IMG/VR virus record: IMGVR_UViG_3300048503_000037 | Strand: one strand, 5' to 3' | DNA from: an uncultured virus (IMG/VR IMGVR_UViG_3300048503_000037) | Taxonomy: Duplodnaviria > Heunggongvirae > Uroviricota > Caudoviricetes | Length of the DNA stretch: 64,000 bases | Shown: piece by piece, positions 1 through 64,000 of the stretch | How positions within the stretch are numbered: position 1 is the stretch's first letter | Layout of the letters: the number at the start of each line of letters is the position of its first letter | Made by a program: the position numbers and the translations under genes | The notes under the pieces: model-generated | The model's input: only the letters and a program-made list of their open reading frames with translations | The model's database searches: none | What the model was told of the DNA's origin: nothing

Positions 1-118
1 TGATCTCTGCCAACGAAGCCGATCGTATCGGCTTGGGGTTTGCTCGCGCTCTTTTGATTTGGATACCTATCGCGGCGGTAATCGACGCGGCGGTAGCGTG
101 GGCGATCTGGTGGGCGCT

Positions 119-265
119 ATGACCCGCCGCACGGTTGAGGGCAACATCAGCCACCTGCCCACTCCAGAGTGGCAGACCTGGCTGCGCGCCGCTCTCTACG
201 CCATTGCGCTGGCTACCGCGGCGCTGGCTGCGTGGATCGTCTACTTGGAGCACAGGCCGTTCTGA
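119..265 (+). CDS. small membrane protein
   Basis: ATG at 119 in ORF 59..265; one hydrophobic segment ALYAIALATAALAAWIVYL. Confidence 0.5.
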   Translation: MTRRTVEGNISHLPTPEWQTWLRAALYAIALATAALAAWIVYLEHRPF

Positions 266-274
266 TTTTTGCTG

Positions 275-302
275 TTGCGTTTTCTGGCGGCGAGCGTATT
301 AT
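275..302 (+). promoter_or_regulatory. candidate sigma70 promoter upstream of the initiator gene
   Basis: TTGCGT-16 nt-TATTAT. Confidence 0.4.
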
Positions 303-422
303 GGGATTGTCCGCCGCGCCCAGTGGTTTGGACTCAGGTGCTTGGGGTCGCTCCCTGAGCCGAAAAAGTGCTGGGGTGGGTTTCTCAGACCCACCCTGGC
401 AGCCTCACTGAGAGGGGAAGCA

Positions 423-1376
423 TTGCCGAGCAAGGTTGATATTTGGATGCCGCTCTCAATCGGAGATTACCTCGCCGACACCGGACATCTGACAACTACG
501 CAGCATGGGGCATACCTCCTGCTGCTCATGCATTATTGGCGTCGCGGGCCACTTCCCAACAACCTCGAGCAGGTCGCGTCGATCTGCAAACTGCAACAGG
601 ATGCTTGGAGCATTGCTCAAGCATTGCTCGATGAGTTCTTCGAGCTGCAAGAGGATGGGAAGTACCACCAGGGCCGCGCAGACCGAGAATTAGAGAAGTG
701 GCAAGGTAAACGATTGAAAGCACAAGAGAAAGCTAAATCGGCGGCAGAAACACGATGGAAAAAGGATGCTCCAAGCAATGCTCCAAGCAATGCTCCAAGC
801 AATCAACAAGCAATGCTTGGCTCATGCCCGTTACCATCACCGTTACCTTTACCTTTACCAACACCTAAGAACTCGTCGCCTTCGGCTCACCGTGAGACAA
901 GCTCACGGGAGAAAGAGATCATTGAATTGGTCTTTGGGTTTTACTGTGAGAAGTTCCAGAAGAACCCCAAAAAGTACCAGTTGACCGACGAACGGCGAAA
1001 GAAAGCCTCTATGAGGTTCAGAGAGCGGTTGAAGGCGAACGACGGCAACGAGGCGGCCGTGGAAACAGAGTTCTCCCAAGCGGTAGAGAACTTGGCCGCA
1101 AGCGAGTACCACGTGGTTAAGGGGTATGTGGACTGGATCGATCAGATATTCCAGTCTCAGGAAGAGTTTGAAAAGCGGCTCAACTGGAAACCAGGAGGAA
1201 AGTCAAATGGCAAATCCAACGGGCACGGGGAATCCGTTCTCGATCGTATTCAGCGGCAGAGAGCCGGAGATAACGAAACTCTCGAACGCGGTAGCGCTCC
1301 TGCGGGAGATGCTCGACAAAGAACCCAACCCAAAGCAACAGGAGCTGTGGGCCCGCGCGCTCCGGAACTTTGGTGA
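423..1376 (+). CDS. phage replication initiator, DUF1376/YdaU-like N-terminus
   Basis: WMPLSIGDYLADTGHLTTTQHGAYLLLLMHYW motif; TTG start after GAGAGGGGAAG; internal iterons. Confidence 0.8.
   Translation: MPSKVDIWMPLSIGDYLADTGHLTTTQHGAYLLLLMHYWRRGPLPNNLEQVASICKLQQDAWSIAQALLDEFFELQEDGKYHQGRADRELEKWQGKRLKAQEKAKSAAETRWKKDAPSNAPSNAPSNQQAMLGSCPLPSPLPLPLPTPKNSSPSAHRETSSREKEIIELVFGFYCEKFQKNPKKYQLTDERRKKASMRFRERLKANDGNEAAVETEFSQAVENLAASEYHVVKGYVDWIDQIFQSQEEFEKRLNWKPGGKSNGKSNGHGESVLDRIQRQRAGDNETLERGSAPAGDARQRTQPKATGAVGPRAPELW
602..819. repeat. iteron-like 12-bp repeats, probable replication origin
   Basis: ATGCTCCAAGCA x3 at 766-801; inverted copy TGCTTGGAGCATTGC at 602-616; partial palindrome at 807-819. 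Confidence 0.65.
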
Positions 1377-1836
1377 GGACCAACTCGCCGAGGCATTCAA
1401 CTGGGTCTCGCTCACCAGCAAGGGCTGGCCGACGCTGGGCGACATCACTGAGTGCATCTTCGACGCCGAGTTCGCCGCGGATCTCCGCTGGCTTCTACGT
1501 AACCTGGCCCGGCACGGCGTGGAGTGGAAGGAGCGGCCGGCGGTGTACGGCGATCGCTGGCGCAAGCCTGGCGCCCACATGGACGACTGGCAGCCGGGGC
1601 CGCTGCTTGAAGAGGCCGAGCCTGCGCCGGCCATCCCTAGCCAGTTATTCCAATCGCTGGCTATTTTGGGCGCCGGGACGACCACCGAGGGGTTGCACAT
1701 CCTCAGCCGCCACCCGGCCATCAAGAGCAACGCGCTGGTTGGCGACGAGGCGGCCAAGGTCAAGTTCCAGATCGAGCGCGACTTCAAAGCGGCCTGGCTG
1801 ATGGCGCGCCGGCGGGAGTTGGGAGGTTCATTGTGA
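1207..1836 (+). CDS. hypothetical replication-associated protein (helicase-loader position)
   Basis: ATG 1207 with GGAGGA RBS; overlaps the initiator 3' end; function from position only. Confidence 0.55.
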   Translation: MANPTGTGNPFSIVFSGREPEITKLSNAVALLREMLDKEPNPKQQELWARALRNFGEDQLAEAFNWVSLTSKGWPTLGDITECIFDAEFAADLRWLLRNLARHGVEWKERPAVYGDRWRKPGAHMDDWQPGPLLEEAEPAPAIPSQLFQSLAILGAGTTTEGLHILSRHPAIKSNALVGDEAAKVKFQIERDFKAAWLMARRRELGGSL

Positions 1837-2048
1837 GCGAGTGCGCGGAAGGGAAGCGGCTGCGAGAGCGGCACGATGCGGAGGCGGCGATTGTCCGCGA
1901 GCTAACCAGCATGGCAGCGGGGCGGCACATGCAGAGCGTCGTCAAATTTCACGAGAAACTGATGGATCACTGGACCTGGTGCTGCGAGTGCCAAGGGCTT
2001 GTTGAGGTAGTGCAGACGCCTACGTGCGCGAAGGAGGGGAAATGCTGA
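1833..2048 (+). CDS. hypothetical protein
   Basis: GTGA coupling, GGGAGG RBS, Cys/His-rich. Confidence 0.55.
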   Translation: MSECAEGKRLRERHDAEAAIVRELTSMAAGRHMQSVVKFHEKLMDHWTWCCECQGLVEVVQTPTCAKEGKC

Positions 2049-2584
2049 GTGAGAAGGGTTTTAGGATAGAACAAGCGATAAACAATGAGTGGGCAAAGTC
2101 TCACATCTACTGCCCTCTTGACTACGCCAGAATTGCGGCTCAGGCCGTGCTCGCACTGGAGCGACCAGCGGGGTCAGAGCCAACCGATACATACAGCATG
2201 GCGCAGCCTTCACCTTTGCGCTATGTACCTATGGTGACGGCGGCAGGTACGGTCCAGCAGCCAGCCGCGCAGGAGCCGACGTTCACACTGGAGCAGGTAC
2301 GGGAATTACTCGGACACATGCGCTTAGGAGAGGCTGAGGGCATTGAAGGATGGCGCGACATGAAGCTATCTGACCGATTCAATGCCATGCTGGATAGACG
2401 CATCGCTGCTGCTGGCATCGCGCCCAAGCCGCAAAAGCAGGTGACTGTCTCTAAAAACTCTGTGCTTATAGATGGCGATGTTTGTGCGACATTTAGTGGC
2501 AAAGATTCCTTGGATGCCGCGCAGGATTACGCTAGGCTACGCATCGCCCGTCTCGCCGAGCTTGCGAAGGAGGCAGGACGTTGA
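2042..2584 (+). CDS. hypothetical protein
   Basis: ATG after AAGGAGGGG. Confidence 0.6.
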   Translation: MLSEKGFRIEQAINNEWAKSHIYCPLDYARIAAQAVLALERPAGSEPTDTYSMAQPSPLRYVPMVTAAGTVQQPAAQEPTFTLEQVRELLGHMRLGEAEGIEGWRDMKLSDRFNAMLDRRIAAAGIAPKPQKQVTVSKNSVLIDGDVCATFSGKDSLDAAQDYARLRIARLAELAKEAGR

Positions 2585-2751
2585 GCGAGAAGAAAAAGTG
2601 TGGAGTATGTGGCGAAGAAATGGAACACAAATTCTTCAAGGGCGGATTCCCTCCAATATGGCGTTGTCGTAGGTGTGAATACGCAAAGCCAGCCGAGGTC
2701 AAGGCGGCTGCTAGCGCCGCAGCACCCCCGGCAGACAAGGCGGGCGCATGA
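2581..2751 (+). CDS. small zinc-ribbon protein (not in ORF track)
   Basis: TTG start after AAGGAGG; MSEKKKCGVCG...WRCRRCE; coupled at both ends. Confidence 0.6.
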   Translation: MSEKKKCGVCGEEMEHKFFKGGFPPIWRCRRCEYAKPAEVKAAASAAAPPADKAGA

Positions 2752-2990
2752 GTAATCGCTGGGCCTCCTCCTGCCGGGGCAAGCAACGGCATAACTCCGA
2801 GCGCAAGGCCGACGCCGCGGCCAAGGCTTCGCAGATCATATACGGGGTCGAGATGAACAGCTACCTCTGTGGGTTTTGCCACAAGTGGCACGTCGGCAAC
2901 ACCTACGCCCGCAACGGCAAGGCGGCCAGGCGGGAGCGGGAAGAGGGCGACGAAAATAATTCGCTTGACAAAGCGAGTTTGATTCTCTAG
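2748..2990 (+). CDS. hypothetical Zn-binding protein
   Basis: YLCGFCHKWHVG motif; ATGA coupling. Confidence 0.6.
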   Translation: MSNRWASSCRGKQRHNSERKADAAAKASQIIYGVEMNSYLCGFCHKWHVGNTYARNGKAARREREEGDENNSLDKASLIL

Positions 2991-3019
2991 GATGGTTTGC
3001 GATATGAAACTTTCGCAAA
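2965..3019 (+). promoter_or_regulatory. sigma70 promoter with operator-like inverted repeat
   Basis: TTGACA(2965)-17-TAGGAT(2988); TTTGCGA-N10-TCGCAAA at 2996-3019 spans the HTH start codon. Confidence 0.65.
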
Positions 3020-3267
3020 TGAAACCCGGCAAGCGCATCTCAGTGACCGCGCAGAGACCCACCAAGACGCGGCTGCTAGTGGACATCCAGGGCATGAGGG
3101 AAAGCAAGGGCGTCACGATCCGGCAGGTGGAGAAGGTCATCAAAGTCAGTAATGCCACGCTCTGCCAGATCGAGCACGGATGCACCCCCAGGCTGGATAG
3201 TGCGCTCAAAATCGCAGCATTCATCGAACTGCCCATTGAAAGCATTTGGGCACTGAAAGGCAAGTGA
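3004..3267 (+). CDS. XRE-family HTH transcriptional regulator
   Basis: RESKGVTIRQV...VSNATLCQIEHG..PRLDSALKIA; exact start uncertain. Confidence 0.8.
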   Translation: MKLSQMKPGKRISVTAQRPTKTRLLVDIQGMRESKGVTIRQVEKVIKVSNATLCQIEHGCTPRLDSALKIAAFIELPIESIWALKGK

Positions 3268-3911
3268 TGTGCCATGTTATCGAGATGACCGGCAAGAGAT
3301 TCACCAAACTGCTGGTGTTGGAGCGGCGCGACTCTCGCCAACATGGGACCAATAGCACTGACATGCGCGCGGTATGGCTATGTCGCTGTGACTGTGGCAA
3401 TGAAATCATAGCGTTTGGACATTCTCTGCGGTCGGGTAATACGCGCTCATGTGGATGTATTCGCAGTGAATTGTCAGCGAGCGCCACACATCGGATGACC
3501 GGCACGCCGGAATATCGGGCATGGTACAGCATCAAGGATCGGTGCAACAATCCAAACAACGAGGACTATCATAACTATGGCGGTCGTGGAATCAAAGTTT
3601 GCGACCGTTGGAGTAAGTTTGAGAACTTCTTCTCCGACATGGGATTGCGCCCTGGTGGAATGAGCTTAGATCGGCAGGATGTCAATGGCGATTACGAGCC
3701 ACGCAACTGTCGCTGGGCAACAAGCAAAGAGCAGGCTCGCAATCAGAGAACCAATCTACGCTTCACCAAAGACGGCAAAACTCGCTGCCTGGCGGAGTGG
3801 TGCGAAATGTTAGGGTTGAATCGAGCTTTGATCTACCGCCGCATCAGACGCGGCGAAACATTTGAGAGAGCGATCTCCAGAAAGGCAAGGTACGGACATG
3901 GCGATTTATGA
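3267..3911 (+). CDS. HNH-type homing endonuclease-like protein
   Basis: WLCRCDCGN, TRSCGC, YGGRGIKVCDRW, SLDRQDVNGDYEPRNCRWAT..EQARN. Confidence 0.8.
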   Translation: MCHVIEMTGKRFTKLLVLERRDSRQHGTNSTDMRAVWLCRCDCGNEIIAFGHSLRSGNTRSCGCIRSELSASATHRMTGTPEYRAWYSIKDRCNNPNNEDYHNYGGRGIKVCDRWSKFENFFSDMGLRPGGMSLDRQDVNGDYEPRNCRWATSKEQARNQRTNLRFTKDGKTRCLAEWCEMLGLNRALIYRRIRRGETFERAISRKARYGHGDL

Positions 3912-4929
3912 TGAAAAGGAAAGTTATGCTGCGTCAAGAGCGGGAGGCGTAGGGGGAACCGATGCGGCAGCTATTTTAGGCCTCTCCCCATACAAGCGCC
4001 CTATTCAGATCTACGCCGGCAAGGTCAGCCCCGAGAAGCAGCCGGAGCTTGACAAGGAGTGCTTGTACTGGGGCAGCGCGCTTGAACCCATCGTGCGCGG
4101 CCGCTACCAAGAGCGTTTCAACACCCAAGTGGTGGCGCCCGCCGACCTCGGAGTTATCTTCCCCAAATCCCGGCCGTGGCGCGATTCAACGCTCATTGAG
4201 GGCGCGGAGCCTTGGATGCTGGGCGCGCCCGACGGCTGGATTCCCTCAGCGCACAGTGGGCTTGAGGTCAAGTGCAGCTCCCGCAAGAGTGAGGAGTGGG
4301 GCGAGGAGGGCAGCGATGGCGTGCCCGCCCACTATCTCATACAAGCAGCTTGGTATACCGCCGTCTGCAATGCACGGGGCTGGAACTTCGCCGTGCTGTT
4401 CTCCGGCAACACCTTGGCCCAGTACCGCATTGAGCGCGATCCCCAACTTGAGAAGGACATGATCGAGGCGTGCCGGTCGTTCTGGTTTGACAATGTGCTG
4501 CGCAAAGTCGAGCCAGCTATCGACGAGAGCGAGAGTTATGGCAAGTATCTCGCCCGCAAGTTTTCACTCAACACCGGCAAGGTCATCGGCCCGCACGATC
4601 CCAGATACCCCGAGATTCTTAAGTGGACCGCCGAGATGAAGTCGGCAGACGACTGTGAGAAGGAAGCGGGGGAGCAGAAGCAGTTGGCGAACAACCAACT
4701 TCGGGCGCTGGTGGGGGATGCGCAGAAGGTGGTAACTCCGTTTGGGACGTGTGGATGGGTGAGGCCCGAGAAGAAGCCTGTTACGGACGAGAAGGCGGCT
4801 ATGATCGAGTTAGCCGCTCTCTACGACGACGCGCGCGCCGGGAATGCCATTTCTTCCGCCGATATCATCAAGAAGCACACGGAAGAGAAGCAAAACTCGG
4901 CATACCTCAGAGCGTGGTGGAAGAAGTAA
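3898..4929 (+). CDS. YqaJ-like viral recombinase exonuclease
   Basis: GVGGTDAAAILGLSPY, G..LEP, PDG, LEVK, P.HY..Q motifs. Confidence 0.85.
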   Translation: MAIYDEKESYAASRAGGVGGTDAAAILGLSPYKRPIQIYAGKVSPEKQPELDKECLYWGSALEPIVRGRYQERFNTQVVAPADLGVIFPKSRPWRDSTLIEGAEPWMLGAPDGWIPSAHSGLEVKCSSRKSEEWGEEGSDGVPAHYLIQAAWYTAVCNARGWNFAVLFSGNTLAQYRIERDPQLEKDMIEACRSFWFDNVLRKVEPAIDESESYGKYLARKFSLNTGKVIGPHDPRYPEILKWTAEMKSADDCEKEAGEQKQLANNQLRALVGDAQKVVTPFGTCGWVRPEKKPVTDEKAAMIELAALYDDARAGNAISSADIIKKHTEEKQNSAYLRAWWKK

Positions 4930-5047
4930 GTTTGATTCCAGTCGCAGAGTCCCTCGGTTGGTCCTGCGCGGATAAGTCCCTTCAAAGCTGGTGCCGAGGA
5001 CTGGCAGAATAGGGCAAAAACTCAACCCCGAAAGGCAAGGTGATCCA

Positions 5048-5878
5048 GTGGCAGACACACAGTTGGCAGTAACTCCGCAGCGGCAGGGCGTCATCGCAAA
5101 GTTTGCGACGATGTACGATGTTGAACCCCAGAAGGTGCTGGCTATCGTGGCCGCCACTGTCTTCAAGCAGGCAGGCAACGAGCCGCCATTGAGCCAAGAA
5201 GAGACGGCGGCAGCGCTGATCGTCTGCAACGCCTACAACCTCAACCCGTTCACCAAGGAAATATACGCCTTCCGCTCCAAGGGAAAGCTCTTGATTGTGG
5301 TCGGCGTGGACGGCTGGGCGGCCATCGTCAACCGGCAGTCGCAGTTGAACGGCATCGAGTTCGAGGAGCACTTCAACGACAAAGGTGTCATCCAGGCGGT
5401 GACCTGCAAGATTCATCGCAAGGACTGCGCTCTGCCTGTGGTGGTCACCGAGTACACCCATGAGTGCCGGCGGGATACGATTCCATGGAACACCATGCCC
5501 ATCCGCATGACGCGCAACCGGGCGTTCGTGCAATGTGCCCGCGTGGCGTTCTCGGTCAGTGGCATCATCGACAGCGACGAGGCGCAGACGATTGAGGGCA
5601 GTCCCGAGTACGTAACTCACGAGACGCGGGCGATCATTGATAGCTCTGCGACCAAGACCGATGCCGTCAAGGCCGTGGTGGCGAAGCGGGCGAATGCGGC
5701 GAAAGAGAAGGCGCAGCCCGAGCAGCAGGCCCGGCAAGAGTCGCAAACTGCGCAGGAGCAGCAGCAGGCGGAGAGGGAAAGTCGCGCCAAGGGAAGCCGC
5801 GAGCTTGTATCAGATCCCGAAGAAGAGCAGCAGCCAGCACAACAAACTCAGCCAGAGCAGGCACCAGAACTCTGGTAA
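5048..5878 (+). CDS. RecT/Bet-family single-strand annealing protein
   Basis: LNPFTKEIYAF, VGVDGW, PW...P.RM..NRA..QCARVAF..SGI.D.DE; adjacent to YqaJ. Confidence 0.85.
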   Translation: MADTQLAVTPQRQGVIAKFATMYDVEPQKVLAIVAATVFKQAGNEPPLSQEETAAALIVCNAYNLNPFTKEIYAFRSKGKLLIVVGVDGWAAIVNRQSQLNGIEFEEHFNDKGVIQAVTCKIHRKDCALPVVVTEYTHECRRDTIPWNTMPIRMTRNRAFVQCARVAFSVSGIIDSDEAQTIEGSPEYVTHETRAIIDSSATKTDAVKAVVAKRANAAKEKAQPEQQARQESQTAQEQQQAERESRAKGSRELVSDPEEEQQPAQQTQPEQAPELW

Positions 5879-6047
5879 CAAGTTCCGGCCATCCCCCTCG
5901 GGGTAAGCTGGCCGGGAGGTGCGCGGAGCGTGCGCACGCTTCATGTATACGCAGCCGGAGCGGAGTTGATGCGGTTCAAGGATACCGCTAAGATCGAGTC
6001 CGGACCGCGCACCAAACAAGTTCCGCAAATCAGGAAGGAAAACCGAG

Positions 6048-6578
6048 ATGAGCAGGAAAGATGAATTGATCTCTGACATAAGAGCCAAGCTGTCGAGTGG
6101 TTCCAATATGCCCTACTCGTTCTGGGCGAAGATGCCCGACTCGTTCTGGGCGAAGATGCCCTACTTGTTCTGGGCGAAGATGCCCGACTCGCTCTGGGCG
6201 AAGATGCCCGACTCGTTCTGGGCGAATATGCCCGACTCGTTCTGGGCGAAGATGCCCTACTCGTTCTGGGCGAATATGCCCGACTCGTTCTGGGCGAAGA
6301 TGCCCTACTCGCTCTGGGCGAAGATGCCCGACTCGCTCTGGGCGAAGATGCCCTACTCGTTCTGGGCGAAGATGCCCGACTCGTTCTGGGCGAAGATGCC
6401 CGACTCGCTCTGGGCGAAGATGCCCGACTCGCTCTGGGCGAATATGCCCTACTCGCTCTGGGCGAAGATGCCCGACTCGTTCTGGGCGAAGATGCCCGAC
6501 TCGCTCTGGGCGAAGAGAATCCTTGACGATCTTCCTGAATCGATGCTCGAATCTATCAAGGAATCGTTTTTGGAATAA
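6048..6578 (+). CDS. octapeptide-repeat protein, (MP[D/Y]S[F/L]WA[K/N])x17
   Basis: AGGAAGGA RBS; protein-like unique flanks; open through the whole array. Confidence 0.65.
   Translation: MSRKDELISDIRAKLSSGSNMPYSFWAKMPDSFWAKMPYLFWAKMPDSLWAKMPDSFWANMPDSFWAKMPYSFWANMPDSFWAKMPYSLWAKMPDSLWAKMPYSFWAKMPDSFWAKMPDSLWAKMPDSLWANMPYSLWAKMPDSFWAKMPDSLWAKRILDDLPESMLESIKESFLE
6108..6515 (+). repeat. tandem array of 17 x 24 bp
   Basis: ATGCCC[G/T]ACTCG[T/C]TCTGGGCGAA[G/T], counted directly. Confidence 0.95.
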
Positions 6579-6773
6579 CAAGTTCCCCGGCCGGTCGCAA
6601 GGCCCACAGACGTTGCGTCCGTACTGGTTGCCGCCTACAGCCAACCAAAACGGGCAGGCCGGGGATTCAATCGAAAGGAAAGGCACGGCATGAAACTCAA
6701 GTGCGAAGTGAGATATAATAGGGGTGTCGGGGCGCTAACCCCGGCAAAGCCTCATCGCCACAGGAGGGCGAAT

Positions 6774-7430
6774 ATGACACCCCTTGCAGAAGATTATCTC
6801 ACTCTCACCGCTTTGCCGCAACGAGAACTACTTCCTCCGAAATCGAGTCTTCCGCCGCGTCCGTCCGAAAAGACTGTCGTTACCAATTGCTCTTATTGCG
6901 GAAAAGAAATGCTGCGTTACAGGTCCACAGTTCGCCTAGGGCGTGGTCGTCATTGTTCTCGTGCTTGCTCAAATGCTGACGCAACGTTGAGACGTAAACC
7001 TGAGCCAATACCACCTACACGCGATTGCAAAGAGTGCGGGCAGACGTTTATTCCAACCACCCACCATCACATGTTTTGCTCAGTGAAATGCAATCATTCT
7101 TTCCATGAGAAAAATATGCCTGGATGCTTTCTTGGGGCTTCAAAGGTGGTTAAGGGAGAGGTCGGAGAACTTCAGGTTGTCATCGATCTACTGTTGAGGG
7201 GATGGCATGTGTTCCGTCCGATGTGCTTCGGTTGCGGTTTTGACTTCTTAATTACGCGCGGAGATGAGATCAGAAAAGTGGAAGTGAAGATAGCTCACAA
7301 AAGCTGCAAGGGCGGCGCGCTTCAGATAAATCTTCGCAAAACAAACAACCCTCAATACGATGTCGTGGCAACAGTTTGGCATCGGGAGATACTCTACTCA
7401 GACAAGAAAGGCGAGACAGTATGTTTGTGA
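6774..7430 (+). CDS. Zn-finger plus PD-(D/E)XK homing-type endonuclease
   Basis: two CxxC..CSxxC fingers, then KGEVGELQV...FDFL...VEVK; AGGAGG RBS; TATAAT at 6714. Confidence 0.7.
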   Translation: MTPLAEDYLTLTALPQRELLPPKSSLPPRPSEKTVVTNCSYCGKEMLRYRSTVRLGRGRHCSRACSNADATLRRKPEPIPPTRDCKECGQTFIPTTHHHMFCSVKCNHSFHEKNMPGCFLGASKVVKGEVGELQVVIDLLLRGWHVFRPMCFGCGFDFLITRGDEIRKVEVKIAHKSCKGGALQINLRKTNNPQYDVVATVWHREILYSDKKGETVCL

Positions 7431-9322
7431 AAAGTTTGCATTTGTATAACTGGCTTTCTCATGCGGACAACCTGCTTGAATTTGAAAAGCTAGTTTCCAT
7501 TCGTGGAGAGAACGGAGCTGGTAAGTCCAGCATCGAGCAAGCCCTTGAAATGCTTTTCACGGGCCGCAGTGCATCCACCCAAGACAACGGCAGCGGTTCC
7601 CGCGACCTCATCCGGCGCGACCAGGACAAGTGCGCCATCACCGCCGAGATCATGGATAAGACTCTGCTCGGCACGCGCACCGCGAAGATGCGCTGCTCGG
7701 TAACCGAGAAGTCCGGCCGCAATATCATCATCAAAGATCCCGACGACCCAGCGTGGACCGGCTCAGAGTTCCTGGCGTCGCTCGCCATGAAGCGGGAGAT
7801 ACTCGACTGCCTCATCAATGGCCGGTACTTTGTCGAGATGGACCACGCACGGCAGAAGAAGCTCCTGGCTGGCATCATCCTGCCCGCCACGGCAAAGTGG
7901 GATGATTGGGTCGAGGGCGCCTTCAATCAGTGCGAGCTGCGCGTGGACTGGAGCCTCAAAGCTTTCGACGTGATCGCGCTGGCCTACGAAGCGGCCTACG
8001 ACGAGCGCAAATTGGTCAACCGGCTTATCAAGGAATGGCGGGAGCCGGAGGCGGTGGCGGTCCAGGAGATCGACGCCCATGCCATCCGTACCCGGCTGGC
8101 AGAGCGGCAGACCCAGCGTATCGCGCTGGCTATTCAGAAGAACACGACACTCGGCCAATGGCAGCGCGCTCACGACGCCCGCGGCAAGATCGGCGGGAAG
8201 ATTCAAGGTTTGGAGCTGCGCCTGGCCGCCGAGCAGTCCAAGCGCGCCGATGTCGCCAAGGGTGAACTGTCCAAAGCTGCGTTCAAGGAAGCAACGAAGC
8301 TGGCCGCCGCGGCCGAGAAGGGCAAGAAGATCGAGGCCGACATTCAGGCCAACAATGCCGCCCTGGCCGAAGTCCGGCGGACGCTGGCGAAGTTGAACGA
8401 TGTCGGCGAGGCCGGAACTTGCCCGACATGCACCCAGCCTGTGACCGATGCGGAGTTCGAGAACATCACTGCGCCGTTCATCAAGCGGCAAGATGAGTTG
8501 CTCAAGGCCGAGCGCGATCTCCAAGACGCCCGCAAGTCCCTCGGCGACTACGACGGCGCCGCCCGCGTTCTGGCCGACCACGCCCAGGCCGAGAGGAACC
8601 TCGCTCTGGTAGACGAGCACATTGCGGGCATCGAGAAGGACATTGCCGACCTCCAGAAAGAGCAGGCAGAGGCCGGCAACGAGGACACCCAGCCCGACAC
8701 GGCGGAGATCGACAAGCAAATTGCCGACCTCGACGGTCGCATCGAGAAGGGAAATGCCGCGCTCACGGCAGCCATTCAGGCCGACAGTGCTCGCGAGGGA
8801 TACGCCAAGGCCATGGAGGCCAAAAAGAAGCTCGACGCCAAGCAGGCCCTTCTGGAGCGCTTGGTGGAGTACTTTGGGCCGAAGGGTGTACAGGCTAAAT
8901 TCCTCAACGAGCACATGGGGGGATTTGAGGGCAGCATGAACAAGGTTCTCGACAAATGGGGGTTCCAGGCCAAGCTCCAGTTCGACCCCTTTGCGTTCAG
9001 CCTCATGTTCGCCGGCAAGGACAAGGTCTACAATCTCCGCACCATCTCGAAGTCGCAGAAGCATTCGTTCTCGATCGCGTTTCAGGTGGCTCTGGCCAAG
9101 GTGAGCGGGCTTAACTTTGTCGTGGTCGATGAGGCGGATGTCTTCCTCGACGCCAACCGCGGGAAGTTGTACCAAGCGCTGGACGGGGCCGGGTTGGACC
9201 AGGTGATCGTGCTCCAGTCCGACAGCCGGCGCGAGATCCCGGCCAAAGCTGGCAGGGTGTTCTACATGCTCTCGCTGGACCGCAGCGGAGAAGTGCCGAC
9301 CACGAGAGTGGAGCGTCTCTGA
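7421..9322 (+). CDS. Rad50/SbcC-like SMC ATPase
   Basis: Walker A GENGAGKS, coiled coils, zinc hook CPTC, Walker B VVVDEAD. Confidence 0.85.
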   Translation: MFVKSLHLYNWLSHADNLLEFEKLVSIRGENGAGKSSIEQALEMLFTGRSASTQDNGSGSRDLIRRDQDKCAITAEIMDKTLLGTRTAKMRCSVTEKSGRNIIIKDPDDPAWTGSEFLASLAMKREILDCLINGRYFVEMDHARQKKLLAGIILPATAKWDDWVEGAFNQCELRVDWSLKAFDVIALAYEAAYDERKLVNRLIKEWREPEAVAVQEIDAHAIRTRLAERQTQRIALAIQKNTTLGQWQRAHDARGKIGGKIQGLELRLAAEQSKRADVAKGELSKAAFKEATKLAAAAEKGKKIEADIQANNAALAEVRRTLAKLNDVGEAGTCPTCTQPVTDAEFENITAPFIKRQDELLKAERDLQDARKSLGDYDGAARVLADHAQAERNLALVDEHIAGIEKDIADLQKEQAEAGNEDTQPDTAEIDKQIADLDGRIEKGNAALTAAIQADSAREGYAKAMEAKKKLDAKQALLERLVEYFGPKGVQAKFLNEHMGGFEGSMNKVLDKWGFQAKLQFDPFAFSLMFAGKDKVYNLRTISKSQKHSFSIAFQVALAKVSGLNFVVVDEADVFLDANRGKLYQALDGAGLDQVIVLQSDSRREIPAKAGRVFYMLSLDRSGEVPTTRVERL

Positions 9323-9516
9323 TGCCGAGAGAGACCAATCCACGCAACCTGTCAGACTATTCGGTCAGCATCCTCATTTCAGAGGATCGCTGCCCGATGT
9401 GTCTGGGCCATCTCGATACCGGGTGGGAGTGCAACGAGTGCGGGTACGATGCGCGGCCCTGGGTGAAGGCCAGCCGCGAACGCCACGAGGCCGCTCACAA
9501 TAACCGGGAAGGGTAA
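9322..9516 (+). CDS. small zinc-ribbon protein
   Basis: CPMC...CNECG. Confidence 0.55.
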   Translation: MPRETNPRNLSDYSVSILISEDRCPMCLGHLDTGWECNECGYDARPWVKASRERHEAAHNNREG

Positions 9517-9555
9517 CCGACCCGCAACATCAACCGGGAACGAAGGGACAAGACA

Positions 9556-9990
9556 ATGGCAGATCAAGATCCAACATTCAAAATTCCGCGCGAAGTGATT
9601 CAGCCTATCATTGAGGCCAAAGTTTCATCGGCTTTGATTGAAGCTCTCGGCAACCAGGATTGGCTTGTGCGCAACTGCATCTCGAAAGTGCTTGACCAGA
9701 AGGTCAAAGACGACGGCTCCGCGCAAACTGATTCGTATTACCAAGACAAATCTCCAACCTTCCTCCAGTGGGCGCTCACGTCTTGCCTTAAAGCGAAGAT
9801 CAAACAGGTTATCCAAGAGGAAGTGGAAAAGCACCGGGAGACAATTGCAGAAGGTCTCCGCAAGGAACTGGCAAAGAAGACATCTCCACTCGTGAAGCAA
9901 CTCATCGAGGGAATGACCGGCGCGATCATCACCGCATCGAAGGCGCAATATCAACTCACCGTCGAAGTCAAAGAAAATTCGCGGTATTGA
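9556..9990 (+). CDS. hypothetical protein
   Basis: ORF in operon context. Confidence 0.65.
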   Translation: MADQDPTFKIPREVIQPIIEAKVSSALIEALGNQDWLVRNCISKVLDQKVKDDGSAQTDSYYQDKSPTFLQWALTSCLKAKIKQVIQEEVEKHRETIAEGLRKELAKKTSPLVKQLIEGMTGAIITASKAQYQLTVEVKENSRY

Positions 9991-10099
9991 CATAAGCTTC
10001 CGGCCACCGCCGGGAGGGCGCGAGGCTACCATGGAGGATTACCCGGCCGGCACGGTAGCCCGCGCCTCAACAATTCAACGAAGGAACGAGGATAGGAAC

Positions 10100-10309
10100 A
10101 TGGCAAAGGGAAAGGTAGTCTGGTTTAGCAACGCGAAGGGTTTTGGATTTCTGTCGAATGATGACGGTGGCCCCGAAATCTTTGTGCACTACAGCGGTAT
10201 CGCCTCCGACGGCTACAAGACACTCAAGCAGGATCAGCCCGTGGAGTTCGAGATCGTCAAAGGCAAGAAGGGCCCCCAGGCGGAGAACGTTCGAGTGATC
10301 GGAGCATGA
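10100..10309 (+). CDS. cold-shock domain protein (CspA family)
   Basis: GKVVWFSNAKGFGFL, IFVHYSGI, GYKTL, KGPQAENV. Confidence 0.95.
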   Translation: MAKGKVVWFSNAKGFGFLSNDDGGPEIFVHYSGIASDGYKTLKQDQPVEFEIVKGKKGPQAENVRVIGA

Positions 10310-10869
10310 AGCCCGCAGGCATCGGCGCATTATTCGAGAACCGCGCGAAGTCTGACTTCCTGCGCCTGACCGGCTCCCGCTACGACGCCATGAAGACGCG
10401 CATCGAGCGCAACAAGAAGCAGCCGCCCTTGCCGTTCACCAAAGACGAGTTCCGCGCGCACGTGCTCAACGCCATGAACGGCAACCAGGACGGCGCGGTG
10501 GTCTGCCGGTACTGCAACCAGGTGACGACGCTCTTGGACATGGCTTCCGACCACGAGGTACCGCTGGACCGGGGCGGAAGCTCGGGACTGGATAACATCG
10601 GGTTCCCCTGCCAAGACTGCAACCAGAAGAAGGGAACCATGACGCCGGACGAGTACCTCAAGTTTCTGCGGTTGCTGGAAACTGAGTTACCGCTGGCGAG
10701 AATCTCCATTCTCAAACGGTTACAGGAACACAGTAAGCTCCTGGCGAGGATGCGCGCCGAGTCGGGTGTTATCAACGACCTTAAGGGTACGGGAACCTGG
10801 CAGGAAGCGCAGGGCAGGCGCCGGGCGGCCCAGAAGGCAAAGCAACAGACGGGAATGCCGAAGTTTTGA
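10306..10869 (+). CDS. HNH endonuclease
   Basis: CRYC..DHEVPLDRGG...NI...CQDCNQKKG. Confidence 0.8.
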   Translation: MKPAGIGALFENRAKSDFLRLTGSRYDAMKTRIERNKKQPPLPFTKDEFRAHVLNAMNGNQDGAVVCRYCNQVTTLLDMASDHEVPLDRGGSSGLDNIGFPCQDCNQKKGTMTPDEYLKFLRLLETELPLARISILKRLQEHSKLLARMRAESGVINDLKGTGTWQEAQGRRRAAQKAKQQTGMPKF

Positions 10870-10908
10870 AAAGGGAATTACATACTTGACTCCCTCGAAA
10901 GGTAAGAA

Positions 10909-11310
10909 GTGAAGACAGCGGTACATTTCAGTTCGGCATCGGAAGAGTGGGCTACACCTACCGATGTTTATGCTGCGCTCGATGCCGAGTTTGATTTCAC
11001 TTTCGATCCATGCCCACTCGGAGGTACGGTTGACGGCACTTCTACCCTATTCGTTCCGTGGGCTGGACAGCGAGTGTTCTGTAATCCCCCCTACGGGCCG
11101 GGAGTTAGGCCATTTTTGGAGCGTGCGGTCGAAGCGGAACTAGCAGTTTTCCTTATTCCGGCTCGGACGGATACACGTTGGTTCCATGACATCGTTTTGC
11201 CTCAAGCGAAGGAGATCCGATTCGTGCGGGGACGGCTCAAGTTCGGAGGGTCGAAGAATTCCGCGCCATTTCCGAGCATGATTGTGATTTTTCAAGGAGT
11301 AAGGGAGTGA
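10909..11310 (+). CDS. phage DNA N6-adenine methyltransferase (Dam-like)
   Basis: EWATP, FDPC, VFCNPPYG, PARTDTRWFH, GRLKF, APFPS. Confidence 0.9.
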   Translation: MKTAVHFSSASEEWATPTDVYAALDAEFDFTFDPCPLGGTVDGTSTLFVPWAGQRVFCNPPYGPGVRPFLERAVEAELAVFLIPARTDTRWFHDIVLPQAKEIRFVRGRLKFGGSKNSAPFPSMIVIFQGVRE

Positions 11311-11340
11311 AGTATATAAGTCCCTTTGAAAAGGAGCACC

Positions 11341-12018
11341 ATGGCAACAACACGCCTCACGAAAGAAACGCTTTATCTACGCCGCGATTTCACTGCGGAC
11401 GAGCGGCTCGAAATGGGCCGCGAACTGGCCCAAGGCCATAACCGCCTGGCGGCGATCGACGACGAAGAGAAGTCGATGAAGGCTACCGTGAAGGAGAAGC
11501 GCACGGGCGTGGAGTTGATGATCGGCAGCCTGTCCCGCAAGCTCAACGACGGCTACGAGATGGAGAATCAGCTTTGCATGTTGACCTACGACCAGCCCAA
11601 CGTCGGGGAAGTCACCTACACGGACCCCAGTGGCAAGGTTGTGAAGACCAGGCCCATGACGATCAGCGAGCGGCAGGAGGAATTGCCCTTCGAGGACAAG
11701 GTTGAAGTGATCCCGCCCGCTGTGGCCGAGGCATCGGCAGAGGCGTCATTCGAGAATATCGACGAGTTTTTCAAGCCCGGCAGGCCAACCGAGCAGCCAA
11801 CAGCGGAAAGCGCAGCGCCAGTCACCGAGGAGGTAGGCGCCGACGCAACAGCACTGCCGGCAGACTTCGAGGACGGCGTGCGGGAGTCCCTGGGTGTGCC
11901 CGAGCAGTTCCCGGCTACGCTCAAGGAAGCGCTGGACAAGCAGAAGACCACGGACACGCGCGGCAAAGGCAAGAAGAACACGCCCGCGCCGAAGCCCGCA
12001 ACCGAAGTATCCTGGTAA
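11341..12018 (+). CDS. hypothetical protein
   Basis: AAGGAG RBS; coiled N-terminus, acidic tail. Confidence 0.65.
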   Translation: MATTRLTKETLYLRRDFTADERLEMGRELAQGHNRLAAIDDEEKSMKATVKEKRTGVELMIGSLSRKLNDGYEMENQLCMLTYDQPNVGEVTYTDPSGKVVKTRPMTISERQEELPFEDKVEVIPPAVAEASAEASFENIDEFFKPGRPTEQPTAESAAPVTEEVGADATALPADFEDGVRESLGVPEQFPATLKEALDKQKTTDTRGKGKKNTPAPKPATEVSW

Positions 12019-12021
12019 GCA

Positions 12022-13380
12022 ATGACCGTTCCAGACCTCAGACTCGACGCAGGACTCCCGGCGAACATAGACGCCGAGGTCACCATCCTTGGGGCGGTGT
12101 TGTTAGATAACGCCGCCTTTGAGGAGGCCGCGGAGAAGATACAGAGCGACGATTTCTCGCTCGATAGCCACCGCCGCATCTTCCTGCGTATGGCCGACCT
12201 GATGCGGACCCGGCGTTCCGTGGACATCGTGACCCTGGCCGCAACGAGTTAAGCAAACCGTTCCACCTCAGAACGAGATTGAGGTCCATTGGGGCGGTGT
12301 TGTTAGGCGTGGCCTACCTCGCCAGCCTCACTGAAGGTCTACCACGCCGCCCGGTGATCGGCGAGTACATCCGGATCGTCAATCGTCAAGGACAAGAGCC
12401 TGCTGCGCAGGCTGATGGGCATCTGTTCGATGGCCATTGCCCGCGCCGCCGACCAGGGCGAGTCGGCCCTTGAGCTGCTCAGCGTCACCATGCAGAACCT
12501 CTCCGACATTGAATCGTCGGGGATGCAGGGGTCAGACCTTGAATCCGTCGGGCAATGGTTGAGCAAGAACGATGTTTTCGAGGAGCGCAAGCCTGGCATA
12601 TTCACAGGCATCGACGACTACGATCAGATGACATTCGGGCTGCATCCCGAGGAACTGACCATCATTGCCGCTCGGACCTCAATGGGCAAAACGGCGCACT
12701 GCGGAACCATCACGTGGAAGATGGCTGTTGGCGGCAAGTGCGTGGCCGCATTCATCAACGAGCAGAGCAAACACTCGTTCATCGGACGGATGCTGTGCGG
12801 CCGGAGTGGAGTATCGTTCAAGAGTTACCAGCGCGGCCAGATGGACTGGGTTGAAAAGCAATACATTCAAGACGCCGAGCAGGAGTTTCGCAAGCTTCCT
12901 ATCTTCTGGGACCAGCGCAGCAGCATGAGCGTGGCCAGCATTCGCGCCAAGGCTGCACGGTTGAAGCGGTCGGGGGAGTTGGATGTGATCCTCGTTGACC
13001 AGCTATCCCGTGTATCCGCTGAGGGCATCTACCAGAAGGGGATGCGCGGCGACGAGGTTATCGGGGAGAAGGTGTCTGCGCTCAAGGGTATTGCCGTGGA
13101 CCTCCAGGTGCCGCTGGTGCTTTACCACCAGGTCGGGCGCGGCGCAATCAAGAATCAGGACTCCAGGCCAACGCTGGCGGACCTCGCGGAGTCCGGAAAG
13201 ATCGAGCAGCACGCCGACAATGTGGCGTTCCTGCACCGGCCTGGGTACTACAATCGGGATGACGAGTCCCTGAAATACAAAGCTGAGATTTTCATTGCGA
13301 AGCAACGCGACGGCGAGACGGGGTCGGTTGAGTGTGAGTTCGTTGGGTATAACTGCCTGTGGAGGAACAAAAGCAAATGA
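12022..13380 (+). pseudogene. dnaB: DnaB-like replicative helicase, split across three frames in this assembly
   Basis: LPANIDAE..ILGAVLLDN; AYLASLTEGLPRRP; AARTSMGKT; LAESGKIEQHADNV.FLHR; IAKQRDG; breaks at about 12240-12390 may be artefacts. Confidence 0.8.
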
Positions 13381-14874
13381 ATACGTTTGAAGTTTCACTC
13401 GAAAACGGCAAGTTGGAAGCTGTTATTCCGCTGGACGCAATCGACCAAATTCAGCGCACCGATGACGGCGCTGGTACAGAAGTTTGGCTCCGTAGCGGGC
13501 GTCTCTCTGTCTTGAAGAGGATTCCGATTGAGCAAGTCGCGCAAGCACTGAGGAGTGCCAGATGAAGGGGTTGCCAAACTTTGTATCAGCGGACCTCCGG
13601 AAGTCACCCATCTACGACAGGCGCTTTGCTCTGGAAGTCGCCAAAATGCTGGAGCGAATGACGGGCGACAGGTGCGGAGCCATTACCAACGGGCCTAACT
13701 CGTTTACGATTCTGCGCATATCGGGGATGAAGGAGAACATGGGATGACAAAGTGGAAGCTCAGAATCAAGACGGCGTGGGATGTGCTGCTCGGGCGGAAG
13801 TGCCTGCTGACCACCGCAACGCAACAGATCATCTACGTTCACAGTTCTGGTCCAGACGGGAAGATCGTGCAACTCGTTCCATGGCGCGATCAGATTCTCG
13901 CTCTCGACAACAACGGTAGCATCTTGCTCATAGATGCAGACTCTCACGCCATCCCTTATATTCAACTTTGGATGAAAGAGCCGAGGGTTGGCGGATGAAG
14001 AAGCCAACCTTCCAAATCATTGTAGACTGCCACGGCGAACCGCTGGCACTGAGCCGGATGCACTACGCCGCTAATCTCGTGTGCGCCGTCATCGGGTACG
14101 ACAAAACCGACAAGTCATTCTGGATGACTCAGAGCGATATTCTCTACGAGCTTGAGGCTCAAGGCCAAATTACGATCAGGATTGATGATCGGAAGTGGAT
14201 CGAGGGCAACAGGTTCTACGAGGACAGCATGGACCTATACCTGATGGGCGAGATCAAACCTATTGCACGCATCGTGAATTTCAAGTTACCGGAGTGGAGT
14301 GGACGATGACCTATGGCGGCAAACTCTACGCGCAAGCGCAGTCCATGGCGTCCACACTACTCATGTCGGCAACGCACACCTGCTTGATGATCTACGCCCA
14401 CGAGTCCAGCGCCGAGTGCGTCAAGCAATGTCTGCGGGAGTGGTCAGTGCAGATCCCGGCCTTGGCAGACTGGGAGCAGCGCGTCACGTTCCGGCACTTC
14501 GACGAGAGGCCGAAGTTAGAGACGTTGCCGAAGATGACTTATGACGAGTGGATCGATATGCCGATGGTGCCGGATGAAGTTTGGGACGCCATGAGGTATC
14601 TCAACCGCAATGCAGGTTTGCTCAACGGTGCGGCCCCGGAGTTTTTGAAGCAAGCAAAGGAGAACATGGGATGAAGTGGTTTATCGAATTTTCAATCTTT
14701 ATGTACTCTTCGGGATGGACCCATTGGGAACGATTAGACAGCCGGGAGTTCCCGTCGCACGAATCCGCTTTACTGTGGATACGCCAATTCAAGGCCGAGA
14801 AGCTATTACCGATCGAAACTGAGGGGCTAAAAATTGACGATAACATCCGGCTTCGCGCCGCGATAGGAGATTGA
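13377..14874 (+). CDS. run of six small coupled hypothetical genes (13377-13565, 13562-13747, 13744-13998, 13995-14309, 14306-14674, 14671-14874)
   Basis: consecutive ATGA stop/start overlaps. Confidence 0.6.
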
Positions 14875-14877
14875 ACC

Positions 14878-15219
14878 GTGAGACAATTCGAGCCATTCGG
14901 CGACCGCGTTCTGGTGCTGCCCGACGCAACACCAGCGAAGACCACGGGCCTGGCAAAGCCCCAGAGCGAGCAAGAGAAGCCCACCGAGGGGATTGTGGTG
15001 GCGGCGGGGCCAAGGGCAGCCAAGAATCCGAAGGCAAAATACGAGGAATATCTCGACGTTAATGGTGAGAGATGTCTCGCTCTTGGATCTGGAGTTGCAG
15101 TCGGCGACCGCGTGCAGTTCCCCCGCTACGCCGGCCGCGACGTGATGCACATGGGAGTCAAACACTTATTGCTCCGGCTCGAAGAGTTGGACGGGAAGCT
15201 CGTGGAGGTAGAGGGTTGA
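14878..15219 (+). CDS. groES: co-chaperonin GroES
   Basis: PFGDRVLV, EKPTEGIVVAAGP, VAVGDRV.F.RYAG. Confidence 0.9.
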   Translation: MRQFEPFGDRVLVLPDATPAKTTGLAKPQSEQEKPTEGIVVAAGPRAAKNPKAKYEEYLDVNGERCLALGSGVAVGDRVQFPRYAGRDVMHMGVKHLLLRLEELDGKLVEVEG

Positions 15220-15407
15220 AACGGAAAGTCATTCAACTTATGGTGACGCCGGCCACGGCGGAGTACGAGGGCGAGTTTCTGGCCCTATGTGACGATGGAA
15301 CAATCTGGACCAGAATCTACAAGTGCGACCCCGAAGGATCAAGATCAGCTTTCAACTGCCATTGGGAGTGGGATTTAATCGAAGGACCACCGGAGGTAAT
15401 AAATTGA
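15216..15407 (+). CDS. small hypothetical protein between groES and groEL
   Basis: TTG start after GGAGG; KVIQL...LALCDDGTIW; coupled at both ends. Confidence 0.6.
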   Translation: MKRKVIQLMVTPATAEYEGEFLALCDDGTIWTRIYKCDPEGSRSAFNCHWEWDLIEGPPEVIN

Positions 15408-17083
15408 GCAGAAAGATCATGAAGGGCGATGAAATCCGGCAGGCGATCCTGCGCGGCGTCAACACGCTGGCCGATGCGGTCACCTGCACACTGGGGCCCA
15501 AGGGCCGCAACGTCATCCTTGAACGCAATCCCATGTGGCCGCCAGTCGTTACCAAGGACGGCGTGACTGTGGCGAAGGAAGTCCGCGACCTGGCCGACCC
15601 CTACGAGAACGCCGGCGCCAACCTCATCCGCGAGGCCGCCAGCAAAACAAGCGACCAAGCGGGTGACGGCACCACCACGGCCACGCTGCTGGCCCAGGTG
15701 ATCTACCAGAAAGGTCTGGATTGCCTTGCGTCCGGCGCGAACCCAGTAGCCCTCAAGCGCGGCATCGACGCTGCTGTGACGGTCGTCACAGACCACATCA
15801 AGAGCATTGCCCAGCCGGTGCAGGACGATGAAACCATCGTGCGTGTGGGCACCATCTCCTCGAACGGCGACCGCTCCATCGGCGAGCTGATAGCCGACGC
15901 CATGAAGCGTGTCGGCCGGGATGGCGTTATCACCATCGGGGAATCCACGGACGCGGAGACCACGCTGCAGGTGGTCGAGGGGATGCAGATCGACCGCGGC
16001 TGGCTGGCTTACCCCTTCATCACGGACCCCGAGCGCCTGGAAGCGGTTCTCAATGAGCCCTACATCCTGCTCACCGAGCGCAAGCTGTTCACTATGACGC
16101 CGGAACTGGACACGGTGCTGGCCCAAGTGGGGCAGTCCGGCAGGCCGGTACTCATCATCGCTGGAGACTTCGACCAACCGTTTGTGATCTCGCTGATCCA
16201 CAACAACCAACTTGGGGTGTTGCGGTCGGTTGCGGTGAAGGCTCCAGCCTTCGGGGATCTGCGCCGGGCGATGCTGGAGGACATGGCTCTCGTGACAGGC
16301 GCCTACGCTTTCACAGAGGACTGCGGCAGGCCGCTGTCTACGGTGACCATGGACGACCTTGGGCGGGCCGTGCGCGTCACGGTGGGGCAGAGCTTCACCA
16401 CGATTGCCGGGGGGTATGGCGACGAGGAGGGCAAGAACAGCCGCATGACGCTCCTGCGATCGCTGATTGACTCGACCGAGAACGACCTTGACCGGGAGCG
16501 GCTCAAGCAGAGGCTGGCGCGGCTGGCGTCCGGGGTGGCAGTTATCAAGGTGGGGGCTGTCACAGAAGGGGAGATGCGGGAGCGCAAGGACAGAGTGGAC
16601 GACGCTGTTTGCGCCACGCGCTCGGCTGTCATGGAAGGCATCGTCCCTGGCGGCGGTAAGGCGCTGCTCCTATGCACTGACGCGCTACAGGCTCAGATCG
16701 ATATGCTGGCAGGCGACGAGAAGCTCGGTGCTCAGATCGTGCTTGCTGCGCTTGAATCTCCCACGCGCCAGATCGCCGCCAATGCCGGAATGAGCCAGGA
16801 AGAGACTGACTTCATCGTGAACGTGAACCGCGGCAAAGTGGATAGGAGACGCGCCAGATGGTGGTCAATATCTTACTGGTGTCGGCAATCCGATACCTCT
16901 AAACCTTTGGAGGACAGCCAGGCTGGGTGGAACGCTGCCACCGATAGATTTGAGAATTTGGTGGAGACTGGAGTTATCGACCCGGCGCGTGTCGTTCGGT
17001 GTAGCTTACAAAATGCGGCCTCAGTCAGTGCGCTGTTACTTACAACGCAGGCTATGGTTGCCTCGTTTCCAGACAAGAAATAG
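15404..17083 (+). CDS. groEL: chaperonin GroEL
   Basis: TLGPKGRNV, TKDGVTVAKE, GDGTTTAT, EGIVPGGG, GVIDPARV. Confidence 0.95.
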   Translation: MSRKIMKGDEIRQAILRGVNTLADAVTCTLGPKGRNVILERNPMWPPVVTKDGVTVAKEVRDLADPYENAGANLIREAASKTSDQAGDGTTTATLLAQVIYQKGLDCLASGANPVALKRGIDAAVTVVTDHIKSIAQPVQDDETIVRVGTISSNGDRSIGELIADAMKRVGRDGVITIGESTDAETTLQVVEGMQIDRGWLAYPFITDPERLEAVLNEPYILLTERKLFTMTPELDTVLAQVGQSGRPVLIIAGDFDQPFVISLIHNNQLGVLRSVAVKAPAFGDLRRAMLEDMALVTGAYAFTEDCGRPLSTVTMDDLGRAVRVTVGQSFTTIAGGYGDEEGKNSRMTLLRSLIDSTENDLDRERLKQRLARLASGVAVIKVGAVTEGEMRERKDRVDDAVCATRSAVMEGIVPGGGKALLLCTDALQAQIDMLAGDEKLGAQIVLAALESPTRQIAANAGMSQEETDFIVNVNRGKVDRRRARWWSISYWCRQSDTSKPLEDSQAGWNAATDRFENLVETGVIDPARVVRCSLQNAASVSALLLTTQAMVASFPDKK

Positions 17084-17172
17084 TGATAGAATGGGGTTGT
17101 GCGCGGCCAGTGCGCACAATCTCATTCGAGGCGAGATCGCTGCCAAGCGCCTGAGCCAAGAAGTGTTCGACT

Positions 17173-18714
17173 TTACCGATGTATCTGTGCTCGATTCAGC
17201 GACGGACGACCCATCGTAATAGGCGCGCCCTTCTTCTCGTTCTCCCGCTCCATCCGGTGCCGGGTGACCATGATGGACCGCTGATCCACGCCAGCCGCAA
17301 TGAGTGCCTGTATCTTCTCCTCGGTGACGATCTCATCGGGCTTGCGGTCGCCAGTTAGCCAGGTGTTGGTATAGAGGTCGCAGTCGATGCAATCGTCTAA
17401 CTCGTCTCCCTTGATCTTGAGGATGGCCCCAGGGCGGTCTGGGTCATGCTTGCGGCTAACGGCGGCCTCAAAGCTGTTCGGGGTAAGGTCGGTGTAAACA
17501 AATTCCCCGCGCGTGAGCCTTCCAGCGAGAGACTGAGCATTGCCGATGCTATCCTTGGCCGCGCTCATGAGAGTTAGCCCGTACTGGTCGAAGACCTCTT
17601 GGATGATTTCTCGGTTGCTCTTGCCGGTGCCGGTGTGGGCATCCATGGCCGGGTCGCAGTATCCGGTGATGATGCGCGTCCGCTTGCCGCCGATCTCACG
17701 CTCAAGGAACTTTTTGGCGATATGGGGCGCGTAATCGCTGGAGTACATCTTCCGTTCGATGTCCTCGCCGATCTTGAACATGCGATTGGCTTCATTCAGA
17801 AAGTAAAGGCCCGTCGCCGCCGCCGATCCAGACATGCCGTAATCCATGACAATCAGGTGCAGATGCCACCATTCTTCACGGCACTCAGAGTAAGGCAGGA
17901 TGTAACTCTCGTTGAGGAACGGGAAGAATGCTCCCTCTGTATGGCACCAGCAGCCGGCGATCAGCTTCTTTTGAATGTCGGCTGTCTGCGACATCAGCAT
18001 GGCGAGCTTGCGCTCATCGTAGGCTGGATTGTCTTTGAGTAGCGCTGGAATGAAGGCCGTCGTCATCATGACGGGCATCAAGTCTTTCTTCCATGTGGCG
18101 CCAGCGTAGACCGCCGCAGGCTTCACGCACCGCTCAGGATGGCAGACTGGGCATTCACTATTCAGGAACACATGCCGCAGCCAGGGCGTCGAGGGGTTCG
18201 CGGTGAGCCTCACGCGATCTCTGAGACCGTACTCTGTCGGGGTAGACACCCATGGCAGCAAGGAGCGGACGCGCTCCTCCGTCTGAAACTGCGCTTCATC
18301 AATGCCCAGCCAGGAGATAGGCTTGCCGGTGTAGAGTTCAACGTCCTTGTCGCTGGCCATGTACCCCAGGCGCATCATGGCGCCGGAGGGGAACTTCCAG
18401 AGCTTGCCGCCGTCGGACTTCCGGCCGCCCAAGGGCGAGTAGATGCGCTCCATCTCGTCCATGAGGTTGGTCATTTCGGTGTAGGACTTGCGGAGCAGAA
18501 TGCCGCGGAACCGGGGGTTATCGTACTCTTGGGCGGAGTCCGCCACCAGCCAGTTCGACTTGCCGCCGCCTGATGCTCCACCATACAGCACAAACTGCGC
18601 GCGGCTTTCGATGGCTGTGAGTTGCGGGGAACTGTTTGGAGCCCACCCACTGACCTCCGTAACATTGGCAGGGAGCGGCAGGAGGCCGCGATCTTCAAGA
18701 AGGATCAGGCCCAT
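17173..18714 (-). CDS. terL: terminase large subunit
   Basis: Walker A YGGASGGGKS, Walker B LGIDEA, LTANP, nuclease MDYG and DD..D. Confidence 0.9.
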   Translation of the reverse strand: MGLILLEDRGLLPLPANVTEVSGWAPNSSPQLTAIESRAQFVLYGGASGGGKSNWLVADSAQEYDNPRFRGILLRKSYTEMTNLMDEMERIYSPLGGRKSDGGKLWKFPSGAMMRLGYMASDKDVELYTGKPISWLGIDEAQFQTEERVRSLLPWVSTPTEYGLRDRVRLTANPSTPWLRHVFLNSECPVCHPERCVKPAAVYAGATWKKDLMPVMMTTAFIPALLKDNPAYDERKLAMLMSQTADIQKKLIAGCWCHTEGAFFPFLNESYILPYSECREEWWHLHLIVMDYGMSGSAAATGLYFLNEANRMFKIGEDIERKMYSSDYAPHIAKKFLEREIGGKRTRIITGYCDPAMDAHTGTGKSNREIIQEVFDQYGLTLMSAAKDSIGNAQSLAGRLTRGEFVYTDLTPNSFEAAVSRKHDPDRPGAILKIKGDELDDCIDCDLYTNTWLTGDRKPDEIVTEEKIQALIAAGVDQRSIMVTRHRMERENEKKGAPITMGRPSLNRAQIHR

Positions 18715-18717
18715 CGG

Positions 18718-19332
18718 TTAGAAGTCCTTCCAAGGGTCTTCATCAGGTTCAAAGGCTGTCGGCTCGGGCGTTGGCGTGGGGGCGTAGCCTGTCGGCGGCT
18801 GGAAGCCCTGCCGGATGCGCTCCTGCACGGTGGACTGCGGCGCGCGGTTGGTCACCACCTGCCGAGTCTCGGTGATCTGGTGCGTGATGATGGTCTGCTC
18901 GGCCGGGCGGTAGATGCGCGGTGCCTCATCCTTGGTCGGGCCGCTGCTGGCGTCCGGCACAAAGTTGTCATCGAGCAGCAACCCGATGCGCTTGTATCCC
19001 ATCTCGATGGCGTTGACTTTGGGGGTAGCCAGCGACGGCGTTTCCATCAGCGTCTTGCGGGGGATGGTGATTACCTGCTTGAGGTTGGCGTCCAGCATCT
19101 CGACATTGATAAGCCGCTTCTTGACGATCTGGAGGTTCACTTCGGACGTGATGTTCTCCATGCGCCGGGTGATCTCCTCATGCACAGCCTTGCGGCGGTA
19201 GAGGCCGGCGCCAGCCTTGGACGGGAATCCAGCCTCGACGGCGGCCTTGGACACGTCCCGGCAGGCGCAGTAGGCGTCAACGAATTTGTATTCGTCCGCC
19301 GACAGCGGCGGTGCGATGATCTGGGTTTCCAT
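18718..19332 (-). CDS. probable terminase small subunit
   Basis: N-terminal HTH-like KFVDAY...KAAVEAGF; directly upstream of terL. Confidence 0.65.
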   Translation of the reverse strand: METQIIAPPLSADEYKFVDAYCACRDVSKAAVEAGFPSKAGAGLYRRKAVHEEITRRMENITSEVNLQIVKKRLINVEMLDANLKQVITIPRKTLMETPSLATPKVNAIEMGYKRIGLLLDDNFVPDASSGPTKDEAPRIYRPAEQTIITHQITETRQVVTNRAPQSTVQERIRQGFQPPTGYAPTPTPEPTAFEPDEDPWKDF

Positions 19333-22300
19333 CAGATGACGCCCTTTCCGGATGTCGTGGCTGGGGCTGTGTCCGTCTGCCCCATAGCTTTATCGAAAGC
19401 ATCGTAGAGCTTCTCTCGCTGCTCGTCGTCAGCCACTTTGTCGATGTCCTTCTCGTGGCGCTCCAGAATAGGCTCCATGGCTTCACGTTCGTCGGCGGTT
19501 GCCTTGGCCCATACATTTAGCATCTGCTCAATGGTGAGGTTCTTGACGGCGCGCGCGATAGGCTCCTCGTCGGACTCTCGCTCAGCTTTGGCCACATCCT
19601 TGTCGGTGAGCTTGCCCTCGTCCACGTACTTGTCGATCTGCTTTTGGTCAACCTCGTCCTCTCGGTACATGCGGACAACCGCGTCGAGGGCGGCATAGTG
19701 CGCGGCCTGGTCCTGCGTTTTGGTGCCCGGTGGCCGGTTCTCCATAGAATACTGCCGAGCCTGGTTGATGGCTTCGCTGTTCTGGATAAACGCCGGGGCG
19801 GGCTGGAATCCAAGTTGGCCAAGCGCCACGTCGCCGGGGTGCTTCTTTGCCTCTTGCAGCATCTCTTGCAGAGATGGCCCGGCCCCGCGTTGCTGGAGTA
19901 ATTTCGCAGCGCCAGAGACAGAGAACGGGACCGCCTGACTTCCAGCCCAGCGGGAGAACTGGCCAAGTTGCGCCATGAGCGGGTCGTCTTTGTGCCGGAT
20001 CTCCGTTCCGTAGAAGTCGCGGTTGTTGATGGCCTCGGCGGTCGCTTCCCAAATGGGAGCCATCTTGTTGAGCGCTGTCTTGATGGGGTCGTGCGCGAAC
20101 GAGAAAACATCCTTCATGTAACCGGGAATGGAGTGCCGTTGGCCATTGGCTGTTTCGGGGTAAAAGTAATCCTTCCACGTCTGCGGGCGCTTGCTAGTCC
20201 ATAGGTAGCTGAGGATGCCGCCGAATAGCGCGCTCACCAAGGGAAGGGCGATACCGAAGGCCAGCCGCGGCGTGACTCGTGGAATCTGACCCGAGGCGGC
20301 GCGTCCAGCTTGGCGCCCTACGTCGGCCACTGCGCCGCCCAGTTCTCGGTAGCTTCCGAAGTTCCAGCCTACGGAGCGGGTGGCAAGGTTGAGGGCATCG
20401 CGGACACCCTTGTGCCAGAAGAGATTGTCATAGACCACCTGCCCGAAACGGTTGTCGATCGAGTCCCAGGCTTCCTGCATCCTCGACCGCGTGAGCCCTT
20501 CGCTCCAGCCCTGCTTTTGGGCGCTGTCGAGAATGTCGTGGGCCATGCCGTAAAAGGCTCCGAGTTTCATCCGTGGCACATAGAAGTCCATGACGGGCGC
20601 GACCGCCGCATGGAGGATGGCTGCGGGGATCGGCGTGAGGCCTTCCAGTACCGCACCATTGCGCCATGCGTTGATAACCTTGTCGAGCGGTTTGAGTTCG
20701 ATGGTGTTCTGGCGAATACGGCCGCCGGCTGATGCCAATGCTTTCGCTTCCTCGGCCATCTTTGCGTAGCTTCCGGGGGTCAGATATTCGCGCATGAGCC
20801 GAGAGCCATTGACCATCGTATGCAGCAGCGACGGAAAGACAGATGCGCCCTTGGCGAGCGAGAATCCCGCGCGCAGGGGTTTGCCCTCAGCGAGCTGCTG
20901 AATGCCCAGGGCAACGTCAGAGGTCGCAGCATTGATGCTCGTGGTCGAAGCGTGGAAGGCCGAGATGCCAAGCTGGAGAGCGTTGAGGTTCTGATTGGCC
21001 CAGTTGAGCGTGTCGTAGATGGTAGAGCGGCCAGCCATGCCGCGAGAAACAAAGTTGTTGAAGATGCGGGCGGCCTCGGCGGGAGCATAGTAGTGGCCGC
21101 GAATGTAAAGATGGCCATCGTCGTCATAGTTCTGGACGGTCCCGATGCGGTCGTCGAGTTGGGTCCAGCCCTCGGGCGGCTGCTTGCCAATGCGGACCAT
21201 CTTCGCCGTGCCGGAGTCCTGCATCATCTTCAATGTTTGGTGACCCATCAAGAACTGCGCCATCTCCGCGTACTTGGTCAGGAACGAATCGACAGGGTTC
21301 CAACTGACCGGCTTGAATCCAAGGTCGATGCCGTCCTGCATGGTCGGGATGGTGCGCTGCTTGAGGAATGATCCTTTTCCCGCGAACGGCTTCTTGCCGG
21401 TGATGAGCGCCTTGATGGTGGCCGATACCTGCGATGGGCGCTCCCAGATATGCGGGAAGTAATTCTCGATGTAGTCTTGCAGGACTTCGGGCTTGAGCGC
21501 CTGGAGTTGGGCCGCGCATGGAGTCGAACGCGCCCTTGAAGAGATTGGCGAGAGCCTGGTCCCTGGGTGCCAGCGTGTCCACCGTGCCGGACTCGACGGC
21601 GTTCCAGAACTTCATGGAGTCGTCGCGGGTACGGGTGCGCCACTCCTTCGATGCGTCCTTGAGTTTGTGAATGGCGATAGCGACCTTACGGTCCATCTCG
21701 CCGCGCGTCTCGCGCATCATAGCGCGCTGGGTGTCACCGTGGCCTGGGGCGTCGGAGAGCCAGTCCGCCATGCGGTCGCCGATGTCGGGGAATAGGCGGT
21801 TGAAGAGTTGGGGATCAGCAAAGCCGGTGTAGAACGTGCTGCCAAGGTCGGACTTCTTTTGCTTGGCTTCGGCGGCGGTATTCTCGGCTTCGGCGAGATT
21901 CTCCCGTGCTGCCTTGAGTTTGTCTTGCAGGAACTCTCGATCTTCCGAGCGCGACCGCCTTAAGTCCTGCTCAGTCTCTTCGATCTGGGCCTTATGGAAG
22001 GCTATGAGCTTGTCTGGTTCTAACTCCTTCGGCGCGCGCGGGACGCTTCTCTTGGCCGTTCCGGGGATGGTATGTGTCGGCTCGGCGAGGCGGACGGCGC
22101 GGACTTGAGCAGCCGGTCGATGGCCGCCGGGGTGTTCTTGACGAGGAACTTGCCGTCGTTCGGAACCTCAATGCGGATGAAGTCGTTCGGGAACTCGGCG
22201 GGGCGCGCGATGGCCTCTCCGATGCTATCAGGAGCTTTCTTGACGAGACTCTCCCAATCCCAGCCGCGCGCGTACTTCGAGGTCCATGCGTCCTTCACTG

Positions 22301-25300
22301 GCTCCAGCGCCTTGATGAAATACTCGGCCTGGTACTTCCACTTATTCTTGTCGGGGTCAGTCACGAGCTTCTCTTCAGGCTCGGTGAGTGGCAGGCCGGA
22401 AGTCTTGACCGCATGTTCCGCGTCGGCAATGCGGCCTTGAAGGACAGCGACTTGCGGATTCGTTTTTCCAAAATGACTTCTGTCTTTTCCGAGCATTGCT
22501 GCGAGTTCCGCTTTCCACTGCTCTAACTCGCTCGGCGGTTCTGTCCCCGGCGCAACGGCGGAGGCGTCTGCTTTGACTGCGGCAACCGGAACTGGTGCGG
22601 ACTTCGGCGCGATTTCAGCAACGGGTGCTTTCTCTGGAACGGGCCTCGCTTCCATCGCCTTGAGATCGTTCGGCGTCATGGCCGTTGCGCCTTCTCTGAC
22701 AGCCTTTGCAAGCTCAGCGCCGCGCCCTCTCAAATCTTTATCAGCTTCCAGTTCTTTTTGGGGTCTGTTCCAGTTGCCGATGTCAGCCAACCGGACGGCT
22801 GCAATCTTCGCATTATCGCGGTTGCTGAGTCCTCTGAGAATTGCCAGCCCACTTGGGATATGAGAGACTTCCCAATCGCTTCCACTGCCGCGCTTGTTGG
22901 AGAACGTTCGCTCCGAAATCGCTTTGTGAACTATCAGACCCCCGAGCGTATCCCCCTTAACTTCTGGGAGTTCGCCTTTCGGTCCTCTCGGAATCATCGT
23001 ACCGGGCGTAAACTTTGCGCGGGCGAGACGGTCGCGCATCTCGGTGGTGAATCGCTCCTGGAGTTCGGCGGTGTGCGCTCTCTCCATCTCCTCGGTTTCG
23101 CGCTTGGCTTGCGCCTCAGCATCGCGGTCAGCCCTGTCTTTGGCGCGGCTGTCGTACTCGTCCTTGGCTGCTTTGTTGAATGAGGTCCAGCGGTCCTGAG
23201 TACCGATACCAGAGCGGTCGAGAACACTCTCCCATCCCGCCTTGGCAAGATCGTGAATCTTGCCGATCTTCAACCGTCCATTGTCCCACGTCATCTGATA
23301 GCGCCCATCGCGGATGATTAGCTGGTCGCCCTCAATGATGGCTGGCTTGTCTTTCTCCTGGTATGTGCGGAGGGTTCGCTCGATGTCCTCGCGCTGGCCG
23401 CCGCGTTCCGGCTGTGCAGAGCCGATGGTGATGTCTGAGGAGTTCAGTTTTCTTGCCGCCGCCTTCATCGCCCTTCCGAACGGGTCGTCCTCCGGGTTCG
23501 TGTACTGGATGAACATCGCTCCCTGCATTTTCTTTCTCCTTCCCTTCAATCGACTGCGCATAGTCGTGCTCCGTCTTGGAAACGACCCACTCTGTTCCGT
23601 CTGCACCGTGGATGCGATAAGACGGAACCTTGATGCCAGCCTTTTGCTGTGCGCGGAGTTCGTTGTACTTGATGGTGGTCGGATGGCTCTGGTTCCCGGT
23701 TGGCACTCCGGCCCGGCGCATGGCTCCCAGTTCGCGGTCCAACTTTCTCTCTGCCGCGTCGTCCTGGACCTGCTTGATGGACGTGGTTCCCCCGCCCGCC
23801 ATTCGTTCGTCGATGATCTGGCGACGGGTGAGAACTTGGCCGGATTCGCGCCGAACCTGGGTGTCGAGGTACTTGTCGGCCTTCGCTTGCTGGGCACGCT
23901 TAAACCGTTCAGTGAGGCTCTCTGGCTTCTTGGGCTGTGCCTCTACCTTCGAGGATTCAATGGGTTTAGATTCACCGCCGCCTATTTGGTCCGTACGCGC
24001 TGGGCGGTCCATGACCTTTGCGCGCGCGGCGGTGGAGAACTGCGGCTTGGAAATTCCTTTGAGTTGGACCTCTTCGGAGTTGCCATTGCGGTCAGTGATC
24101 GAGATTGATTTGACGGTGAACTTCTGTCCGCCGGTTTCAGTCATGCCGGTGTAACGGTGGGCCTCCTCCGGCTTGACGTAGGCCAGTGTGGCGTGAGGTT
24201 TGTACTCAGGGAACGACCGCTCGACAAAGTTGCCGTGCTTGTCAATCTCCTTTTCCATGCGGCGCAGATCAGCGGACTCCACCGGGACCACAATCGGCGC
24301 GGCCCCATCGCTGTGCTCGCTGGGTGGGAATGCCTGAGTCTTGCCAAGCGTGGCCTCGAATGGTGCTTGCTTCTCCAGATAGGCTCGGATGCCTGCGGTG
24401 TCACCGCCATCGATGCCATAGCGCACAGTAATATGCGAATCGTTGACCATCCCCTCGCCCGCGAGGTCTTCCGGGAGAATGGCCTTGCGCATACGGGCGA
24501 GCGCCTTCCCTGCGTCGCTGCCGGGGGGGATGTCGGCTTGGGTATTGCCGTGCTTGAATTTTGGTTCTACTTCTTTCCCGCGATTCTCTTCCCCGCCCGT
24601 GAGTTGATCAGGTTTCTTTTCCGGCGTTCCTTTCTGTACTTTTTCTGGTCCTCCGCCGAATCGCTCATTAGCCTCGCGCATCAGGACGACGTAGCCGCGA
24701 TCAGTCCCTTCAAGGTACTCGGCCTCTGTTGGCAAGTCTGATTCTTTAGCAAGATCCCACCAATCCCGTGCAACTATGGCCGATTTATCAGGACGGGAGC
24801 CTATGGTATCCCCTGGCTTCATGCCGCCCCAATAAGCGCTGAGTTGTTTCTGGAATCGTTCTTGCACGGGACCAGGGAGTTTCCAGTAAGTATCTTCCCA
24901 GAACTTATCGGAGATTGCGCGCGGTGATTCCCCGTTCTCAATCATGTCATCGAGGACACCTTGCCCCTGCTGGTCCATAGCAGCACGACGCAACCACGCG
25001 CCGACTATTTGCTCGTACCGCTCTTTTGGGCGATTCTCTTCCCCGCCCGGCTTGGCTTGGACGGCGCTTTCTCCGGCAGGTTGAGACCCTTGCTCGACCG
25101 GTTGAACTCGTCCACCGTCTTCGCGCCCACCTTGTCCCGGTTGGCGTTCATCCACTTGCGCTGCTGGTTGCTTTTGAATGGCACCTTGGGCCTCCTCTGG
25201 TCTACCGTTTGCAGCATTACCGGCAGGCTGCTCTGCGCTGATCCGCTGTTCATGTCCAGGCTCCTTCGCCAGAGTCCCGTCGAGATCCACGTACAATGCC

Positions 25301-28136
25301 TTGCCCGCTGGAACCTCCGGCATTTCAAACGGCTTATCTTGATTTGTAGATACGTTGACCTCGTTGTCGAGCAGCGCGCCGAAGTCGTGGCCCTTGACGT
25401 TGGTCACAGGGATGTCGCCAAGTCCATTCTTCTGGACCCACGCGGTAACCTCGGGGTCGCCAGCGCGCGCGGTGAATATCTTGACGGGGGTTCCCTTGGC
25501 CGCGAGAGCCTTGATCTGCTCTACGCGCGTGGTCAGCGCTGGGCCTGGGGGCGTCTGTGGGACGTTGGCGGTTGCATCGGCGGGCGTGATGTCCTTGCCG
25601 TTGGCTAGAACCGAACCCTTGGGCGTGTTGACCATCCACCGGCCGCCGTTGGGCTCGTTGGGGTTGCCGCCCTTGATGGTACCTGCGGTGCCGTCCTTGA
25701 GGGTGACGGGCGTTCCCTTGGTGAGTGGCTTGGCTGGCGCAGGGTTGCCGAGTTGCGTTTGATCCTTGGACTCTGACAGCGCGGCGCGGCCTTGGTTCTC
25801 CGGTTGCTTGGCATCCTGAGCCTTGGCCTTGTCCATGGCGGCCTTGATCTGCGCGCCGAGGTCGTCAACCTCTTTCTGCGCGGCCTTGTGCTGCCAGCTT
25901 CCCGGCTTGGCCGCGTCAAGGTCCGCTTGCGCCTCTTTTGCTGGGCGTAGAGGTCGTCCGTCTCCTTCATGGCCTTGGCGACGGCCGGGCCGGGGATCAC
26001 CTGAAGCTCTGACACCTGATTGGGTTCACCGGGCTTGCCGGTCTGCACGCCATATTGAGGGATATTCAGACCGTTGTTGTCGATCTTGTCTTTCTGGACC
26101 ACCGGCAACTGAGACTCGATGGCCTGCTGGACAGCCGGCACAGCGTCGGGGTTCGGGGCCACCACGCGCACACCGAGATTGTCGATGTTGGTTTCGGGCG
26201 GCTTCCCGCGGTCGTCCTTGTTCTCGATCGAGTCGGTGGACTTCACGCGCGGGCCGACGACTTCGGCGCCGGGCACGGCGGCGGCGACTTGCTGCGCGGC
26301 CTGCTCCAAGATGGGCTTCTGATCCTGTGCGGACTGGCGCAGTTCGGCAGGTTCGCCGCTGGCTTGCACCGCTGGACGCTGGCCCGCTTCTGGCGCGGCT
26401 GGGGCGTTTGGCGCTGCGGTGGGGGGAATGGTCGTCGGGGGCGTCTGCGGCGCGGCCTGGGGAGATTCTGGGGCTGGTTGGATGTTGGACGGAGGCGAGA
26501 CCATCACAGCGTTGCTGGTGGGCTGCGGCGGGGCCGGCGTAACAGGAGCAGGCGGCGGCACAATCTTGGGGATGATCGGCGTCTTGCGGGCTGCTGTCTC
26601 GCCGGGCGGTGGCAGACCTGGCCGGTTGACTAGCACATTGCCCTGCGCGTCCACGATCGCGCCTCGGTTGGGAACCGCATCGGGTCGGGAGGCGAACTGC
26701 GTCGGCGGCGTGGTGCGCTCGACGGCGGTAGCGGGATTGAACGGAGGCGGAGATGCTTGGGGGTTTGGCGGAGCTTCGCCTGCGGTGGTCGCGGGCAGTT
26801 GCGCAGCGGGGCGCTGGGGGAGCGGGAATGTGGGGGTGTCGTCGGGAAACTCCACCGGGGGCAGCGGCCCTGCTTCTCCCGCTCCCAGCATCAGCGGCTC
26901 TTTCGGAGTGTAAACGCCAAGATTCAAGTCGGGGGCTGGCGTGGCTGTTGGATGAGGAAGGGCTTCCCATCCCAGAGCGGCTCCGCCCGCTCCGGCCACG
27001 TTACCAGCCAATTCCTGTACGGATGGAGTTGCGCCAAGCGCCTTGGCTCCCGCCTGCGCGCCAGTTTGAAGGGTGGATGCCGCACCCCATGCGAGAGCGG
27101 CCCGGATTGGATCGGCAATCAACTGCTCGCCGATAATCGGTTTGGATTCTTCAAAAGCACCGCCAATGACTTTGTTTGCGCCACCGGCCAGTTCGCTACC
27201 AGTCTGTTGACGGACGCCACGGGATGCCAGCACGCGCTGGAGAGCGCCTTCATCCCAGTCGGGATGCTCTCCGGCTAACTTATTGTAAGCATCGGTGTAC
27301 GCTTGGTCCGACGCAACCCTCATCCCCTGATTGATGTCTTTGGCGGCCTGAATCGGATGGTAGGGGAAAGACTCGTTTTTAACACGCTCAATGCGGCCCG
27401 AGTCTGTTTCTGTGGGGGTCAAGCCTAGCGCGCTGGACACCTTGGGAGCGTAGGTCTGGAGAGTTTCCCCTGGGTCGCTGTTCGCAATCCAATCGCGCGC
27501 ACGCTGGCTCCAAGTTGGCGCAGGAGCAGCGCCAATGGTGGATGCCGCACCCCATGCGAGAGCGGCCCGGATTGGATAGGCAATCAACTGCTCGCCGTTA
27601 ATCGGTTTGGATTCTTCTAAAACACCGCCAATGACTTTGTTTGCGCCACCGGCCAGTTCGCTACCAGTCTGTTGACGGACGCCACGGGATGCCAGCACGC
27701 GCTGGAGAGCGCCTTCATCCCAGTCGGGATGCTCTCCGGCTAACTTATTGTAAGCATCGGTGTACGCTTGGTCCGACGCAACCCTCATCCCCTGATCGAT
27801 GTCTTTGGCGGCCTGAATCGGATGGTAGGGGAAAGACTCGTTTTTAACACGCTCAATGCGGCCCGAGTCTGTTTCTGTGGGGGTCAAGCCTAGCGCGCTG
27901 GACACCTTGGGAGCGTAGGTCTGGAGAGTTTCCCCTGGGTCGCTGTTCGCAATCCAATCGCGCGCACGCTGGCTCCAAGTTGGCGCAGGAGCAGCGCCAA
28001 TGGTGGCGTTGGGGAGTTGGGCCGCAGACTTTGGCAGAGGAACCGCCGTACTGTCATCGAACGTAACTCCAGCGGGCTGCGCTCCAGCTACAGGTACTGC
28101 GGTGCTCTCGTCGAACTGGACGGCTGTCTGGGCCAT
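19332..28136 (-). CDS. giant polyvalent virion/DNA-ejection protein (~2,900 aa if joined), present as five ORF pieces
   Basis: pieces 25605-28136, 23332-25836, 22020-23897, 21124-21771, 19332-21341; FDESTAVP N-terminal repeats; internal enzyme-like domains; helical C-terminus; follows other ejection-type genes. Confidence 0.65.
25005..25184 (-). CDS. small basic protein overprinted inside the giant gene (MPFKS..QR.WM type)
   Basis: AGAGGAGG RBS then GTG; 59 aa in a frame different from the host gene. Confidence 0.6.
   Translation of the reverse strand: MPFKSNQQRKWMNANRDKVGAKTVDEFNRSSKGLNLPEKAPSKPSRAGKRIAQKSGTSK
27072..28006. repeat. 465-bp tandem duplication (155 aa)
   Basis: GGTGG junctions at 27072, 27537 and 28002; 5 substitutions seen between copies. 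Confidence 0.9.
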
Positions 28137-29786
28137 CTATTTCACCACGCCGAGATCGCGTTTGTTGGCATCGCGGTAGTGATACTGATTGTCAGAACCG
28201 AGCGCCATATCCGCTGCGCCGTCCGGGGCCGGCGCCGTCGGGGTTGGCGGCGTAGGCTTTTTGGCCTGATTGCCTGCCGGGGCGGTCTGCGTGGCCTGCC
28301 GCGCTGCGCGGCCCGTAGGCTTCCCTGCCCCCGCATCGGCCGGATCGAACCGCACACCGAGCGGCTGCATCTTCTTCTGGCCCAACTGCTGGTCGAGTTT
28401 CGACGAAATCTCATTCTTTTTGTCGGTGTACTCGCTGGGATTCAATACGTCGTTTGGATTATTGGGGTTCTCGTACTGGTTGCGGCGAGGGTTGTAAGTG
28501 TACTTGTCCTGGAGGCCTTTGATTTGCTCGGTGGCGGCGTCGATCATAGACTTGCGGAAGGCGCTGTGAGCCTCTCCATCTTCCGGCTTGTATTGGAACT
28601 TCCTGATTTCAGTCTCGCGATCGTAATCGAGAGCGGCCTTGAGCGCAGCTTTCTTTGCTGGATCTTTCTCAAGTGCCCAAGCGGACGAGGTCGCCTCAAA
28701 TGTAGTCGGAATCTTCCCTTGGCTCTGGTAGTCGGCGACTTGCTGCTTGATGTTGGCAAGCTGACCAGCAACGTCCGCGCTTTCCTTTCGGGCCTGGGCC
28801 ACGTCCACGCGAGACTGCGCCGTCTGCCCCTGCGCGGCCACAGTGCCAATATCCTTAATTCCGGTGATGACATCCTTCGCCCGGCCAGTGTCTTCCTTGT
28901 AGACATCCTCGGCCTGCTTTTCCTTTGCGTTGATGACATCCGTCAGCCCGGCTCGCTGTTGCGCTGCGATCGAGAACGCACGGTTGGGAGCACCGTAGGC
29001 TGTCGCGCCCACCGCCGCCGGGTCAACCGCGCCCAGCACGGCTCCGCGAATGCCGCCGCGCGCCAAACCCTCGACGCCACCGAGAACACCGCGTCCGAAG
29101 CGCTGCCACTTGGTTGGGCGATATTGCGAGTCCATGGGGTTGAGGGGAGTTGTGGGTCTCTGCGCTTCCATGGGAGCCTCTGTCTGCGCAAGCGTCGGCT
29201 GCCCAGAAAGATTCTTGCTGTAGTCAATCCCCATCTGGCTCGTCTGCTGGATGATCTTCTGATTGGGATCTTCCGCAGCACCGCCGCCGGGCTGCACATT
29301 GGCCATTGCCGCGCCCGTCGAGTCCATCTGTGGATTGGGAGCGTTGGTCGCCGGAACCTGGGACTGCGCCGCCCCATCCGCCAAGCTCTGGCCAAATGCT
29401 CCAGTGACTCCAGGGGTAAAGCTCGATGTGTCATTGCGTCCGACTGATGCCGGGGTAGGCTGGGCCTGGGGAGTCGGCTGCTCGCTCGCGGCTTGCGCTA
29501 ACTGAGACACGGGCTGTGCCTGGTTGGCCGCCGTCCCTGCCGCCGGTGCTGGCTTTGCGGCCTGCGCCACTGCGGGCTGGGGAGTGCCGGCAGACTTCGC
29601 AAGCGCGCTGGTTGCAACTGGGGCAGGCGCGGCATTGGCGGGCTGGTAGGGAACCCCTGCGCGCATGGCCGCCATGTACGCTTGTGGGTTGCCGGACGCG
29701 ACTACCTTGTCCCAATCGAGACCCAGCGCCGAGATTGGCGACGCTGAAGGAATGATGCTTTGAAGATCATTGTCGTTCGGTCCCAT
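28137..29786 (-). CDS. probable ejection/internal virion protein
   Basis: Ala/Gln/Pro-rich; Gly-rich hydrophobic stretch GVLGGVEGLARGGIRGAVLGAV; position. Confidence 0.55.
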   Translation of the reverse strand: MGPNDNDLQSIIPSASPISALGLDWDKVVASGNPQAYMAAMRAGVPYQPANAAPAPVATSALAKSAGTPQPAVAQAAKPAPAAGTAANQAQPVSQLAQAASEQPTPQAQPTPASVGRNDTSSFTPGVTGAFGQSLADGAAQSQVPATNAPNPQMDSTGAAMANVQPGGGAAEDPNQKIIQQTSQMGIDYSKNLSGQPTLAQTEAPMEAQRPTTPLNPMDSQYRPTKWQRFGRGVLGGVEGLARGGIRGAVLGAVDPAAVGATAYGAPNRAFSIAAQQRAGLTDVINAKEKQAEDVYKEDTGRAKDVITGIKDIGTVAAQGQTAQSRVDVAQARKESADVAGQLANIKQQVADYQSQGKIPTTFEATSSAWALEKDPAKKAALKAALDYDRETEIRKFQYKPEDGEAHSAFRKSMIDAATEQIKGLQDKYTYNPRRNQYENPNNPNDVLNPSEYTDKKNEISSKLDQQLGQKKMQPLGVRFDPADAGAGKPTGRAARQATQTAPAGNQAKKPTPPTPTAPAPDGAADMALGSDNQYHYRDANKRDLGVVK

Positions 29787-29787
29787 G

Positions 29788-30372
29788 CTATCCCCCTGCC
29801 GCTCCACCGGCGGCCTTTGCGATATTTTGCGGGGCATTTGCAAGATTTGCCCCAAATTCATCCAGCCAACTCGGCGTCTGGGCTGACGATACCTCAGATG
29901 TCATCTGGCCTGCGGCCGCGTTCGATTCTTGGCTGGCGAGATTCTGCTGTGCTGCGGTGATCTGATTCTGGCCACTGAGCACGTCCTGGCCGTATGTCGA
30001 ACCAGCCGCGAGCCTGCTCTGCGTTGCACTCGCTTCTTGTCCTCCAAGGGTTCGCTGAGCGTTCTGCTGCTCTGCCTCGCCTGCGGCTACGGGGGCGGCT
30101 GCATTCTGACCAGTACGCTGCGCCTGCTCTTGGTTCTTGGCTGCTGAGGCCTGTGCTGTTGCATCGGCTGTATTTGATAGTTGTTGGTTGGCAACCGACT
30201 GCGCCTGGCCACCTTGCACGTAAGGATTCGCCGCCGCAAACTTCGCAAGCTGGCTCTGCTGCGCGCCAATCTCAGCCTGGGTTGCTGCATCTGATGCTTG
30301 AGAAGCAGCCTCGTTGGTAGCCTGATCGGCAGAGGATGTGTTGAATGCTTGGGTTTCCTGCGCTCGGCTCAT
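29788..30372 (-). CDS. probable small ejection (pilot) protein
   Basis: Ala/Gln-rich helical protein with Gly-rich C-terminus; position. Confidence 0.55.
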   Translation of the reverse strand: MSRAQETQAFNTSSADQATNEAASQASDAATQAEIGAQQSQLAKFAAANPYVQGGQAQSVANQQLSNTADATAQASAAKNQEQAQRTGQNAAAPVAAGEAEQQNAQRTLGGQEASATQSRLAAGSTYGQDVLSGQNQITAAQQNLASQESNAAAGQMTSEVSSAQTPSWLDEFGANLANAPQNIAKAAGGAAGG

Positions 30373-30809
30373 GTGGTCTTCTCCTTCAAATCCCTGTAGA
30401 AATGTGTCAACCTGTCGTCATTCTGGCTGAATCCGGCCTTGGCGAGCGGCTTCCCGATAGTCTCGGCAAGGTCAATCGGCACGTCACAGTGAATGCCGTG
30501 GTAGCCCAGCCATGTCAGTACCGCCGCGAGCCCGTCAATGTCCCGGCGCGCGAACGCTGTAGCTTTGGGGTCGCAGCCCGCAAACATCAGCTCCGCCCTG
30601 CGCTCCACCCAGATAGCCTGTATGGGATCCTCTGTCGATTCATCGACGCCGACAAGTGCCACGGGAACCTGCTGGGTCAGTAGGCCGTGTTTGTCGAAGA
30701 ATACCGGCAAGGGATAACTCGTTCCATCCCGCTCGTTCTGCTCGCGGTGAAATCGTCGGATGTGATTCATGTGGGCCGGGATGGCGGGGCGAAGGATGAT
30801 CTTGTTCAC
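30369..30809 (-). CDS. hypothetical protein, possibly GNAT-like fold
   Basis: ILRPA N-terminus, LAKAGF C-terminus; lies between tail and ejection genes. Confidence 0.45.
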   Translation of the reverse strand: MNKIILRPAIPAHMNHIRRFHREQNERDGTSYPLPVFFDKHGLLTQQVPVALVGVDESTEDPIQAIWVERRAELMFAGCDPKATAFARRDIDGLAAVLTWLGYHGIHCDVPIDLAETIGKPLAKAGFSQNDDRLTHFYRDLKEKTT

Positions 30810-31171
30810 TTTGCTACCTTTGGTACATGCAACATTCTAAACGCCCCGTGCTGGGTAACTCTGTGGCCCGGCGGCACAATCGATGCCAGTGGACCAAGAT
30901 TGATCGGGACTCCATGCTTCCCGGCGTAGGCTACGATCGCGGCATGGTTGGCGTGGAGCGTTGCAAGCGCGGCATTGATCTCTGCCGCCGGGTCCAATCC
31001 GCCGAGGTCGCTCTGCGCGAAAGGCCTGTGACATTCCCGGCACTCTGGCACGTGAAGCAAGATGTCGATGTTGTGCTCGCCACCCGTGACCTGGTTGAAC
31101 AGGTGGATATGGTGGACGTGCGTGCGCCCGTCGATAAAATTATGCTCGTGCCCCTGCCGAACTGCCCACAT
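30806..31171 (-). CDS. hypothetical His/Cys-rich protein
   Basis: ATG 31171; CRECH motif. Confidence 0.5.
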   Translation of the reverse strand: MWAVRQGHEHNFIDGRTHVHHIHLFNQVTGGEHNIDILLHVPECRECHRPFAQSDLGGLDPAAEINAALATLHANHAAIVAYAGKHGVPINLGPLASIVPPGHRVTQHGAFRMLHVPKVAK

Positions 31172-31176
31172 ATCGT

Positions 31177-32257
31177 TTACCCCGTGGTCCCGTCGTTTAC
31201 GACCAGCCTTCCGCCGTTGCCGCCGATATTCTGGCCTCCGCCTGTTGATCCACCGAACCGTCCACCAGTTACCGTAACAGGCTGTGTACCTGGTGTGTAT
31301 CCAGTTCCCGCTGATCCGTTCGCAATCGAGATGAGAATGCCACCTGTAATTGTCTGCGCGCCCGGTGTTGCTCCCGTTCCCACGTCGGCGATGACGAGCG
31401 AAACAGGATCGCTCAAGGCGTTGCCGCCGCTCACCACATTCCACGCTGTCACGTTGCCGGTCCCATTGACCGTGACGGTCACCACAGGCAAGACTAGATC
31501 GCCGCTCCCGACTACACTCACCGCGCCAATGGGGGTTACGCCGTCCGTCAGAACCTCAGGGAGTGTTCCACGTGCAACATAATCAGCGCCTTGGAAGCCG
31601 ACCACTTGCTCGACAGAGAAAGGCACGTTGATGATTGTGGCCGACGGCAGGATGGTGTCCACGCCGCCTTTGACCGATGGGTATTGAGTGTTGAGTCCGG
31701 ACTTGCCGTAAACCCTGATTACCGCCGAAGTTCCATCTACGCTCGATGCTGAGTCCACGGTCGCATAGTTCGTCTGGTTCAGTACCGTCGCATCGGACGA
31801 TGCGGCCGACGATTGAAGGCCGGAGGCCACCGCGCCGGGCTGCGTCTGGTAGGCGTTCCAGTTACTTTGGTCGTAGCTTGAGCGCAGCCGCCAAAAGACG
31901 GTGAGGTTCGGCTGGGCAACCGTTTGATGTGTAGATGTCGATACAGGCAGCGTCGTGACGCCGGACCCGCCAACAAAACTGGCGATGGTCGAGTAGCTCA
32001 GTTCGTGATAGAGCGTCTTGTTGATCGACTGCGTTGGATTGGTGATTGCGACAGTGAATATCCCATTTGCTCCGCTAACCTGTGAATGATGCAAGCGGGG
32101 GAGGCGCGCTCGATGGCTCCTGCGGTGAGTTAGTCGGCTCGATGAAGTTACTGCCAAGTTGATTGTTATGAACCTCAAGTTGGGCATAGATGCCGAGCAG
32201 CACGGTACGAAGCCCGAAGTCCCGAATTGCATTTATCTGCGCTTTACTTAGAGCCAT
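31177..32257 (-). CDS. putative tail protein (frame break near 32100)
   Basis: 32075-32257 continues into the 31177-32232 frame; beta-rich, Thr/Gly/Val-rich. Confidence 0.55.
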
Positions 32258-35200
32258 CTATCTACTCTCCCCAGCCAGTCGGCCCTGGAACATGGGACTG
32301 ATAAACACGCAACTGTACTTCATCGAGAACCAGGCGTCCGCAATCGCTCCGTTGGTGTAGCGCACTCTCCACCGCTCATTGAGCTTGCTGGGGGTGTTAC
32401 GGCTGATTCCCTTGGTGGGATTCAGTTCAAGCTGGATCGGCTTAAGCGGGACATACCATCTTGGCTGTGGCGTACCGGCTCCCCAGTCCGTGATCCTGCG
32501 CGCGCCAGCAATGAACGATACAAAGAGGCTGCCGTTGCCGCGGGCGTTCATGTTGAGACCTTGGAGCTTGCAAAGAGTCATCATCTCCTGCGCAGCCACG
32601 CTTTCGTACTGGCAGTCGATCCCGGCGCCATTGTCGTTATAGATGCCCGGCGAGATGGCCTGCACCGTTCCATCAGGTCCAGAGGAGGCAATCAGGAACT
32701 GCGAGATGTACTGGCGCGCGTATTCTTCGGTGGTGTCCACCGGACCCTCATCTGGGGTGGGCTCGTCCGTGATGGTCCGATAAACCCTGCCGCCGACAAA
32801 TCCAGCAATGCTATCCACTGAGTATTTGCGGCACTGCTCGATGGTTATTTCTTTGCCAGAGTAGCGCGAGAACAAAAGTGGGTTGTTCCAGCCTTCCTCG
32901 TAGTTGAGTGTAAGAACCACATTCGGCACGGTGCTGTTACCGACAGGGAAGCCCATTTTGACTTCATGCTCCTCGGCATCAATCGCGCACCAGATGGTTT
33001 GCTGGGCTGCCCAGTTGATCGTGTTCCACCAGCGCGGCAGTTCCTTTGAGACCAATTCAGGGTAGGAGCTTTCGTACTTATAGATACCACTCGAATGCAC
33101 GAAAATGATGAACTGGCCGCACACATCGACCGCGCGCGGCCCGCACGGTCCCACCTTGGTCCAGCGTTTCGTGACTACCCATGTTGCTGGGTCCGCCGTC
33201 GAGGGATTGATTTCAAAACCAGACCGCTCACGGAAGGAATAGAGAACGCCTTGAAACTCGCGCACGCACCAGGCGCGCTCGCCGTCGTCGGTTCCCACGG
33301 TGATGATGCTGGTGTCGCCGTAGTAGCTTTCAGGATCTGCCGCCAGCGAGACCCAGTGGCTGGAATAGAAGCCCGGCACGCCAGTCTGGAAGATGCGGTC
33401 AACGGTCGGGGAGTAGTAGATGTCAACGCATTGTTGAGGCTGAATGACGCGCAGCCTGTCAGTGATGTCGATGGAGCCAATCAGAAACTCATCGGTGAAG
33501 TTGACCGTGGCTGTCGAGGTTCCATTCGGGAAGGCCGTCGCCGTCATGGGGATGGCGTCCGAGACGGTTGACTGCGGGATATAGAAGAAGGGTCCAGCGC
33601 TCAACCCATCGGCGACGGAGAAGCCAGCAATCACGTTCTGAATGTAGTTTGGCCCGTTGGGAAGGTTGAAGAGGGATAACTCCCAGCCGTTCTCATCCAC
33701 GATATAACTGAAGGTCGCAGCCTGCGTAAAGCCAGAGATGGTGTCGAAGTCATCCTCATAGGCGATGCAGAGCCAGCGATAGCCCTGGGTGCCGTTGGGG
33801 CCTCCCGTGGCCGTGTCCTGCGCGATGTTGCCAGCAGGCCCGGTAGTGTTGACGGTTGGCGGTGGAGGACCGACCACGGTATTTGTAATCGTGACGGTCG
33901 CGCCAGTGCCGAATGTGCCAATGAGAGCGAAGTTACCGGGAGGCGGAAAGGTGCTGCCATCGAAGGTGGTCCCGGTTGGCACATCGCATTCATAAAGGTT
34001 GATGCCGGTGACAGCATAACCCTGCGGAAACTGCGTAGTGATGACGATCGAATCATCCAACTGTGTGTCGATGACGGAATTAGCCGGACCTGGGAGCGTC
34101 TCGCCGATGGCGTTCACATAGGTCTGGAGGATGTAGACATCCAACCCGGCCGCAAATACTCCGCCACCGCCCGCGCGCGCGATGACAGGCTCGATGTCTG
34201 GAGTGGGAAGTTGGCCGCCCGTGATACGGGCTGTATTGGTGGTCGGGGGAGCCTGGAAGGAACCAGCCGCGGCGACGCCATAAGTTCCGCCGAGAGCGAC
34301 AGGTGCAGCATTCGCGGCTTGATAGGTGGATAGCTGTGGCGCAGGCGTTGCCGTGGCGACAATGGCGACATAAACATTTGCCGCGATGGGAACGTATTGT
34401 GACGGCAATCCCTGCACCCAGCCGGCCATCGACGCAAGAGCTGGAATCGTGACGTTGACGGTTGTAGCTCCGGCAAGTGTGGTGATCTTGCTGGAGAGGC
34501 TTGGGAGGCTTTCTCCTTGGGCGTTGACGAGCGTGATGGCGACATAGACATCCTGCGCGCCCGCGATCGTTCCACCGCCAGCCAGGGCCAGCGCCGGGGC
34601 ATTCGGAGCAGCAATGCGGTTCGCCATAACCGGCGTCTGTTCTTTCCACGTCACTCCGCCGTCTACAACAGTCCCGCCTTCAGTGAGAGGCCACACTGGC
34701 TGTACGTTCGCTGTCGTTCCGGCCACGGTGCAGATGTAGAGATGGCCATTGCCGACAGCCACAGTAACCCCGCTCTGGAGTTGCGACGGGGTGCAGCATT
34801 CCCCCACCAGCACCTGCGCGCCGGCGTACCAGCCGAAGCCCACAGGCTTCATGCCGTAAGGAAGGAGTTGCTTGGTCGAGAGGTCGTATGCTGCCGGGAA
34901 AGCTGTGGGGGTGAGGAGGTTGGAGAATCCCATCCAAGCCCGGTTATAGGCTTGGGTGCCGATCATGTGGGAGTTGGCGGGGAGAGTGACCAGCGGCCCG
35001 GTTATGCTCGTGGTACGACCTGTTCCGGATGGATTCTCGATCTGGAAGGCGCCGGCATAGTCGTAGAGCAATATGGCCTGAAAGTAAACCTGAGTCGCGG
35101 TCTCCGGGGTGAAGGCGCACCCCAAGAGGCCCGTGATTGGACTCTGGTTCTTTCCTTGGATTGCGGTCTGAATCCCGTATCTGGTCTCGACCTCGGTAAG

Positions 35201-35323
35201 ATTGAACCGGCAATTCTGCGACAGGGCAGCACAGCCCATGGGCAGATTGGTGGGGTCATCCTCATCTACGAGGCCAAGCCAGCGACTGAACTCTACCTTG
35301 GTCGCTCCGCCGTAATTGGCCAT
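32258..35323 (-). CDS. tail nozzle / DNA-stabilisation protein with inserted Ig/FN3-like modules
   Basis: 1021 aa, beta-propeller-like C-half (VGPCGPRAV..FVHSSGIYKY); position after the adaptor. Confidence 0.65.
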   Translation of the reverse strand: MANYGGATKVEFSRWLGLVDEDDPTNLPMGCAALSQNCRFNLTEVETRYGIQTAIQGKNQSPITGLLGCAFTPETATQVYFQAILLYDYAGAFQIENPSGTGRTTSITGPLVTLPANSHMIGTQAYNRAWMGFSNLLTPTAFPAAYDLSTKQLLPYGMKPVGFGWYAGAQVLVGECCTPSQLQSGVTVAVGNGHLYICTVAGTTANVQPVWPLTEGGTVVDGGVTWKEQTPVMANRIAAPNAPALALAGGGTIAGAQDVYVAITLVNAQGESLPSLSSKITTLAGATTVNVTIPALASMAGWVQGLPSQYVPIAANVYVAIVATATPAPQLSTYQAANAAPVALGGTYGVAAAGSFQAPPTTNTARITGGQLPTPDIEPVIARAGGGGVFAAGLDVYILQTYVNAIGETLPGPANSVIDTQLDDSIVITTQFPQGYAVTGINLYECDVPTGTTFDGSTFPPPGNFALIGTFGTGATVTITNTVVGPPPPTVNTTGPAGNIAQDTATGGPNGTQGYRWLCIAYEDDFDTISGFTQAATFSYIVDENGWELSLFNLPNGPNYIQNVIAGFSVADGLSAGPFFYIPQSTVSDAIPMTATAFPNGTSTATVNFTDEFLIGSIDITDRLRVIQPQQCVDIYYSPTVDRIFQTGVPGFYSSHWVSLAADPESYYGDTSIITVGTDDGERAWCVREFQGVLYSFRERSGFEINPSTADPATWVVTKRWTKVGPCGPRAVDVCGQFIIFVHSSGIYKYESSYPELVSKELPRWWNTINWAAQQTIWCAIDAEEHEVKMGFPVGNSTVPNVVLTLNYEEGWNNPLLFSRYSGKEITIEQCRKYSVDSIAGFVGGRVYRTITDEPTPDEGPVDTTEEYARQYISQFLIASSGPDGTVQAISPGIYNDNGAGIDCQYESVAAQEMMTLCKLQGLNMNARGNGSLFVSFIAGARRITDWGAGTPQPRWYVPLKPIQLELNPTKGISRNTPSKLNERWRVRYTNGAIADAWFSMKYSCVFISPMFQGRLAGESR

Positions 35324-35332
35324 TTACCTGCC

Positions 35333-35698
35333 TTAGACTCCCTGGAGGTCGTGGTCAACTTCGACAGTGAGCAGGCCGCCGGAGATGGCTGCGGGGTACG
35401 CTTCGGCGGTCAGTTCCGTGGTGCCATTCCAGAAGGATAGGTCGTACTGGCCAGGCGTCGCGGTCGGCGTCAACTGCGCGGCCCATCCCCCAAGTTGCTG
35501 CGCGCCCACCTTGGCGCCCAGCGGAGCGGCTCCATTCGGACCTGTGCAGGTTGTGGCCGAGGGGTTGGACGCTGCGGAGGTCAAAGTCACTACCTCTCCA
35601 GGGTCGCCGGGATAGTTGACGGAGAGGGTGATTCCGAAAACGGTCGTCTTGAAGTTGACGCCGCGCTTCTGATACAAAATCTTGGCTACTGCTGCCAT
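35333..35698 (-). CDS. hypothetical virion protein
   Basis: AAGGAG RBS; beta-rich. Confidence 0.6.
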   Translation of the reverse strand: MAAVAKILYQKRGVNFKTTVFGITLSVNYPGDPGEVVTLTSAASNPSATTCTGPNGAAPLGAKVGAQQLGGWAAQLTPTATPGQYDLSFWNGTTELTAEAYPAAISGGLLTVEVDHDLQGV

Positions 35699-35722
35699 GA
35701 TGATTCTCCTTATTTGAATTGG

Positions 35723-36433
35723 TTAGATCAACTTCACATACAGACCGAAACTGCGCCACTCCCATCCCACGTTGGATTGGAGGTTGTAATTCCATCCGCG
35801 CCCGCTTCCGTTGCCGCGGTTTGGAGAGCCAAGCCTGAAACTCTGCCGCTGCATCTGTTGGGTGAGCTTGGCCGAGATGACATCCCATGCAGCCTTGGCG
35901 ATCGTGCCATAATTGGTCGTCCACGCATCGTTGGGCCGCTCCGCGCCGATCAGCGCGCCGATGGAGTAAGCCAGGGCATGCGCCGCGAGAGGGTGAACCT
36001 CAATAACGCTGTCATCGGTTGTGAGGTCCGCCGGCCGGAAGTCTCCCCGCACACGGAAGTCAAACGTCCCGGCCTGCACTTGTTGAGGCGTGTCGGGCAG
36101 GATCGTGCATTCCTTGACGGGCTTCCACGGTCCATTGGTCCCAGATACACGGAAGTCCACAAAGCGGGGTTCCACAAGGTTCTTGAGGGGATAAGTCCTA
36201 TCGGCTCCGGCGTATGGAGTTAGGTTGCTTTCGTCGGCTCCCACATTCACCGATGGAATCAGCACAACCTTTTCGATGTACGGCGAGCAGGAAAGCTCAA
36301 GGTACATGATCGACTGCTCATAAGCTGTGTTGCATTTCGGGGCGAGATACTCCTCTGTAAGCCAATCGTCATCGGGATAAGTGACCCCGACGAGCCCGCC
36401 AACCTGAGAGAAACAATCGCCCCGAGTTTGCAT
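35723..36433 (-). CDS. putative head-tail adaptor
   Basis: helical termini with beta core; position between capsid and nozzle. Confidence 0.5.
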   Translation of the reverse strand: MQTRGDCFSQVGGLVGVTYPDDDWLTEEYLAPKCNTAYEQSIMYLELSCSPYIEKVVLIPSVNVGADESNLTPYAGADRTYPLKNLVEPRFVDFRVSGTNGPWKPVKECTILPDTPQQVQAGTFDFRVRGDFRPADLTTDDSVIEVHPLAAHALAYSIGALIGAERPNDAWTTNYGTIAKAAWDVISAKLTQQMQRQSFRLGSPNRGNGSGRGWNYNLQSNVGWEWRSFGLYVKLI

Positions 36434-36440
36434 TGCTACC

Positions 36441-37385
36441 CTACTTCTGCGCTTCTACGCGCCGTGCTTGTTCGGCTTTGGCCTTCTTCCACTGCTCGGC
36501 TGTCAGCGTGTTCATCCTCACATGGTCAACCGAGATTTCACCGCTCATAAACGCCAGCAGCGGGTCCACCACGTAACTGCACTTGCACATGCCAGTCTTC
36601 GAGACATACTGGGCATTGCAGCGCGGGCAGCAATCCTCAGCCTTGAACTGGACGTTGCGCCAGGATGGGGCGTTCTGGATTTGCTTCATGTGAAGCATGA
36701 AGTCTGCCACGATGTGCTGGTACTTCTGGATATTCTTGCGCTTCTGGGGGTCGTCGGCGTCGTGGTTCGCTTCCATCAGAACCGCGTGACAGTGATTGTA
36801 AAGCTGCTCATCGGCATCGGCCAGCATATCTTTGAGCGTGCGATCGACAAACCGCAAGTACCGCTCTCCCTTGCGGAAGACGTACTCAGGAACGCGCACC
36901 GTGTCGGCCGGCTTGAGACCGTCCATGGTGCCCTCAAAGACCACCACGCCGCCCGATTTCACTAGCCGGTCTTCGTCGGTCTCGCCCACGTACCAATGTT
37001 TGAACTCCATGAGCTGCTCGACGGGAAGAAGTATCTTCACATCGTAGCGGGCGCGGAGGCTCTTGTCGGACATCTCCTGGTTGCCGCGGTAGATGGGAAG
37101 GCTTCGGGTGCCGGTGACGGTCAGCGAGGAGAACGGCTTGTCAAATGGCCGGGCCGGGCACTGGTAATCCCAGAGGCCAGTCTCTACCTTGAGCGGGAAT
37201 GGTGAACGATTGAGGATGGTCGCGGGCTTGATCTCGCCGCGGAGCTCCAATTCGGTGATCTTGCGCTCACGTAGCCGTAGACGCTCCTGGGCCGCTTGGC
37301 CAAGATGCGCGAAGTCTGGTTTGCCGCCGCCGGCAAGAGCGGAGTCGGCGCCGATGATGGGAGGGGTGATTACTGAGGTTGCCAT
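36441..37385 (-). CDS. hypothetical protein with C-terminal Cys cluster
   Basis: GAAGGAG RBS; CPRC..CKC. Confidence 0.65.
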   Translation of the reverse strand: MATSVITPPIIGADSALAGGGKPDFAHLGQAAQERLRLRERKITELELRGEIKPATILNRSPFPLKVETGLWDYQCPARPFDKPFSSLTVTGTRSLPIYRGNQEMSDKSLRARYDVKILLPVEQLMEFKHWYVGETDEDRLVKSGGVVVFEGTMDGLKPADTVRVPEYVFRKGERYLRFVDRTLKDMLADADEQLYNHCHAVLMEANHDADDPQKRKNIQKYQHIVADFMLHMKQIQNAPSWRNVQFKAEDCCPRCNAQYVSKTGMCKCSYVVDPLLAFMSGEISVDHVRMNTLTAEQWKKAKAEQARRVEAQK

Positions 37386-37431
37386 GGTGGTACGCTCCTT
37401 CTGTTGCGCTCCGAGAACTTGTCCCGCGAGG

Positions 37432-38127
37432 TTAGGTATGACTCATCAACCCTTGAGCGTTGACGAGACGGTTGCGGAACCCGCTGAGTGCCGGATTCCC
37501 TTTGATCGATTCGAGATGGCTCAATCGCTGGTAGGTGACTTCCTTCAAGAAAGCCTCGTACTGGGCCTCCTCTTTGGCGTCCGCCTCCTCGATATCCCGC
37601 TGCATCGCGCGGGCTATCGCAGCCTCATCGATCGTTCCATGAAGGTGCGGAGCGTTCTCCCATGCCGCGATTGACGCTCTTACGTCCTCAAGCAATGGAA
37701 TCTGCGGCCAGGGTCCACCGCCGGACGGCATGAAGTATCCGCCCTTCTCGGGGAATGGTCCCATCATGGGGGTTACGCCGTCCTGAGACAGCGCAGACTC
37801 CCACTGTTGCCGGGAGCCGTAGGCCGATGCAGGAAACCAGCGTTCGAGAATCCAGCCTTGGCAGGGGTAGAGTGGAACCCAGAACATGCCGATCCTGATA
37901 GCGTCGGGGGCAATCTGCCTGGTGGTGTACCGGACATCTTTCCCCACGGTCTCAAACTGGACCTGTTCGGTCTCGTCGGCGAACTCCGTCCACATGCCGG
38001 CGCGCTGGACGAGATGATTCTCCGCCAGGATGATGCGCCAGTTGGGGTCGCCGTGCTCGTTCTTGCCGCCCCAGCGGAGTAGCTTGTCCGTTACTTCCGC
38101 TGGGGTATCCTGCAATGGATTGTTCAT
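37432..38127 (-). CDS. hypothetical protein
   Basis: ORF immediately after the capsid gene. Confidence 0.65.
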   Translation of the reverse strand: MNNPLQDTPAEVTDKLLRWGGKNEHGDPNWRIILAENHLVQRAGMWTEFADETEQVQFETVGKDVRYTTRQIAPDAIRIGMFWVPLYPCQGWILERWFPASAYGSRQQWESALSQDGVTPMMGPFPEKGGYFMPSGGGPWPQIPLLEDVRASIAAWENAPHLHGTIDEAAIARAMQRDIEEADAKEEAQYEAFLKEVTYQRLSHLESIKGNPALSGFRNRLVNAQGLMSHT

Positions 38128-38130
38128 GGG

Positions 38131-39435
38131 TTAGTTGGAGAAGCTGGACTGGATGGTCAAGCCATATATAACTCCGCTAGTCCAGTTGTTCCTCGAAGCA
38201 TAGTTGACCGCATCGTACAGCCACGCATCCTTGAAGCTGGACGTGTTGCTGCCGGACGGCCGCTGGAACCAGATGCCCTCGATCTGCCCCGGCACGAACT
38301 GGGGAGCATCGTTGAAACGGCACCGGATCATGCTGGCGCGGTCCATGAAGTAGAGCTTGTCAACTGCGGCCACGGTGTCCAGAAGCCACTCGACGCCGGC
38401 AATCATCTCCATGGTGAACGTGTCGGGAACGCCATCGAACTTGGGGGCCTTGCCTGTCGGCATGGTCACCTGTTGGATAGCAAAGCCCAACTGGTTCCAC
38501 GACGCCCGCTGCGCGTTGTGCCCGTACCAGAAGTTCTTTGGGCGGTCGCGGTTGTACGTGGTGTTGCCCAGAGCCTGCTGCATCCTGGTGAGGAAGGTCT
38601 CGACGATGCCGAGAGTGAGCAGGGAATTGGCGTTGTAGGCCGGAGACTGCACATAAGACAGGCTGCGGTCCATGCCCAGATACTCGCCGGTCGTGTTGGG
38701 ACTGACGATGTACTGGATTCCGTTGAAGAACAGTGGAGAGAGGGACGCCACGTTGTTGACCATGACATAATCGCCAGCGACCACGCCCGCCGGAACGTTA
38801 TCCACGGTGATCTGGTTGCCGGTGCCAATACCGTTCTTGGGAGCGTCGACCACAACAGCCGAACCGCGCAGGGTGAAGTTGCCGTCTCCAGACATGAACT
38901 GTACGGTGTCCTGAATGTCAATCAGGCGGGAACCGAACGGGGTTGTGGCGAGAGCGATGGGATTGGCGCCGCCGCCGGCATAGGTCGCCGACACGGTGGC
39001 AATCTGGCCGGTGTTGAAGCCCTGGAGCGACTGATTGCGCTTCTTGGGCATCTTGGTGTGAGCGTCGGCAACGAGTTTGTCCACGGGGTTGACGGCGATT
39101 ACCGTCTTGCCGCTGGAGCCGATGCGCTTCTGGAGGTCGGTGCAGGTGATGGCCAGAAGGATCTCGACGGGGGTCATGATGCCCTCGTTGTACGCTCCGC
39201 CGGTGCCGGTGGGGTAGTTGCCGCCGTCGGTCGAACCTGCGCCGAAGCTGCCACCGTACTCGTACTGGAGCATGACGCGGAACTCTTGGAGGCTGGTGAT
39301 GGTCTGCGGGCCCATGGTCGAGAACCGGCGGTCCAGTTCGGACTCCATATTCTCAATGACTTCCTTGGGCGGCGTATAGGTTTGCAGCATGATGACGGAA
39401 TCAGCCGATGCTGTGGTGAAGTTGGGAGCTGCCAT
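38131..39435 (-). CDS. major capsid protein (probable)
   Basis: 434 aa after portal and scaffold; strong GAAGGAG RBS; YLGMDRS...Y motif. Confidence 0.75.
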   Translation of the reverse strand: MAAPNFTTASADSVIMLQTYTPPKEVIENMESELDRRFSTMGPQTITSLQEFRVMLQYEYGGSFGAGSTDGGNYPTGTGGAYNEGIMTPVEILLAITCTDLQKRIGSSGKTVIAVNPVDKLVADAHTKMPKKRNQSLQGFNTGQIATVSATYAGGGANPIALATTPFGSRLIDIQDTVQFMSGDGNFTLRGSAVVVDAPKNGIGTGNQITVDNVPAGVVAGDYVMVNNVASLSPLFFNGIQYIVSPNTTGEYLGMDRSLSYVQSPAYNANSLLTLGIVETFLTRMQQALGNTTYNRDRPKNFWYGHNAQRASWNQLGFAIQQVTMPTGKAPKFDGVPDTFTMEMIAGVEWLLDTVAAVDKLYFMDRASMIRCRFNDAPQFVPGQIEGIWFQRPSGSNTSSFKDAWLYDAVNYASRNNWTSGVIYGLTIQSSFSN

Positions 39436-39707
39436 GGTATACACTCCTTCGCGGACGCACAGAGGCGTACTCGCGGCGATGCTTGGTTAGGAGTGAGGGG
39501 TGCGCCTGCGGCCAATGCCGAGGGCGGCTGGTGGGCTATGAGGGCTTCTAGCCTTTCCCTGGTGAGCTTTCTCTCCTGCGCTGTCGGCGACAGCGTGTTA
39601 CGCCGATGGGAGTCTGCTCGCCGGTACTTTGGCCGTGCTCTCGGGTGCTGCTAAACTCTTGGGGCCTTTCGCATTTCGCTACTAAGCCCCCTCTTTGGGT
39701 TTTCTTG

Positions 39708-41456
39708 TCAGCGTTTCGCCGTCAGAATCTCGCGTTGCCGCGCAAATACCTGACTCAGGCGTTCGCTATCACTAAGAGAATGCCAGTCTTTTACCTCTTT
39801 GGCAAGTTGATTCGTTGCGGTGGACCATGCTTCGTCAGCATTCATCTGCTTTGGTTGCACCGCCGGGCCTGCTTTTGGCTCGGTACTGGCGGTCGGTGCC
39901 TTGCCTGTTTGCTGGCTCTGCGCCGCCGTCTGGACCTCGGAACCGTACTTCCTGACCAACTTGGTAACGATGCGGTTGAGGAGGCTTTTTCCTGTTTCGT
40001 CCCTTGATTGGAGCATGGAGTCGAACGCCTGGACGCGCGCCGCCATGTTCTCCGGTGTGGGATTGGCGAGGTACTGGACCTCAAGCTGGAGCTGCTTGTT
40101 GGACTCGTAGGGGTCGGCCTTGATATGGTTCTCGATCTCCATGCCGACGGCGTTCTTAAAGGCGCTCGTCTGGGTGCCCGGTAGCGGGGTGTTGAGTTGC
40201 CAGTCGGGAATGATGGCTCCGGCCTTGCGCAGCCCGTCGATGATCTTGTCCACCTGCTGGAAGGTCCGCGTGCTGGCGTCCTTGAAGAATTGTTGCGTCC
40301 CTTCCTTGCGCACCTGGTCGCGGGATTGCTTCTTGCCACCAGCCTTAGCCTCGGCATTGGCAGCCTCGATCCTCTTGGCCTCATCAAGCCTGCCCTGGAC
40401 TTCCTTGCGCACATCGTCGGGCAGGTGGGAGAGGTCGGGGTCTTTCTTCGCGCCTGGGTTGCCGTCTGCCGGGTGGAGGTCGTCCTTGATGATCGACAGC
40501 GCCAGTTTGAGGTCGTTGTCGCGCTCGCGCTGGGCCTCGTCTGTGTACTGGTTGGCGGCCAGGCGGGCGTCTACCTCGGCCAGCGAACTGTCCGCATAGC
40601 GGTCGACGACGTGCTCGCCGAACAGATAGAGGTCGTCTCCGTAAACCGGTGATCCGGTCTCGTCCACCACCTGCTTGCCGTCGGCGCCGATGACGGCAAA
40701 CTCCTGCATGAAGCTATCGAAGGCTTTGGACATCCCCTCGGGGGTCTCGGCCATCTGGAACTGTGAGCGGAGCCCAACGGTGCGGTTGGCAGTGTCGCGC
40801 GCGAAGGTAGCGGCGTCCTTGTTCGGGAAGATGCCCTTGAATTGCGACAGTTCCGCGTGCTCGCGGGCCATCTTGAACAGCGCACCCTTGGCGGCGGGGT
40901 TGCCTTCAATCGCAGCCTTGAGCGCTTCGTCGCCCTTGAGAAGATCGTTTAGAGCCTGTGGTGTGAGTGACGCCGGACCTTCATCCAGAGAAAATGTCTC
41001 TGCATCGGCGTCGGCCGCGGGAGTCTCAGTCTCAGCCGGCTTTGTCTCAGCGTCTGCCGGTGTTGCGGCAGCATCGGCAGCCGGCGTCTCACCTTCCGCT
41101 GGTTTCGTCTCAGTGCCAACCCATGGCGATTCATCATCGACGGCCACTCCTGGGTTCTCTGCCTTGAACGCTTCAAGCTCTTGCCGCCAGGTTACCTCGG
41201 CTTGGTAGGAATCAACGGCGTTGCCATACTCGCCGGGGTTGAGCTTCGCCGGCGGCTGGGGGCCGCTGGGTGTTGCAGGCGGGGCGCCCGCTGCTGGTGT
41301 AGCCGGGGCTGTTGGCGCAGCGGACGGCGCAGCAGGCGCTGGGGTGGACGGGGCCGCTACTGCGGCTGGTGCGGCTGGAGGAGCCGCGGCGGGCGCTGGA
41401 GCCGGGGCCGGTGCTGCTGGCGCGGCAGAAATCGGTACTACTGGGGTCGTTGCCAT
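39708..41456 (-). CDS. scaffolding protein (probable)
   Basis: Pro/Ala-rich disordered N-terminus, acidic helical body; between portal and capsid. Confidence 0.65.
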   Translation of the reverse strand: MATTPVVPISAAPAAPAPAPAPAAAPPAAPAAVAAPSTPAPAAPSAAPTAPATPAAGAPPATPSGPQPPAKLNPGEYGNAVDSYQAEVTWRQELEAFKAENPGVAVDDESPWVGTETKPAEGETPAADAAATPADAETKPAETETPAADADAETFSLDEGPASLTPQALNDLLKGDEALKAAIEGNPAAKGALFKMAREHAELSQFKGIFPNKDAATFARDTANRTVGLRSQFQMAETPEGMSKAFDSFMQEFAVIGADGKQVVDETGSPVYGDDLYLFGEHVVDRYADSSLAEVDARLAANQYTDEAQRERDNDLKLALSIIKDDLHPADGNPGAKKDPDLSHLPDDVRKEVQGRLDEAKRIEAANAEAKAGGKKQSRDQVRKEGTQQFFKDASTRTFQQVDKIIDGLRKAGAIIPDWQLNTPLPGTQTSAFKNAVGMEIENHIKADPYESNKQLQLEVQYLANPTPENMAARVQAFDSMLQSRDETGKSLLNRIVTKLVRKYGSEVQTAAQSQQTGKAPTASTEPKAGPAVQPKQMNADEAWSTATNQLAKEVKDWHSLSDSERLSQVFARQREILTAKR

Positions 41457-41561
41457 GGGTGGTGCTCCTTCAAAAGACTGCGAGAACTTGTCCCGTCAGG
41501 TTGATAACGAAAGTTTTTGGGGTCAAATGACCGGATAACGAAATTCGTCTAAGGGTGTGCG

Positions 41562-42047
41562 TTATCCAGCGAGCGGGTTGTCTGAGGTCGATCCGGGTTC
41601 TCCCTCGGCAAAGATTCCTTTCGGCGCGATGGTGATGCCTTCAGGAGCGGTGCCGACGCCGTGCTCAAACTCTCCTCCATCGGGATTCTCTGCGCCCTGC
41701 TGTCCGCCGGTCTGCTCGATCGCGTGCGGCGACTCGGGTGCGCCTGGCTCTACCGGGCCTTGGACCTCGTCGAGTTGCTCGGGGGCGGTGGGAGGTTCAG
41801 TTGGGGCGACCTCTCCCCATGGCTTCCAGCCGAACATGTTCCCCTCGACGAACGGCGCAACTGCCTTCTGGACCTGCGCAATGCCGCGCGTGGTGCCCTG
41901 CGCAAGCAACTGAGGACCGTTTACTGGATCTGCGTAGAGCAGAGTGAGAAGCTCGCCTTCGGCTGTTGCCTGGGACGCGAGCACGATGGCCGGAAGGGGC
42001 TTGCCGTTCCGGACGTAGATTATAGAGTCGTTGAACTGCTTTTGCAT
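41562..42047 (-). CDS. hypothetical protein
   Basis: GGGAG RBS; acidic tail. Confidence 0.6.
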   Translation of the reverse strand: MQKQFNDSIIYVRNGKPLPAIVLASQATAEGELLTLLYADPVNGPQLLAQGTTRGIAQVQKAVAPFVEGNMFGWKPWGEVAPTEPPTAPEQLDEVQGPVEPGAPESPHAIEQTGGQQGAENPDGGEFEHGVGTAPEGITIAPKGIFAEGEPGSTSDNPLAG

Positions 42048-42056
42048 GGATTCTCC

Positions 42057-44654
42057 CTACTGTGGTGAAAGGAATTTTGCAACTTCTGAAACCAATTGCT
42101 TTCCGGCTGAAACCTGCCCTGCGATGCTTGCGCTCGGTCCCAGCGGCGGCATGGAACTCTGCTTTGTGAGGTTACTAAGTCCCGTCATGGCATCCTGGAG
42201 CGCGGCGGCCTCCATCTGTTGAACTGTGGGGTTAGGCTGCGGCGGCGGTGGCTGCCCTTCCTTGGCGGCTTGCATTTTTAGTTTCTGCATATACCCAGAA
42301 ACTTGGCTCTGATAATCAAGCGCCAGCCGCTTGAAAGCTATTACATTCTGCCATCCAAGAGGATTCTGCGTCTTCACATCGCAGTTTTCTGCGCAAAATT
42401 GATCTATCGTTGGCAGCAGGATGCCGTAATCCTCAACCCACTTGTTGGGCGCGATCGAGGGTTGGAACATCGGCGAGCCGTCGTCCGGGTCCAGCATCTG
42501 CTGGCCGGTCTTGGGGTCAATCTTCGGCGTAGGCGGCGTCTGGAGCAGTCGGCGAATGTCTTGGAGGGTCTTCGACCTCTGCGCAGCGCCGGGCGCAACA
42601 GAGCCAGGCAGGCCCCAGTAATCGTTAAGCAGTTGCTGGTTGGCAGTCTCGTCTAGCCATGCGATCGCCGCGGGGTTCTGTTTCTCGGCCATCTCCATGA
42701 TGGTCTCGCACCATTGGCGCTTTTGCTCTGGCGTCATGGGCAGGCCTTCGTCTGTGTTGGCCTTCACCCTCACTCGCCCCTGCATCTCATCGAGATGAAC
42801 GTAGTTGTTCCGGAACTCCGAACCGTTCTCTTCGATCACCTTCCAGAGCGAACCGGTGTACGCCATGTTGACCTGCAGGCACTCGATAGCGTTCTGCCCA
42901 GCCCAGGCGTGCTCGTCTTTGATGGAGTCGTACACGTCGCCCAGCGGTCCCATGGCCTGGTCAAGCATCTGCTTCTGACCTTTGCCCGTCTCGACGCCGG
43001 GAGTAGTACCGGTGCCGGACACCTGCGGGGGAATGCCGGAGATGATCTGGCAATAGTTCCAGAGCCGGTCGAGATAGTTCATCAGGCCGGGGTCCATCTG
43101 GAACTGGAAATGATAGATAGCATTCGATAATGGCTGGGTTACACCCTCGCCGATGGACGGGGTTGGATTGAGCACCTCGCCGGTCAGCGGCTTTCCGCTC
43201 ATCTGTCGAATGTCGATGCGGCGGGTATCAACCAGCGTGATGCCGGTCGAGCAGCGCTCCATGTAGTCATCGAGGATATTGTTGATGGCATTGAAACGCT
43301 CGTTGAAGGGAACAACATTGTCAGCCACGCTGGGCGGATACAGGCCATACCCACGGTGGAGTTTACAGCAGGACCACTCTTTGACCAGCACGGCCGGTTC
43401 GCAGTTAAGAACCAGCGGGCCCCACATGCTCAACTTCAGACCGTAGGGGAACAACTGCTGCAGTTTCTGTACAAAGGCGTCGTCGTTCGAGATTCGGTAG
43501 TAGGAGTTTGGCTGCACCCAGACCAGAGAGTAAGTGCCGCGCGCCGCGAAGATGTCGGCGGTGACCGAGAATGAGGACGAGTAAACCATCGTCCGGACCA
43601 GCCGCTCGTAGCTGGCATTGTCATTGGTCGCGCTCTCGACGCCCTCGGTGATCTCGGCGGCCATGTCGGGGAACGTGGCGCGAATGTCCGATGCATCCAC
43701 TTCCCATTCAAGCGCCAGGAGCGGAACGTCGGCCAGGTACTCCTTGGTGGGGTCCGTGTCCACCTGGAGCGGGGAATAGATCGACCACTTCGGCAAACCG
43801 TTGGGCTTCTTCTTGGTGCCAACCTGCCCGATGCCGGTTGTGGACTCGCCGGGTTGGAAGTCTTGGGGATTGAGCGGTGCCTGGCACTTCGGGCACTTCA
43901 TAGCTCCGGACTGCGCTACGTCGGTTTCAGAGGAGTCCTGCCCGCAATTCAGGCAGTGGAAGTGGTCGTCTGAGATTTTGGCCTGGACCTCGCCAAACAC
44001 CGGCTCATCCTTGTAGCCGACCCAGACTCCATCGATCACAAACCGGGTCCACTTGAAGTAGACGCCATACAGGAAGAGATATTGCGACTCCAGCCCAAGC
44101 AAGCCCTTGACGGCGTTTGCTTCCTCGATGATCGAGATAGCCTCCTGCGCGGCCTTGGCAGTCGTCATGTCGGCCAGGTTCTCGGCGTTCTCGGGGCGAA
44201 TCACAACGGGCGGCACAGCGCGCGCCACGGCGGAAGCGAAGTTCCGCCGGCAGGTCTGGGTAATGTTGTTGACGTACTTTTCGAGGTAGCTGTAGTCGGA
44301 TTCCTGGTTGTTCTGGCGATACCACGCCACGGCGTCGAAGTAGGTCCGGCTAATTGGGTCCCAGCCAAGAATCTGCTTGCCCTTGTCATATTCGGTGGAC
44401 TTGAGCCAGTTGGGCATCTTCATGATGCGATCGGTAGCCCACTGTGTTCTGAATGGCTGGACGATCTCCCCTGAAACCCTGAGCGCTTCCTCCTTCGTGA
44501 GTCCGCCAAAGCGTCCAGGGGAGTCAGCATCGCCGCGCAGGGGGTTCTGCGGGCTGCGCTCGACGTTGGGCGTAGGCTGGTCCTGCTGTGCGCCCTGCTG
44601 GGGCTGCCCAGGCTGCATGGCGCTCATCTGGAGTACGGGAGGATTAGTTGCCAT
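42057..44654 (-). CDS. portal protein (P22-like size)
   Basis: 865 aa; YVNNI, D..TAKAA, ISGIPPQVSG, Gln/Pro-rich C-terminus; upstream of scaffold and capsid. Confidence 0.75.
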   Translation of the reverse strand: MATNPPVLQMSAMQPGQPQQGAQQDQPTPNVERSPQNPLRGDADSPGRFGGLTKEEALRVSGEIVQPFRTQWATDRIMKMPNWLKSTEYDKGKQILGWDPISRTYFDAVAWYRQNNQESDYSYLEKYVNNITQTCRRNFASAVARAVPPVVIRPENAENLADMTTAKAAQEAISIIEEANAVKGLLGLESQYLFLYGVYFKWTRFVIDGVWVGYKDEPVFGEVQAKISDDHFHCLNCGQDSSETDVAQSGAMKCPKCQAPLNPQDFQPGESTTGIGQVGTKKKPNGLPKWSIYSPLQVDTDPTKEYLADVPLLALEWEVDASDIRATFPDMAAEITEGVESATNDNASYERLVRTMVYSSSFSVTADIFAARGTYSLVWVQPNSYYRISNDDAFVQKLQQLFPYGLKLSMWGPLVLNCEPAVLVKEWSCCKLHRGYGLYPPSVADNVVPFNERFNAINNILDDYMERCSTGITLVDTRRIDIRQMSGKPLTGEVLNPTPSIGEGVTQPLSNAIYHFQFQMDPGLMNYLDRLWNYCQIISGIPPQVSGTGTTPGVETGKGQKQMLDQAMGPLGDVYDSIKDEHAWAGQNAIECLQVNMAYTGSLWKVIEENGSEFRNNYVHLDEMQGRVRVKANTDEGLPMTPEQKRQWCETIMEMAEKQNPAAIAWLDETANQQLLNDYWGLPGSVAPGAAQRSKTLQDIRRLLQTPPTPKIDPKTGQQMLDPDDGSPMFQPSIAPNKWVEDYGILLPTIDQFCAENCDVKTQNPLGWQNVIAFKRLALDYQSQVSGYMQKLKMQAAKEGQPPPPQPNPTVQQMEAAALQDAMTGLSNLTKQSSMPPLGPSASIAGQVSAGKQLVSEVAKFLSPQ

Positions 44655-44970
44655 TCGCTGCCGCCTTGACTCGGTTCATTTTGGAACGGGCCTCTGCAAG
44701 TTGCTCGGTGACACTCTTCGCGCCAGGGACTTGAGCTGCCCTGTAGGCGTCCCGGTTGGCAATGTCGATGATGTTGGCGATGGTGGGCCTGCCCGCGATG
44801 GGTTGAATCTTCGACAGGTCCGTATTCTCGCCGATCACCGGAGCGGCCAACTGCTGGTTCTGGATGTAGTCGAGGAACTTCTGGCGGAGTTCCTCAAGCG
44901 CAGTTTCGGCCTTTACGGCGCGGGCGCGCTCCTCGTCGAACCGTTCGCGGGATACCCAAGGGAGTTTCAT
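44644..44970 (-). CDS. hypothetical coiled-coil protein
   Basis: MKLPWVSRERFD start coupled to the upstream stop. Confidence 0.6.
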   Translation of the reverse strand: MKLPWVSRERFDEERARAVKAETALEELRQKFLDYIQNQQLAAPVIGENTDLSKIQPIAGRPTIANIIDIANRDAYRAAQVPGAKSVTEQLAEARSKMNRVKAAANGN

Positions 44971-45410
44971 CAGTTGTACTCGGTGACCATGACGCTGGTC
45001 CCGGTCCCGGTTCCAGACCGTACCTGCGCCATGACGGTGGCATTGGTGAGCCCTGGAGGGTTGTTTCCGATGATCGGCTGCCCAAGCTGGCCGATAATCT
45101 CGCCCCATGCACCGATCTGGCCAACCTTGTTGCCCAACTCGAACTTGGCGACGACCACCGTTCCCTCGGCCGCTTCGGTGTTGCCGCCGACGGCCTGGAA
45201 GATGGTTGCGAAGCCGTTGAGTGTGTTGTCGTTCGGCACTTTGTACTGGAGGATGCCCTGGAGCGTGTTGGCGCCACCGGCCACCGTGATGCTGCTCTCC
45301 TCGACCACGAGCCGGCGGACAGTAGACTTGGCGACAATGTTGACGAACGCGCCGGAGTCGGCGTTGATGTCGAGGATGTACTGGTTACCGCTGTAGCCTG
45401 GTTTGCTCAT
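44970..45410 (-). CDS. hypothetical beta-rich virion-type protein
   Basis: coupled ORF. Confidence 0.6.
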   Translation of the reverse strand: MSKPGYSGNQYILDINADSGAFVNIVAKSTVRRLVVEESSITVAGGANTLQGILQYKVPNDNTLNGFATIFQAVGGNTEAAEGTVVVAKFELGNKVGQIGAWGEIIGQLGQPIIGNNPPGLTNATVMAQVRSGTGTGTSVMVTEYN

Positions 45411-45592
45411 TTGCTGCCTGCCTTCTTGCCAAAGATACGCTGTCCGGCCCTCTTTGGCTTGATGTTCGATGGTTTCTCGGCGGCGCCGTTGTTCAGCGGC
45501 TCCTCCTGCTTCATGTGGAATTGCTCATTGCCAGGAATCGGGATCTTCTTGGCCTTAAACATATTCTTACCTTTCGAGTAGCTCATATCCAT
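45407..45592 (-). CDS. small basic protein
   Basis: GAGG RBS, Lys-rich. Confidence 0.5.
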   Translation of the reverse strand: MDMSYSKGKNMFKAKKIPIPGNEQFHMKQEEPLNNGAAEKPSNIKPKRAGQRIFGKKAGSK

Positions 45593-45724
45593 GGTTGCCT
45601 CGATTCTTTTTCTCTGATACTCTGTGTTGCCGCGGACTCTACCGCCGCTCTGCTTCGAGCCCGCGTGATCGCCGGGAAGCGGCAGAAACCGGCGAGGCAA
45701 CCTCTTTGAGACCGCGCGCCAATG

Positions 45725-45748
45725 AAAAGGGCGACCCGAAGGCCGCCC
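45725..45748 (-). terminator. intrinsic terminator
   Basis: GGGCGGCC-TTCG-GGTCGCCC-TTTT on the minus strand. Confidence 0.75.
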
Positions 45749-45781
45749 ATCTCATGCTCTGGCGTGTTCCGCGATCTCCTT

Positions 45782-46180
45782 TTATTCTCCGGTGGTAGGC
45801 GTGAATTGTTTTACCGTCCTGATGAACTGGCAGGGCGACGTGGACATTGCAAGCCGCGTGGGATGGTCGGCGACACAGCAGCCATCGGAAGCCCAGCCAG
45901 GATGCCGAAGCGAATCGCCGTGAATCATAAAACTCAAAGCGTCACGGTCGTACATCTCGCTTCCCGGCAACGGAGTGAGATGGCAAACGATCGGTCCTTT
46001 TTCGGGATCATCGAACCATTTTCCCATCGCGTAGGTCGCTTCTGGCAGCGGGCCATGGCCAACGATAGCCTCAGAGTCTACATTATCTTTATCTGGTCCG
46101 TTCCCAGCATAGCCCGTCGAGACGTAGGCACCGGATGGGTTGAAGTAGCGGCCGGTCGGGATTTCAAAGGTCCACCACAT
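45782..46180 (-). CDS. Tlde1/DUF2778-like L,D-transpeptidase-fold peptidoglycan enzyme
   Basis: GYAG, GPLP..Y, L.P, FMIHGDS....ASDGC. Confidence 0.75.
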   Translation of the reverse strand: MWWTFEIPTGRYFNPSGAYVSTGYAGNGPDKDNVDSEAIVGHGPLPEATYAMGKWFDDPEKGPIVCHLTPLPGSEMYDRDALSFMIHGDSLRHPGWASDGCCVADHPTRLAMSTSPCQFIRTVKQFTPTTGE

Positions 46181-46549
46181 GCTGTGCTCCAGAACTTCCG
46201 CACCGTGTTGGTTGCGCCCTGTAATACGGTGCCTATACAGCGGCGTCAATCAGAACCTGGATTCGGTTGGCAGACTTTCTTATCCGTGTCGGGGAGTGCC
46301 GCGAGATGTGTACCCTCTGGGCAGCTAAAGCCCATTGGGGAAACAAACATGCCTCCCATAGGAAGATTGTCCATGCCAAAATTCGGAGTCGGTTCTGAGT
46401 ATTGTTTGTCAATGGCTTCACCCTCTTCCGTGCGCCAGTTGCGCGAATCCAGAACTTCCGGGGCCTTGCGACCCCGGTTTGTGCGCGGGCCGTCTCTCCA
46501 TCCACGCCCCGCTAGGTGCGCAACTCCGCTTCACCCGCGCAACCTCGTG

Positions 46550-46906
46550 TTAGACCGCTGGGGCGAGTGCGGCTGTCACAGCGGCGGCATTGGCGGCTGC
46601 TGACTTGGCAAGCGCCTCAAGCTGATCTGCAATCAAGGCGACTGCCGGATCTTCGGTGCTGAGTCCTGCCACTTGGGCTTGGAGCGATGCGATTGAAGCC
46701 TGATCGGCTTGGAGTGCGGCGATGATCTGGTTGTCTGCCGCAGTCTCGGCGGTGACGGCTGCTGCGAGGTCGGTTTCGGCTTGGGTTGCTGCTGCGAGTC
46801 CTGCGGGAACGGTTGCCATGATTTTCTCCATTTGGGTGAGTTTGTAAATGACGTAGCCCTGCGCGAAAAGCAGGACCGCTGCGAGAGTGAGTGAGGCGTG
46901 GGACAT
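46550..46906 (-). CDS. membrane-anchored coiled-coil protein (spanin-like?)
   Basis: N-terminal TM segment LTLAAVLLFAQGYVIY then Ala-rich coiled coil. Confidence 0.45.
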   Translation of the reverse strand: MSHASLTLAAVLLFAQGYVIYKLTQMEKIMATVPAGLAAATQAETDLAAAVTAETAADNQIIAALQADQASIASLQAQVAGLSTEDPAVALIADQLEALAKSAAANAAAVTAALAPAV

Positions 46907-46909
46907 GCT

Positions 46910-47469
46910 ACCTCTTTGGCCGTTCTCCAGCCGCGCAACCGACTGCCCAGGCGCGGGCGGTGTCGGCACGGCGATCTGATACACATAGTAGCCCGTAATC
47001 ACCTGCGGGGCCACTTGCCAGTTGAGTATGTTCGCGTTGAACGGTCCCTGCCCCGGCACCGTGAATGGAATCACAATGCTGCTTGCGCCGGTCCCGTCCG
47101 GCGAGGTCACGGTCAGAATGCAGACTTGGCCGACGCCGGGATCAGGTTCGCGGGCACGGTCACAACCATCTGCGATGCGTTGGAATCGGCCACGGCTGGC
47201 GTCAGTGGGCAGTTGATGGGGTCATTCGTCGTCCAGACCGGCACCAAGCCCGCTGGCAAGGTCGTAGGCATTCCGAACTGGCCCTTGGGAAACGCGGCAA
47301 AGAGTCCTGTCTGACCGGGCAGCAGACCTGCGCCTGGTGACGGTTGCGCCGCCGTGAGCCTCTGCACCGCCGCCGTTAGGTCCGTCACCGCCTGCTGGAG
47401 CTTGGCGAGTCCCGGCTGCTGCGCTTGGCAGGGCAGGGCAAGGAGCGCGATCAGGGCCAGTCTCTTCAT
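46910..47469 (-). CDS. signal-peptide protein, apparently frame-broken near 47115
   Basis: MKRLALIALLALPCQA-QQ; beta-rich continuation in the 46550-47110 frame. Confidence 0.45.
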
Positions 47470-47740
47470 CGCATCCCCATGAAAATCTGCTGGTCCGGAC
47501 GGCACTCGATGCTCACGCAGCGCGGGAACCATAGCGGCTGCGGGATCTCGTCAAGCCATGTCCATGCAGCCAGATATTCGCCGAGCTTCTCAATCCCGCT
47601 CTCGAATGCCGCATCTTCTCGTTTCGCTTGGCGTGCTTCGCGGTATCGAGTACACCATACTTGGCGTGGCTGCGCGGCTCTAGCTGCCTCTGCCGCCTTG
47701 CGCACCTTCCATGGGATGTACGGGGCCATCAGTCTACCTC

Positions 47741-47854
47741 TCATTCGTCCCACCATCCCTTGTTTAGTCCGGTCACCGCCGTAAACGCCAGAGCCGCTAC
47801 GAACGCCACCCAGCAAAGCGCGGATTCGAGTTGGGCGATCTGGTCGGGCGTCAT
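47741..47854 (-). CDS. 37-aa single-TM peptide (not in ORF track)
   Basis: GAGG RBS; MTPDQIAQLESALCWVAFVAALAFTAVTGLNKGWWDE. Confidence 0.45.
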   Translation of the reverse strand: MTPDQIAQLESALCWVAFVAALAFTAVTGLNKGWWDE

Positions 47855-47953
47855 GGGTGCCTCTGAATTGCGCGGGCCGGATCACGCTAAGGTAGAAGCT
47901 CGAAAGCAAACTACCAGTCCTCGGCCCGCGCAAACTGTGCCGTCTCTGGCTGG

Positions 47954-48463
47954 CTACACCTTGCCGATGCCCTCGACCGGGTTCGTGTCGCAAGCGTTGT
48001 TCCATGCCGTGTTGTACTGGCTCTCAGGCGAATGGAAGATGCTGCGCTTGAAGCCAGGTACGAGCACCGCAACCTTCGCCGCTGCGTCTGCCGCAACTGC
48101 CGCCTGGTGCATGGCCTGAGTCTCTTCGTGGGCACCCACAGTGACCGGGGCCGGCGAGTTGGCCGTCAGGATAGCGATGACCGCAGTGATGCCAGCCGTG
48201 ATGATGTTCACGTAGAGGGCGACATTCGGCGGAAGCGGAAGCGTGTCGAATACCGCTGTGAAGGCGTTCATGAGTTGGAGCACGTTCTGCGCGGTGGTGC
48301 CGGGAGTCCAGTTCTGAACGGCGAGCAGAGCCGCGTCATAGGCGTTCATGGCAGCGATGCCGTTCGGGGTGTTGAGTTGGCCGGTGGCGGCGAGCAGCGA
48401 CTTGATTGTCGGTTCGATTGCGGCCATCAATGCGCCTGCGGTCTTAGTTGCGTTTTTGCACAT
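47954..48463 (-). CDS. hypothetical Ala-rich protein
   Basis: AAAGGA RBS. Confidence 0.6.
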   Translation of the reverse strand: MCKNATKTAGALMAAIEPTIKSLLAATGQLNTPNGIAAMNAYDAALLAVQNWTPGTTAQNVLQLMNAFTAVFDTLPLPPNVALYVNIITAGITAVIAILTANSPAPVTVGAHEETQAMHQAAVAADAAAKVAVLVPGFKRSIFHSPESQYNTAWNNACDTNPVEGIGKV

Positions 48464-48490
48464 GGGTTTGGTCCTTTCGGTTGTGCTGCG

Positions 48491-48808
48491 TTACTTGGTT
48501 TGCGGCGCTTCCACCGCGTTCAATGCTTTGCGGGCCGCTTCAATCATGGCGACAGCCTCGTTTAATATGCGCAAGTTCTCATCTCCATATTTTGTCGCCT
48601 TAGCTTGATCGTCCATCAGTTTCACGATCATTTCCTGCGCCCCCGGCAACGTGTTTGGAATTCCTGTATAGCCGCCGAGATCCACTGTTGCAGTAGCACT
48701 GTCTAAGTCCTGAAAAGCGGTATAGACACCTTCCCGTGCCAGTTGATCCATCTCTACAGTATCGAGATAGCGGAGAATATCGTCGCGTTGCTGCTTGGTC
48801 TGCGCCAT
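48491..48808 (-). CDS. hypothetical protein
   Basis: GAGG RBS. Confidence 0.6.
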   Translation of the reverse strand: MAQTKQQRDDILRYLDTVEMDQLAREGVYTAFQDLDSATATVDLGGYTGIPNTLPGAQEMIVKLMDDQAKATKYGDENLRILNEAVAMIEAARKALNAVEAPQTK

Positions 48809-48828
48809 GGTTGCCTCGCTCCCTCACT

Positions 48829-49146
48829 TCACGGGTTCTGGCGCAATCTGCCCTGCTCGTCAACCGGCAGACCGGCTGCATTCGTGCCAGGGACCGGCGT
48901 CACGGTCGTTGTGACGGTCTGCTTGTTTTCCACCACCGTCACCTGCGACTCGGGCGGCAGCGGCGATTGCTTAAGGTAAGCCAGCACTGGCACCGCAAAA
49001 CCGAATAGCGCCAGCTTGCCGATGTTCGCCCAGCCGGTCGGCGTGAAGTTGAATACCGAGGGCGCGACAATCACGCCACCGAGGGCGCTTGATGCGCCGC
49101 CAATGCCAGCGGAGATCAGCGAGTACAGCCAGGGCTTCCAGTTCAT
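48829..49146 (-). CDS. holin-like two-TM protein
   Basis: two hydrophobic segments followed by YLKQSPLP. Confidence 0.55.
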   Translation of the reverse strand: MNWKPWLYSLISAGIGGASSALGGVIVAPSVFNFTPTGWANIGKLALFGFAVPVLAYLKQSPLPPESQVTVVENKQTVTTTVTPVPGTNAAGLPVDEQGRLRQNP

Positions 49147-49451
49147 GGGCGCTCCTTGTCTTTCAGCGGTATCCTACACGACCATTCGACAATTTTGTAC
49201 GCCTGATCTTTTGTAGCGTACACTGTCCCGCGCCGAAAACTGTCCTCCACATAGGCATACCATCCGCCAGAATCATCCGGCCACGCATGGCCACATTCCT
49301 CTCCATTAGAACGAAACCAAGTTGTTTTCCGAAGAGCGCCTTGCCCCTCCAGCATCGTGCATCCATAGCTCGGCCAAGGACGAAAGATTGCACACGGGAG
49401 CACCACCCAGATGAGAAGTAGAAAAGACGCGAAGCCGATAACAAATTTCAT
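49143..49451 (-). CDS. hypothetical membrane-anchored protein
   Basis: N-terminal hydrophobic segment; AAGGAG RBS. Confidence 0.5.
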   Translation of the reverse strand: MKFVIGFASFLLLIWVVLPCAIFRPWPSYGCTMLEGQGALRKTTWFRSNGEECGHAWPDDSGGWYAYVEDSFRRGTVYATKDQAYKIVEWSCRIPLKDKERP

Positions 49452-49478
49452 TTCGTCGGCTCCTTCGCGGCTAATGCG

Positions 49479-49658
49479 CTACTCATTCAACGCCTCAACA
49501 ATGCAGCGAATAACGTCCTGCTTGCACCAGCCGCCGAGGAGATTTCCTCTAACGGAGAGCAGCATCAAATGGGTTGCCTTCTCTCCGATTCCATTCACAA
49601 ACAGCTTGTCGGCGATGCGCTCCGCCAGTTTCGGTTTCTTTGGATTCTGTGCGCTCAC
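49479..49658 (-). CDS. 59-aa hypothetical protein between 25-bp direct repeats (not in ORF track)
   Basis: GTG after AAGGAG; MSAQNPKKPKLAERIADKLF... Confidence 0.55.
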   Translation of the reverse strand: MSAQNPKKPKLAERIADKLFVNGIGEKATHLMLLSVRGNLLGGWCKQDVIRCIVEALNE

Positions 49659-49924
49659 GGCTTCGGCTCCTTCGCGGCTAATGCGCTCGGTTGCGGAATC
49701 GTGCCGTCCATGACCGCGAATATGTTCCGCTTGCCGAGGAAATCACTGTGCAGCTTCGGCTCCTTCGCGGCCTTGCGCTGGTGGACCGAAGCCTCATCGT
49801 GAAGCACGATTTTCCAGATGGAGTTCACGATGTACGCCTGCACGGTTACGCCTTGATCGATAGCCTGCATCTTCATCCTGCGGTGCAGGTCATCGGGTAG
49901 CGCAATGTTCGGTCTGACACTCAT
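49655..49924 (-). CDS. ribbon-helix-helix DNA-binding protein
   Basis: PNIALPDDLHRRMKMQAIDQGVTVQAYIVNSI; TTGACA-17-CACACT just upstream. Confidence 0.7.
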   Translation of the reverse strand: MSVRPNIALPDDLHRRMKMQAIDQGVTVQAYIVNSIWKIVLHDEASVHQRKAAKEPKLHSDFLGKRNIFAVMDGTIPQPSALAAKEPKP

Positions 49925-49971
49925 GACGCAAGTGTGTCACTTGTCCCGCAGGTTGTCAAGCCCCTGCGCGA

Positions 49972-50277
49972 TTATTCTTCGTTCAGGTCGATGCCCGCTT
50001 CCTTGAACGCGGCCACGAGTCCGGCCTGGACGCCTGCCGAGACCGGCTCCTCGTAGTTTGTGCTCACCATTGCGCGGTAGGCTTCCCACCATGCAGCGGA
50101 GATACGGAAGTAGCGCGTGTGCGGGTCCGGTACGCGGCCATCGTCGCCCTTGGGCGCCTGCTCGTGTCCCTTCGGGCACTTGTCGTTGACGAGTGCGGTG
50201 CCGCAATGGACGCAGTAGATGATCGGCGGCGGTCCTGGGTTAGGGTTGATCGGGAATCCTTGCTTCTTCGGTTTCAT
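49972..50277 (-). CDS. hypothetical Zn-ribbon protein
   Basis: CVHCG...CPKGH. Confidence 0.55.
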   Translation of the reverse strand: MKPKKQGFPINPNPGPPPIIYCVHCGTALVNDKCPKGHEQAPKGDDGRVPDPHTRYFRISAAWWEAYRAMVSTNYEEPVSAGVQAGLVAAFKEAGIDLNEE

Positions 50278-50285
50278 GCTACACC

Positions 50286-50813
50286 TCACTGACTATGATC
50301 GCCGCCGTTTGAAAGCAGCGGTGGCAGCGTGTTGAACTCACTCTTGCGTCCCTTGGGAGCAAAGAACGAGGGCTTCTTCTTCGGCTGCGAGTCCTGCGGC
50401 ACGACCGTAAACGGCACTGGGTCTGGTCTGGAGTAGTAATTCTTCCAATCGTCCGTGAGCTTGATGATGTCAGGGGCTTTCCGAGCCAGCGCCATGAGCG
50501 CCTGCACATCTTTCCAACCATCGGCGACGGGGCCGGCGCCAAAGATTCCTAAGAGCGCGATTGCGGTAGTGGTGGCCCATGCGGCTCTTTTCTTGCGCCG
50601 ATCTGCTACATCATTCCGAGTTTTCCAGTCACTAAAGAAGGTTCTTCCTTCGGGAATGAAGCCAGTTTTCCCATCATCGCCGTTGAAGAGTTCTTTCCTT
50701 ATCCTCTCCACCGTCGCCTGAATCACAGGCAGCGGACTATCGAGCTGTCGGTGGTCCAATCTGGCATCTACTATTTCCACGATTTGATCCCTCTCGTCCT
50801 CGCTGAGTGGCAT
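50286..50813 (-). CDS. single-TM membrane protein
   Basis: RRKKR followed by a hydrophobic helix. Confidence 0.6.
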   Translation of the reverse strand: MPLSEDERDQIVEIVDARLDHRQLDSPLPVIQATVERIRKELFNGDDGKTGFIPEGRTFFSDWKTRNDVADRRKKRAAWATTTAIALLGIFGAGPVADGWKDVQALMALARKAPDIIKLTDDWKNYYSRPDPVPFTVVPQDSQPKKKPSFFAPKGRKSEFNTLPPLLSNGGDHSQ

Positions 50814-50943
50814 CCCATCCCCCCGAACCCCAAAATCTACAACCCCGGCTTTCCGATTACTGGAGCCTTGCCGGGTGCGCCAGGTTTGGCGCGGTTATGA
50901 TCTTACTTCGTGCCCGTGTTCAACTGCTGTGCAACTGATACGG

Positions 50944-51237
50944 TCAGCAGATAGACCAGGCTTTTCTCACCCGTAACGCAAGGGGTTGTTGTGACTGAAG
51001 TTGGAACTGCAACTGTGTTGTTAGCCGGGTGAATGAGAATAGGATCACCAGCACTGCATTGAGAGTGAGCAGCCCATAGGATTTCTGGATGCGAGGCACA
51101 AACATTGTCGGCTTAGATTCGGGATGGTTAAAGGCACAAGCTGCAAGGGGCGGTGCAACAGGTGCTGTTTGGGCAGGGGTAGATGCCTTGCCGAGAACAG
51201 CCACAAACAGAACCACGAGTAAAAGTACTTTTTTCAT
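50944..51237 (-). CDS. small signal-peptide/membrane protein
   Basis: TAAGGAGG RBS; MKKVLLLVVLFVAVLGKA. Confidence 0.5.
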   Translation of the reverse strand: MKKVLLLVVLFVAVLGKASTPAQTAPVAPPLAACAFNHPESKPTMFVPRIQKSYGLLTLNAVLVILFSFTRLTTQLQFQLQSQQPLALRVRKAWSIC

Positions 51238-51252
51238 TTTGTCCTCCTTATG

Positions 51253-54200
51253 TTATGGACAAGGTATTTCGGTGCCGACAAGAATGCCGCCGCTTAGCTG
51301 GAACCGTCTGCAACTTCCATCTACCGTGTCTTTCCAGATCACACCATTGATAGCTGAGTCGCTAAGAGTAATATCCCCCTGTGACCGTACCGCTGGTGCT
51401 GCTGCGCCGGAGATTGCTTTACCTTTGAGCGCAAACAGCATCAATCCACCATATCCGTGTATGGATAGGAGACAGATACGCCTTTTTGCACGCCCGCTGC
51501 ATAAGCCGGGGCTGATGACATTGACGTGTAAATCGAGGAGGTATCTGGCGTAGCAAATTTACCTAAGTATGTGAGGATACCACACTTATACTCCCATACG
51601 CTGCAATCAACCTATCGTTTGGTTGAGTCGTGGTCAAGGTTGGCGTCGTAGCTGTCCATTGGATTCCGGCACCAAGTGGATTGTATGTCGTCAACATTGC
51701 AACACCACTACCATCCACACAAGAGGATGATGCAGCCACGTTGGTGTACTCAGCTACGCTCATACCATTATCCCACAACCTTATATGCCGTTGCGGAAAC
51801 TGTAATTGTACCACCGTTGACATTGCAAGCAACTGCTGACCATACATTGTGGTCACCGATAGAGATTTACACTTGCTGCTGTTGTGTAGGTGTTCCCTAA
51901 ATTGTCTGTTACACCCGGTAATGCCCCCTCAGCATTTCCGCAATTTACAACGATGGCATTTCCAGCCGTCACCGGATTGGGGAGAGTCCCTGTACCATCC
52001 GAACTTCCCTGCACAAATACTGGCTGCAAAATGCCAGTTGTGTTCGCGCTGAAAATGGCGGCGGCGTTGTTAGCATCGGGAGCTACAACAGTCTGCGTGC
52101 CGTTAAACGTCTGGCTCTGATTGTTCAGCGCCAAGTCTACAGGATTGGTTAGAAGATTCAGTGCACCGTTGATTGAAACATTGTGCGCTGACAGGTTCGC
52201 ATCTGGCATCAGCGCGGTGGCTGCTGTCGAACCGGAGACTAGGATTTCTGTCTGTATGTTAGAGGGATCGTGGACCGTGCATACATCGCCGCTATCGCCG
52301 CTTAGGTAAGGTGTAAGCACTAAATTCTTGTCAAAACACAGCGCCGAGTCACCGGGCATATCCGTTACTAGTTGATCCACGTACGGAGCGTAAAATTGCA
52401 GAGCCGAAGACCGCCTTGGTATACTCGCTGGAAAAATTGTAGTTTGGCAGAGTGATCCCAAACGATGCCACAGGTCCGGTAACCCGCAGAGTTGTTAACT
52501 GTGCTGACTCGCATATTCAGCATTGCTGCCTGATCCGAGCTAACCACCTGCTGTATGTCGCCTAAACCAGGCTGGATGGTGTTTGAGATGGTGGCAGTGG
52601 AGATTGCAGCCTCTAACCGCGATACTCCAGGATCGGTAAGATGCAGGATTTCGCAATTGGTCGCGGGGTTGTCTGGATAGTCACAGAAAAAATACCTATT
52701 AGGATAAAAGGGTAACAATGCGCCTGGATCAGCAAAACTGTTCCAATAATATCCGCAAATGTTGCTTCCCGCTGTCTGACCGGGTTGTCCTGCTACTCCT
52801 GCTGTAGTGCAAACCGCTGGGTTGGAATTCAACGATGTCTTGGACTGTTGACTCAACCACGTGCTGATAGTCTGTGTGCAGTTAGCAGCTACAGGAGCAT
52901 AAACACTGCTTGGAACTGGTAGCAGTGTTTCCGCCGTGTAGAGATAACCCTTGGCGTGAACCTGTTGCATATACGAGAAAAGATTTGCTTCGGTGGTTGC
53001 CTGTGCGGTGCCGTTAAGACAATCCTGCGATCCAAGCTGTGATACAAGGATAGTGCTACCCGGCGTGACGCTTGGAAAGTTGGGATTCGTGGAAAAGGTG
53101 GCAGCTTCATTCGCGGCGCTATCTCCACCTGCTGATTTTTGCACGATGGTTACACCAGCATACAATGGATCATCGCGCTGCTGTTGCGGAAGCGCATATT
53201 TGCAGGACTCATATCCTGCCCCGGTCGAGCCATCGGGTACTCCTGTAGATGTAGCGTCAAAGGTGAATTGATTGGTTCCGGGCATCCCTGTAACTGTCGC
53301 CACAAAACCGTTGAGTGCTGTATAAGAGCCGCCAAAAGTAGAGAGCAGCAGCGCATTATTCACGACCTGATTGTTGGTGTTAGCCTCTGTGCATGTTGCG
53401 ATATGGCTTGAAATGGTGCAGCCTGAGATTGCATCTTCACTCAATGCTCCCACTTGGCAGCTACCCGCTACAATCTGCCGTGAGTCGCCCATGTCCACAA
53501 GCGTTTTTCCTGCCAGTGGGCTGACATACCCACCCCCGCCGCCAGTGCTTGCAATGCTGACTGTGCTTCCAACAGTGCTGACCGCTATGCCTGCCCCGGC
53601 TGCTATCGTTACTGCAGTGGTGACGCCGTTGACGCTGGGTACGCCCCCGCCGCCGCCAGAGCCGCAGTCGGAGCCTGTGCCCGTTACAATTCCATTGTCA
53701 TCCGTGTGTAAGCACTGATGCAGCCCAGAGCCAGCCGCCTGTTGAGGCAAGCTGATTTGGCTGTGATGGATGTCTACAATCTTGTTGCCAAAGCCGTCGT
53801 AGAGTCCATAGCCATCGTTGTTATACCCGTTCGGCTTGATAACACCGCCCAACTCAGGTGTAATTGTGTTGCTCTGGTTCAGGAAGTCAATCTCACCGGG
53901 AATTCCAGTTGCCGGGTTGAAGGTGATCGCTTCACCAAATTGGTTTTGAATCTGAGCCTGAATGTTCAGGTTCTGCACAGGCTGAGCGTTCACTGGGGCA
54001 GACGCGCCGATTTCGCTCCATGCCGTCCCGATTGGAGAACCGGCAGTGCCATAGGTAGATAGCCCTTGGAAATTCCACAAGGGCTGCAAGATTGGGCTTC
54101 CGCTCCAATACACCTTGTTGATGTTCGCCCAAGTGCCACCCGAGAACTCCATCGCGCCTTCCTGCACAGACTCTACACGGTATGGATCCGAAACGAGCGT

Positions 54201-56783
54201 GGTGCATCCTTCGCAATCGAAGTTGAATACAGGCGACGGCCCGAGAGACCCGTAAAAGATCGGACGGTACAAATACTTGCCGTTAAGGTTGGTGAGGGGT
54301 GATCCTCCAGCGTTGCGGTTATCGCGGGCGAGATTAAGATACCCAAAACCCGTGATGCCTTTGTAGCACATGGCGTTCGCGCCCTGCGGCGTGCTAAAGC
54401 TCGGTCCTGTCTGACGCTGTGCAATGCCCATTGGGGTAGCGCAAGTCTCAGGCATATCCACGGCGTCTCCGGTAAAGTCGGAGTGCCACACAGCCTTGTC
54501 AAACCAGGTGTCCAGGTTGGCGTACACCGAGTTATATGCCGAAGGCTCGACTACCATGTTGTCAAAACCTTCAAAATCGTTGATCCCACCCGCGCCAGCC
54601 GGGAAGTCTGAGCGGTGGCTCCATGTTCCACCATTAACGTAGGGAGCGCCTGAGTCAAACTCCAGATTGCTAACTTTCAGTCCAAGATCGGTGGACGCGC
54701 TCAAGATACCGATACCTGTTGCAAAAACCATGTCGTGCTGGTTTCCCTTGTTGGCGTTGTTGGTTACCCACAGCCCGATAAATCCAGAGTCTATTTCCAG
54801 ATTACCCACGTCCTCTCGGCTATACGGTCCTCCGAACATTGCTGATTGAGTTTGCAACACGCCTGGAGTAGGGGTATCAACAGTCACCCCATCCCACGTG
54901 CTAAAGACGGAGGCACCCTGTAGCGCTGACCCGGTCGGGGCGAACGTAGATGCTCCTGATACCAGAGCTACCTGAATCGGGATAGCCGGGGGGATAAGTG
55001 GGGATAGGTTGGTACACTGAGCATCAAACTTGGACGTGCCGGAATCCCAGCAAGCGAAGGGGCCAAAGACAATAGTTGGGGCAACAGAGCCGCATCCTGT
55101 CGGAGCGGTCGTCCACACGGCAGAGGAAATGCCGCCAGAGGAGTTCGATGAGGCTGTACCCACGCCGACGAAGTTGGTTCCAGCATAGCCGCCGACACTG
55201 GAGCAAGTTGAGCCGCCAGCATTGAAAGCGTGAATCGCAAGGAAATTAGTTTGGGAAGTTGGGTGTCCGCCGCCAGCATTGGTGATGGTCGGGGTTCCGC
55301 AGGTGCCGCCAGTCAACGAGCAGGTTGCAGCTTCCCCGTCTCCGCCAGTCGGAATTACGTTTGGAGCCACCGTGCCAGTTAGACCAAAACCGGCATAGAC
55401 GATTGTGACAGGGTTCTGCACGTGCCCGCTGGAGTCAGTTGTAACTGTAGCGAACTCACCACCGCACGGACCAGCGTAAATAGTTGGGCATCCAAGCCAG
55501 CTAGAAGCACTCTGTCCAAAATCCAGAATTTCTGTATTCGAGGCGGGGTAGTTTGTACCCCCGCCAGTTACGGTGCAAGCGTTAAGATGTCCGGATACAG
55601 TGGTACAAGAGACCGTCGCTCCAGAGCCACCTGCGTTAGTCTGATAATCGCCTGAGTCTTGAGCAAGACCACCATAGGCGTAGACAACATTTCCATTAGC
55701 GTCATGGTCATAGGTGGCAAGCATATAGTGGCCCGCCAGCCAAGCACAAGTTCCGCCGTTGCCCTGGACAACTGCTGTGTAACAAGCATGGGCAGCGGGG
55801 GTGTTATCCGTGCCCCAGATTCCGTACGCGGTGTCAGTCGTCTGGAACTGACGATCCACTGTAAAATGGGTGGCGTCAATAACCGACGCAATTTTGGCGG
55901 TGTTAGCGGTCGTGATGGAGTTCGCAACGAAAGGCAAGCCCCCCGTCCAAGCTCCTGAGTTTTTGTTAAATGAGATGTATTTGCCCACGTCGGCAGACGT
56001 GAAATTCCAAGAGTAACCGTCAAGTGAGCCTGTGACGTTAACAGCATATCCCCCGCTAGACCAGCCAAAGCTCATGTATCCAAAGGATGGCTGCAAGTCG
56101 GCGATACCACCGTAGCAAAGGATGTTGCTGTAGACCGATGCCGCCGCGCAGTTAAGCGTGGGTCCAAGCTGATTCCATTGATACGTGCCGGTAACGTTCG
56201 AACATTGGAATATTTCTGACGTATTGGACGTATAGAAAGTACCATTGTTTGCGATTGCCGAGCACGTCGCCGAGGGCGCTCCTACTCCAACAGACCACTG
56301 CGGAACCCCGAGGTTTGTCGCCGCGCCATAGGCCGTGGTCGCACCTGTGCCACCACCGGGTATCGAAATAACACCGCTGATTCCTCCTGACTGCACGAAG
56401 TTCGTCCCGTCGCTGACCACCGTGACAGTGGTGCCATTTGTAATCGTCACACCGGTTCCAGTCACGCCGATAACCTGAATAGACTGGCTTCCGGTGGTAG
56501 CGTTCTCGATGGTGAATTGGAAGCCTGCTGCCTGGGGGGCCACAAGACTTCGTGTTGCGGTGAGCGAGACCGAGCTAATCACTTTGATAAAACCGGCGCT
56601 CATTTCGGGATAGACCATCGTGTGATTTGCGTCAGATGTGAATGAAATAACTCCCGGATTGCGATTCGGGAAGACGCCGCCCGAGCCGATGTTGCCGGTC
56701 AATGGGATCTGCGGTGCTGGAACCTGCGCGAGGGCGCAAGGGGCCAAAATGGCGAGAATCAACAGTTTCGACAGATTTTTCAT
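51253..56783 (-). CDS. signal-peptide-bearing tailspike/adhesin with beta-helix-like and SGNH esterase domains; C-terminal part frame-broken (51853-52461, 51563-51856, 51253-51444)
   Basis: MKNLSKLLILAILAPCALA-Q; NILCYGGIAD..GTDNTPA; MGDS..G..G..LH; many Cys. Confidence 0.65.
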
Positions 56784-56784
56784 A

Positions 56785-58005
56785 TTAGCTAGCCACCTTT
56801 GGCGTGTACGTTCCGTAGAGCGGGTTGGTGCTCTGGTACAGGTACATCGTCACCGTCACGCCAAACTCATTGACGAATGTCACTGTAATGGGGGGATTGA
56901 AGGCAAAGGGGAAGCCGGTGCCGGCGTCGATGAAGGTGTGACTGCCTCCCAAGAGCAGCAGGTAGACGTTCTGCGCACTCGGCGTGTAAGGCCCGAAGGT
57001 CTGTCCAACCGTCTCGGCGCCCAGGCCGGCGCTCGGCAGGGCGTCGCTGGTGCTCAGCACGGCGGTTGTGTCGCTCGCGGTCACCGTTGAGGTCGCCCCG
57101 GCCGTCCCTACGCCGCCAAAGATGCGCGGCTGCCATGTGTACTGCTGGGTTGCGGTCTGCGTAGAAGCTCCAGTCGCCGTGAGTGTCACAGTCGTCGTTG
57201 CGATCGCGGAATGGTGGAAGCTGCCAACGATGGTGCCGGTTGTGAATGGAGAACTTAGGACTAGTGGCGAGTCAATCGAGTCAGTGTTGGTGATGTTGGC
57301 GCTCGACGGAACCCCGGTGTACGTCGCCACGCATGTGGGATTCGTGACCGTCTGCCCGAGTTCAAGCGATCCAGCGCAGCCGGTGAAGGAGTTGATAGTG
57401 AACCCACCGCCGCCACTGCATAAGTTCCCTTGATTGGTGTAAACAGCGCCATTCCAGATATAGGGAACCAGGCAAGCTGTGCGCGCATCGAGGATGCTTA
57501 TGTTGGTAATGCCGGTCGCCGCCGTAATAGTGCCGGTTGTTCCGCCCACCCGTGTCCAATCCGGCGTTAGAACGATCTCATACGGAAGGCCGTGGGCGTA
57601 GTTGATGGCTTCCTGGAGGCCGCCAGTGGCCGATGTGAGCGTGAATGTTTTGTGTGGATTGACTGGGTTCACGGTGATCGAGCAGCCGAAGCCTCCGACA
57701 GTCACCGCTGTAGGAACCACGATTTCAGAGTTGGCCGGAACCTGATCTTTGATGTAGATGGGGGTTCCAACGGCAAATACTGGGTTGAGCGGGATGCCGT
57801 TGGCGTTCGTTGTGCATAAAGAGGCCGCCGACCACGAGAACTGGCCTTGATTACCTTGAGGGATTGACCAGAGGCCGAAAGTGGAGGCGTAAAGCAGGCC
57901 TGCATCGTTGCCAGGGTTCCTGGTTGGTTGCCCAGGAGACTGCGCAGAGATCAACTGCCCTGCGCCCAACGCGATCATCGCAAGCCAAAGAATGAGTTTT
58001 TTCAT
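56785..58005 (-). CDS. secreted paralog C (shared N-domain plus Ig-like C-terminus)
   Basis: MKKLILWLAMIALGAGQLISA-Q; SATGGLQEAINYA. Confidence 0.75.
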   Translation of the reverse strand: MKKLILWLAMIALGAGQLISAQSPGQPTRNPGNDAGLLYASTFGLWSIPQGNQGQFSWSAASLCTTNANGIPLNPVFAVGTPIYIKDQVPANSEIVVPTAVTVGGFGCSITVNPVNPHKTFTLTSATGGLQEAINYAHGLPYEIVLTPDWTRVGGTTGTITAATGITNISILDARTACLVPYIWNGAVYTNQGNLCSGGGGFTINSFTGCAGSLELGQTVTNPTCVATYTGVPSSANITNTDSIDSPLVLSSPFTTGTIVGSFHHSAIATTTVTLTATGASTQTATQQYTWQPRIFGGVGTAGATSTVTASDTTAVLSTSDALPSAGLGAETVGQTFGPYTPSAQNVYLLLLGGSHTFIDAGTGFPFAFNPPITVTFVNEFGVTVTMYLYQSTNPLYGTYTPKVAS

Positions 58006-58009
58006 GGGG

Positions 58010-58813
58010 TCACTGGTAGGGGATGTAGTGAACGGTGCCGGCAATGTTTACCACCAGGCAGGCGGCAGGACTTGTGCCGACGGTGTTGCAGTTCGAGGCC
58101 GCGGCGGTTGTGCCGCCCAAACCGACCTGTGAGGCCGCTACTGTGGGAGCCGCGGCGGTGAGAACCACCGTATTGCTGGTTGGACTGATCAGCGTGGGGC
58201 TGGTCTGGAGAACCGTCTTGCCCGTTCCCGTGGTTCCTGCGGCCGGAGTGCCACCCGAGTACGGCACCAGCGTCGATGTGCGCGCATCCAGAATCGTGGT
58301 GTTGGTCCCGGCCGTGGCGCTGGTAATCATCCCGGTTGTGCCGCCCATGGTCTGCCAGTCTGGAGTGAGGACCACGACATAGTGAGCCGAGCCGGCGAAG
58401 TTCAGCGCTTCCTGGAGGCCGAGCGTCCCAGATTGCAGGTAGTAGTTGGAGTGGGGATGGGTAGCCGGCAAAGAAACCGAGCAGCCGGAGCCAAGATAGC
58501 TAGCCAGGGTCGGCGTCACCGTCTCGGTGTTGCTCGGAACGCCAAGATCCACGATGGTGATGGGCGCGCTGGTGGAGTAGAGCGGGAACACCAGGCCGCC
58601 GGACGTGCCGTAGCACTGGCCGGGATTATCCCAGCGCGTGCCCTGCGGGGTCGGTGAGGCGGTCCAGTGGGCGAAGTTGGCAGCGTAGAGCAATCCTGCG
58701 AGGTTGGCTGGGCCGTTGGCCGGGCTCGTCACGCTGGCTGTTGCGCTGGTGGTTTGGGCAGCAAGCGCCAGTGGCAGAGCCAGAAACGCTGCAAGCAATA
58801 CTAATCTTTTCAT
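58010..58813 (-). CDS. secreted paralog B (shared N-domain plus fibre-tip-like C-terminus)
   Basis: MKRLVLLAAFLALPLALAA-Q; SGTLGLQEALNFA; ends LVVNIAGTVHYIPYQ. Confidence 0.75.
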   Translation of the reverse strand: MKRLVLLAAFLALPLALAAQTTSATASVTSPANGPANLAGLLYAANFAHWTASPTPQGTRWDNPGQCYGTSGGLVFPLYSTSAPITIVDLGVPSNTETVTPTLASYLGSGCSVSLPATHPHSNYYLQSGTLGLQEALNFAGSAHYVVVLTPDWQTMGGTTGMITSATAGTNTTILDARTSTLVPYSGGTPAAGTTGTGKTVLQTSPTLISPTSNTVVLTAAAPTVAASQVGLGGTTAAASNCNTVGTSPAACLVVNIAGTVHYIPYQ

Positions 58814-58834
58814 GGCGATGTTGCTCCTTTGCAT

Positions 58835-58867
58835 AAAAGAAGGCGGCCAGTGCATATTCTGGCCGCC
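58835..58867 (-). terminator. intrinsic terminator after paralog A
   Basis: GGCGGCCAG-N8-CTGGCCGCC-TTCTTTT on the minus strand. Confidence 0.75.
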
Positions 58868-58893
58868 CGGTGCATTCGATGGCTTGGTTGAGC

Positions 58894-59811
58894 TTACTTG
58901 CAGTTCCAGCTAAAGCTGTACGCTGTGGTGCTGGCCAGCGCCGAGGCCACAGAGACCGTCATAATGCCGTGGCTTGAGTAGGAGTTCGTCACGGTCAGGG
59001 TTGGCGGTGCTGTCGCTCCAGTGCTCGTGACCGTGCAAGAGCCTGGTGCAGCTTGGAACTGGCCGCTGTTCGCCCAAGTCTCGGTGAATACAGTGCCAGT
59101 GGTCGCGGTGCCGGTGGTGAATGAATAGGTGCCAGAGAGAGCGGTGCCTGTCGCAACTTTGCTGGTCGCGGTGCCTGCGGCCGCGCCTGTCGCCGCGGTC
59201 GGGGCGGTGTTGACCCATGTTCCAGAGGCATACGCCGATCCATTCCAGACGTAGTAGGTCGGCCCGAGAGTCGTGACGTCTTCGACTATCACCGACGCAT
59301 CACCCTTGGCCGCGCCGAGAATGGTAGCCGCCGTGGTCCCAGGGATCTGGTTGGCGATCGTCCACCAGTTCTTATCCAAGAGCAAAAGCGCAGGCCATGC
59401 GCCCTGCCCGTCGAGAGCGTTGATGCCCTCTTGGAGTCCGGCAGTGCCTGATTTCATCTGGAAGGTGTAGTGATTGTGGCTTGGCGCTACGGTCGCACCG
59501 CAACTGCCGGCGGTATTCACGATGGCCGATGGCGTCACAACCTCCGAGTTGCTGGAGTTCGAGTCCGCAATCAGCACAGGCGCATTGGTGTTGAACACGA
59601 AGAAGTTGAGGTTTTGCCCTTGGCTGTTGCAGAGGCTGCGGCCCTGGAAGATGTAGGTGTTGGGGCTCTGCTGGTTGATCGACCAGAGTTGGAAGCTGGT
59701 GGCGTAGTACCAGGGCGCGGTGAACGGGGTAACGGCGGTTTGCGCTGACACTGGGGCCGCGCAGATGGCGGCAAGGATCAGCGCGACGATGGAGAACAAT
59801 GCTTTGCGCAT
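58894..59811 (-). CDS. secreted paralog A (candidate major subunit)
   Basis: MRKALFSIVALILAAICAAPVSA-Q; SGTAGLQEGINAL; AAGGAG RBS. Confidence 0.75.
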   Translation of the reverse strand: MRKALFSIVALILAAICAAPVSAQTAVTPFTAPWYYATSFQLWSINQQSPNTYIFQGRSLCNSQGQNLNFFVFNTNAPVLIADSNSSNSEVVTPSAIVNTAGSCGATVAPSHNHYTFQMKSGTAGLQEGINALDGQGAWPALLLLDKNWWTIANQIPGTTAATILGAAKGDASVIVEDVTTLGPTYYVWNGSAYASGTWVNTAPTAATGAAAGTATSKVATGTALSGTYSFTTGTATTGTVFTETWANSGQFQAAPGSCTVTSTGATAPPTLTVTNSYSSHGIMTVSVASALASTTAYSFSWNCK

Positions 59812-59840
59812 GGCTGTGAAACTCCTTTGATGGTTGATGG

Positions 59841-61535
59841 TTAGAGTGGAAGCTCGATCCACGATAGAAGCGTCGGGGTCGGCGTAGTTCCGTAGTTGGC
59901 GAGCGTTGCCCCGTAACTAGCGCCAGCGGGCACGAGGAACGTCACTCCAGCATTACTCGGGCCTGCCGCATCACAGTTGTAGACTCCGGCTGAGATTACA
60001 TTGACCGCAGCACTGACACCTGTGACGACAAACCCGCTACCAACGCAATTGGTTGCCTCTTGCACGGTGATCTCAACAAGCAGCGGTACTGTGCCTGCCG
60101 TGTATGAGCTGCCGAGCGCCCGAGAGCCAGTTACGTTGGTCTGGGTGACTGCCAGCGCGCACGGGACCGTAGCGGGGGCAATGTTCCCAGCGCCGTCATA
60201 GGTTGCGCAGTTCGTCGATGCGCCTGGAGTTGCAGTCTCAGTAGGAATCAGATTGCCTGTTCCTGGAGTATTCAGGTCAATCGTGGTTCTCGCTGGGGAT
60301 GCAGAATCGGTAGCCGTGAACCGCTGAGTGAAGTTAAGGGTCGGCCGCTGTGTCTGCGCGACACCGTTGGCTGCCACGGTTTGATAGAAGAGACTTGGCG
60401 CTCCGGTCAGAATCGAGTAGGGCAGCGTCGGCGAATCCACATAAGCCGTGCCATTGCCAAGCAACACGTGATTGAGCGGTGCCAGACCGTTGAACAGATA
60501 GCCGGTGGCCGCGTTGACCGCGCCATTGATCCCGGCTCCCTCTACGTCCACACCCCAGCCAGGGAAGTTGGTGCCGACGCCGAACTTGCCCACGCCGGTG
60601 ACGTTGTAGCCGCCGAAGTTCAGCGGGCCTGAGATGCTCTGCTGTCCGTGGTTGGCTGGCTGAGACAGGATTGGCACAGGGTAGAACACCACGCCATGAT
60701 AGTAAGGCAGTCCAGTCGACAGGTTGTAAGTGCTGCCCGGTCCAAGCAGTTGCCACTGCATGGGGTAGTTGGGAACTGGATTGCCGTTGACCGTGACCAT
60801 CGACACGTTGTAGCCGGTGCCGGTCGGCCATACTGCATCGTTGGCCACCACTTGGCACAGCGTGGTGTTGGTCGAGGCGGGACTGGAGCCAGAGGTCAAT
60901 GCGGTGGACTGGACGAAAGAGGCCGTCCCAGTTGTTTGACCTTGCAGTGTCTCAGTCCCGCTCGAAGTGGAGATGAATACATCCATCCCAACTGCCAATG
61001 CCGGTACGCCGCTCGATGGCGGGTTGACCACGAGTGTACCGGTGGCACCAAGAGTTGTTGCGGTCTCGGGACTGACCAGAGTCACGTGGCCGGCGGCGTC
61101 ATACCACTCGTAAACCGTGTAGTAGACGCCAGAAGGGAGCGATCCTCCCCCGCTGGTGGTGTTGACCGTCGCTGTTTGGGGGTTCTGGATGCCGACGACA
61201 GAGCCATCGGTCGATGTCGCGCACGTGTTGACCGTGGCGAGGTTGACTCCACATCCTGCGATGAGGCCTTGCTGGCTCGGGGTCAGCGTGAGGATGGAGT
61301 TTGAGGAGGGAATGCCGTTGGCGCTGCGGAGGTTGCCGGTCAGCGTTACCTGGGCATTGGTGATGCAGGTTTGGCTATGCGCCACGATAGTCAACATGCA
61401 GAGGATGATTGGGAGCAACTTGAGCGGCATGAGGTAGTAAGCATTAGCCAGCACCGAGAAGAACAGACGGAAGCCGGGCGGCACGGTCTTAAGTTGGTCG
61501 CCTTGCGCTCTCGATAGCGCTATGGGCGCTGTCAT
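59841..61535 (-). CDS. tail-fibre-like protein with signal peptide (start 61535 or 61430)
   Basis: LKLLPIILCMLTIVAHS-Q; C-terminal NVTGSRALGSSYT...FLVPAGASY...WIEL fibre-tip-like motif. Confidence 0.65.
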   Translation of the reverse strand: MTAPIALSRAQGDQLKTVPPGFRLFFSVLANAYYLMPLKLLPIILCMLTIVAHSQTCITNAQVTLTGNLRSANGIPSSNSILTLTPSQQGLIAGCGVNLATVNTCATSTDGSVVGIQNPQTATVNTTSGGGSLPSGVYYTVYEWYDAAGHVTLVSPETATTLGATGTLVVNPPSSGVPALAVGMDVFISTSSGTETLQGQTTGTASFVQSTALTSGSSPASTNTTLCQVVANDAVWPTGTGYNVSMVTVNGNPVPNYPMQWQLLGPGSTYNLSTGLPYYHGVVFYPVPILSQPANHGQQSISGPLNFGGYNVTGVGKFGVGTNFPGWGVDVEGAGINGAVNAATGYLFNGLAPLNHVLLGNGTAYVDSPTLPYSILTGAPSLFYQTVAANGVAQTQRPTLNFTQRFTATDSASPARTTIDLNTPGTGNLIPTETATPGASTNCATYDGAGNIAPATVPCALAVTQTNVTGSRALGSSYTAGTVPLLVEITVQEATNCVGSGFVVTGVSAAVNVISAGVYNCDAAGPSNAGVTFLVPAGASYGATLANYGTTPTPTLLSWIELPL

Positions 61536-63071
61536 CTGACACTCCCTAGAGGCTCGTCCGACTCGCACATCTCGCAGGTCGTATGCTTGCGTGCGGCGCG
61601 AAGTCTCACAACATCCCCGCTTAAATCGCCGTCGGAAAGCTCAATATGAACCTCCAGGCAACTGTGGCGCGTGGCTTCTGGGATCTCCATACTGCGGGCA
61701 CTCTGCGATTGCCACTGCTTGAGAAATCGGCGAATCTCAGGCTCGACCATCTCCGGGTGACCCACAATCTCGACGATGAGGTATGCACGGCTGACGGGAC
61801 TGGTCACTGTACTGGTGCTCCCACCACGGCCAGTTTGGGCTGGTTGGCCTTCGCAATGGCGTCTTGCTCGGCTTCCAGTTTCTTCTGAGCCTCGGCCGCC
61901 TCGTGTTCGCGCCGCACCGCTTCCTGGTGCTGGAACTCGCTGATCGCGTTCTTGGTCTCGTCCTGGCGGAGCTGGAACTCGGTTTGCAGCATGTTGAGAA
62001 TGCTGCCGTGGACCTGGATGGAGTAGCCGCGCAGGCGCTTGCCGATGGCGATGTACTCAGTTTGGAGGTTGTTGATTGCGGTGGCGACTGGCACGTTGGC
62101 GATGGCGCCGACGCGCTCCTGTAGGCTTTCGGCCTGGTTCTTGCTATTCATGCTTTCCTTTCGATGCCAAGATTGGCGTTGTTGAGATCGTCTGACTGCC
62201 AGTAGGAGCTCCCGCCGACCGTCACAATGAGGTCGCCACGCTTGACGGTTGATGGCAGCTTGCGGTTGAGCAGCAGCGTATTGCCGTCGTCAACCCCCAT
62301 CACCATAGCCCGGCAGCGCACCTTGCGCCCATTCGGGCTGATAATCAACACGTGGTCGCCAACTGAGATCATGACCGCGTTACCTCAGCCTGGCAACTAT
62401 GTAGCCTTCAAGCGTCGTGTCGGATGGGAGATCTGCTCGCGCACCGTCTGCGTCTGTCTTGGACGTGTACCACCCAATCAACTCGACGCCAGTGATCCCC
62501 TCAGTTGGTGACCACGTTTGTTTTAGCAACAACCATACTCTAATCATGGCCGCAACCTGATCCTTTCGGTTTGGTACGTCAGCCGCTGGCCTTCTTCTCC
62601 GCGGCCATTGGGCTTGCACTCAAGATTACACGCCGGCCCGTCGGGGTAGTGCCACATCCACGTCGGCTTGAGCTGCTTCTCGCGGTACTCGCGCGCCGCT
62701 GGGCCCAACAAGATGCGGCCGCAGTTTGGGCACAGCCGAAACTCCACTGCAAACATGGTTCCTGAGCCCCCTGCTTCCCGGTCCAACAAAATCAAACTCT
62801 TGGCAGCTCGCCGGCTTAGGCACCAGAACTCTTGCGGCGTGAACGTCAACCCCGCCGGCAGGTCGTGGGGCGAGAAGGTGTCCAAGTCCGCCGCAGTTGC
62901 AGTCAAGGTCACGAACCACACTCGGCGGCAGACCGGCACCGACCGATACGCCTTCATCCGGCGTCGCCGAACCCAGGCACTGCGCTTCTCCAGCACCGAT
63001 TCCCGCTTGGGGTCGTCCCAATCCTTGTACCTCAAATCTGCCATGCTGGTGGTCCATCGAACCCTCTGCAA
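61532..63071 (-). CDS. run of small hypothetical genes (61532-61807, 61804-62151, 62148-62372, ~62380-62568, ~62544-63044)
   Basis: coupled minus-strand ORFs; some boundaries uncertain. Confidence 0.5.
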
Positions 63072-63156
63072 TCGCTCTCAGGTCAACGTAGAGGCTTGTT
63101 TTTGCCAATTTTTGTGTCTTTGGCATGATTCTTTGCAAGTGCCTCAAAAGTGAGCA

Positions 63157-63532
63157 CTATACAAGTTGCATCACCTTAGCGCCTTGTGGCCCACCGCTCG
63201 GCACACCCTTCCATATCCGCCCATACACGTACACCGCCACGTTGCGCTGGCTCCCGGCCACGTACTTCAATATCCCGTCGCGCACCAGCTTCTCAACCTC
63301 AGCCCGCGTATGGTGACGATGTGTGCACCTGGGACCGTGGCAAGGCTGGTCAACGCCCCACCGCTCCAGCATGGCGCCATGGTGACCATCCAGCACACAC
63401 ACACGCCGCAGTTCTTTGCTCGCCGGCGGCCGCTGCAATCCCTTGGGTTGTTTGGGTGCGTATCTGAAAACTCGGCCCCGAATGTGCGTCTCGACCCTGT
63501 TTCCGGTCTGAATCGTCTCGAAATGAGCCAAG
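63157..63532 (-). CDS. hypothetical protein, first gene after the leftward promoter
   Basis: 3' part of ORF 63157..63996; likely TTG start after AAGAGG. Confidence 0.45.
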
Positions 63533-63702
63533 TAGCCTCTTTTCAGATACCTACGGCTTAATCTGGCCTTTTCGGTCCATGCTATTGAGCCGCATGGCAG
63601 GCAGCAGTCGAGGGCATCGGGCCAGATGGGCGGTGACGCCTCGCGCTCACGATCGGGCGGGGAGTGGCTGTGTGCTTCCCCCTCGTTCCCCCACGATTTC
63701 AG

Positions 63703-63731
63703 ACGATAGAACAGATTGTTCGTGGTGTCAA
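63703..63731 (-). promoter_or_regulatory. sigma70 promoter driving the minus arm
   Basis: TTGACA-17-TATCGT with an AT-rich upstream stretch. Confidence 0.6.
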
Positions 63732-64000
63732 AGTTTATTTTAGCAGCACGCAAGGCGCGGTTTGCATACCCAGCGGCTAAAGCGCGCGGCGAGATCGCTG
63801 TAAAAAACTTCATCGCACAGCAGCAGCTGAAGATTGTTTTGGAGTAACCTCCGCCGAGCCGCATCCACGGTACGTGGAGCGTGAGGTTGGTAACCTCGGG
63901 CGGTACGTAACCCGCCAGAAAGCCTCCCATGAGATATAGCCCCGCCTGGGACCTCTCTACGATACCGCGCGAGCTGGTCCGCGCCGAATACGCCAAGAGC

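Follow-up and report, generated by a model that had tools for sequence, protein, structure and literature searches.

A giant late-operon phage protein combines predicted RelA/SpoT-type, HAD-like and 2H modules with a conserved C-terminal region

The stretch analysed here, 64,000 nucleotides of an uncultured Caudoviricetes virus from peat (hereafter the window; the source record, IMG/VR IMGVR_UViG_3300048503_000037, is a viral contig rated complete), carries on its minus strand a giant gene at positions 19332..28136, comprising 2,934 codons and a stop when four one-nucleotide indels of the record are allowed for. This gene belongs to the late operon and is followed directly by the genes for the small terminase subunit (18718..19332, minus; phrog_51, E 1.2e-5), whose start overlaps the giant gene's stop, and the large terminase subunit (17173..18714, minus; phrog_979, E 2.9e-30). 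On its other side, the stop of a gene for a 574-aa low-complexity protein (28137..29861, minus) abuts the giant gene's start.

As deposited, the region from 28136 to 19332 reads as five overlapping open reading frames on the minus strand (28136-25605, 25836-23332, 23897-22020, 21771-21124 and 21341-19332), the cause being four single-base indels. The five in-frame pieces contain no internal stops and align along the single giant reading frames of relatives, which are 2,828, 1,987, 3,316, 1,941, 2,294, 2,088 and 2,095 aa long (range 1,941-3,316), with the frame switching at about 25938/25917, 23549-23386, 22122-22068 and 21514/21509. Logan contigs from four other peat-metagenome runs (X1-X4, holding 72-89% of the stretch's sampled words) each differ from the record by exactly four indels across the 8,805 bases, at 21509, 22087, 23441 and 25934 (25938 in X4), and every one of these corrections restores the frame. 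At the first break (25934..25935, minus) the record is short of one base, which is present in both aligned relatives and is inserted behind 25934 in X1-X3 and behind 25938 in X4. The second (23441, minus) is one surplus base, absent in L009 (L008 gave no DNA match here) and in the contigs of all four runs, the base-less form making up part of the depth in X1 and X2. At the third (22087..22088, minus), where the frame switches between 22122 and 22068, the record again lacks a base, an A being inserted behind 22087 in all four runs. The fourth (21509, minus) is a surplus C within a C run, absent in five of five relatives, in all four runs and in G001, a sequence of 98% identity. The five pieces thus form one reading frame in the natural population, and the preliminary description, which had read them as one giant gene and had named four sites as suspected breaks, was right on both counts. 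Programmed frameshifting was considered but rejected. The gene is read through without a shift in relatives, none of the sites has a slippery sequence (a C run is found at one and GAACTCCTC at another), and the shifts alternate between -1 and +1. Separately from this gene, a candidate frameshift was observed at 32081.

The last part of the protein, about 840 residues encoded at 19335..21855 (minus), is the part that is conserved, and we refer to it as the C-terminal anchor. It recurs in at least 461 giant proteins (E<=1e-5), and it occupies the C-terminal position in all 123 family proteins, while the middles of these proteins swap RelA/SpoT, GGDEF, 2H, ART-PolyVal, DdrB-ParB, helicase-methylase and transglycosylase modules; the Pfam domains found in the family include 2H, Acb1, RelA_SpoT, GGDEF, ART-PolyVal, ddrB-ParB, SNF2 with methylase, SLT and Zeta toxin. 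By sequence comparison, then, hundreds of homologues retain the C-terminal region and exchange their other modules, which is the outcome of the comparison of domain content across related phages that had been proposed as a check. At least one of the three modules that the preliminary description had recognised in the window's protein (RelA/SpoT, HAD-like and 2H) is present in 30 of the 123, and 13 have all three. The anchor itself gave no match in Pfam, PHROG or PDB, the last searched also by profile and with T7 gp16 included. Among 50,697 deposited phage records, neither a megablast search with the region nor a tblastn search with a 669-aa piece returned a match.

Ahead of the anchor, the RelA/SpoT-type nucleotide pyrophosphokinase module (25935..26369, minus) was located by family alignment, predicted structure and profile matches. 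The window's piece has BLASTP matches in 23 of the 123 family proteins, and in three of these (P0017, P0037 and P0046) the aligned stretches coincide with their PF04607 matches, at 28.2-28.8 bits against a cutoff of 27; the window's piece alone reaches 16 bits, under that cutoff. Across 22 sequences R41, K43, K51, D63 and E121 are invariant, and the R-x-K...K...D stretch aligns with the synthetase of T. thermophilus Rel. We take these residues to be the R-x-K, the Lys, the Mg-binding Asp and the catalytic Glu of a synthetase site. Single-sequence PDB searches with the RelA/SpoT piece and with an 830-aa piece gave no match, and when the 145-aa piece was compared with proteins of similar length, none of 71 candidates was significant; in a PDB profile search, (p)ppGpp synthetases made up nine of the ten matches, the best at E 0.0023. 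The predicted structure is confident (pLDDT 90, pTM 0.84), and its best Foldseek matches are SAS1, RelP, Rel, Tas1 and CapRel, with probability 1.00 and E from 6.5e-6. Alignment and model together place in the giant protein a predicted pyrophosphokinase module of RelA/SpoT fold with conserved catalytic residues, as had been proposed from the sequence on first inspection. The module is like the small alarmone synthetases and toxic RelA/SpoT homologues (SAS1/RelQ, RelP, Tas1, CapRel) in its fold and in the positions of its Arg/Lys, Asp and Glu residues, but it shares only 15-20% identity with them and is embedded in a giant protein. The sequence does not tell which acceptor (GTP/GDP, ATP or tRNA) it would use.

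The 2H phosphoesterase module (24082..24435, minus) is recognised through its two motifs, HITVRYG and HATLAYV, and through a PF13563 match at E 6e-8 (33.3 bits, cutoff 27). Both HxT motifs, H31/T33 and H111/T113, are invariant in eight of eight sequences, and a PDB profile search with the 2H alignment gave no match. A putative 2H phosphoesterase with both motifs in place is accordingly part of the giant protein, as the preliminary description had it, and two distinct effector domains, the RelA/SpoT fold and 2H, share one reading frame when the four indels are allowed for. Across the family GGDEF is a frequent companion of 2H, and some 2H modules have precomputed matches to Acb1, which together suggest a leaning of the family towards nucleotide signals. 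The anti-CBASS nuclease Acb1 of phage T4 (PMC9117128) is likewise a phage 2H phosphoesterase, and several family members show sub-threshold or precomputed matches to it. Acb1 is a small early protein, whereas the window's module is part of a giant one and scores 19 bits with the Acb1 model PF23474, under the cutoff of 27, against 33 with the general 2H model.

The third module (25255..25545, minus) is HAD-like. The sequence and the family alignment A2 contain all four HAD motifs (YVDLDGTL, IFTAR, TNVKG and LLDNE), defined by DxDxT for motif I, S/T for II, K for III and an acidic pair for IV, and these motifs run in the order II-III-IV-I, a circular permutation. Six family proteins carry the same module in the conventional order, and in doubling tests the best alignment spans the junction in six of six, with scores of 91-111 against a shuffle maximum of 55. 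Its structure is predicted with a pLDDT of 88.7, and the order-bound structural search VIA-align returned weak matches, nearly all of them to HAD enzymes, among which are deoxyribonucleotidases and the phosphatase of T4 Pnkp. The sole sequence match to a HAD-type family is phrog_1238, at E 7e-5. With Pfam HAD models, none of 17 members scored better than E 0.063 and the six conventional-order relatives gave no match; a PDB profile search with the alignment was empty, and Foldseek of the model against PDB and BFVD returned nothing at E<=0.001. The earlier assignment thus stands as regards the four motifs and the HAD-dominated, if weak, structural matches, but the motif order is permuted and Pfam, PDB sequences and Foldseek lend it no support. 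We regard the module as likely to be a rearranged HAD-type phosphatase. Full-text literature, in the parts that touch the subject, holds a generic mention of circularly permuted HAD, and a prior description is possible.

The preliminary description had placed disordered linkers between the modules, which holds for part of the spacers; the intervening sequence also contains a small glycine- and beta-rich conserved segment (25558..25752, minus), common to nine family proteins and giving us the impression of something SH3-like, and a helical domain of roughly 150 aa upstream of 2H (24523..24972, minus), with matches in 11 family proteins. Near the N-terminus lies an in-frame tandem duplication (27072..28006, minus; 2 x 465 nt, or 155 aa, with 98% matches and a repeated peptide), and one X2 contig jumps over 465 nt there, from 27332 to 27798. 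Within the anchor, the sole strongly hydrophobic, membrane-helix-like segment of the protein falls at 20199..20267 (minus), with a Kyte-Doolittle mean over 19 residues of up to 2.04 at residues 411-419 of the piece P0008. No protease module was found in the giant protein. A protein-atlas lead to LPD38 (PF18857; score 0.97, on 67% of one cluster's members) was not confirmed, the Pfam model giving no match: it returned nothing at E<=10 in the window's genome and nothing at E<=1 in the records of five relatives, a weak test, control genomes being equally silent.

The preliminary description further proposed a podovirus ejection-type protein, and here the genome neighbourhood gives a divided answer. 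In the distant relative L014 the gene order is tail-tubular proteins, internal virion protein, a 489-aa protein, the giant gene and a fibre N-terminal domain, and the order in a second distant relative, L044, is the same; in three family members (P0039, P0040 and P0089) the N-terminal transglycosylase (SLT) matches phrog_342, annotated as 'internal virion protein with endolysin domain'. In contrast, the proteins that flank the gene in the window match no known ejection or tail family, and only the terminase side of the ejection-protein slot is recognisable there. By tblastn the window's structural proteins have no match in L013-L016, the T7-like neighbours in L014 included, and neither the window's pieces nor P0001 have a PHROG match to internal virion proteins. 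Since the window's neighbours lack T7-like similarity, the synteny argument depends on relatives with no more than about 34% identity in the anchor. In L008, L009 and L081 the giant gene has a homologue of the 574-aa protein encoded upstream of it; the protein itself has no family match, a single-sequence PDB search with it was empty, and the protein atlas gave named rows only at chance level (DotY 0.82, Inj_translocase 0.80).

Phage-type polyvalent proteins with many effector domains, and an inferred delivery together with the DNA, are described in PMC5512222 (Iyer, Burroughs, Anand, de Souza and Aravind 2017), which in the passages concerned links domains of the polyvalent network, among them ART-PolyVal and DdrB-ParB, to capsid packaging. 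The window's family resembles the proteins described there in being giant polypeptides with many effector domains and shuffled homologues, in its repertoire of RelA/SpoT, 2H, GGDEF, ART-PolyVal, DdrB-ParB, lysozyme-type and helicase-methylase modules, in a late-gene location in phages with terminase-portal packaging, and in a presumed DNA-coupled delivery with action in the first minutes of infection. The assignment to the polyvalent type made at the outset is borne out by the ART-PolyVal and DdrB-ParB domains of the homologues and their shuffled middles. The unifying domain of the window's family differs, however, being the C-terminal region of about 840 aa and not MuF, the N4 polymerase or the metallopeptidase. 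The word 'phosphatase' is absent from the main text of PMC5512222, so that the permuted HAD-like module would lie outside the described repertoire as far as that text goes. For the present protein, a kit directed at nucleotide signals or at RNA ends can reasonably be inferred, in essence as was done for such domains in the corresponding passages of that paper. Our verdict is that the giant protein is a new variant of the polyvalent-protein theme described in 2017.

Ejection proteins, as the relevant passages of PMC8954989 put it, are usually recognised through size and synteny and not through sequence. With T7 gp16 and the internal virion proteins of podoviruses the giant protein shares the gene slot in L014 and L044, its rank as the largest protein of the cluster and, in three family members, an N-terminal lytic transglycosylase. 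It differs from T7 gp16 in having no detectable sequence similarity to it, in being two to three times longer and in carrying cytoplasm-type enzymes ahead of the conserved part, and no correspondence with T7-like genes can be drawn for the gene cluster of the window itself. The same passages of PMC8954989 assign a periplasmic action to the N-terminal part of T7 gp16; with the same topology here, the ATP-dependent modules ahead of the anchor would be misplaced with respect to the membrane, unless the protein reached the cytoplasm whole or as cleaved pieces. A precedent for an ejection protein that doubles as a counter-defence factor is Gp15 of ICP3, which belongs to the ejectosome and inhibits a CBASS effector, as set out in part of bioRxiv 10.1101/2025.07.23.666291; Gp15 binds the effector, whereas the giant protein has predicted enzymatic modules instead.

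The reading we favour, to which we give a probability of roughly 55%, is that of one giant polyvalent protein, probably packaged in the virion and delivered with the DNA, in which the 840-residue anchor is the predicted structural or ejection part and the enzymes of the variable front and middle have host nucleotide signalling as their predicted target at entry. The protein would be packed in the particle and enter the host together with the DNA; the RelA/SpoT module could then make an alarmone-type nucleotide by which the host is reprogrammed or arrested, the 2H module could cleave compounds of cyclic-nucleotide or 2',3'-cyclic-phosphate type, immune second messengers for example, and the HAD-like module could take off the remaining phosphate, all three acting before phage gene expression. 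Alternatively, the giant virion protein might be as described but use its 2H and HAD-like modules for the repair of RNA ends, with signalling nucleotides not being the target: 2H would open 2',3'-cyclic phosphates that host anticodon nucleases or HEPN RNases leave behind, and the phosphatase of HAD type would remove the phosphate, like the phosphatase half of T4 Pnkp; we consider this rather unlikely. That the protein is intact but stays outside the virion, as a late-expressed cytoplasmic multi-enzyme serving, for example, host takeover or the exclusion of other phages, would fit with an anchor that matches no known structural protein and with just one membrane-helix-like segment, and the virion role in the source phage does rest on prediction. 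Yet translational coupling joins the gene to a late-operon gene on one side and to the small terminase gene on the other, the gene sits in the ejection-protein slot in relatives, the N-terminal transglycosylases of family members make sense only for entry, and homologues carry the ART-PolyVal and DdrB-ParB domains that PMC5512222, in the passages cited above, ties to capsid packaging, all of which make a non-virion protein improbable in our judgement.

A gene truly broken in the source genome, decaying or split, with its pieces made separately or not at all, would account for four frame-breaking indels within 8.8 kb of the deposited record, compared with about one candidate frameshift in the remainder of the window, and for a second piece that starts with an ATG at 25836. 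Against it, none of the four indels is present in the contigs of the four other runs, G001 lacks the one indel that it covers, and the out-of-frame tails are arginine-rich nonsense. The indels also alternate (-1, +1, -1, +1) and adjoin points of divergence between co-occurring variants (with loose ends at 21510, 23436 and 23456), a pattern that consensus errors in a mixed population would be expected to leave; a broken gene seems to us quite improbable. Beyond the favoured reading of a packaged, signalling-directed protein, we advance a wider proposal tentatively, as one that could well prove wrong: the 840-residue region would define a large podovirus ejection-protein family spanning many bacterial phyla, with no member in the 50,697 deposited phage genomes searched, and serve as a chassis that delivers interchangeable enzymes of nucleotide signalling; the alarmone-synthetase fold, the permuted HAD phosphatase and 2H would form one pathway making and destroying signalling nucleotides at DNA entry; and the permuted HAD would be a natural circular permutation, with both arrangements in one family.

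If the giant protein is ejected, soil and peat phages would bring with them finished enzymes that counter nucleotide-based immunity or shut down the host, before any transcription. The family being large and modular, its conserved anchor could be used to find counter-defence enzymes among the fusions, and experiments are feasible, since the cultured strain Trichlorobacter thiogenes ATCC BAA-34 carries a relative, a 2,095-aa family member encoded in a prophage (L075). The presence of conventional and circularly permuted forms of the HAD-like module in one family would offer a natural case of permutation tolerance in a catalytic Rossmann-like fold.

On the minus strand, between 28136 and 19332, the window carries five long open reading frames of 843, 834, 625, 215 and 669 aa, which overlap and lie in differing frames (the viral metagenome record behind the window has 65,414 bases and is rated complete). 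The tail of each piece and the head of the next consist of arginine-rich nonsense, which argues for frame errors rather than separate genes. Searching with the last piece led to relatives that carry an uninterrupted reading frame at the same place, of 2,828 aa in locus L009, 1,987 aa in L008 and 3,316 aa in L013; it measures 1,941, 2,294 and 2,088 aa in L014, L015 and L016, at least 2,157 aa in L037, and is a single reading frame of 2,095 aa in L075, from a cultured Trichlorobacter strain. When the L009 protein is laid on the window, the frame switches at about 25938/25917, 23549-23386, 22122-22068 and 21514/21509, the same four breaks that the preliminary description had named. Joined in frame, the five pieces give a stop-free translation, and the corrected gene comprises 8,805 bases, or 2,934 codons and a stop. 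In its N-terminal part a 465-nt unit (155 aa) is duplicated in tandem and in frame (27072-28006), with copies 98% identical; one contig of peat-metagenome run X2 has a single copy, and the repeat may vary in copy number or may have been collapsed by short-read assembly.

The preliminary description had suggested inspecting reads at the breaks; assembled Logan contigs of four peat-metagenome runs (X1-X4) from four studies were compared over the whole stretch. The runs contain 72-89% of its sampled words, and one of them is possibly the sample of origin, so that not every run is independent of the record. Against the 8,805-base stretch the contigs showed indels at five positions only: one letter is left out at 21509 in all four runs, one is put in at 22087 in all four, one is left out at 23441 in all four (part of the depth only in X1 and X2), and one is put in at 25934 in X1-X3 and at 25938 in the more divergent X4. 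Every one of these puts the frame back, such that each break is repaired in 4/4 runs, and the contigs show that an intact giant gene exists. In comparison with relatives, at the first break a base is missing from the window relative to both aligned relatives, at the second the window has a T that L009 lacks (L008 has no DNA match there), and the fourth is an extra C within a C run that is absent from 5/5 relatives, one of them 98% identical. Across 53 reading frames of a related genome, G002 (80% identical), such switches occur only in the giant gene and at one other place, around 32090. There, a 397-aa reading frame of G002 maps to two window frames, making 32081-32100 a candidate single-base frame error, and relative to a closer genome, G001, the window has one extra, uncompensated base at 32081.

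The breaks adjoin points where contigs of co-occurring variants diverge, with loose ends at 21510, 23436 and 23456. G001 (98% identical, 58 kb) has both its ends at the edges of this region and lacks window 21850-32007, the interval in which all four runs yield fragmented contigs and many loose ends; this fragmentation fits several co-existing versions of the middle of the giant gene in the same peat communities. We consider it very likely that the four indels are consensus errors from a strain-mixed region that is hard to assemble. Elsewhere, a megablast comparison of window 6105-6516 with G001 gives a ladder of matches offset by multiples of 24 nt, which indicates a putative 24-nt tandem repeat array inside the reading frames at 6030-6693.

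The RelA/SpoT-like module (26369-25935, minus strand) scored 16 bits against PF04607 when searched alone (cutoff 27). By BLASTP the piece is matched in 23 of 123 family proteins, and the aligned stretches in P0017, P0037 and P0046 are these proteins' own PF04607 matches (28.2-28.8 bits). An alignment of 22 sequences has invariant R41, K43, K51, D63 and E121, and of the ten PDB matches to the resulting profile at E<=10, nine are (p)ppGpp synthetases or GTP pyrophosphokinases (best E 0.0023), with the R-x-K...K...D stretch in the alignment. A confident AlphaFold model (pLDDT 90, pTM 0.84) has as its best Foldseek matches, each with probability 1.00 and with E from 6.5e-6, the small alarmone synthetases SAS1 and SAS2/RelP, catalytic domains of Rel, the type VI effector Tas1 and CapRel, a tRNA pyrophosphokinase. 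Since alignment, PDB profile, model and Foldseek agree, the synthetase fold and catalytic constellation are established. The 2H phosphoesterase module (24435-24082, minus strand) is upheld by a PF13563 match above cutoff (E 6e-8; 33.3 bits, cutoff 27) and by two H-x-T motifs invariant in 8/8 sequences; the Acb1 model reached 19 bits on it, under its cutoff of 27. The disordered linkers previously described between the modules are present as low-complexity stretches, and the spacers also hold a short, conserved segment rich in beta structure and a helical domain of 150 aa.

The HAD-like module (25545-25255, minus strand) reads IFTAR, TNVKG, LLDNE and, at its end, YVDLDGTLA, corresponding to HAD motifs II, III, IV and I, an order common to twelve family proteins. 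The homologous module of P0021, P0026, P0028, P0029, P0048 and P0049 has the usual order and starts IGVDLDGTLAHYDGFKG..IG.P. Each of these six modules was aligned against the window module doubled; because the best alignment crosses the junction in 6/6 cases (scores 91-111; the undoubled module reached 76-87, and shuffled sequences at most 55), the alignments provide direct evidence that the module has been circularly permuted inside a single family. The module, earlier assigned as HAD-like, has the four motifs in permuted order, and no match to it was found in Pfam HAD (conventional-order proteins included), in a PDB profile search or, for a confident model (pLDDT 88.7), in Foldseek. An order-bound structural search aligned residues 1-93 only and omitted the C-terminal motif-I strand, as such an aligner must with a permuted domain. 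Its identity as a HAD domain is probable, on weaker evidence than the permutation.

The modules precede a conserved C-terminal anchor, which runs on the minus strand from 21855 to the stop (about 840 residues). A family search restricted to longer proteins, with 8,000 candidates scored, found at least 461 proteins with the anchor at E<=1e-5, 1,302-3,606 aa long among the 120 matches listed. In 123/123 proteins examined it is C-terminal, at a median of 18 residues from the protein end; it contains the only membrane-helix-like segment of the giant protein and has no match in Pfam, PHROG or PDB. A protein-atlas lead to LPD38 as its identity failed. By precomputed Pfam annotation, the regions ahead of the anchor in the 120 listed proteins carry 2H (18), ddrB-ParB (9), SNF2 helicase with N12-type methylase domains (8), GGDEF (7), ART-PolyVal (5), RelA_SpoT (4), SLT transglycosylase (3) and Zeta-toxin-type kinase (3), with single cases of NlpC/P60, acetyltransferase, histidine phosphatase, DnaJ and M90 peptidase. 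BLASTP matches to the RelA/SpoT, HAD-like and 2H modules of the window occur in 23, 20 and 21 of 123 proteins, and all three together in 13, two of these with a truncated 2H. The comparison across relatives that had been proposed finds middles that swap modules before a conserved anchor, and close variants of one habitat differ in the same way: P0010 has an anchor 99% identical, yet is 2,118 aa long and lacks 2H.

Absent from the 50,697 deposited phage genomes searched, the anchor occurs at 44 genome-bin loci spanning many phyla and groups, including Acidobacteriota, Nitrospirota, Armatimonadota, Verrucomicrobiota, Bacteroidota and Desulfuromonadales; some of these loci, carried by contigs of 0.3-5 Mb, suggest prophages. 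The family member of Trichlorobacter thiogenes ATCC BAA-34 (L075, 3780-10067) looks like part of a prophage; its neighbour genes gave no informative PHROG match. L081, a contig of 302 kb from an Acidobacteriota bin, breaks off in the first part of the anchor region (7692-8078; 71% identical in DNA to window 21816-21428), downstream of a homologue of the window's 574-aa protein, which hints at prophage relatives in Acidobacteriota.

In the window, the start of the giant gene abuts the stop of the gene for that 574-aa low-complexity protein, and its 3' end overlaps the small terminase start, with the large terminase gene coming next; the other late genes had almost no matches. Converging on the terminase genes is a full-length GroEL-type chaperonin gene (15323-17083, plus strand; phrog_5725, E 8e-145), at the end of a replication/recombination module with primosomal protein, HNH, RecE-like, Bet/RecT-like, SbcC-like and DnaB-like genes. 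In L009, the gene at 835-1929, upstream of a 528-aa protein, has a below-cutoff match (PF05203, E 1.1e-5) to Hint, a domain associated with inteins and homing endonucleases; because the 194-aa protein of the window has its homologue within this gene, an intein-like insertion is possible.

Among relatives, L014, whose anchor is 34% identical, has in order a tail protein/tail tubular gene (phrog_394, E 9e-37), a tail protein (phrog_376, E 2e-148), an internal virion protein (phrog_418, E 9e-23), a 489-aa protein, the giant gene, a 419-aa protein and a tail-fibre N-terminal domain. This is the T7-like order, in which gp14-gp16 are the ejection proteins. Among 50 loci examined by tblastn, L044 has the same flanks (L041 and L014 are identical in sequence). 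A transglycosylase that matches 'internal virion protein with endolysin domain' (E 1e-26 to 1e-33) forms the N-terminus of P0039, P0040 and P0089, and a large phrog_3287 'virion structural protein' lies a few genes upstream in both the window and L049, an Armatimonadota prophage. Ejection proteins are recognised mostly by size and synteny, according to a review (PMC8954989), and the best reading, resting on relatives, is that the giant protein is a virion or ejection protein (probability about 0.6-0.65). One difficulty is that the same review places the part of T7 gp16 ahead of its membrane-crossing region at work in the periplasm; an ATP-using enzyme would be useless there, so the modules would have to reach the cytoplasm by cleavage or threading, and the giant protein showed no protease module.

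If delivered with the phage DNA, the protein could make an alarmone-type nucleotide with its RelA/SpoT module, cleave cyclic-phosphate nucleotides, possibly immune messengers, with its 2H module, and dephosphorylate the resulting products with its HAD-like module. One could also imagine that the modules heal RNA ends, given that the HAD-like module resembles the T4 Pnkp phosphatase; we favour interference with nucleotide signalling, which we infer throughout, because the family has frequent GGDEF partners and Acb1-leaning 2H modules. This interpretation, like that of the preliminary description, agrees with a kind known since 2017: for phage-type polyvalent proteins, PMC5512222 describes RelA/SpoT, GGDEF, 2H, DdrB-ParB and lysozyme domains and proposes that they are packaged in the capsid and act early, and the family's exchange of effector domains follows that pattern. 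What is new is the unnamed and very widespread C-terminal anchor, the position of an anchor-bearing gene in the ejection-protein slot, and a circularly permuted HAD-like module whose family contains both arrangements.

Follow-up and report, generated by a model that had tools for sequence, protein, structure and literature searches.

Analysis of the window, which is the whole stretch of 64,000 nucleotides from an uncultured tailed phage, indicated that a small open reading frame (ORF) nested on the minus strand at 25184..25005, or possibly from 25253, is probably a real gene and the likely older partner of the giant polyvalent-protein gene that encloses it, and that the giant gene most likely came to read through it. 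One stretch of DNA appears to encode two proteins.

The nested ORF starts with GTG (25184-25182), comprises 59 codons and ends with TAG (25007-25005, included in the coordinates above); it lies on the same strand as the giant gene, in the +1 frame relative to it. A Shine-Dalgarno-like sequence, AGAGGAGG (25198-25191, minus strand), is found 6 nt upstream of the GTG. A sequence-only reading of this DNA had described AGAGGAGG, the GTG and a 59-aa ORF overprinted in another frame; all of these elements are present, on the minus strand, and the product is the 59 residues of that reading provided that the GTG is read as Met. The host frame was likewise found to read through the same bases as a stop-free linker, GAIQKQPAAQVDERQPGQG, of low complexity and composed of G/E/Q/P/A. 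An alternative in-frame start is located at 25266-25251 on the minus strand, where AAGGAG (25266-25261) precedes an ATG (25253-25251) that would yield an 82-aa form with the N-terminus MNSGSAQSSLPVMLQTV... Since this ATG with its own AAGGAG is conserved in the six closest relatives compared (WIN, which is the window, L001, L002, L004, L005 and L006), the true start of the nested ORF is ambiguous. Public gene callers chose the upstream ATG for P0003, P0005 and P0013, and the extension is absent from the wider family, whose members begin at MP.

The 8.8-kb giant-gene region was scanned for AGGAG, GGAGG or AGGAGG located 5-16 nt upstream of an ATG or GTG opening at least 40 codons. Three sites were found, 25253 and 25184, both in the frame of the nested ORF, and 23528; the nested ORF with its start signals exceeds chance expectation. 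As in Rz/Rz1-type pairs, the smaller ORF has a start signal of its own and lies entirely within the larger one, on the same strand and in a shifted frame. AlphaFold gives a modest model of the 59-aa peptide (pLDDT 70.5), with helices at residues 6-14, 16-19 and 21-31 and a disordered tail.

The host-frame ORF segment of the giant gene (25836..23332, minus strand) encodes 834 aa and carries a 2H phosphoesterase domain at residues 468-585 (Pfam PF13563, E 6.1e-08). Homology to the continuous ORFs of L002, L005 and L006 places the whole giant gene at 28136..~19332 on the minus strand, and the large terminase gene (17173..18714) lies one gene downstream of it. The giant gene is one continuous ORF in the relatives; in the window it is divided into five frame segments on the minus strand (28136-25935, 25938-23386, 23549-22068, 22122-21514 and 21509-19347), and, compared with L002/L006, it carries 1-base indels at no fewer than three places (near 25938, 23445 and 21513) and a further frame break near 22100. 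The window phage may not make the full giant protein, or the assembly may contain errors. The host genes are very long (ORFs reach at least 2,704 aa) and multidomain with conflict-type enzymatic domains, as is characteristic of polyvalent proteins: ART-PolyVal (PF18760) in L006, His_Phos (PF00300) in L024, GGACT (PF06094) in L051 and a 2H phosphoesterase in L001. In great length, shuffled modules and enzymatic effector domains they resemble the polyvalent proteins of phages and conjugative elements (Iyer et al. 2017, PMC5512222), and the location next to head and packaging genes would fit this likeness. The giant genes of different lineages are mostly unalignable, with 102 N-part and 166 C-part matches among 1,482 ordered pairs.

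The peptide had been taken for a recurring small phage protein type, and profile searches did find a large family. This family is uncurated and is defined here by four alignments, A1 (6 sequences), A2 (28 sequences) and the subfamilies A3 and A4. Its pattern is MP-x-x-S-x-x-Q...KG-x-x-LPE followed by a basic Lys/Arg-rich tail, with a total length of ~40-65 aa. The Met-Pro N-terminus, Ser5 and Gln8 are invariant in the 6 sequences of A1 and the 28 of A2 and read V(M)PFKSNQQ in the window; the K-G-x-x-L-P-E/K motif follows ~30-38 residues in, and the 59-aa window peptide has SKGLNLPEK and then the basic tail. The A1 profile, built from six close copies, retrieved 767 small proteins at E<=0.01, including clearly standalone-type sequences of 43-60 aa, and the 28-member profile retrieved 3,339 representatives of 50% clusters at E<=0.001, 690 of them at E<=1e-10. 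Identity of the window peptide to each of the other 27 sequences in A2 is 31-57%. Of the 145 best new representatives, 119 start with MP and 64 exceed 110 aa, the module being at residue 1 in all but 3 of these longer proteins.

No Pfam match was found for the family. DUF3008 (PF11450), which we take to have a K-S-x-x-Q ... G-L-P-E look like that of the nested peptide, was not matched by any of 111 members (6 searched at E<=10, 17 at E<=0.1 and 88 at E<=0.05); a DUF3008-labelled cluster in the ESM Atlas, at score 0.85, is a lead only. The window peptide matched 0 PHROGs families at E<=1, and phrog_1375 and phrog_16759 were matched by 6 and 5 of the 28 relatives, respectively. DUF3008 and both of these PHROGs are, like the nested protein, small phage proteins of comparable length; the window peptide itself matches none of them by HMM, and all three are of unknown function. 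Comparison of the fused or larger family proteins with Pfam and PHROGs gave sparse matches (DUF5661, DUF6321, one NUDIX and a glycine-zipper) from which no function was derivable. Very tentatively, the nested product is proposed to be a head- or packaging-associated basic protein.

A total of 167 copies, from the window and from IMG/VR loci, were classified by placement; from 265 and from at least 439 confirmed matches, the 80 loci most like the peptide were taken in each case. Standalone homologs, whose absence the sequence-only reading had named as a ground for refuting it, are present: 97 of the 167 copies are of this type, often beside terminase or portal genes. Sixteen copies form the N-terminus of a larger protein, 51 are embedded in a same-strand ORF of at least 300 aa (a fraction biased by the choice of loci by peptide likeness and not an unbiased estimate), and 3 are placed otherwise. 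The giant ORF occupies the small+2 frame in 51/51 embedded copies and the small+1 frame in 0/51. The strict set consists of 37 unique embedded copies, the window not counted, in ORFs of 1,044 to at least 2,704 aa with GC contents of 0.32-0.65. Nesting of this kind is found again in dozens of unrelated phages. A poorly supported tree, built from 134 unique 48-residue sequences, required 17 changes of the embedded state versus 26-36 with shuffled labels, which indicates that the embedded copies are clustered in the tree of family sequences.

Cultured phages carrying the family were found only by relaxed searches with other family members; in the phage GenBank collection there was no match for the 6.2-kb region (blastn) or the window peptide (tblastn), nor for P0114 and P0022 at E<=1e-3. 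Flavobacterium phages of the genus Elemovirus have a 42-codon, +1-frame copy located near residue 1220 of a 3,694-aa protein that the depositors labelled 'structural protein', and the copy aligned with subfamily A4 at an hhalign probability of 96.5% (E 9.3e-10). The family peptide was matched by 68 Flavobacterium phage records, one of which, NC_062743, was inspected; its annotation lists no feature for the nested copy within the surrounding 12 kb. The nested gene is unannotated because gene callers forbid nested genes.

We asked whether the overlap is a true one. The giant frame might be untranslated across this segment, its upstream and downstream parts being separate proteins and the open frame incidental, or the giant gene might in this genome be a decaying pseudogene, as the five frame segments of the window's giant gene would suggest; in addition, 60 stop-free codons are not rare at 60% GC, the giant-reading (+2) frame being open in 9/36 high-GC standalone copies. 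This explanation is nevertheless improbable, since single ORFs of 1,044 to at least 2,704 codons span the small gene in the relatives, 24 of the 37 strict embedded copies being at GC<0.47, and at low GC the +2 frame is open in only 2/30 standalone copies. Further, no stop codon terminates the upstream part, and GenBank annotates the Elemovirus giant gene as one CDS. Considering all non-embedded copies, the +2 frame is open in only 12/88; since it is usually closed there, the open giant frame is a maintained state, and from its openness in 37 diverged embedded copies it is judged to be maintained by selection at least as stop avoidance.

Conservation of the small frame was observed at two levels. 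In the six close relatives an ORF of 52-61 codons, in the same relative frame and with a GGAGG-type site and an ATG or GTG, is present in 6/6; peptide identity falls to 40-54%, with M1, P2, S5, Q8, R9, K32, G33, L36, P37 and E38 invariant, and the GGAGG-type site is kept in 6/6 though the residues encoded there vary in both frames. In the strict set the start codon is retained in 37/37 copies, and GGAG or GAGG occurs at -16..-4 in 12 of the 13 embedded copies with GC>=0.47 (background 0.089), at divergences reaching down to 62-68% nucleotide identity. The alternative frame, the start codon and the ribosome-binding site, which the sequence-only reading had held to be still in use, are conserved in relatives, both in the six close copies and in the wider embedded set.

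The small gene could also be a relic, swallowed by fusion and no longer translated, whose frame persists through recency or through another constraint on the DNA. A dead frame predicts that most variation falls at the wobble position of the giant frame. Codon-position variability of the embedded copies in the small frame is 0.45/0.35/0.50, so that the giant frame's wobble position is the one that varies least, and in the flanks of these giant genes the giant frame has the normal pattern (0.33/0.24/0.54 and 0.18/0.12/0.37). A first comparison of substitutions used non-independent pairs and was corrected with disjoint pairs, of which there are only 13. These contained 175 changes silent in the small frame only versus 81 silent in the giant frame only, with the small-frame excess in 13/13 pairs (sign test p=0.00024) and a binomial p of 8.5e-16 against a mutational opportunity share of 0.434. 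The frame-specific substitution check indicated that the embedded copies preserve the small frame and not the giant frame, and the small frame is judged to be maintained by selection in them. From this selection together with the start signals we infer that the nested ORF is translated.

On the side of the relic, a deletion in the giant-gene relative L007 has removed the core of the small ORF while the linker persists, and L121 has a second copy without a start codon. The loss in L007, together with L003, in which no copy of the small ORF was seen, indicates that the nested gene is dispensable in some lineages. A junction motif at the 3' end of the ORF is moreover conserved independently of any small gene. 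This motif, GGGCGGGGAAGAGAATCGC (19 nt; 25030..25048, minus strand), lies in the 3' part of the small ORF and translates as GGEENR in the giant frame and as RAGKRIA in the small one; a second exact copy (24580..24598, minus strand) lies at the next module junction, where there is no small gene. The two exact copies in the window compare with 0.01 expected, and the motif is also found in L005 and L007. The two window copies bracket a ~450-bp module that is missing at this place in L005 and L006. As this motif is also found where there is no small gene, conservation in the nested ORF's 3' part may reflect another constraint, on the giant frame or on the DNA itself; for the upstream MNSG... extension this may apply as well. 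Against a relic stand the start codons, the Shine-Dalgarno sites of the GC-rich copies and the excess of changes silent in the small frame, all at the divergences given above, and we consider this explanation quite improbable.

The proposal that the linkers of the giant gene are dual-coding in general did not hold, as the junction at 24598-24580 has the same motif and no small gene. The site at 23526..23541 (minus strand), put forward as a second case of a similar pattern, held in part. An AAGGAG (23541-23536) is indeed present seven bases upstream of an ATG (23528-23526), which opens MQGAMFIQY... in a 502-codon frame, but owing to a 1-base indel relative to L002 this ATG here shares the frame of the giant gene's downstream part. 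Its L002 counterpart opens a 69-codon ORF in the +1 frame, of which one diverged paralogue is found at L002 7953-8105. No wider family was found for the 69-codon ORF; there were only 3 near-identical database matches, one of which covers the module and not the leader.

Programmed ribosomal frameshifting, by which the small frame would be entered from the giant frame or lead into it, would yield a truncated giant protein or an MP-module fused to what lies downstream; the module is N-terminal in many larger proteins, and A-runs in the Lys-rich tails can be slippery. It was rejected as very unlikely, since in-frame X XXY YYZ heptamers are not enriched in embedded copies (10/37 versus 24/79 standalone), the start codon is conserved, and in the embedded copies examined a small-frame stop often lies 0-13 codons upstream of the ATG, too close for ribosomes to enter from the giant frame. 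It is scarcely credible that the giant-frame peptide N/D-A-I/V-Q-E-P-S... is the selected element (a processing site, for example) and the small ORF its by-product: embedded copies do show recognisable conservation of the giant-frame translation as well, but that conservation mirrors the small frame, hundreds of standalone members have stops in the giant frame, substitutions spare the small frame and not the giant one, and giant genes with the N-A-I-Q-E-P-S motif and a closed small frame were absent among the loci examined.

The reading that we prefer is a real nested gene, which sits at a junction between protein modules of the giant gene. Its own Shine-Dalgarno site and GTG/ATG would give it independent initiation, and its product would be a basic protein of ~59 aa with a free Met-Pro N-terminus, a short helical hairpin, the KG-x-x-LPE motif and a Lys/Arg tail, while in translation of the giant gene these bases would yield an acidic low-complexity linker. 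As such a linker tolerates almost any sequence, the small frame would dictate the sequence and the giant frame would need only to avoid stops. The small gene would be the older partner, derived from a family that is usually standalone in the terminase/portal module or at the extreme N-terminus; most likely, the genes on either side of the small gene were fused by read-through to form the giant gene. If the family needs a free N-terminus, this would account for a module that stays out of frame with a start of its own and is not an internal domain. Growth of the giant gene by read-through of the small gene, as first suggested by the sequence-only reading, fits a mostly standalone or N-terminal family, a +2 frame that is normally closed and a low-complexity giant-frame product. 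The order of events would be small gene first and then fusion. A search for standalone copies flanked by homologues of the two halves of a giant gene showed similarity of any kind at just 4 of the 126 non-embedded loci, the window being one of the 4.

The nested arrangement is a variant of nested genes such as lambda Rz/Rz1 and is newly described. According to PMC5295617, the smaller gene of Rz/Rz1 lies wholly inside the larger one, in the +1 frame and with its own start, and the part in which it is embedded is a tolerant linker; the pair described here shares with it the same-strand +1 nesting, the own start and an overlap at a linker of the larger protein. The two have no sequence relation, and the host of Rz1 is a 153-aa lysis protein, whereas here it is a multi-thousand-residue polyvalent/virion protein. 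Unlike in Rz/Rz1, the embedded gene belongs to a large and mostly standalone family, so the linker frame looks younger; expression and function are proven for Rz1 and deduced from sequence here. Overprinted genes are classically known from phiX174, with B in A and E in D. The present pair shares with such overprinted genes of small phages and viruses (review PMC8227390) one stretch read in two same-strand frames, one of which dominates the constraint. Classical overprinting places a new protein inside an old gene, whereas in this case an old, widespread small gene lies within a long gene whose linker is the novelty; also in contrast to small overprinting phages and viruses, these are ~60-kb tailed phages without obvious size pressure. 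A term search of PMC5512222 gave 0 occurrences of 'overlapping' and 'frameshift' and one unrelated 'reading frame', the text so searched not describing a nested gene, and no description of this nested gene was found in the abstracts and matched passages returned by literature searches.

A more far-reaching and doubtful idea is that the small protein is a basic adaptor with a free Met-Pro N-terminus, common to otherwise unalignable giant virion-cargo genes, that could bind the overlapping linker as a dedicated chaperone or packaging adaptor for the giant protein. If this were true, read-through across an adaptor gene would have produced giant polyvalent genes again and again, the same DNA giving a basic peptide and an acidic linker, and the requirement for a free N-terminus would be the reason why the module is never an internal in-frame domain.

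The phage protein family defined by the analysis is large, with thousands of clusters; it has a strict requirement at the N-terminus and lies beside the packaging genes. The embedded frame is clearly favoured by selection, is conserved from 32% to 65% GC and would be older than the host linker; hence this is an unusually clean system for the study of two proteins sharing DNA. Polyvalent-protein genes can hide independent genes at their module junctions, which bears on how such genes are annotated, split and engineered.

Analysis of the minus strand of the window indicated that a GTG at 25184, six bases after the SD-like sequence AGAGGAGG (25198-25191), opens a reading frame of 59 codons that ends at TAG 25007-25005, and whose translation is exactly the peptide quoted in the sequence-only reading. 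The small ORF lies in the +1 frame relative to the host-frame ORF (25836..23332, minus strand, 834 aa), which crosses the same bases without a stop as ...PEEAQGAIQKQPAAQVDERQPGQGGREDGG..., a stretch rich in Gly, Glu, Gln and Pro. A strong SD followed by ATG or GTG and at least 40 open codons was found at only three sites in 8.8 kb of the giant gene, namely 25253, 25184 and 23528. The first is an upstream in-frame ATG of the small ORF that, with its AAGGAG, occupies 25266-25251 (minus strand) and would give an 82-aa form, MNSGSAQSSLPVMLQTV...; public gene calls choose it as the start, and since this ATG and its SD are conserved in the six closest relatives, the start of the small ORF is ambiguous.

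The 834-aa ORF carries a 2H phosphoesterase domain (PF13563, E 6.1e-08). Mapping back of the relatives' proteins placed the giant gene of the window at 28136..~19332 (minus strand) in five frame segments. The corresponding region of the IMG/VR relatives is a single unbroken ORF (at least 2,480 codons in L002, 1,963 in L006, at least 1,931 in L005 and at least 2,419 in L003). ART-PolyVal, His_Phos, GGACT and 2H domains were identified in the relatives' giant proteins, and the host gene product is a polyvalent protein in the sense used in PMC5512222. Giant genes from different lineages were mostly unalignable. Single-base indels relative to L002 and L006 occur at three junctions, near 25938, 23445 and 21513, within otherwise conserved coding sequence, and are either real mutations or assembly errors. 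A fourth frame junction lies near 22100; other long ORFs of the window, such as 52368..56783 and 32258..35323, are intact. The large terminase is encoded at 17173..18714 (phrog_979, E 2.9e-30).

The overprinted small gene claimed by the sequence-only reading recurs in related loci, with its alternative frame, start and ribosome-binding site conserved: an ORF of 52-61 codons in the same relative frame is present in the window, L005, L006, L004, L002 and L001, each copy having a GGAGG-type site 5-9 nt ahead of ATG or GTG. Peptide identity to the window is 54% for L004, 53% for L002 and 40% for L001, and M1, P2, S5, Q8, R9, K32, G33, L36, P37 and E38 are invariant in the six copies. The SD is kept across them although the residues encoded over it vary, and the giant-frame translation of the small-ORF DNA is of low complexity in every copy. 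The small ORF is absent from L003, and its core is deleted in L007, where positions 2960-3100 form a deletion derivative in which a 45-codon frame, with the clade-specific N-extension and an SRAGKRIAQKK end, is still open.

A 19-nt exact direct repeat, GGGCGGGGAAGAGAATCGC, is located at 25048-25030 and 24598-24580 (minus strand), the two copies flanking a module of about 450 bp. The motif reads GGEENR in the giant frame and its first copy coincides with the 3' end of the small ORF; no small gene was found at the second copy, 24598-24580. The generalisation that the linkers are dual-coding does not hold for every linker, and some of the conservation around the small ORF is probably due to the giant frame or to the DNA itself. 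In L005 and L007, too, the motif sits at module junctions, there followed by different modules; it is a possible site of recombination in the shuffling of modules.

The pattern proposed to be similar at 23528 was borne out in part. AAGGAG and an ATG (23541-23526, minus strand) open MQGAMFIQYTNPEDDPFGRAMKAAARKLN, and the counterpart in L002 (5379-5585) is a 69-codon +1-frame ORF whose DNA the giant frame reads as the linker ...KEKENAGSDVHPVHEPGG.... The 23528 ORF of the window has been brought into the reading frame of the downstream module by a 1-base insertion. L002 also contains another +1-frame copy (7953-8105, 51 codons, with SD and ATG). The two L002 copies are identical at 16/21 residues in the alternative frame versus 12/21 in the giant frame, their differences by alternative-frame codon position being 4/3/7, and the second-site ORFs share the pattern ...Y-T/A-N-P-E/K-DDPF..AMKAAA.KLN. 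Database searches retrieved only three near-identical small proteins and no family; the case for another nested gene is suggestive but thin.

The recurring small phage protein type recognised for the 25184 peptide proved to be a large family. With a profile of the six close copies, 767 proteins (28-107 aa; E<=0.01) were matched, and none of them has a Pfam domain. When 1.84 billion cluster representatives were searched with a 28-member profile, 3,339 passed E<=0.001, of which 690 also passed E<=1e-10. Typical members have 43-60 aa, for example MPFKSQAQRR...KGxKLPEK followed by a Lys-rich tail. Among the 145 newly listed best matches, MP stands at the N-terminus in 119, and 64 exceed 110 aa (117-1,022 aa), all but three with the module at residue 1. 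NUDIX and/or DUF6321 is added in a few longer proteins; database proteins P0176, P0164 and P0209 and loci L042 and L012, with the MP-module first and then NUDIX and/or DUF6321, or DUF5661, look like small polyvalent-type proteins headed by the module. Pfam scans of 6 members, 17 proteins and 88 members gave no match to DUF3008 or any consistent family. Two families of unknown function, phrog_1375 and phrog_16759, matched 6/28 and 5/28 relatives but not the window's peptide. In the ESM Atlas this peptide falls among viral hypothetical clusters of about 50 aa, a DUF3008-labelled cluster (0.85) being a lead only. AlphaFold predicted a helical hairpin at residues 6-31 and a disordered tail (pLDDT 70.5). 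A 75-aa homologue, P0005, 89% identical, is listed by NCBI as a hypothetical protein from a metagenome-assembled Terracidiphilus sp. genome, a weak hint of an acidobacterium as host of the virus.

Copies were classified in 160 IMG/VR loci retrieved with two subfamily alignments (the best 80 of 265 and the best 80 of at least 439 confirmed matches), 167 copies with the window included. Standalone homologues are common (97/167); 16 copies form the N-terminus of a 138-451-aa protein, three are of other kinds, and 51 are embedded in a longer ORF (>=300 aa) on the same strand. About 10 of these 51 are ambiguous, as they overlap a ~390-aa ORF over no more than its first 26-58 codons. The long ORF uses the small+2 frame in 51/51 embedded copies and the small+1 frame in none. 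Both subfamilies include embedded copies. In the non-embedded copies, the giants' frame has no stop within the first 45 codons in 12/88 (2/30 at low GC) versus 25/88 for the other alternative frame; the giants therefore use the intrinsically less open frame, which is kept open. The standalone copies belong to the packaging module: a large terminase and/or portal gene lay within two same-strand ORFs of the copy, in either direction, at 12 of 20 loci scanned, usually in the order TerL-small-portal or TerL-portal-small. In L121, two module copies (3479 and 4001) occupy the +1 frame of a single giant ORF, the upstream one (PLYKSEAQ...) having no recognisable start codon.

A strict embedded set (ORF of at least 1,000 aa, at least 250 aa on either side) comprised 37 unique copies, window excluded, in ORFs of 1,044 to at least 2,704 codons, most ending at the edge of the fetched locus (GC 0.32-0.65). 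Mean pairwise differences by small-frame codon position were 0.45/0.35/0.50 in embedded and 0.40/0.37/0.65 in standalone copies, and the giant-frame wobble position is the least variable in the embedded ones. In the giant-gene flanks, taken as a control, variability by giant-frame codon position was as usual (0.33/0.24/0.54 upstream, 16 pairs; 0.18/0.12/0.37 downstream, 9 pairs). Over overlapping pairs at 70-99.9% identity, 486 differences altered the encoded residue in the giant frame only, versus 172 in the small frame only, mutational opportunity predicting a ratio of 0.77. In 13 disjoint pairs, small-frame-silent changes outnumbered giant-frame-silent ones (175 versus 81), in the same direction in 13/13 (sign test p=0.00024; binomial versus 0.434, p=8.5e-16), and substitutions in embedded copies thus favour preservation of the small frame. 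GGAG or GAGG is present at -16..-4 in 12/13 embedded copies with GC>=0.47 (background 0.089) and in 3/24 at lower GC, where the A-rich upstream region would suit SD-independent initiation in such hosts. Entry by frameshifting is unlikely, because the ATG of the embedded copies examined often has a stop in the small frame 0-13 codons before it, and because slippery heptamers are not enriched (10/37 embedded versus 24/79 standalone).

The small and giant genes are best read as nested genes of the Rz/Rz1 type, both predicted to be translated. According to PMC5295617, Rz1 lies entirely inside Rz in the +1 frame, where Rz has a mutationally silent linker; here too the small gene lies fully inside the larger one, in the +1 frame and over a linker (E 18%, G 12%, Q 11%, V 10%, A 10%). 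Of the two, the small gene is probably the older, since it is mostly standalone or N-terminal, the +2 frame is normally closed, and the giant overlap is a compositionally biased linker. Its strict N-terminal position would explain why the module was held as a separate out-of-frame ORF and not absorbed in frame. A search for direct evidence that the giant gene grew by fusion across the small gene gave little: similarity to the giant-gene parts flanking the small ORF occurred in only 4/126 non-embedded loci, the window itself among the four. On a 48-residue tree, too weak for counting capture events, the embedded state required 17 changes versus 26-36 for shuffled labels.

A relaxed tblastn search with family member P0109 matched 68 Flavobacterium phage records. 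In the one inspected, NC_062743 (Elemovirus; NC_062743.1 49920-61004), a 42-codon ORF, MPFKSKAQMK...SLPNKVKKK, is nested in gp20 (annotated as a 3,694-aa 'structural protein'), in the +1 frame near residue 1220. This small ORF matches one subfamily alignment by hhalign (probability 96.5%, E 9.3e-10) and has no entry in the annotation of the surrounding 12-kb stretch. In the cultured cyanopodovirus Prochlorococcus phage P-RSP2, a family-like ORF (7034-6915), MPFVSEKQKKYLYANKPNVAAKF..., lies between annotated hypothetical genes and coincides with no annotated CDS (tblastn E-value 0.009). No description of this nested gene was found in the literature searched, including a term search of PMC5512222. 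Nested phage genes are already known; what is new here is a widespread case in which the relative ages of the partners are unusual, and for which the cultured Flavobacterium Elemovirus phages with a nested copy provide an experimental system.

Follow-up and report, generated by a model that had tools for sequence, protein, structure and literature searches.

Predicted Sec leaders on a cassette of candidate fibre and tailspike proteins in a tailed phage with a probable Acidobacteriota host

Introduction

Textbook assembly of tailed phages is wholly cytoplasmic, and to our knowledge the known phage fibres and spikes fold in the cytoplasm, with no signal peptide. Podovirus fibres and tailspikes, such as those of the P22 gp9 type, the K1 lyase of Klebsiella phage NTUH-K2044-K1-1 (PDB 7w1c) and the Gp53-like proteins, combine a conserved N-terminal domain with swapped distal modules and are encoded among late structural genes. 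Virion proteins with Sec-type leaders occur in filamentous phage Ff (g3p and g8p), with the disulfides of g3p formed in the periplasm. Filamentous particles are, however, assembled at the membrane and extruded, whereas the 64-kb window studied here (the whole stretch of DNA analysed) encodes the terminase and probable portal and coat proteins of a tailed soil phage.

Five leader-bearing genes of unknown function that follow the Bacteroidetes Q-rule are present in Porphyromonas gingivalis phages (proposed Nixviridae); in the excerpts of that report used here, the leaders are interpreted as an adaptation to the host secretion system, and modification of the host outer membrane or surface is favoured (PMC10367356). 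Under the Q-rule, as summarised in the section drawn on here, Gln occupies position +1 of SPase I substrates (PMC5837995). These phage genes differ from our cassette in host phylum, and the same excerpts neither describe them as fibres or spikes nor advance a Cys-pair or synteny argument (PMC10367356). WceF of Pantoea stewartii is described, in the portion of its report used here, as an exported trimeric β-helix protein with a tailspike fold, whose N-terminal domain resembles the one in the P22 tailspike; it is Tat-exported and cuts the host’s own exopolysaccharide, stewartan. Unlike the cassette, it is a single gene, lies within an EPS cluster on a bacterial chromosome and bears a Tat leader (PMC7949094).

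The nearest precedent for leader-bearing virion proteins is the cultured Cellulophaga phage phi18:3 (KC821620). Its three consecutive large proteins gp085–gp087 (547, 785 and 559 aa) have apparent leaders ending in ...SA/Q or ...NA/Q, as in the cassette, and are annotated “structural protein” with experimental MS/MS in the GenBank record, from which alone we know them. Here we describe a cassette of five to six genes that takes up about 10 kb in a genome of roughly 66 kb, and compare it with these systems.

Results

Six minus-strand genes open with Sec-type leaders consisting of a basic n-region, a hydrophobic h-region and a small-residue c-region (Table 1). Leaders were called with a heuristic of our own, which asks for a basic n-region, an uncharged h-region of 8–16 residues and small residues at −3/−1 a few residues after it; it overlooks certain evident leaders and lets certain membrane proteins through. 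Of the 69 greedy ORFs that the whole window contains, five score ≥ 5, namely the five consecutive large minus-strand genes at 52368–61430 (g575 read from 61430, g322, g281, g419 and g1471), and the small sixth gene, g97a, likewise passes. The leader ATGs of g322, g281 and g97a are directly preceded by a strong ribosome-binding site (RBS). Inspection of the leader sequences found no lipobox ([LVI][ASTVI][GAS]C) in any of them, the cysteines inside the leaders of g575, g322 and g1471 being preceded by L, I and P, respectively, and no twin arginine in any n-region. Every cassette protein thus begins with a predicted type I signal peptide, and the first-pass annotation, which had read six basic-hydrophobic leaders, five of them ending in A/S-Q, was borne out.

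Table 1 Features of the cassette. A slash marks the predicted cleavage site; Cys, cysteines in the mature protein.
Feature	Coordinates	Strand	Length	Start	RBS	Leader	Cys	Remarks
g575	59841..61430	-	529 aa	ATG 61430		MPLKLLPIILCMLTIVAHS/QTC	8	First cassette gene
g322	58894..59811	-	305 aa	ATG 59811	AAGGAG	...AAPVSA/Q	4	Shared N-terminal domain with Cys pair
g281	58010..58813	-	267 aa	ATG 58813	AAGGAG	...LALAA/Q	4	Shared N-terminal domain with Cys pair
g419	56785..58005	-	406 aa	ATG 58005	None obvious	...QLISA/Q	6	Shared N-terminal domain
g1471	52368..56783	-	1471-aa ORF	ATG 56783		MKNLSKLLILAILAPCALA/Q (...PCALA/Q)	34	Shortened in window
Broken 3′ end of g1471	51253..52359	-						Leaderless ORF pieces 51853-52359, 51563-51847 and 51253-51444 in three frames
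g97a	50903..51237	-		ATG 51237	AAGGAGG	MKKVLLLVVLFVAVLGKA/STPAQ (...VLGKA/STPAQ)		Window ORF 50944-51237

Retention of the leaders in homologs had been proposed as a check, and they are kept across hundreds of relatives while their sequence drifts. Among the homologs listed, at least 95 of 120 in the g575 family have one, as do all eight g1471 homologs that have an N-terminus (a ninth is N-truncated). The paralogs g322, g281 and g419 share an N-terminal domain of ~170 residues (the N-domain family), in which 34 of the 56 viral rows have a leader; among the genomic loci, 61 of 71 have one. An unbiased search returned 100 leader-bearing members among the best 150 library representatives of this family, with Q at +1 in 73 and an even Cys count in 93.

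Prophages of many Acidobacteriaceae genomes harbour relatives of the cassette, and all 71 genomic N-domain loci are titled Acidobacteriota and lie in prophage-like settings; Acidobacteriota (Terriglobia) is therefore the probable host. In 400 kb of one Acidobacteriaceae chromosome, Q stands at +1 in 13 of 36 predicted leaders, against a Q background of 4%. A Glu_cyclase_2 (papaya-type) gene is present in 3/3 such Acidobacteriota genomes and also in 3/14 control genomes. Judged by sequence, the predicted A/S-Q cleavage site is host-typical. Five of the six cassette leaders (g575, g322, g281, g419 and g1471) end in A/S followed by Gln at +1, the Q-rule position. The Bacteroidetes Q-rule pathway proper, which calls for a Bacteroidetes host with an inner-membrane glutaminyl cyclase and for pyroglutamate formation, was rejected as a description of the cassette, the lineage being Acidobacteriota.

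The mature parts of the five large proteins consist of 40–42% T+S+G+N and only 3.6–8.6% K+R+D+E, and their Cys counts (8, 4, 4, 6 and 34 for g575, g322, g281, g419 and g1471) are all even, in agreement with the earlier description of them as Thr/Gly/Ser-rich and Cys-containing; Cys makes up 0.77% of the 17 other minus-strand ORFs. Within the 56 viral rows of the N-domain family, a Cys occupies the column of g419 C108 in 33 of 34 leader forms versus none of 22 leaderless ones, and mature Cys content is 1.71% versus 0.43%. About three leader-state changes suffice on the family tree, and in its mixed clade the leader forms also have the Cys. This covariation of leader and Cys pair argues for real export and disulfide bonding. 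The first-pass proposal that the proteins are exported and fold with disulfides is thus well supported at the sequence level, by leader conservation as well as by the covariation, and the Sec leaders and paired cysteines suggest that these fibre- or spike-like proteins probably fold outside the cytoplasm.

No cassette protein matched a sequence family in Pfam, PHROG, NCBIfam or PDB. The fibre-tip motifs that the first-pass annotation had recognised at several C-termini were not borne out, as these regions likewise gave no Pfam, PHROG or NCBIfam match. Relatives are more informative. Among g575 homologs, P0028 has a Gp53-like_C tail fibre module (3.3e-16) and P0044 a K1-lyase_C module plus Beta_helix; P0028 and the g1471 homolog P0004 (1.1e-19) match PHROG tail fiber families. 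The g575 and g1471 homologs with tail-fibre or K1-lyase matches share most of their length with the cassette proteins. PF12708 (pectate-lyase-like) or Beta_helix occurs in 6 of 44 large N-domain proteins, L088 matches tail spike phrog_1171, and GDSL/SGNH and DUF2961 enzyme modules also occur in relatives. The Gp53-like_C, K1-lyase_C, Beta_helix and pectate-lyase-like families are those of podovirus fibres and tailspikes; unlike these, the cassette proteins have Sec leaders and paired cysteines and match no known family. An assignment of the cassette to WceF-like exported hydrolases was rejected, given the absence of a twin arginine and of a Pfam match to a P22-type head-binding domain.

Members of the N-domain family range from 165 to 2019 aa and differ in their C-terminal parts, and this pairing of a conserved N-terminal domain with a variable distal part characterises receptor-binding proteins. 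The C-terminal third of g575 (59846–60528) is swapped in the nearest relative while the flanks are 96–98% identical between the phages, and module swapping between near-identical phages is also seen in the g1471 family. Structure prediction with a fold search, an earlier suggestion, was applied to g419 alone: the AF2 model is confident for residues 31–195 (pLDDT about 90) and of low confidence in the C-terminal half, and it yielded no clear fold match. The best hit was to residues 140–229 of the podovirus protein 7w1c (Z 7.4, rmsd 2.4, 70 residues aligned), which for this single model represents a generic small β-barrel.

The cassette and the structural genes belong to one strand run. The probable portal gene is about 6.3 kb away, and the ~15 kb first described, to the tail genes, is not the distance to the nearest structural gene. 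Relatives usually stand just upstream of probable portal, scaffold and coat genes, much as podovirus fibre and tailspike genes stand among late structural genes: among 125 loci, a g575-like gene is just upstream in 51 and a portal homolog is ≤ 10 kb downstream in 51, and scaffold and coat homologs are also present at 19. At L024, a leader-bearing β-helix member immediately follows the coat gene. Leaderless N-domain members are located between terminase and portal genes. The description of the cassette as fibre- or tailspike-like thus draws its support from relatives, through their modules, module swapping and synteny, and the window’s own proteins match no family. A lysis region beside the cassette was not borne out: Pfam and PHROG searches of the window found no endolysin, and only holin-like small membrane ORFs were seen.

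The first-pass statement that the tail genes lack a leaderless fibre nearby is doubtful, since leaderless ORFs of 1021 and 351 aa at 31177–35323, in the tail region, are candidates for a conventional fibre or nozzle. A leader-bearing relative contains a counterpart of the C-terminal 260 residues of the 1021-aa protein, which makes it doubtful that all fibres carry leaders. Given these candidates, the cassette need not be the phage’s sole host-recognition gear.

Placement of the phi18:3 genes is much like that of the cassette, with small genes, a glycosyl hydrolase gene and other structural genes lying downstream of gp085–gp087. By our heuristic, gp086 and gp087 pass the leader cut-off and gp085 falls below it (4.06), and none of the nine other MS/MS-annotated structural proteins examined passes. 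The phi18:3 proteins differ in having a Bacteroidota host and few cysteines (0, 1 and 3), and have no sequence similarity to the window proteins. MS/MS of purified particles may also detect co-purifying envelope proteins.

Several gene models in the window needed attention. The nearest relative (G001) has a single open frame across the whole of 51253–52359, where the window sequence shifts frame at least three times between g1471 and g97a, and the intact g1471 relative extends to about 51256. The leaderless ORFs in this interval are therefore 3′ fragments of g1471, and their treatment as separate genes was rejected. Relative to its intact homologs (110 aa, 2 Cys), g97a is frameshifted near 51055, the other frame terminating at 50903. 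DnaB is frameshifted as well, and the copy represented here may be in decay or a product of poor assembly. The start of g575 is ambiguous (61430 or 61535); ATG 61430, from which the leader ending in S-Q is read, is preferred, as the upstream start of the first-pass annotation would make the leader 54 residues long.

Discussion

Our preferred reading, held tentatively, is that the cassette encodes Sec-exported, disulfide-stabilised fibre and tailspike proteins that join particles at lysis, with some of them perhaps serving as free enzymes. First, proteins for host recognition and sugar cutting would be made as Sec pre-proteins and exported into the periplasm of the Acidobacteriota (Terriglobia) host. 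There, they would be cleaved before Gln and stabilised by disulfides. Particles built in the cytoplasm would stay apart from them until holin action at lysis breaks open the inner membrane, and attachment would be the last assembly step, mediated in the case of g322, g281 and g419 by the conserved N-terminal domain. Before release, some cassette proteins may also cut envelope polysaccharide as free enzymes.

A possible alternative, towards which we lean less, is that the proteins are exported yet never become virion parts, and instead act as free periplasmic or secreted lectins, depolymerases or esterases that remodel or destroy host capsule, slime or LPS. Late in infection, such activity would help progeny to leave and keep them from adhering to debris; in the lysogen, it would instead shut out competing phages. 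Export as indicated by leaders and Cys pairs, the enzyme modules of relatives (pectate-lyase-like β-helix, GDSL/SGNH, K1-lyase_C and DUF2961) and the window’s own leaderless fibre candidates would all fit, and partial accounts of WceF as a bacterial enzyme that has a tailspike fold and is exported (PMC7949094) and of P. gingivalis phage leader genes as surface modifiers (PMC10367356) lend precedent. However, a set of five to six genes occupying about 10 kb would be a large outlay for accessory enzymes, and receptor-binding proteins anchored to particles are organised in just this way, with a conserved N-terminal domain and swapped distal parts. The occurrence of leaderless family members between terminase and portal genes, leader-bearing members embedded among portal and coat genes, and Cellulophaga phage leader proteins annotated as detected in particles also speak for virion attachment.

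It is unlikely that, as in the second option of the first-pass annotation, the phage proteins build a structure on the host surface or serve there as a decoy, in the form of fibres or a coat covering the outer membrane or vesicles. The export signals and the fibre-like, low-charge, Thr/Ser/Gly-rich composition are compatible with it, and relatives in so many Acidobacteriaceae prophages make lysogen expression conceivable; yet the C-termini are not hydrophobic and show no visible sorting or anchoring signal, PEP-CTERM-like tail or lipobox, Pfam and PHROG searches found no adjoining secretion or anchoring partner, and the strand run is shared with structural genes. Very unlikely, too, is an uncleaved N-terminal membrane anchor tethering fibres to the inner membrane until lysis. 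The long n-regions and long hydrophobic stretches of g575 relatives would suit an anchor, but small −3/−1 residues followed by Gln are kept across families that otherwise share nothing, as the profiles of the g575 and N-domain families align with each other in the leader alone, and the prevalence of Q at +1 among leader-bearing representatives matches the host’s own exported proteins. That the leaders are start-codon artefacts or chance hydrophobic N-termini of ordinary cytoplasmic fibres, as the ambiguous g575 start, the lack of an obvious g419 RBS and assembly-type frameshifts in the window might suggest, is close to refuted by the adjacency of all five high-scoring ORFs, three strong RBSs, conservation despite sequence drift and coupling to Cys pairs.

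Extending the preferred reading, that of fibres and tailspikes joined to particles at lysis, we propose still more tentatively that tailed phages of Terriglobia, and apparently also of Bacteroidota, may use two-compartment assembly. Heads and tails would be built in the cytoplasm, and all host-recognition proteins (fibres, spikes and depolymerases, along with a small partner protein) would pass through Sec, be cut before Gln, form disulfides in the periplasm and be joined after holin action. Since the N-domain family has both cytoplasmic Cys-free and exported Cys-paired forms, lineages would have switched between routes.

If receptor-binding proteins mature in the periplasm, phage assembly gains a post-holin step, disulfide-stabilised fibres suited to harsh soils become possible, and depolymerases would be held apart from cytoplasmic substrates. 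Pairs of leader-bearing, Cys-containing and leaderless, Cys-free proteins within one domain family offer a ready natural experiment. Phage proteins with leaders may at present be mistaken for host contamination or classed among secreted “auxiliary metabolic” enzymes, and such cassettes would have to be considered when host ranges are predicted for the phages of soil Acidobacteria, which are abundant and uncultured.

Predicted signal peptides of the cassette

The six minus-strand cassette genes (Table) start with basic-hydrophobic leaders, as the first-pass annotation had described: in each, a basic n-region leads into a hydrophobic stretch, and a cleavage motif made of small residues follows. 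In five of the six, Gln directly follows Ala or Ser, the exception being g97a. These leaders, predicted type I signal peptides, were called with a purpose-written, simple n/h/c heuristic that is stricter than some plain leaders allow. Among 69 greedy ORFs from the whole window, five passed, exactly the five large cassette genes; g97a, scored separately, also passed. For comparison, with the cut-off raised slightly, 36 of the 309 ORFs passed in a 400-kb stretch from the chromosome of a related host (G002:C7:1000001-1400000, loci L145-L164, well away from the prophage), and the five adjacent passes in the window are therefore far from chance. Neither a lipobox nor a twin-arginine motif is present in the cassette leaders, and three of the genes have a strong ribosome-binding site before the leader ATG. 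The mature proteins consist of 40–42% Thr, Ser, Gly and Asn, with charged residues at only 3.6–8.6%. The five large ones contain 8, 4, 4, 6 and 34 Cys, every count being even; in 17 other minus-strand ORFs of the window, Cys makes up 0.77%. A promoter and terminator scan gave no signal above chance. The g322–g281 gap holds a terminator-like GC-rich hairpin with a T run behind it (58841-58868, minus strand; 8 GC among 10 pairs).

Comparison with G001, a 58-kb IMG/VR contig that is the nearest record to the window (71% of sampled words in common), corrected the gene list. The 3' end of g1471 (51253-52370) contains at least three frame changes in the window, and a 3.6-kb alignment of its DNA to G001 has 31 gap positions; in G001 the g1471 homolog stays open in a single frame across 51853-52359, 51563-51847 and 51253-51444. 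The ORFs at 51563-52359 were considered as separate genes or swap remnants and rejected; they are frame-shifted pieces of g1471, and none of the ORFs lying between g1471 and g97a starts with a leader. g97a (50903-51237) is frameshifted near 51055, the remainder being readable in another frame to 50903; its homologs form five clusters, 109–110 aa long, that keep this leader and contain two Cys. DnaB (12022-13380) is likewise split, into 76-aa and 321-aa ORFs. The frameshifts in DnaB, g1471 and g97a reflect either a decaying copy or assembly indels.

Table. Positions and distinguishing features of the genes and gene families discussed (a slash marks predicted cleavage)
Feature	Position (nt)	Strand	Description
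g575	59841-61430	minus	leader end ...TIVAHS/Q
g322	58894-59811	minus	leader end ...APVSA/Q
g281	58010-58813	minus	leader end ...LALAA/Q
g419	56785-58005	minus	leader end ...QLISA/Q
g1471	52368-56783	minus	leader end ...PCALA/Q
g97a	50944-51237	minus	leader end ...VLGKA/STPAQ
Probable portal (865 aa), scaffold (582 aa), coat (437 aa)	38131-44654	minus	same gene order for the homologs in L088 and L024
1021-aa protein	32258-35323	minus	leaderless, low-charge composition; followed by 351-aa ORF
Small terminase subunit	18718-19332	minus	phrog_51, 1.2e-5
Large terminase subunit	17173-18714	minus	phrog_979, 2.9e-30
Replication/recombination genes	135-17083	plus	DUF1376 primosomal protein, YqaJ/RecE, RecT, SbcC-like ATPase; same run: cold-shock protein, HNH, Dam, DnaB, GroEL-like chaperonin
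Leaderless ~300-aa N-domain family			L029, L032, L040, L043, L046, L047, L050, L052, L055, L057, L065, L067, L069, L070 and others
~1570-aa N-domain protein			L081, L074, L087, L096, L104, L110 and others

Leader conservation and covariation with cysteines

The leaders are kept in homologs of all three families checked, those of g575, g1471 and the N-domain. g575 has 332 relatives at E <= 0.001, and 95 among the 120 listed pass the heuristic; the 25 misses are mostly N-truncated or have plain leaders too mild for its strict setting. The mature start of this family is also conserved (...H(C/S)Q(T/S)C(V/I)TN). Nine relatives of g1471 were found, and a leader ending in Q is present in all eight that have an N-terminus. 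The genes g322, g281 and g419 are paralogs with ~170 N-terminal residues in common (the N-domain), and loci with relatives of this domain came from viral contigs (67) and from one genome per prokaryote species (71). A leader is present in 34 of 56 non-redundant viral rows and absent from 22, and 61 of the 71 genomic rows pass, several of the others being obvious misses. A profile search of 1.84 billion representatives retrieved 1083 N-domain clusters at E <= 0.001; among the best 150, 100 pass and ~16 more are visible misses, and those 100 have Q at +1 in 73 cases and an even number of Cys in 93. When the g575 and N-domain family profiles were compared, the leader alone aligned, and it is therefore a shared add-on, not a sign of shared ancestry.

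Covariation of leader and Cys in the N-domain family is our strongest single argument that export is real. Leaderless members are ~300 aa long and begin exactly at M..F.G.Y.A..FAYG, the motif that directly follows the leader in the others. In the viral rows, the column of g419 C108 holds Cys in 33/34 leader forms versus 0/22 leaderless ones, and that of C64 in 24/34 versus 0/22; mature Cys content is 1.71% versus 0.43%. A maximum-likelihood tree placed the three window paralogs in a fully supported 24-row clade with leaders throughout. The other clade is mixed (22 leaderless and 10 leader rows), the tree requires ~3 changes of leader state, and Cys are present again in the leader rows of the mixed clade. 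Leader and Cys pair were gained or lost together, as export to an oxidising compartment predicts. Genes of the leaderless, Cys-poor family lie between those of the large terminase and the portal, with two small ORFs before them; neither Pfam nor PHROG gave a match for this family.

Position among the structural genes

The window holds an almost complete tailed-phage genome, with a minus-strand run from ~64000 down to the terminase subunits. In G001, ~2 kb link window positions 62227-64000 to 1-1271 (L004:1-4965), and the genome is therefore circular or permuted, at ~66 kb. Short tandem repeats lie in this joint region of G001, where ORFs read MLQAMLQA... and AAHAAAHA.... The window showed no integrase. 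All 599 GenBank phage records matched by the large terminase are distant relatives at <60% identity, the top-ranked being Pelagibacter and Sinorhizobium phages (28–32%). Convergent with the large terminase gene is that of the GroEL-like chaperonin (15323-17083, plus strand; Cpn60_TCP1, 1.9e-65; phrog_5725, 8e-145).

The cassette lies ~6.3 kb upstream of the probable portal gene, with small ORFs between. The portal call combines a PHROG portal match of the equivalent protein in L040 with a weak pairwise match of that protein to the window protein; the coat homolog in L024 matches a PHROG 'major head protein'. The probable portal and coat proteins of the window have no PDB sequence match. Among 125 N-domain loci, 51 have a g575-like gene directly upstream, 51 are followed within 10 kb by a same-strand portal homolog, and 19 additionally have scaffold and coat homologs. 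The gene directly after the coat gene in L024 encodes a beta-helix member with a leader. The leaderless lineage has its ~300-aa member in the terminase–portal slot, where L036 has a leader-bearing member. This synteny with portal, scaffold and coat homologs thus makes the cassette part of the late structural array. A ~520-aa gene upstream of the genomic N-domain genes was considered as a terminase and rejected, being a g575 homolog.

Some of the small ORFs between the cassette and the probable portal gene are holin-like. One of them (48829-49146, minus strand) encodes 105 aa, has two hydrophobic stretches and is kept beside the cassettes of L010, L071 and L072 (44–61% identity over 64 residues). 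An endolysin was not found in the window with Pfam or PHROG; related prophages have a phrog_315 endolysin.

Fibre and spike features, and a leaderless candidate

The cassette proteins of the window matched nothing in Pfam, PHROGs or NCBIfam. Queries of PDB sequences by g1471, g575 and the profiles A1 and A3 found no match, nor did tblastn of g1471 and g419 against GenBank phages. An AF2 model of g419, built from an alignment of 56 rows, is confident over residues 31–195 only. With residues 45–127 as the effective test, Foldseek found nothing at E <= 0.001 in PDB or BFVD, and a VIA wide search gave no Z >= 8. The best fold match is a small beta-barrel (residues 45–126) against 7w1c, a K1 capsule lyase tailspike, at Z 7.4 and rmsd 2.4 over 70 residues, a score at which generic barrels are also found. 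In a protein atlas, g575 and the 1021-aa protein lie near unnamed viral clusters only.

Relatives are more telling on fibre or spike nature than the window's own proteins. Among g575 homologs that match 60–80% of its length, P0028 ends in a Gp53-like_C 'putative tail fiber' domain (3.3e-16) and also matches tail-fibre PHROGs, and P0044 carries Beta_helix with K1-lyase_C at its end. Of the g1471 homologs, P0004 matches the tail-fibre family phrog_11419 (1.1e-19) and P0001 has a sub-threshold GDSL esterase match. Large N-domain proteins contain PF12708 or Beta_helix in 6 of 44 cases, with single instances of Laminin_G_3, DUF2961 and a sub-threshold collagen repeat; one N-domain protein matches the tail-spike family phrog_1171. 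In G001 (L004:7149-8160), unrelated sequence stands in place of the C-terminal third of g575 (window 59846-60528) between flanks that are 96–98% identical, a recent module swap. Similarly, P0001 and P0002 are 98–99% identical to the middle of g1471 and have different ends. Such whole-module differences between near-identical phages are the mode in which receptor-binding proteins evolve.

The first-pass annotation had held that all fibre-like genes carry leaders and that no leaderless fibre lies near the tail genes; neither statement is valid in that form. The 1021-aa protein and the 351-aa ORF, both of low-charge composition (31177-35323), are candidates for a conventional leaderless fibre or nozzle. 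The 1021-aa protein has weak PHROG matches to head-decoration and virion structural families, and CBM_5_12 is found in 42% of the members of a nearby atlas cluster. Over its last 260 residues the 1021-aa protein has 43% identity to the C-terminal end of an N-domain protein with a leader in L102, which is likewise followed by a homolog of the 351-aa ORF. This similarity shows that one distal module has been used with export as well as without it.

Host lineage and the predicted A/Q cleavage site

All 71 genomic N-domain loci are titled Acidobacteriota (Acidobacteriaceae, Terriglobales, Terriglobia, Bryobacteraceae, Sulfotelmatobacter and Terracidiphilus). These loci sit in prophage-like surroundings that include a primosomal protein, DnaB, a sigma factor and the phrog_315 endolysin, and portal and coat homologs lie near many of them. 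One widespread prophage type encodes a very similar ~1570-aa leader-bearing N-domain protein (leader ...VQA/QNIEGQ) in many Acidobacteriaceae genomes, preceded by a g575-like gene and followed by ~809-aa and ~322-aa ORFs and an endolysin.

In the 400-kb Acidobacteriaceae sample, Gln is at +1 in 13 of the 36 predicted leaders versus a 4% Gln background. The A/S-Q ending of the cassette leaders therefore follows a habit of the host and is no peculiarity of the phage. A Glu_cyclase_2 glutaminyl cyclase is encoded in 3/3 such genomes (L142-L144), a family that also matches 3 of 14 control genomes. Gln at +1 in the Acidobacteriaceae and cassette leaders resembles the Q-rule of Bacteroidetes. The abstract of the Q-rule paper states that the rule extends neither to the FCB group as a whole nor to related phyla; the rule is described there as Bacteroidetes-specific, and "Acidobacteria" is absent from the main text (PMC5837995).

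Possible fate of the exported proteins

We infer that the exported cassette proteins may join particles. The main rival reading is that they are free exported enzymes or lectins acting on host slime or LPS. WceF, a Tat-exported enzyme with a tailspike fold, is described as acting in this way in Pantoea (PMC7949094), and the same role has been suggested for genes with leaders in phages of P. gingivalis (PMC10367356). Full-text searches turned up no published account of Acidobacteria phages whose tail fibres or spikes carry signal peptides.

A precedent for leader-bearing structural proteins comes from Cellulophaga phage phi18:3 (KC821620), which has no sequence similarity to the window phage. 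Its gp085, gp086 and gp087 are annotated in GenBank as 'structural protein' on the basis of experimental MS/MS proteomics. Their N-termini read MKNKITIIMILMSISFGYS-Q in gp085, MKKTIYILSILLLTISGVSA/Q in gp086 and MKHTFSIVLFFILSIGLNA/Q in gp087; the latter two pass the heuristic, gp085 scores 4.06, below the cut-off, and none of the nine other MS/MS-annotated proteins checked passes. The three may be envelope proteins that co-purified.

Attachment to particles is favoured by the anchor-plus-variable-part anatomy of the proteins, the leaderless counterparts in structural slots and the Cellulophaga precedent. In P22-type phages the spikes are the last parts to be added, and this addition also works in vitro; lesions made by holins allow periplasm and cytoplasm to mix before the outer membrane breaks down. 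Late attachment of the exported proteins to particles would be mechanistically plausible.
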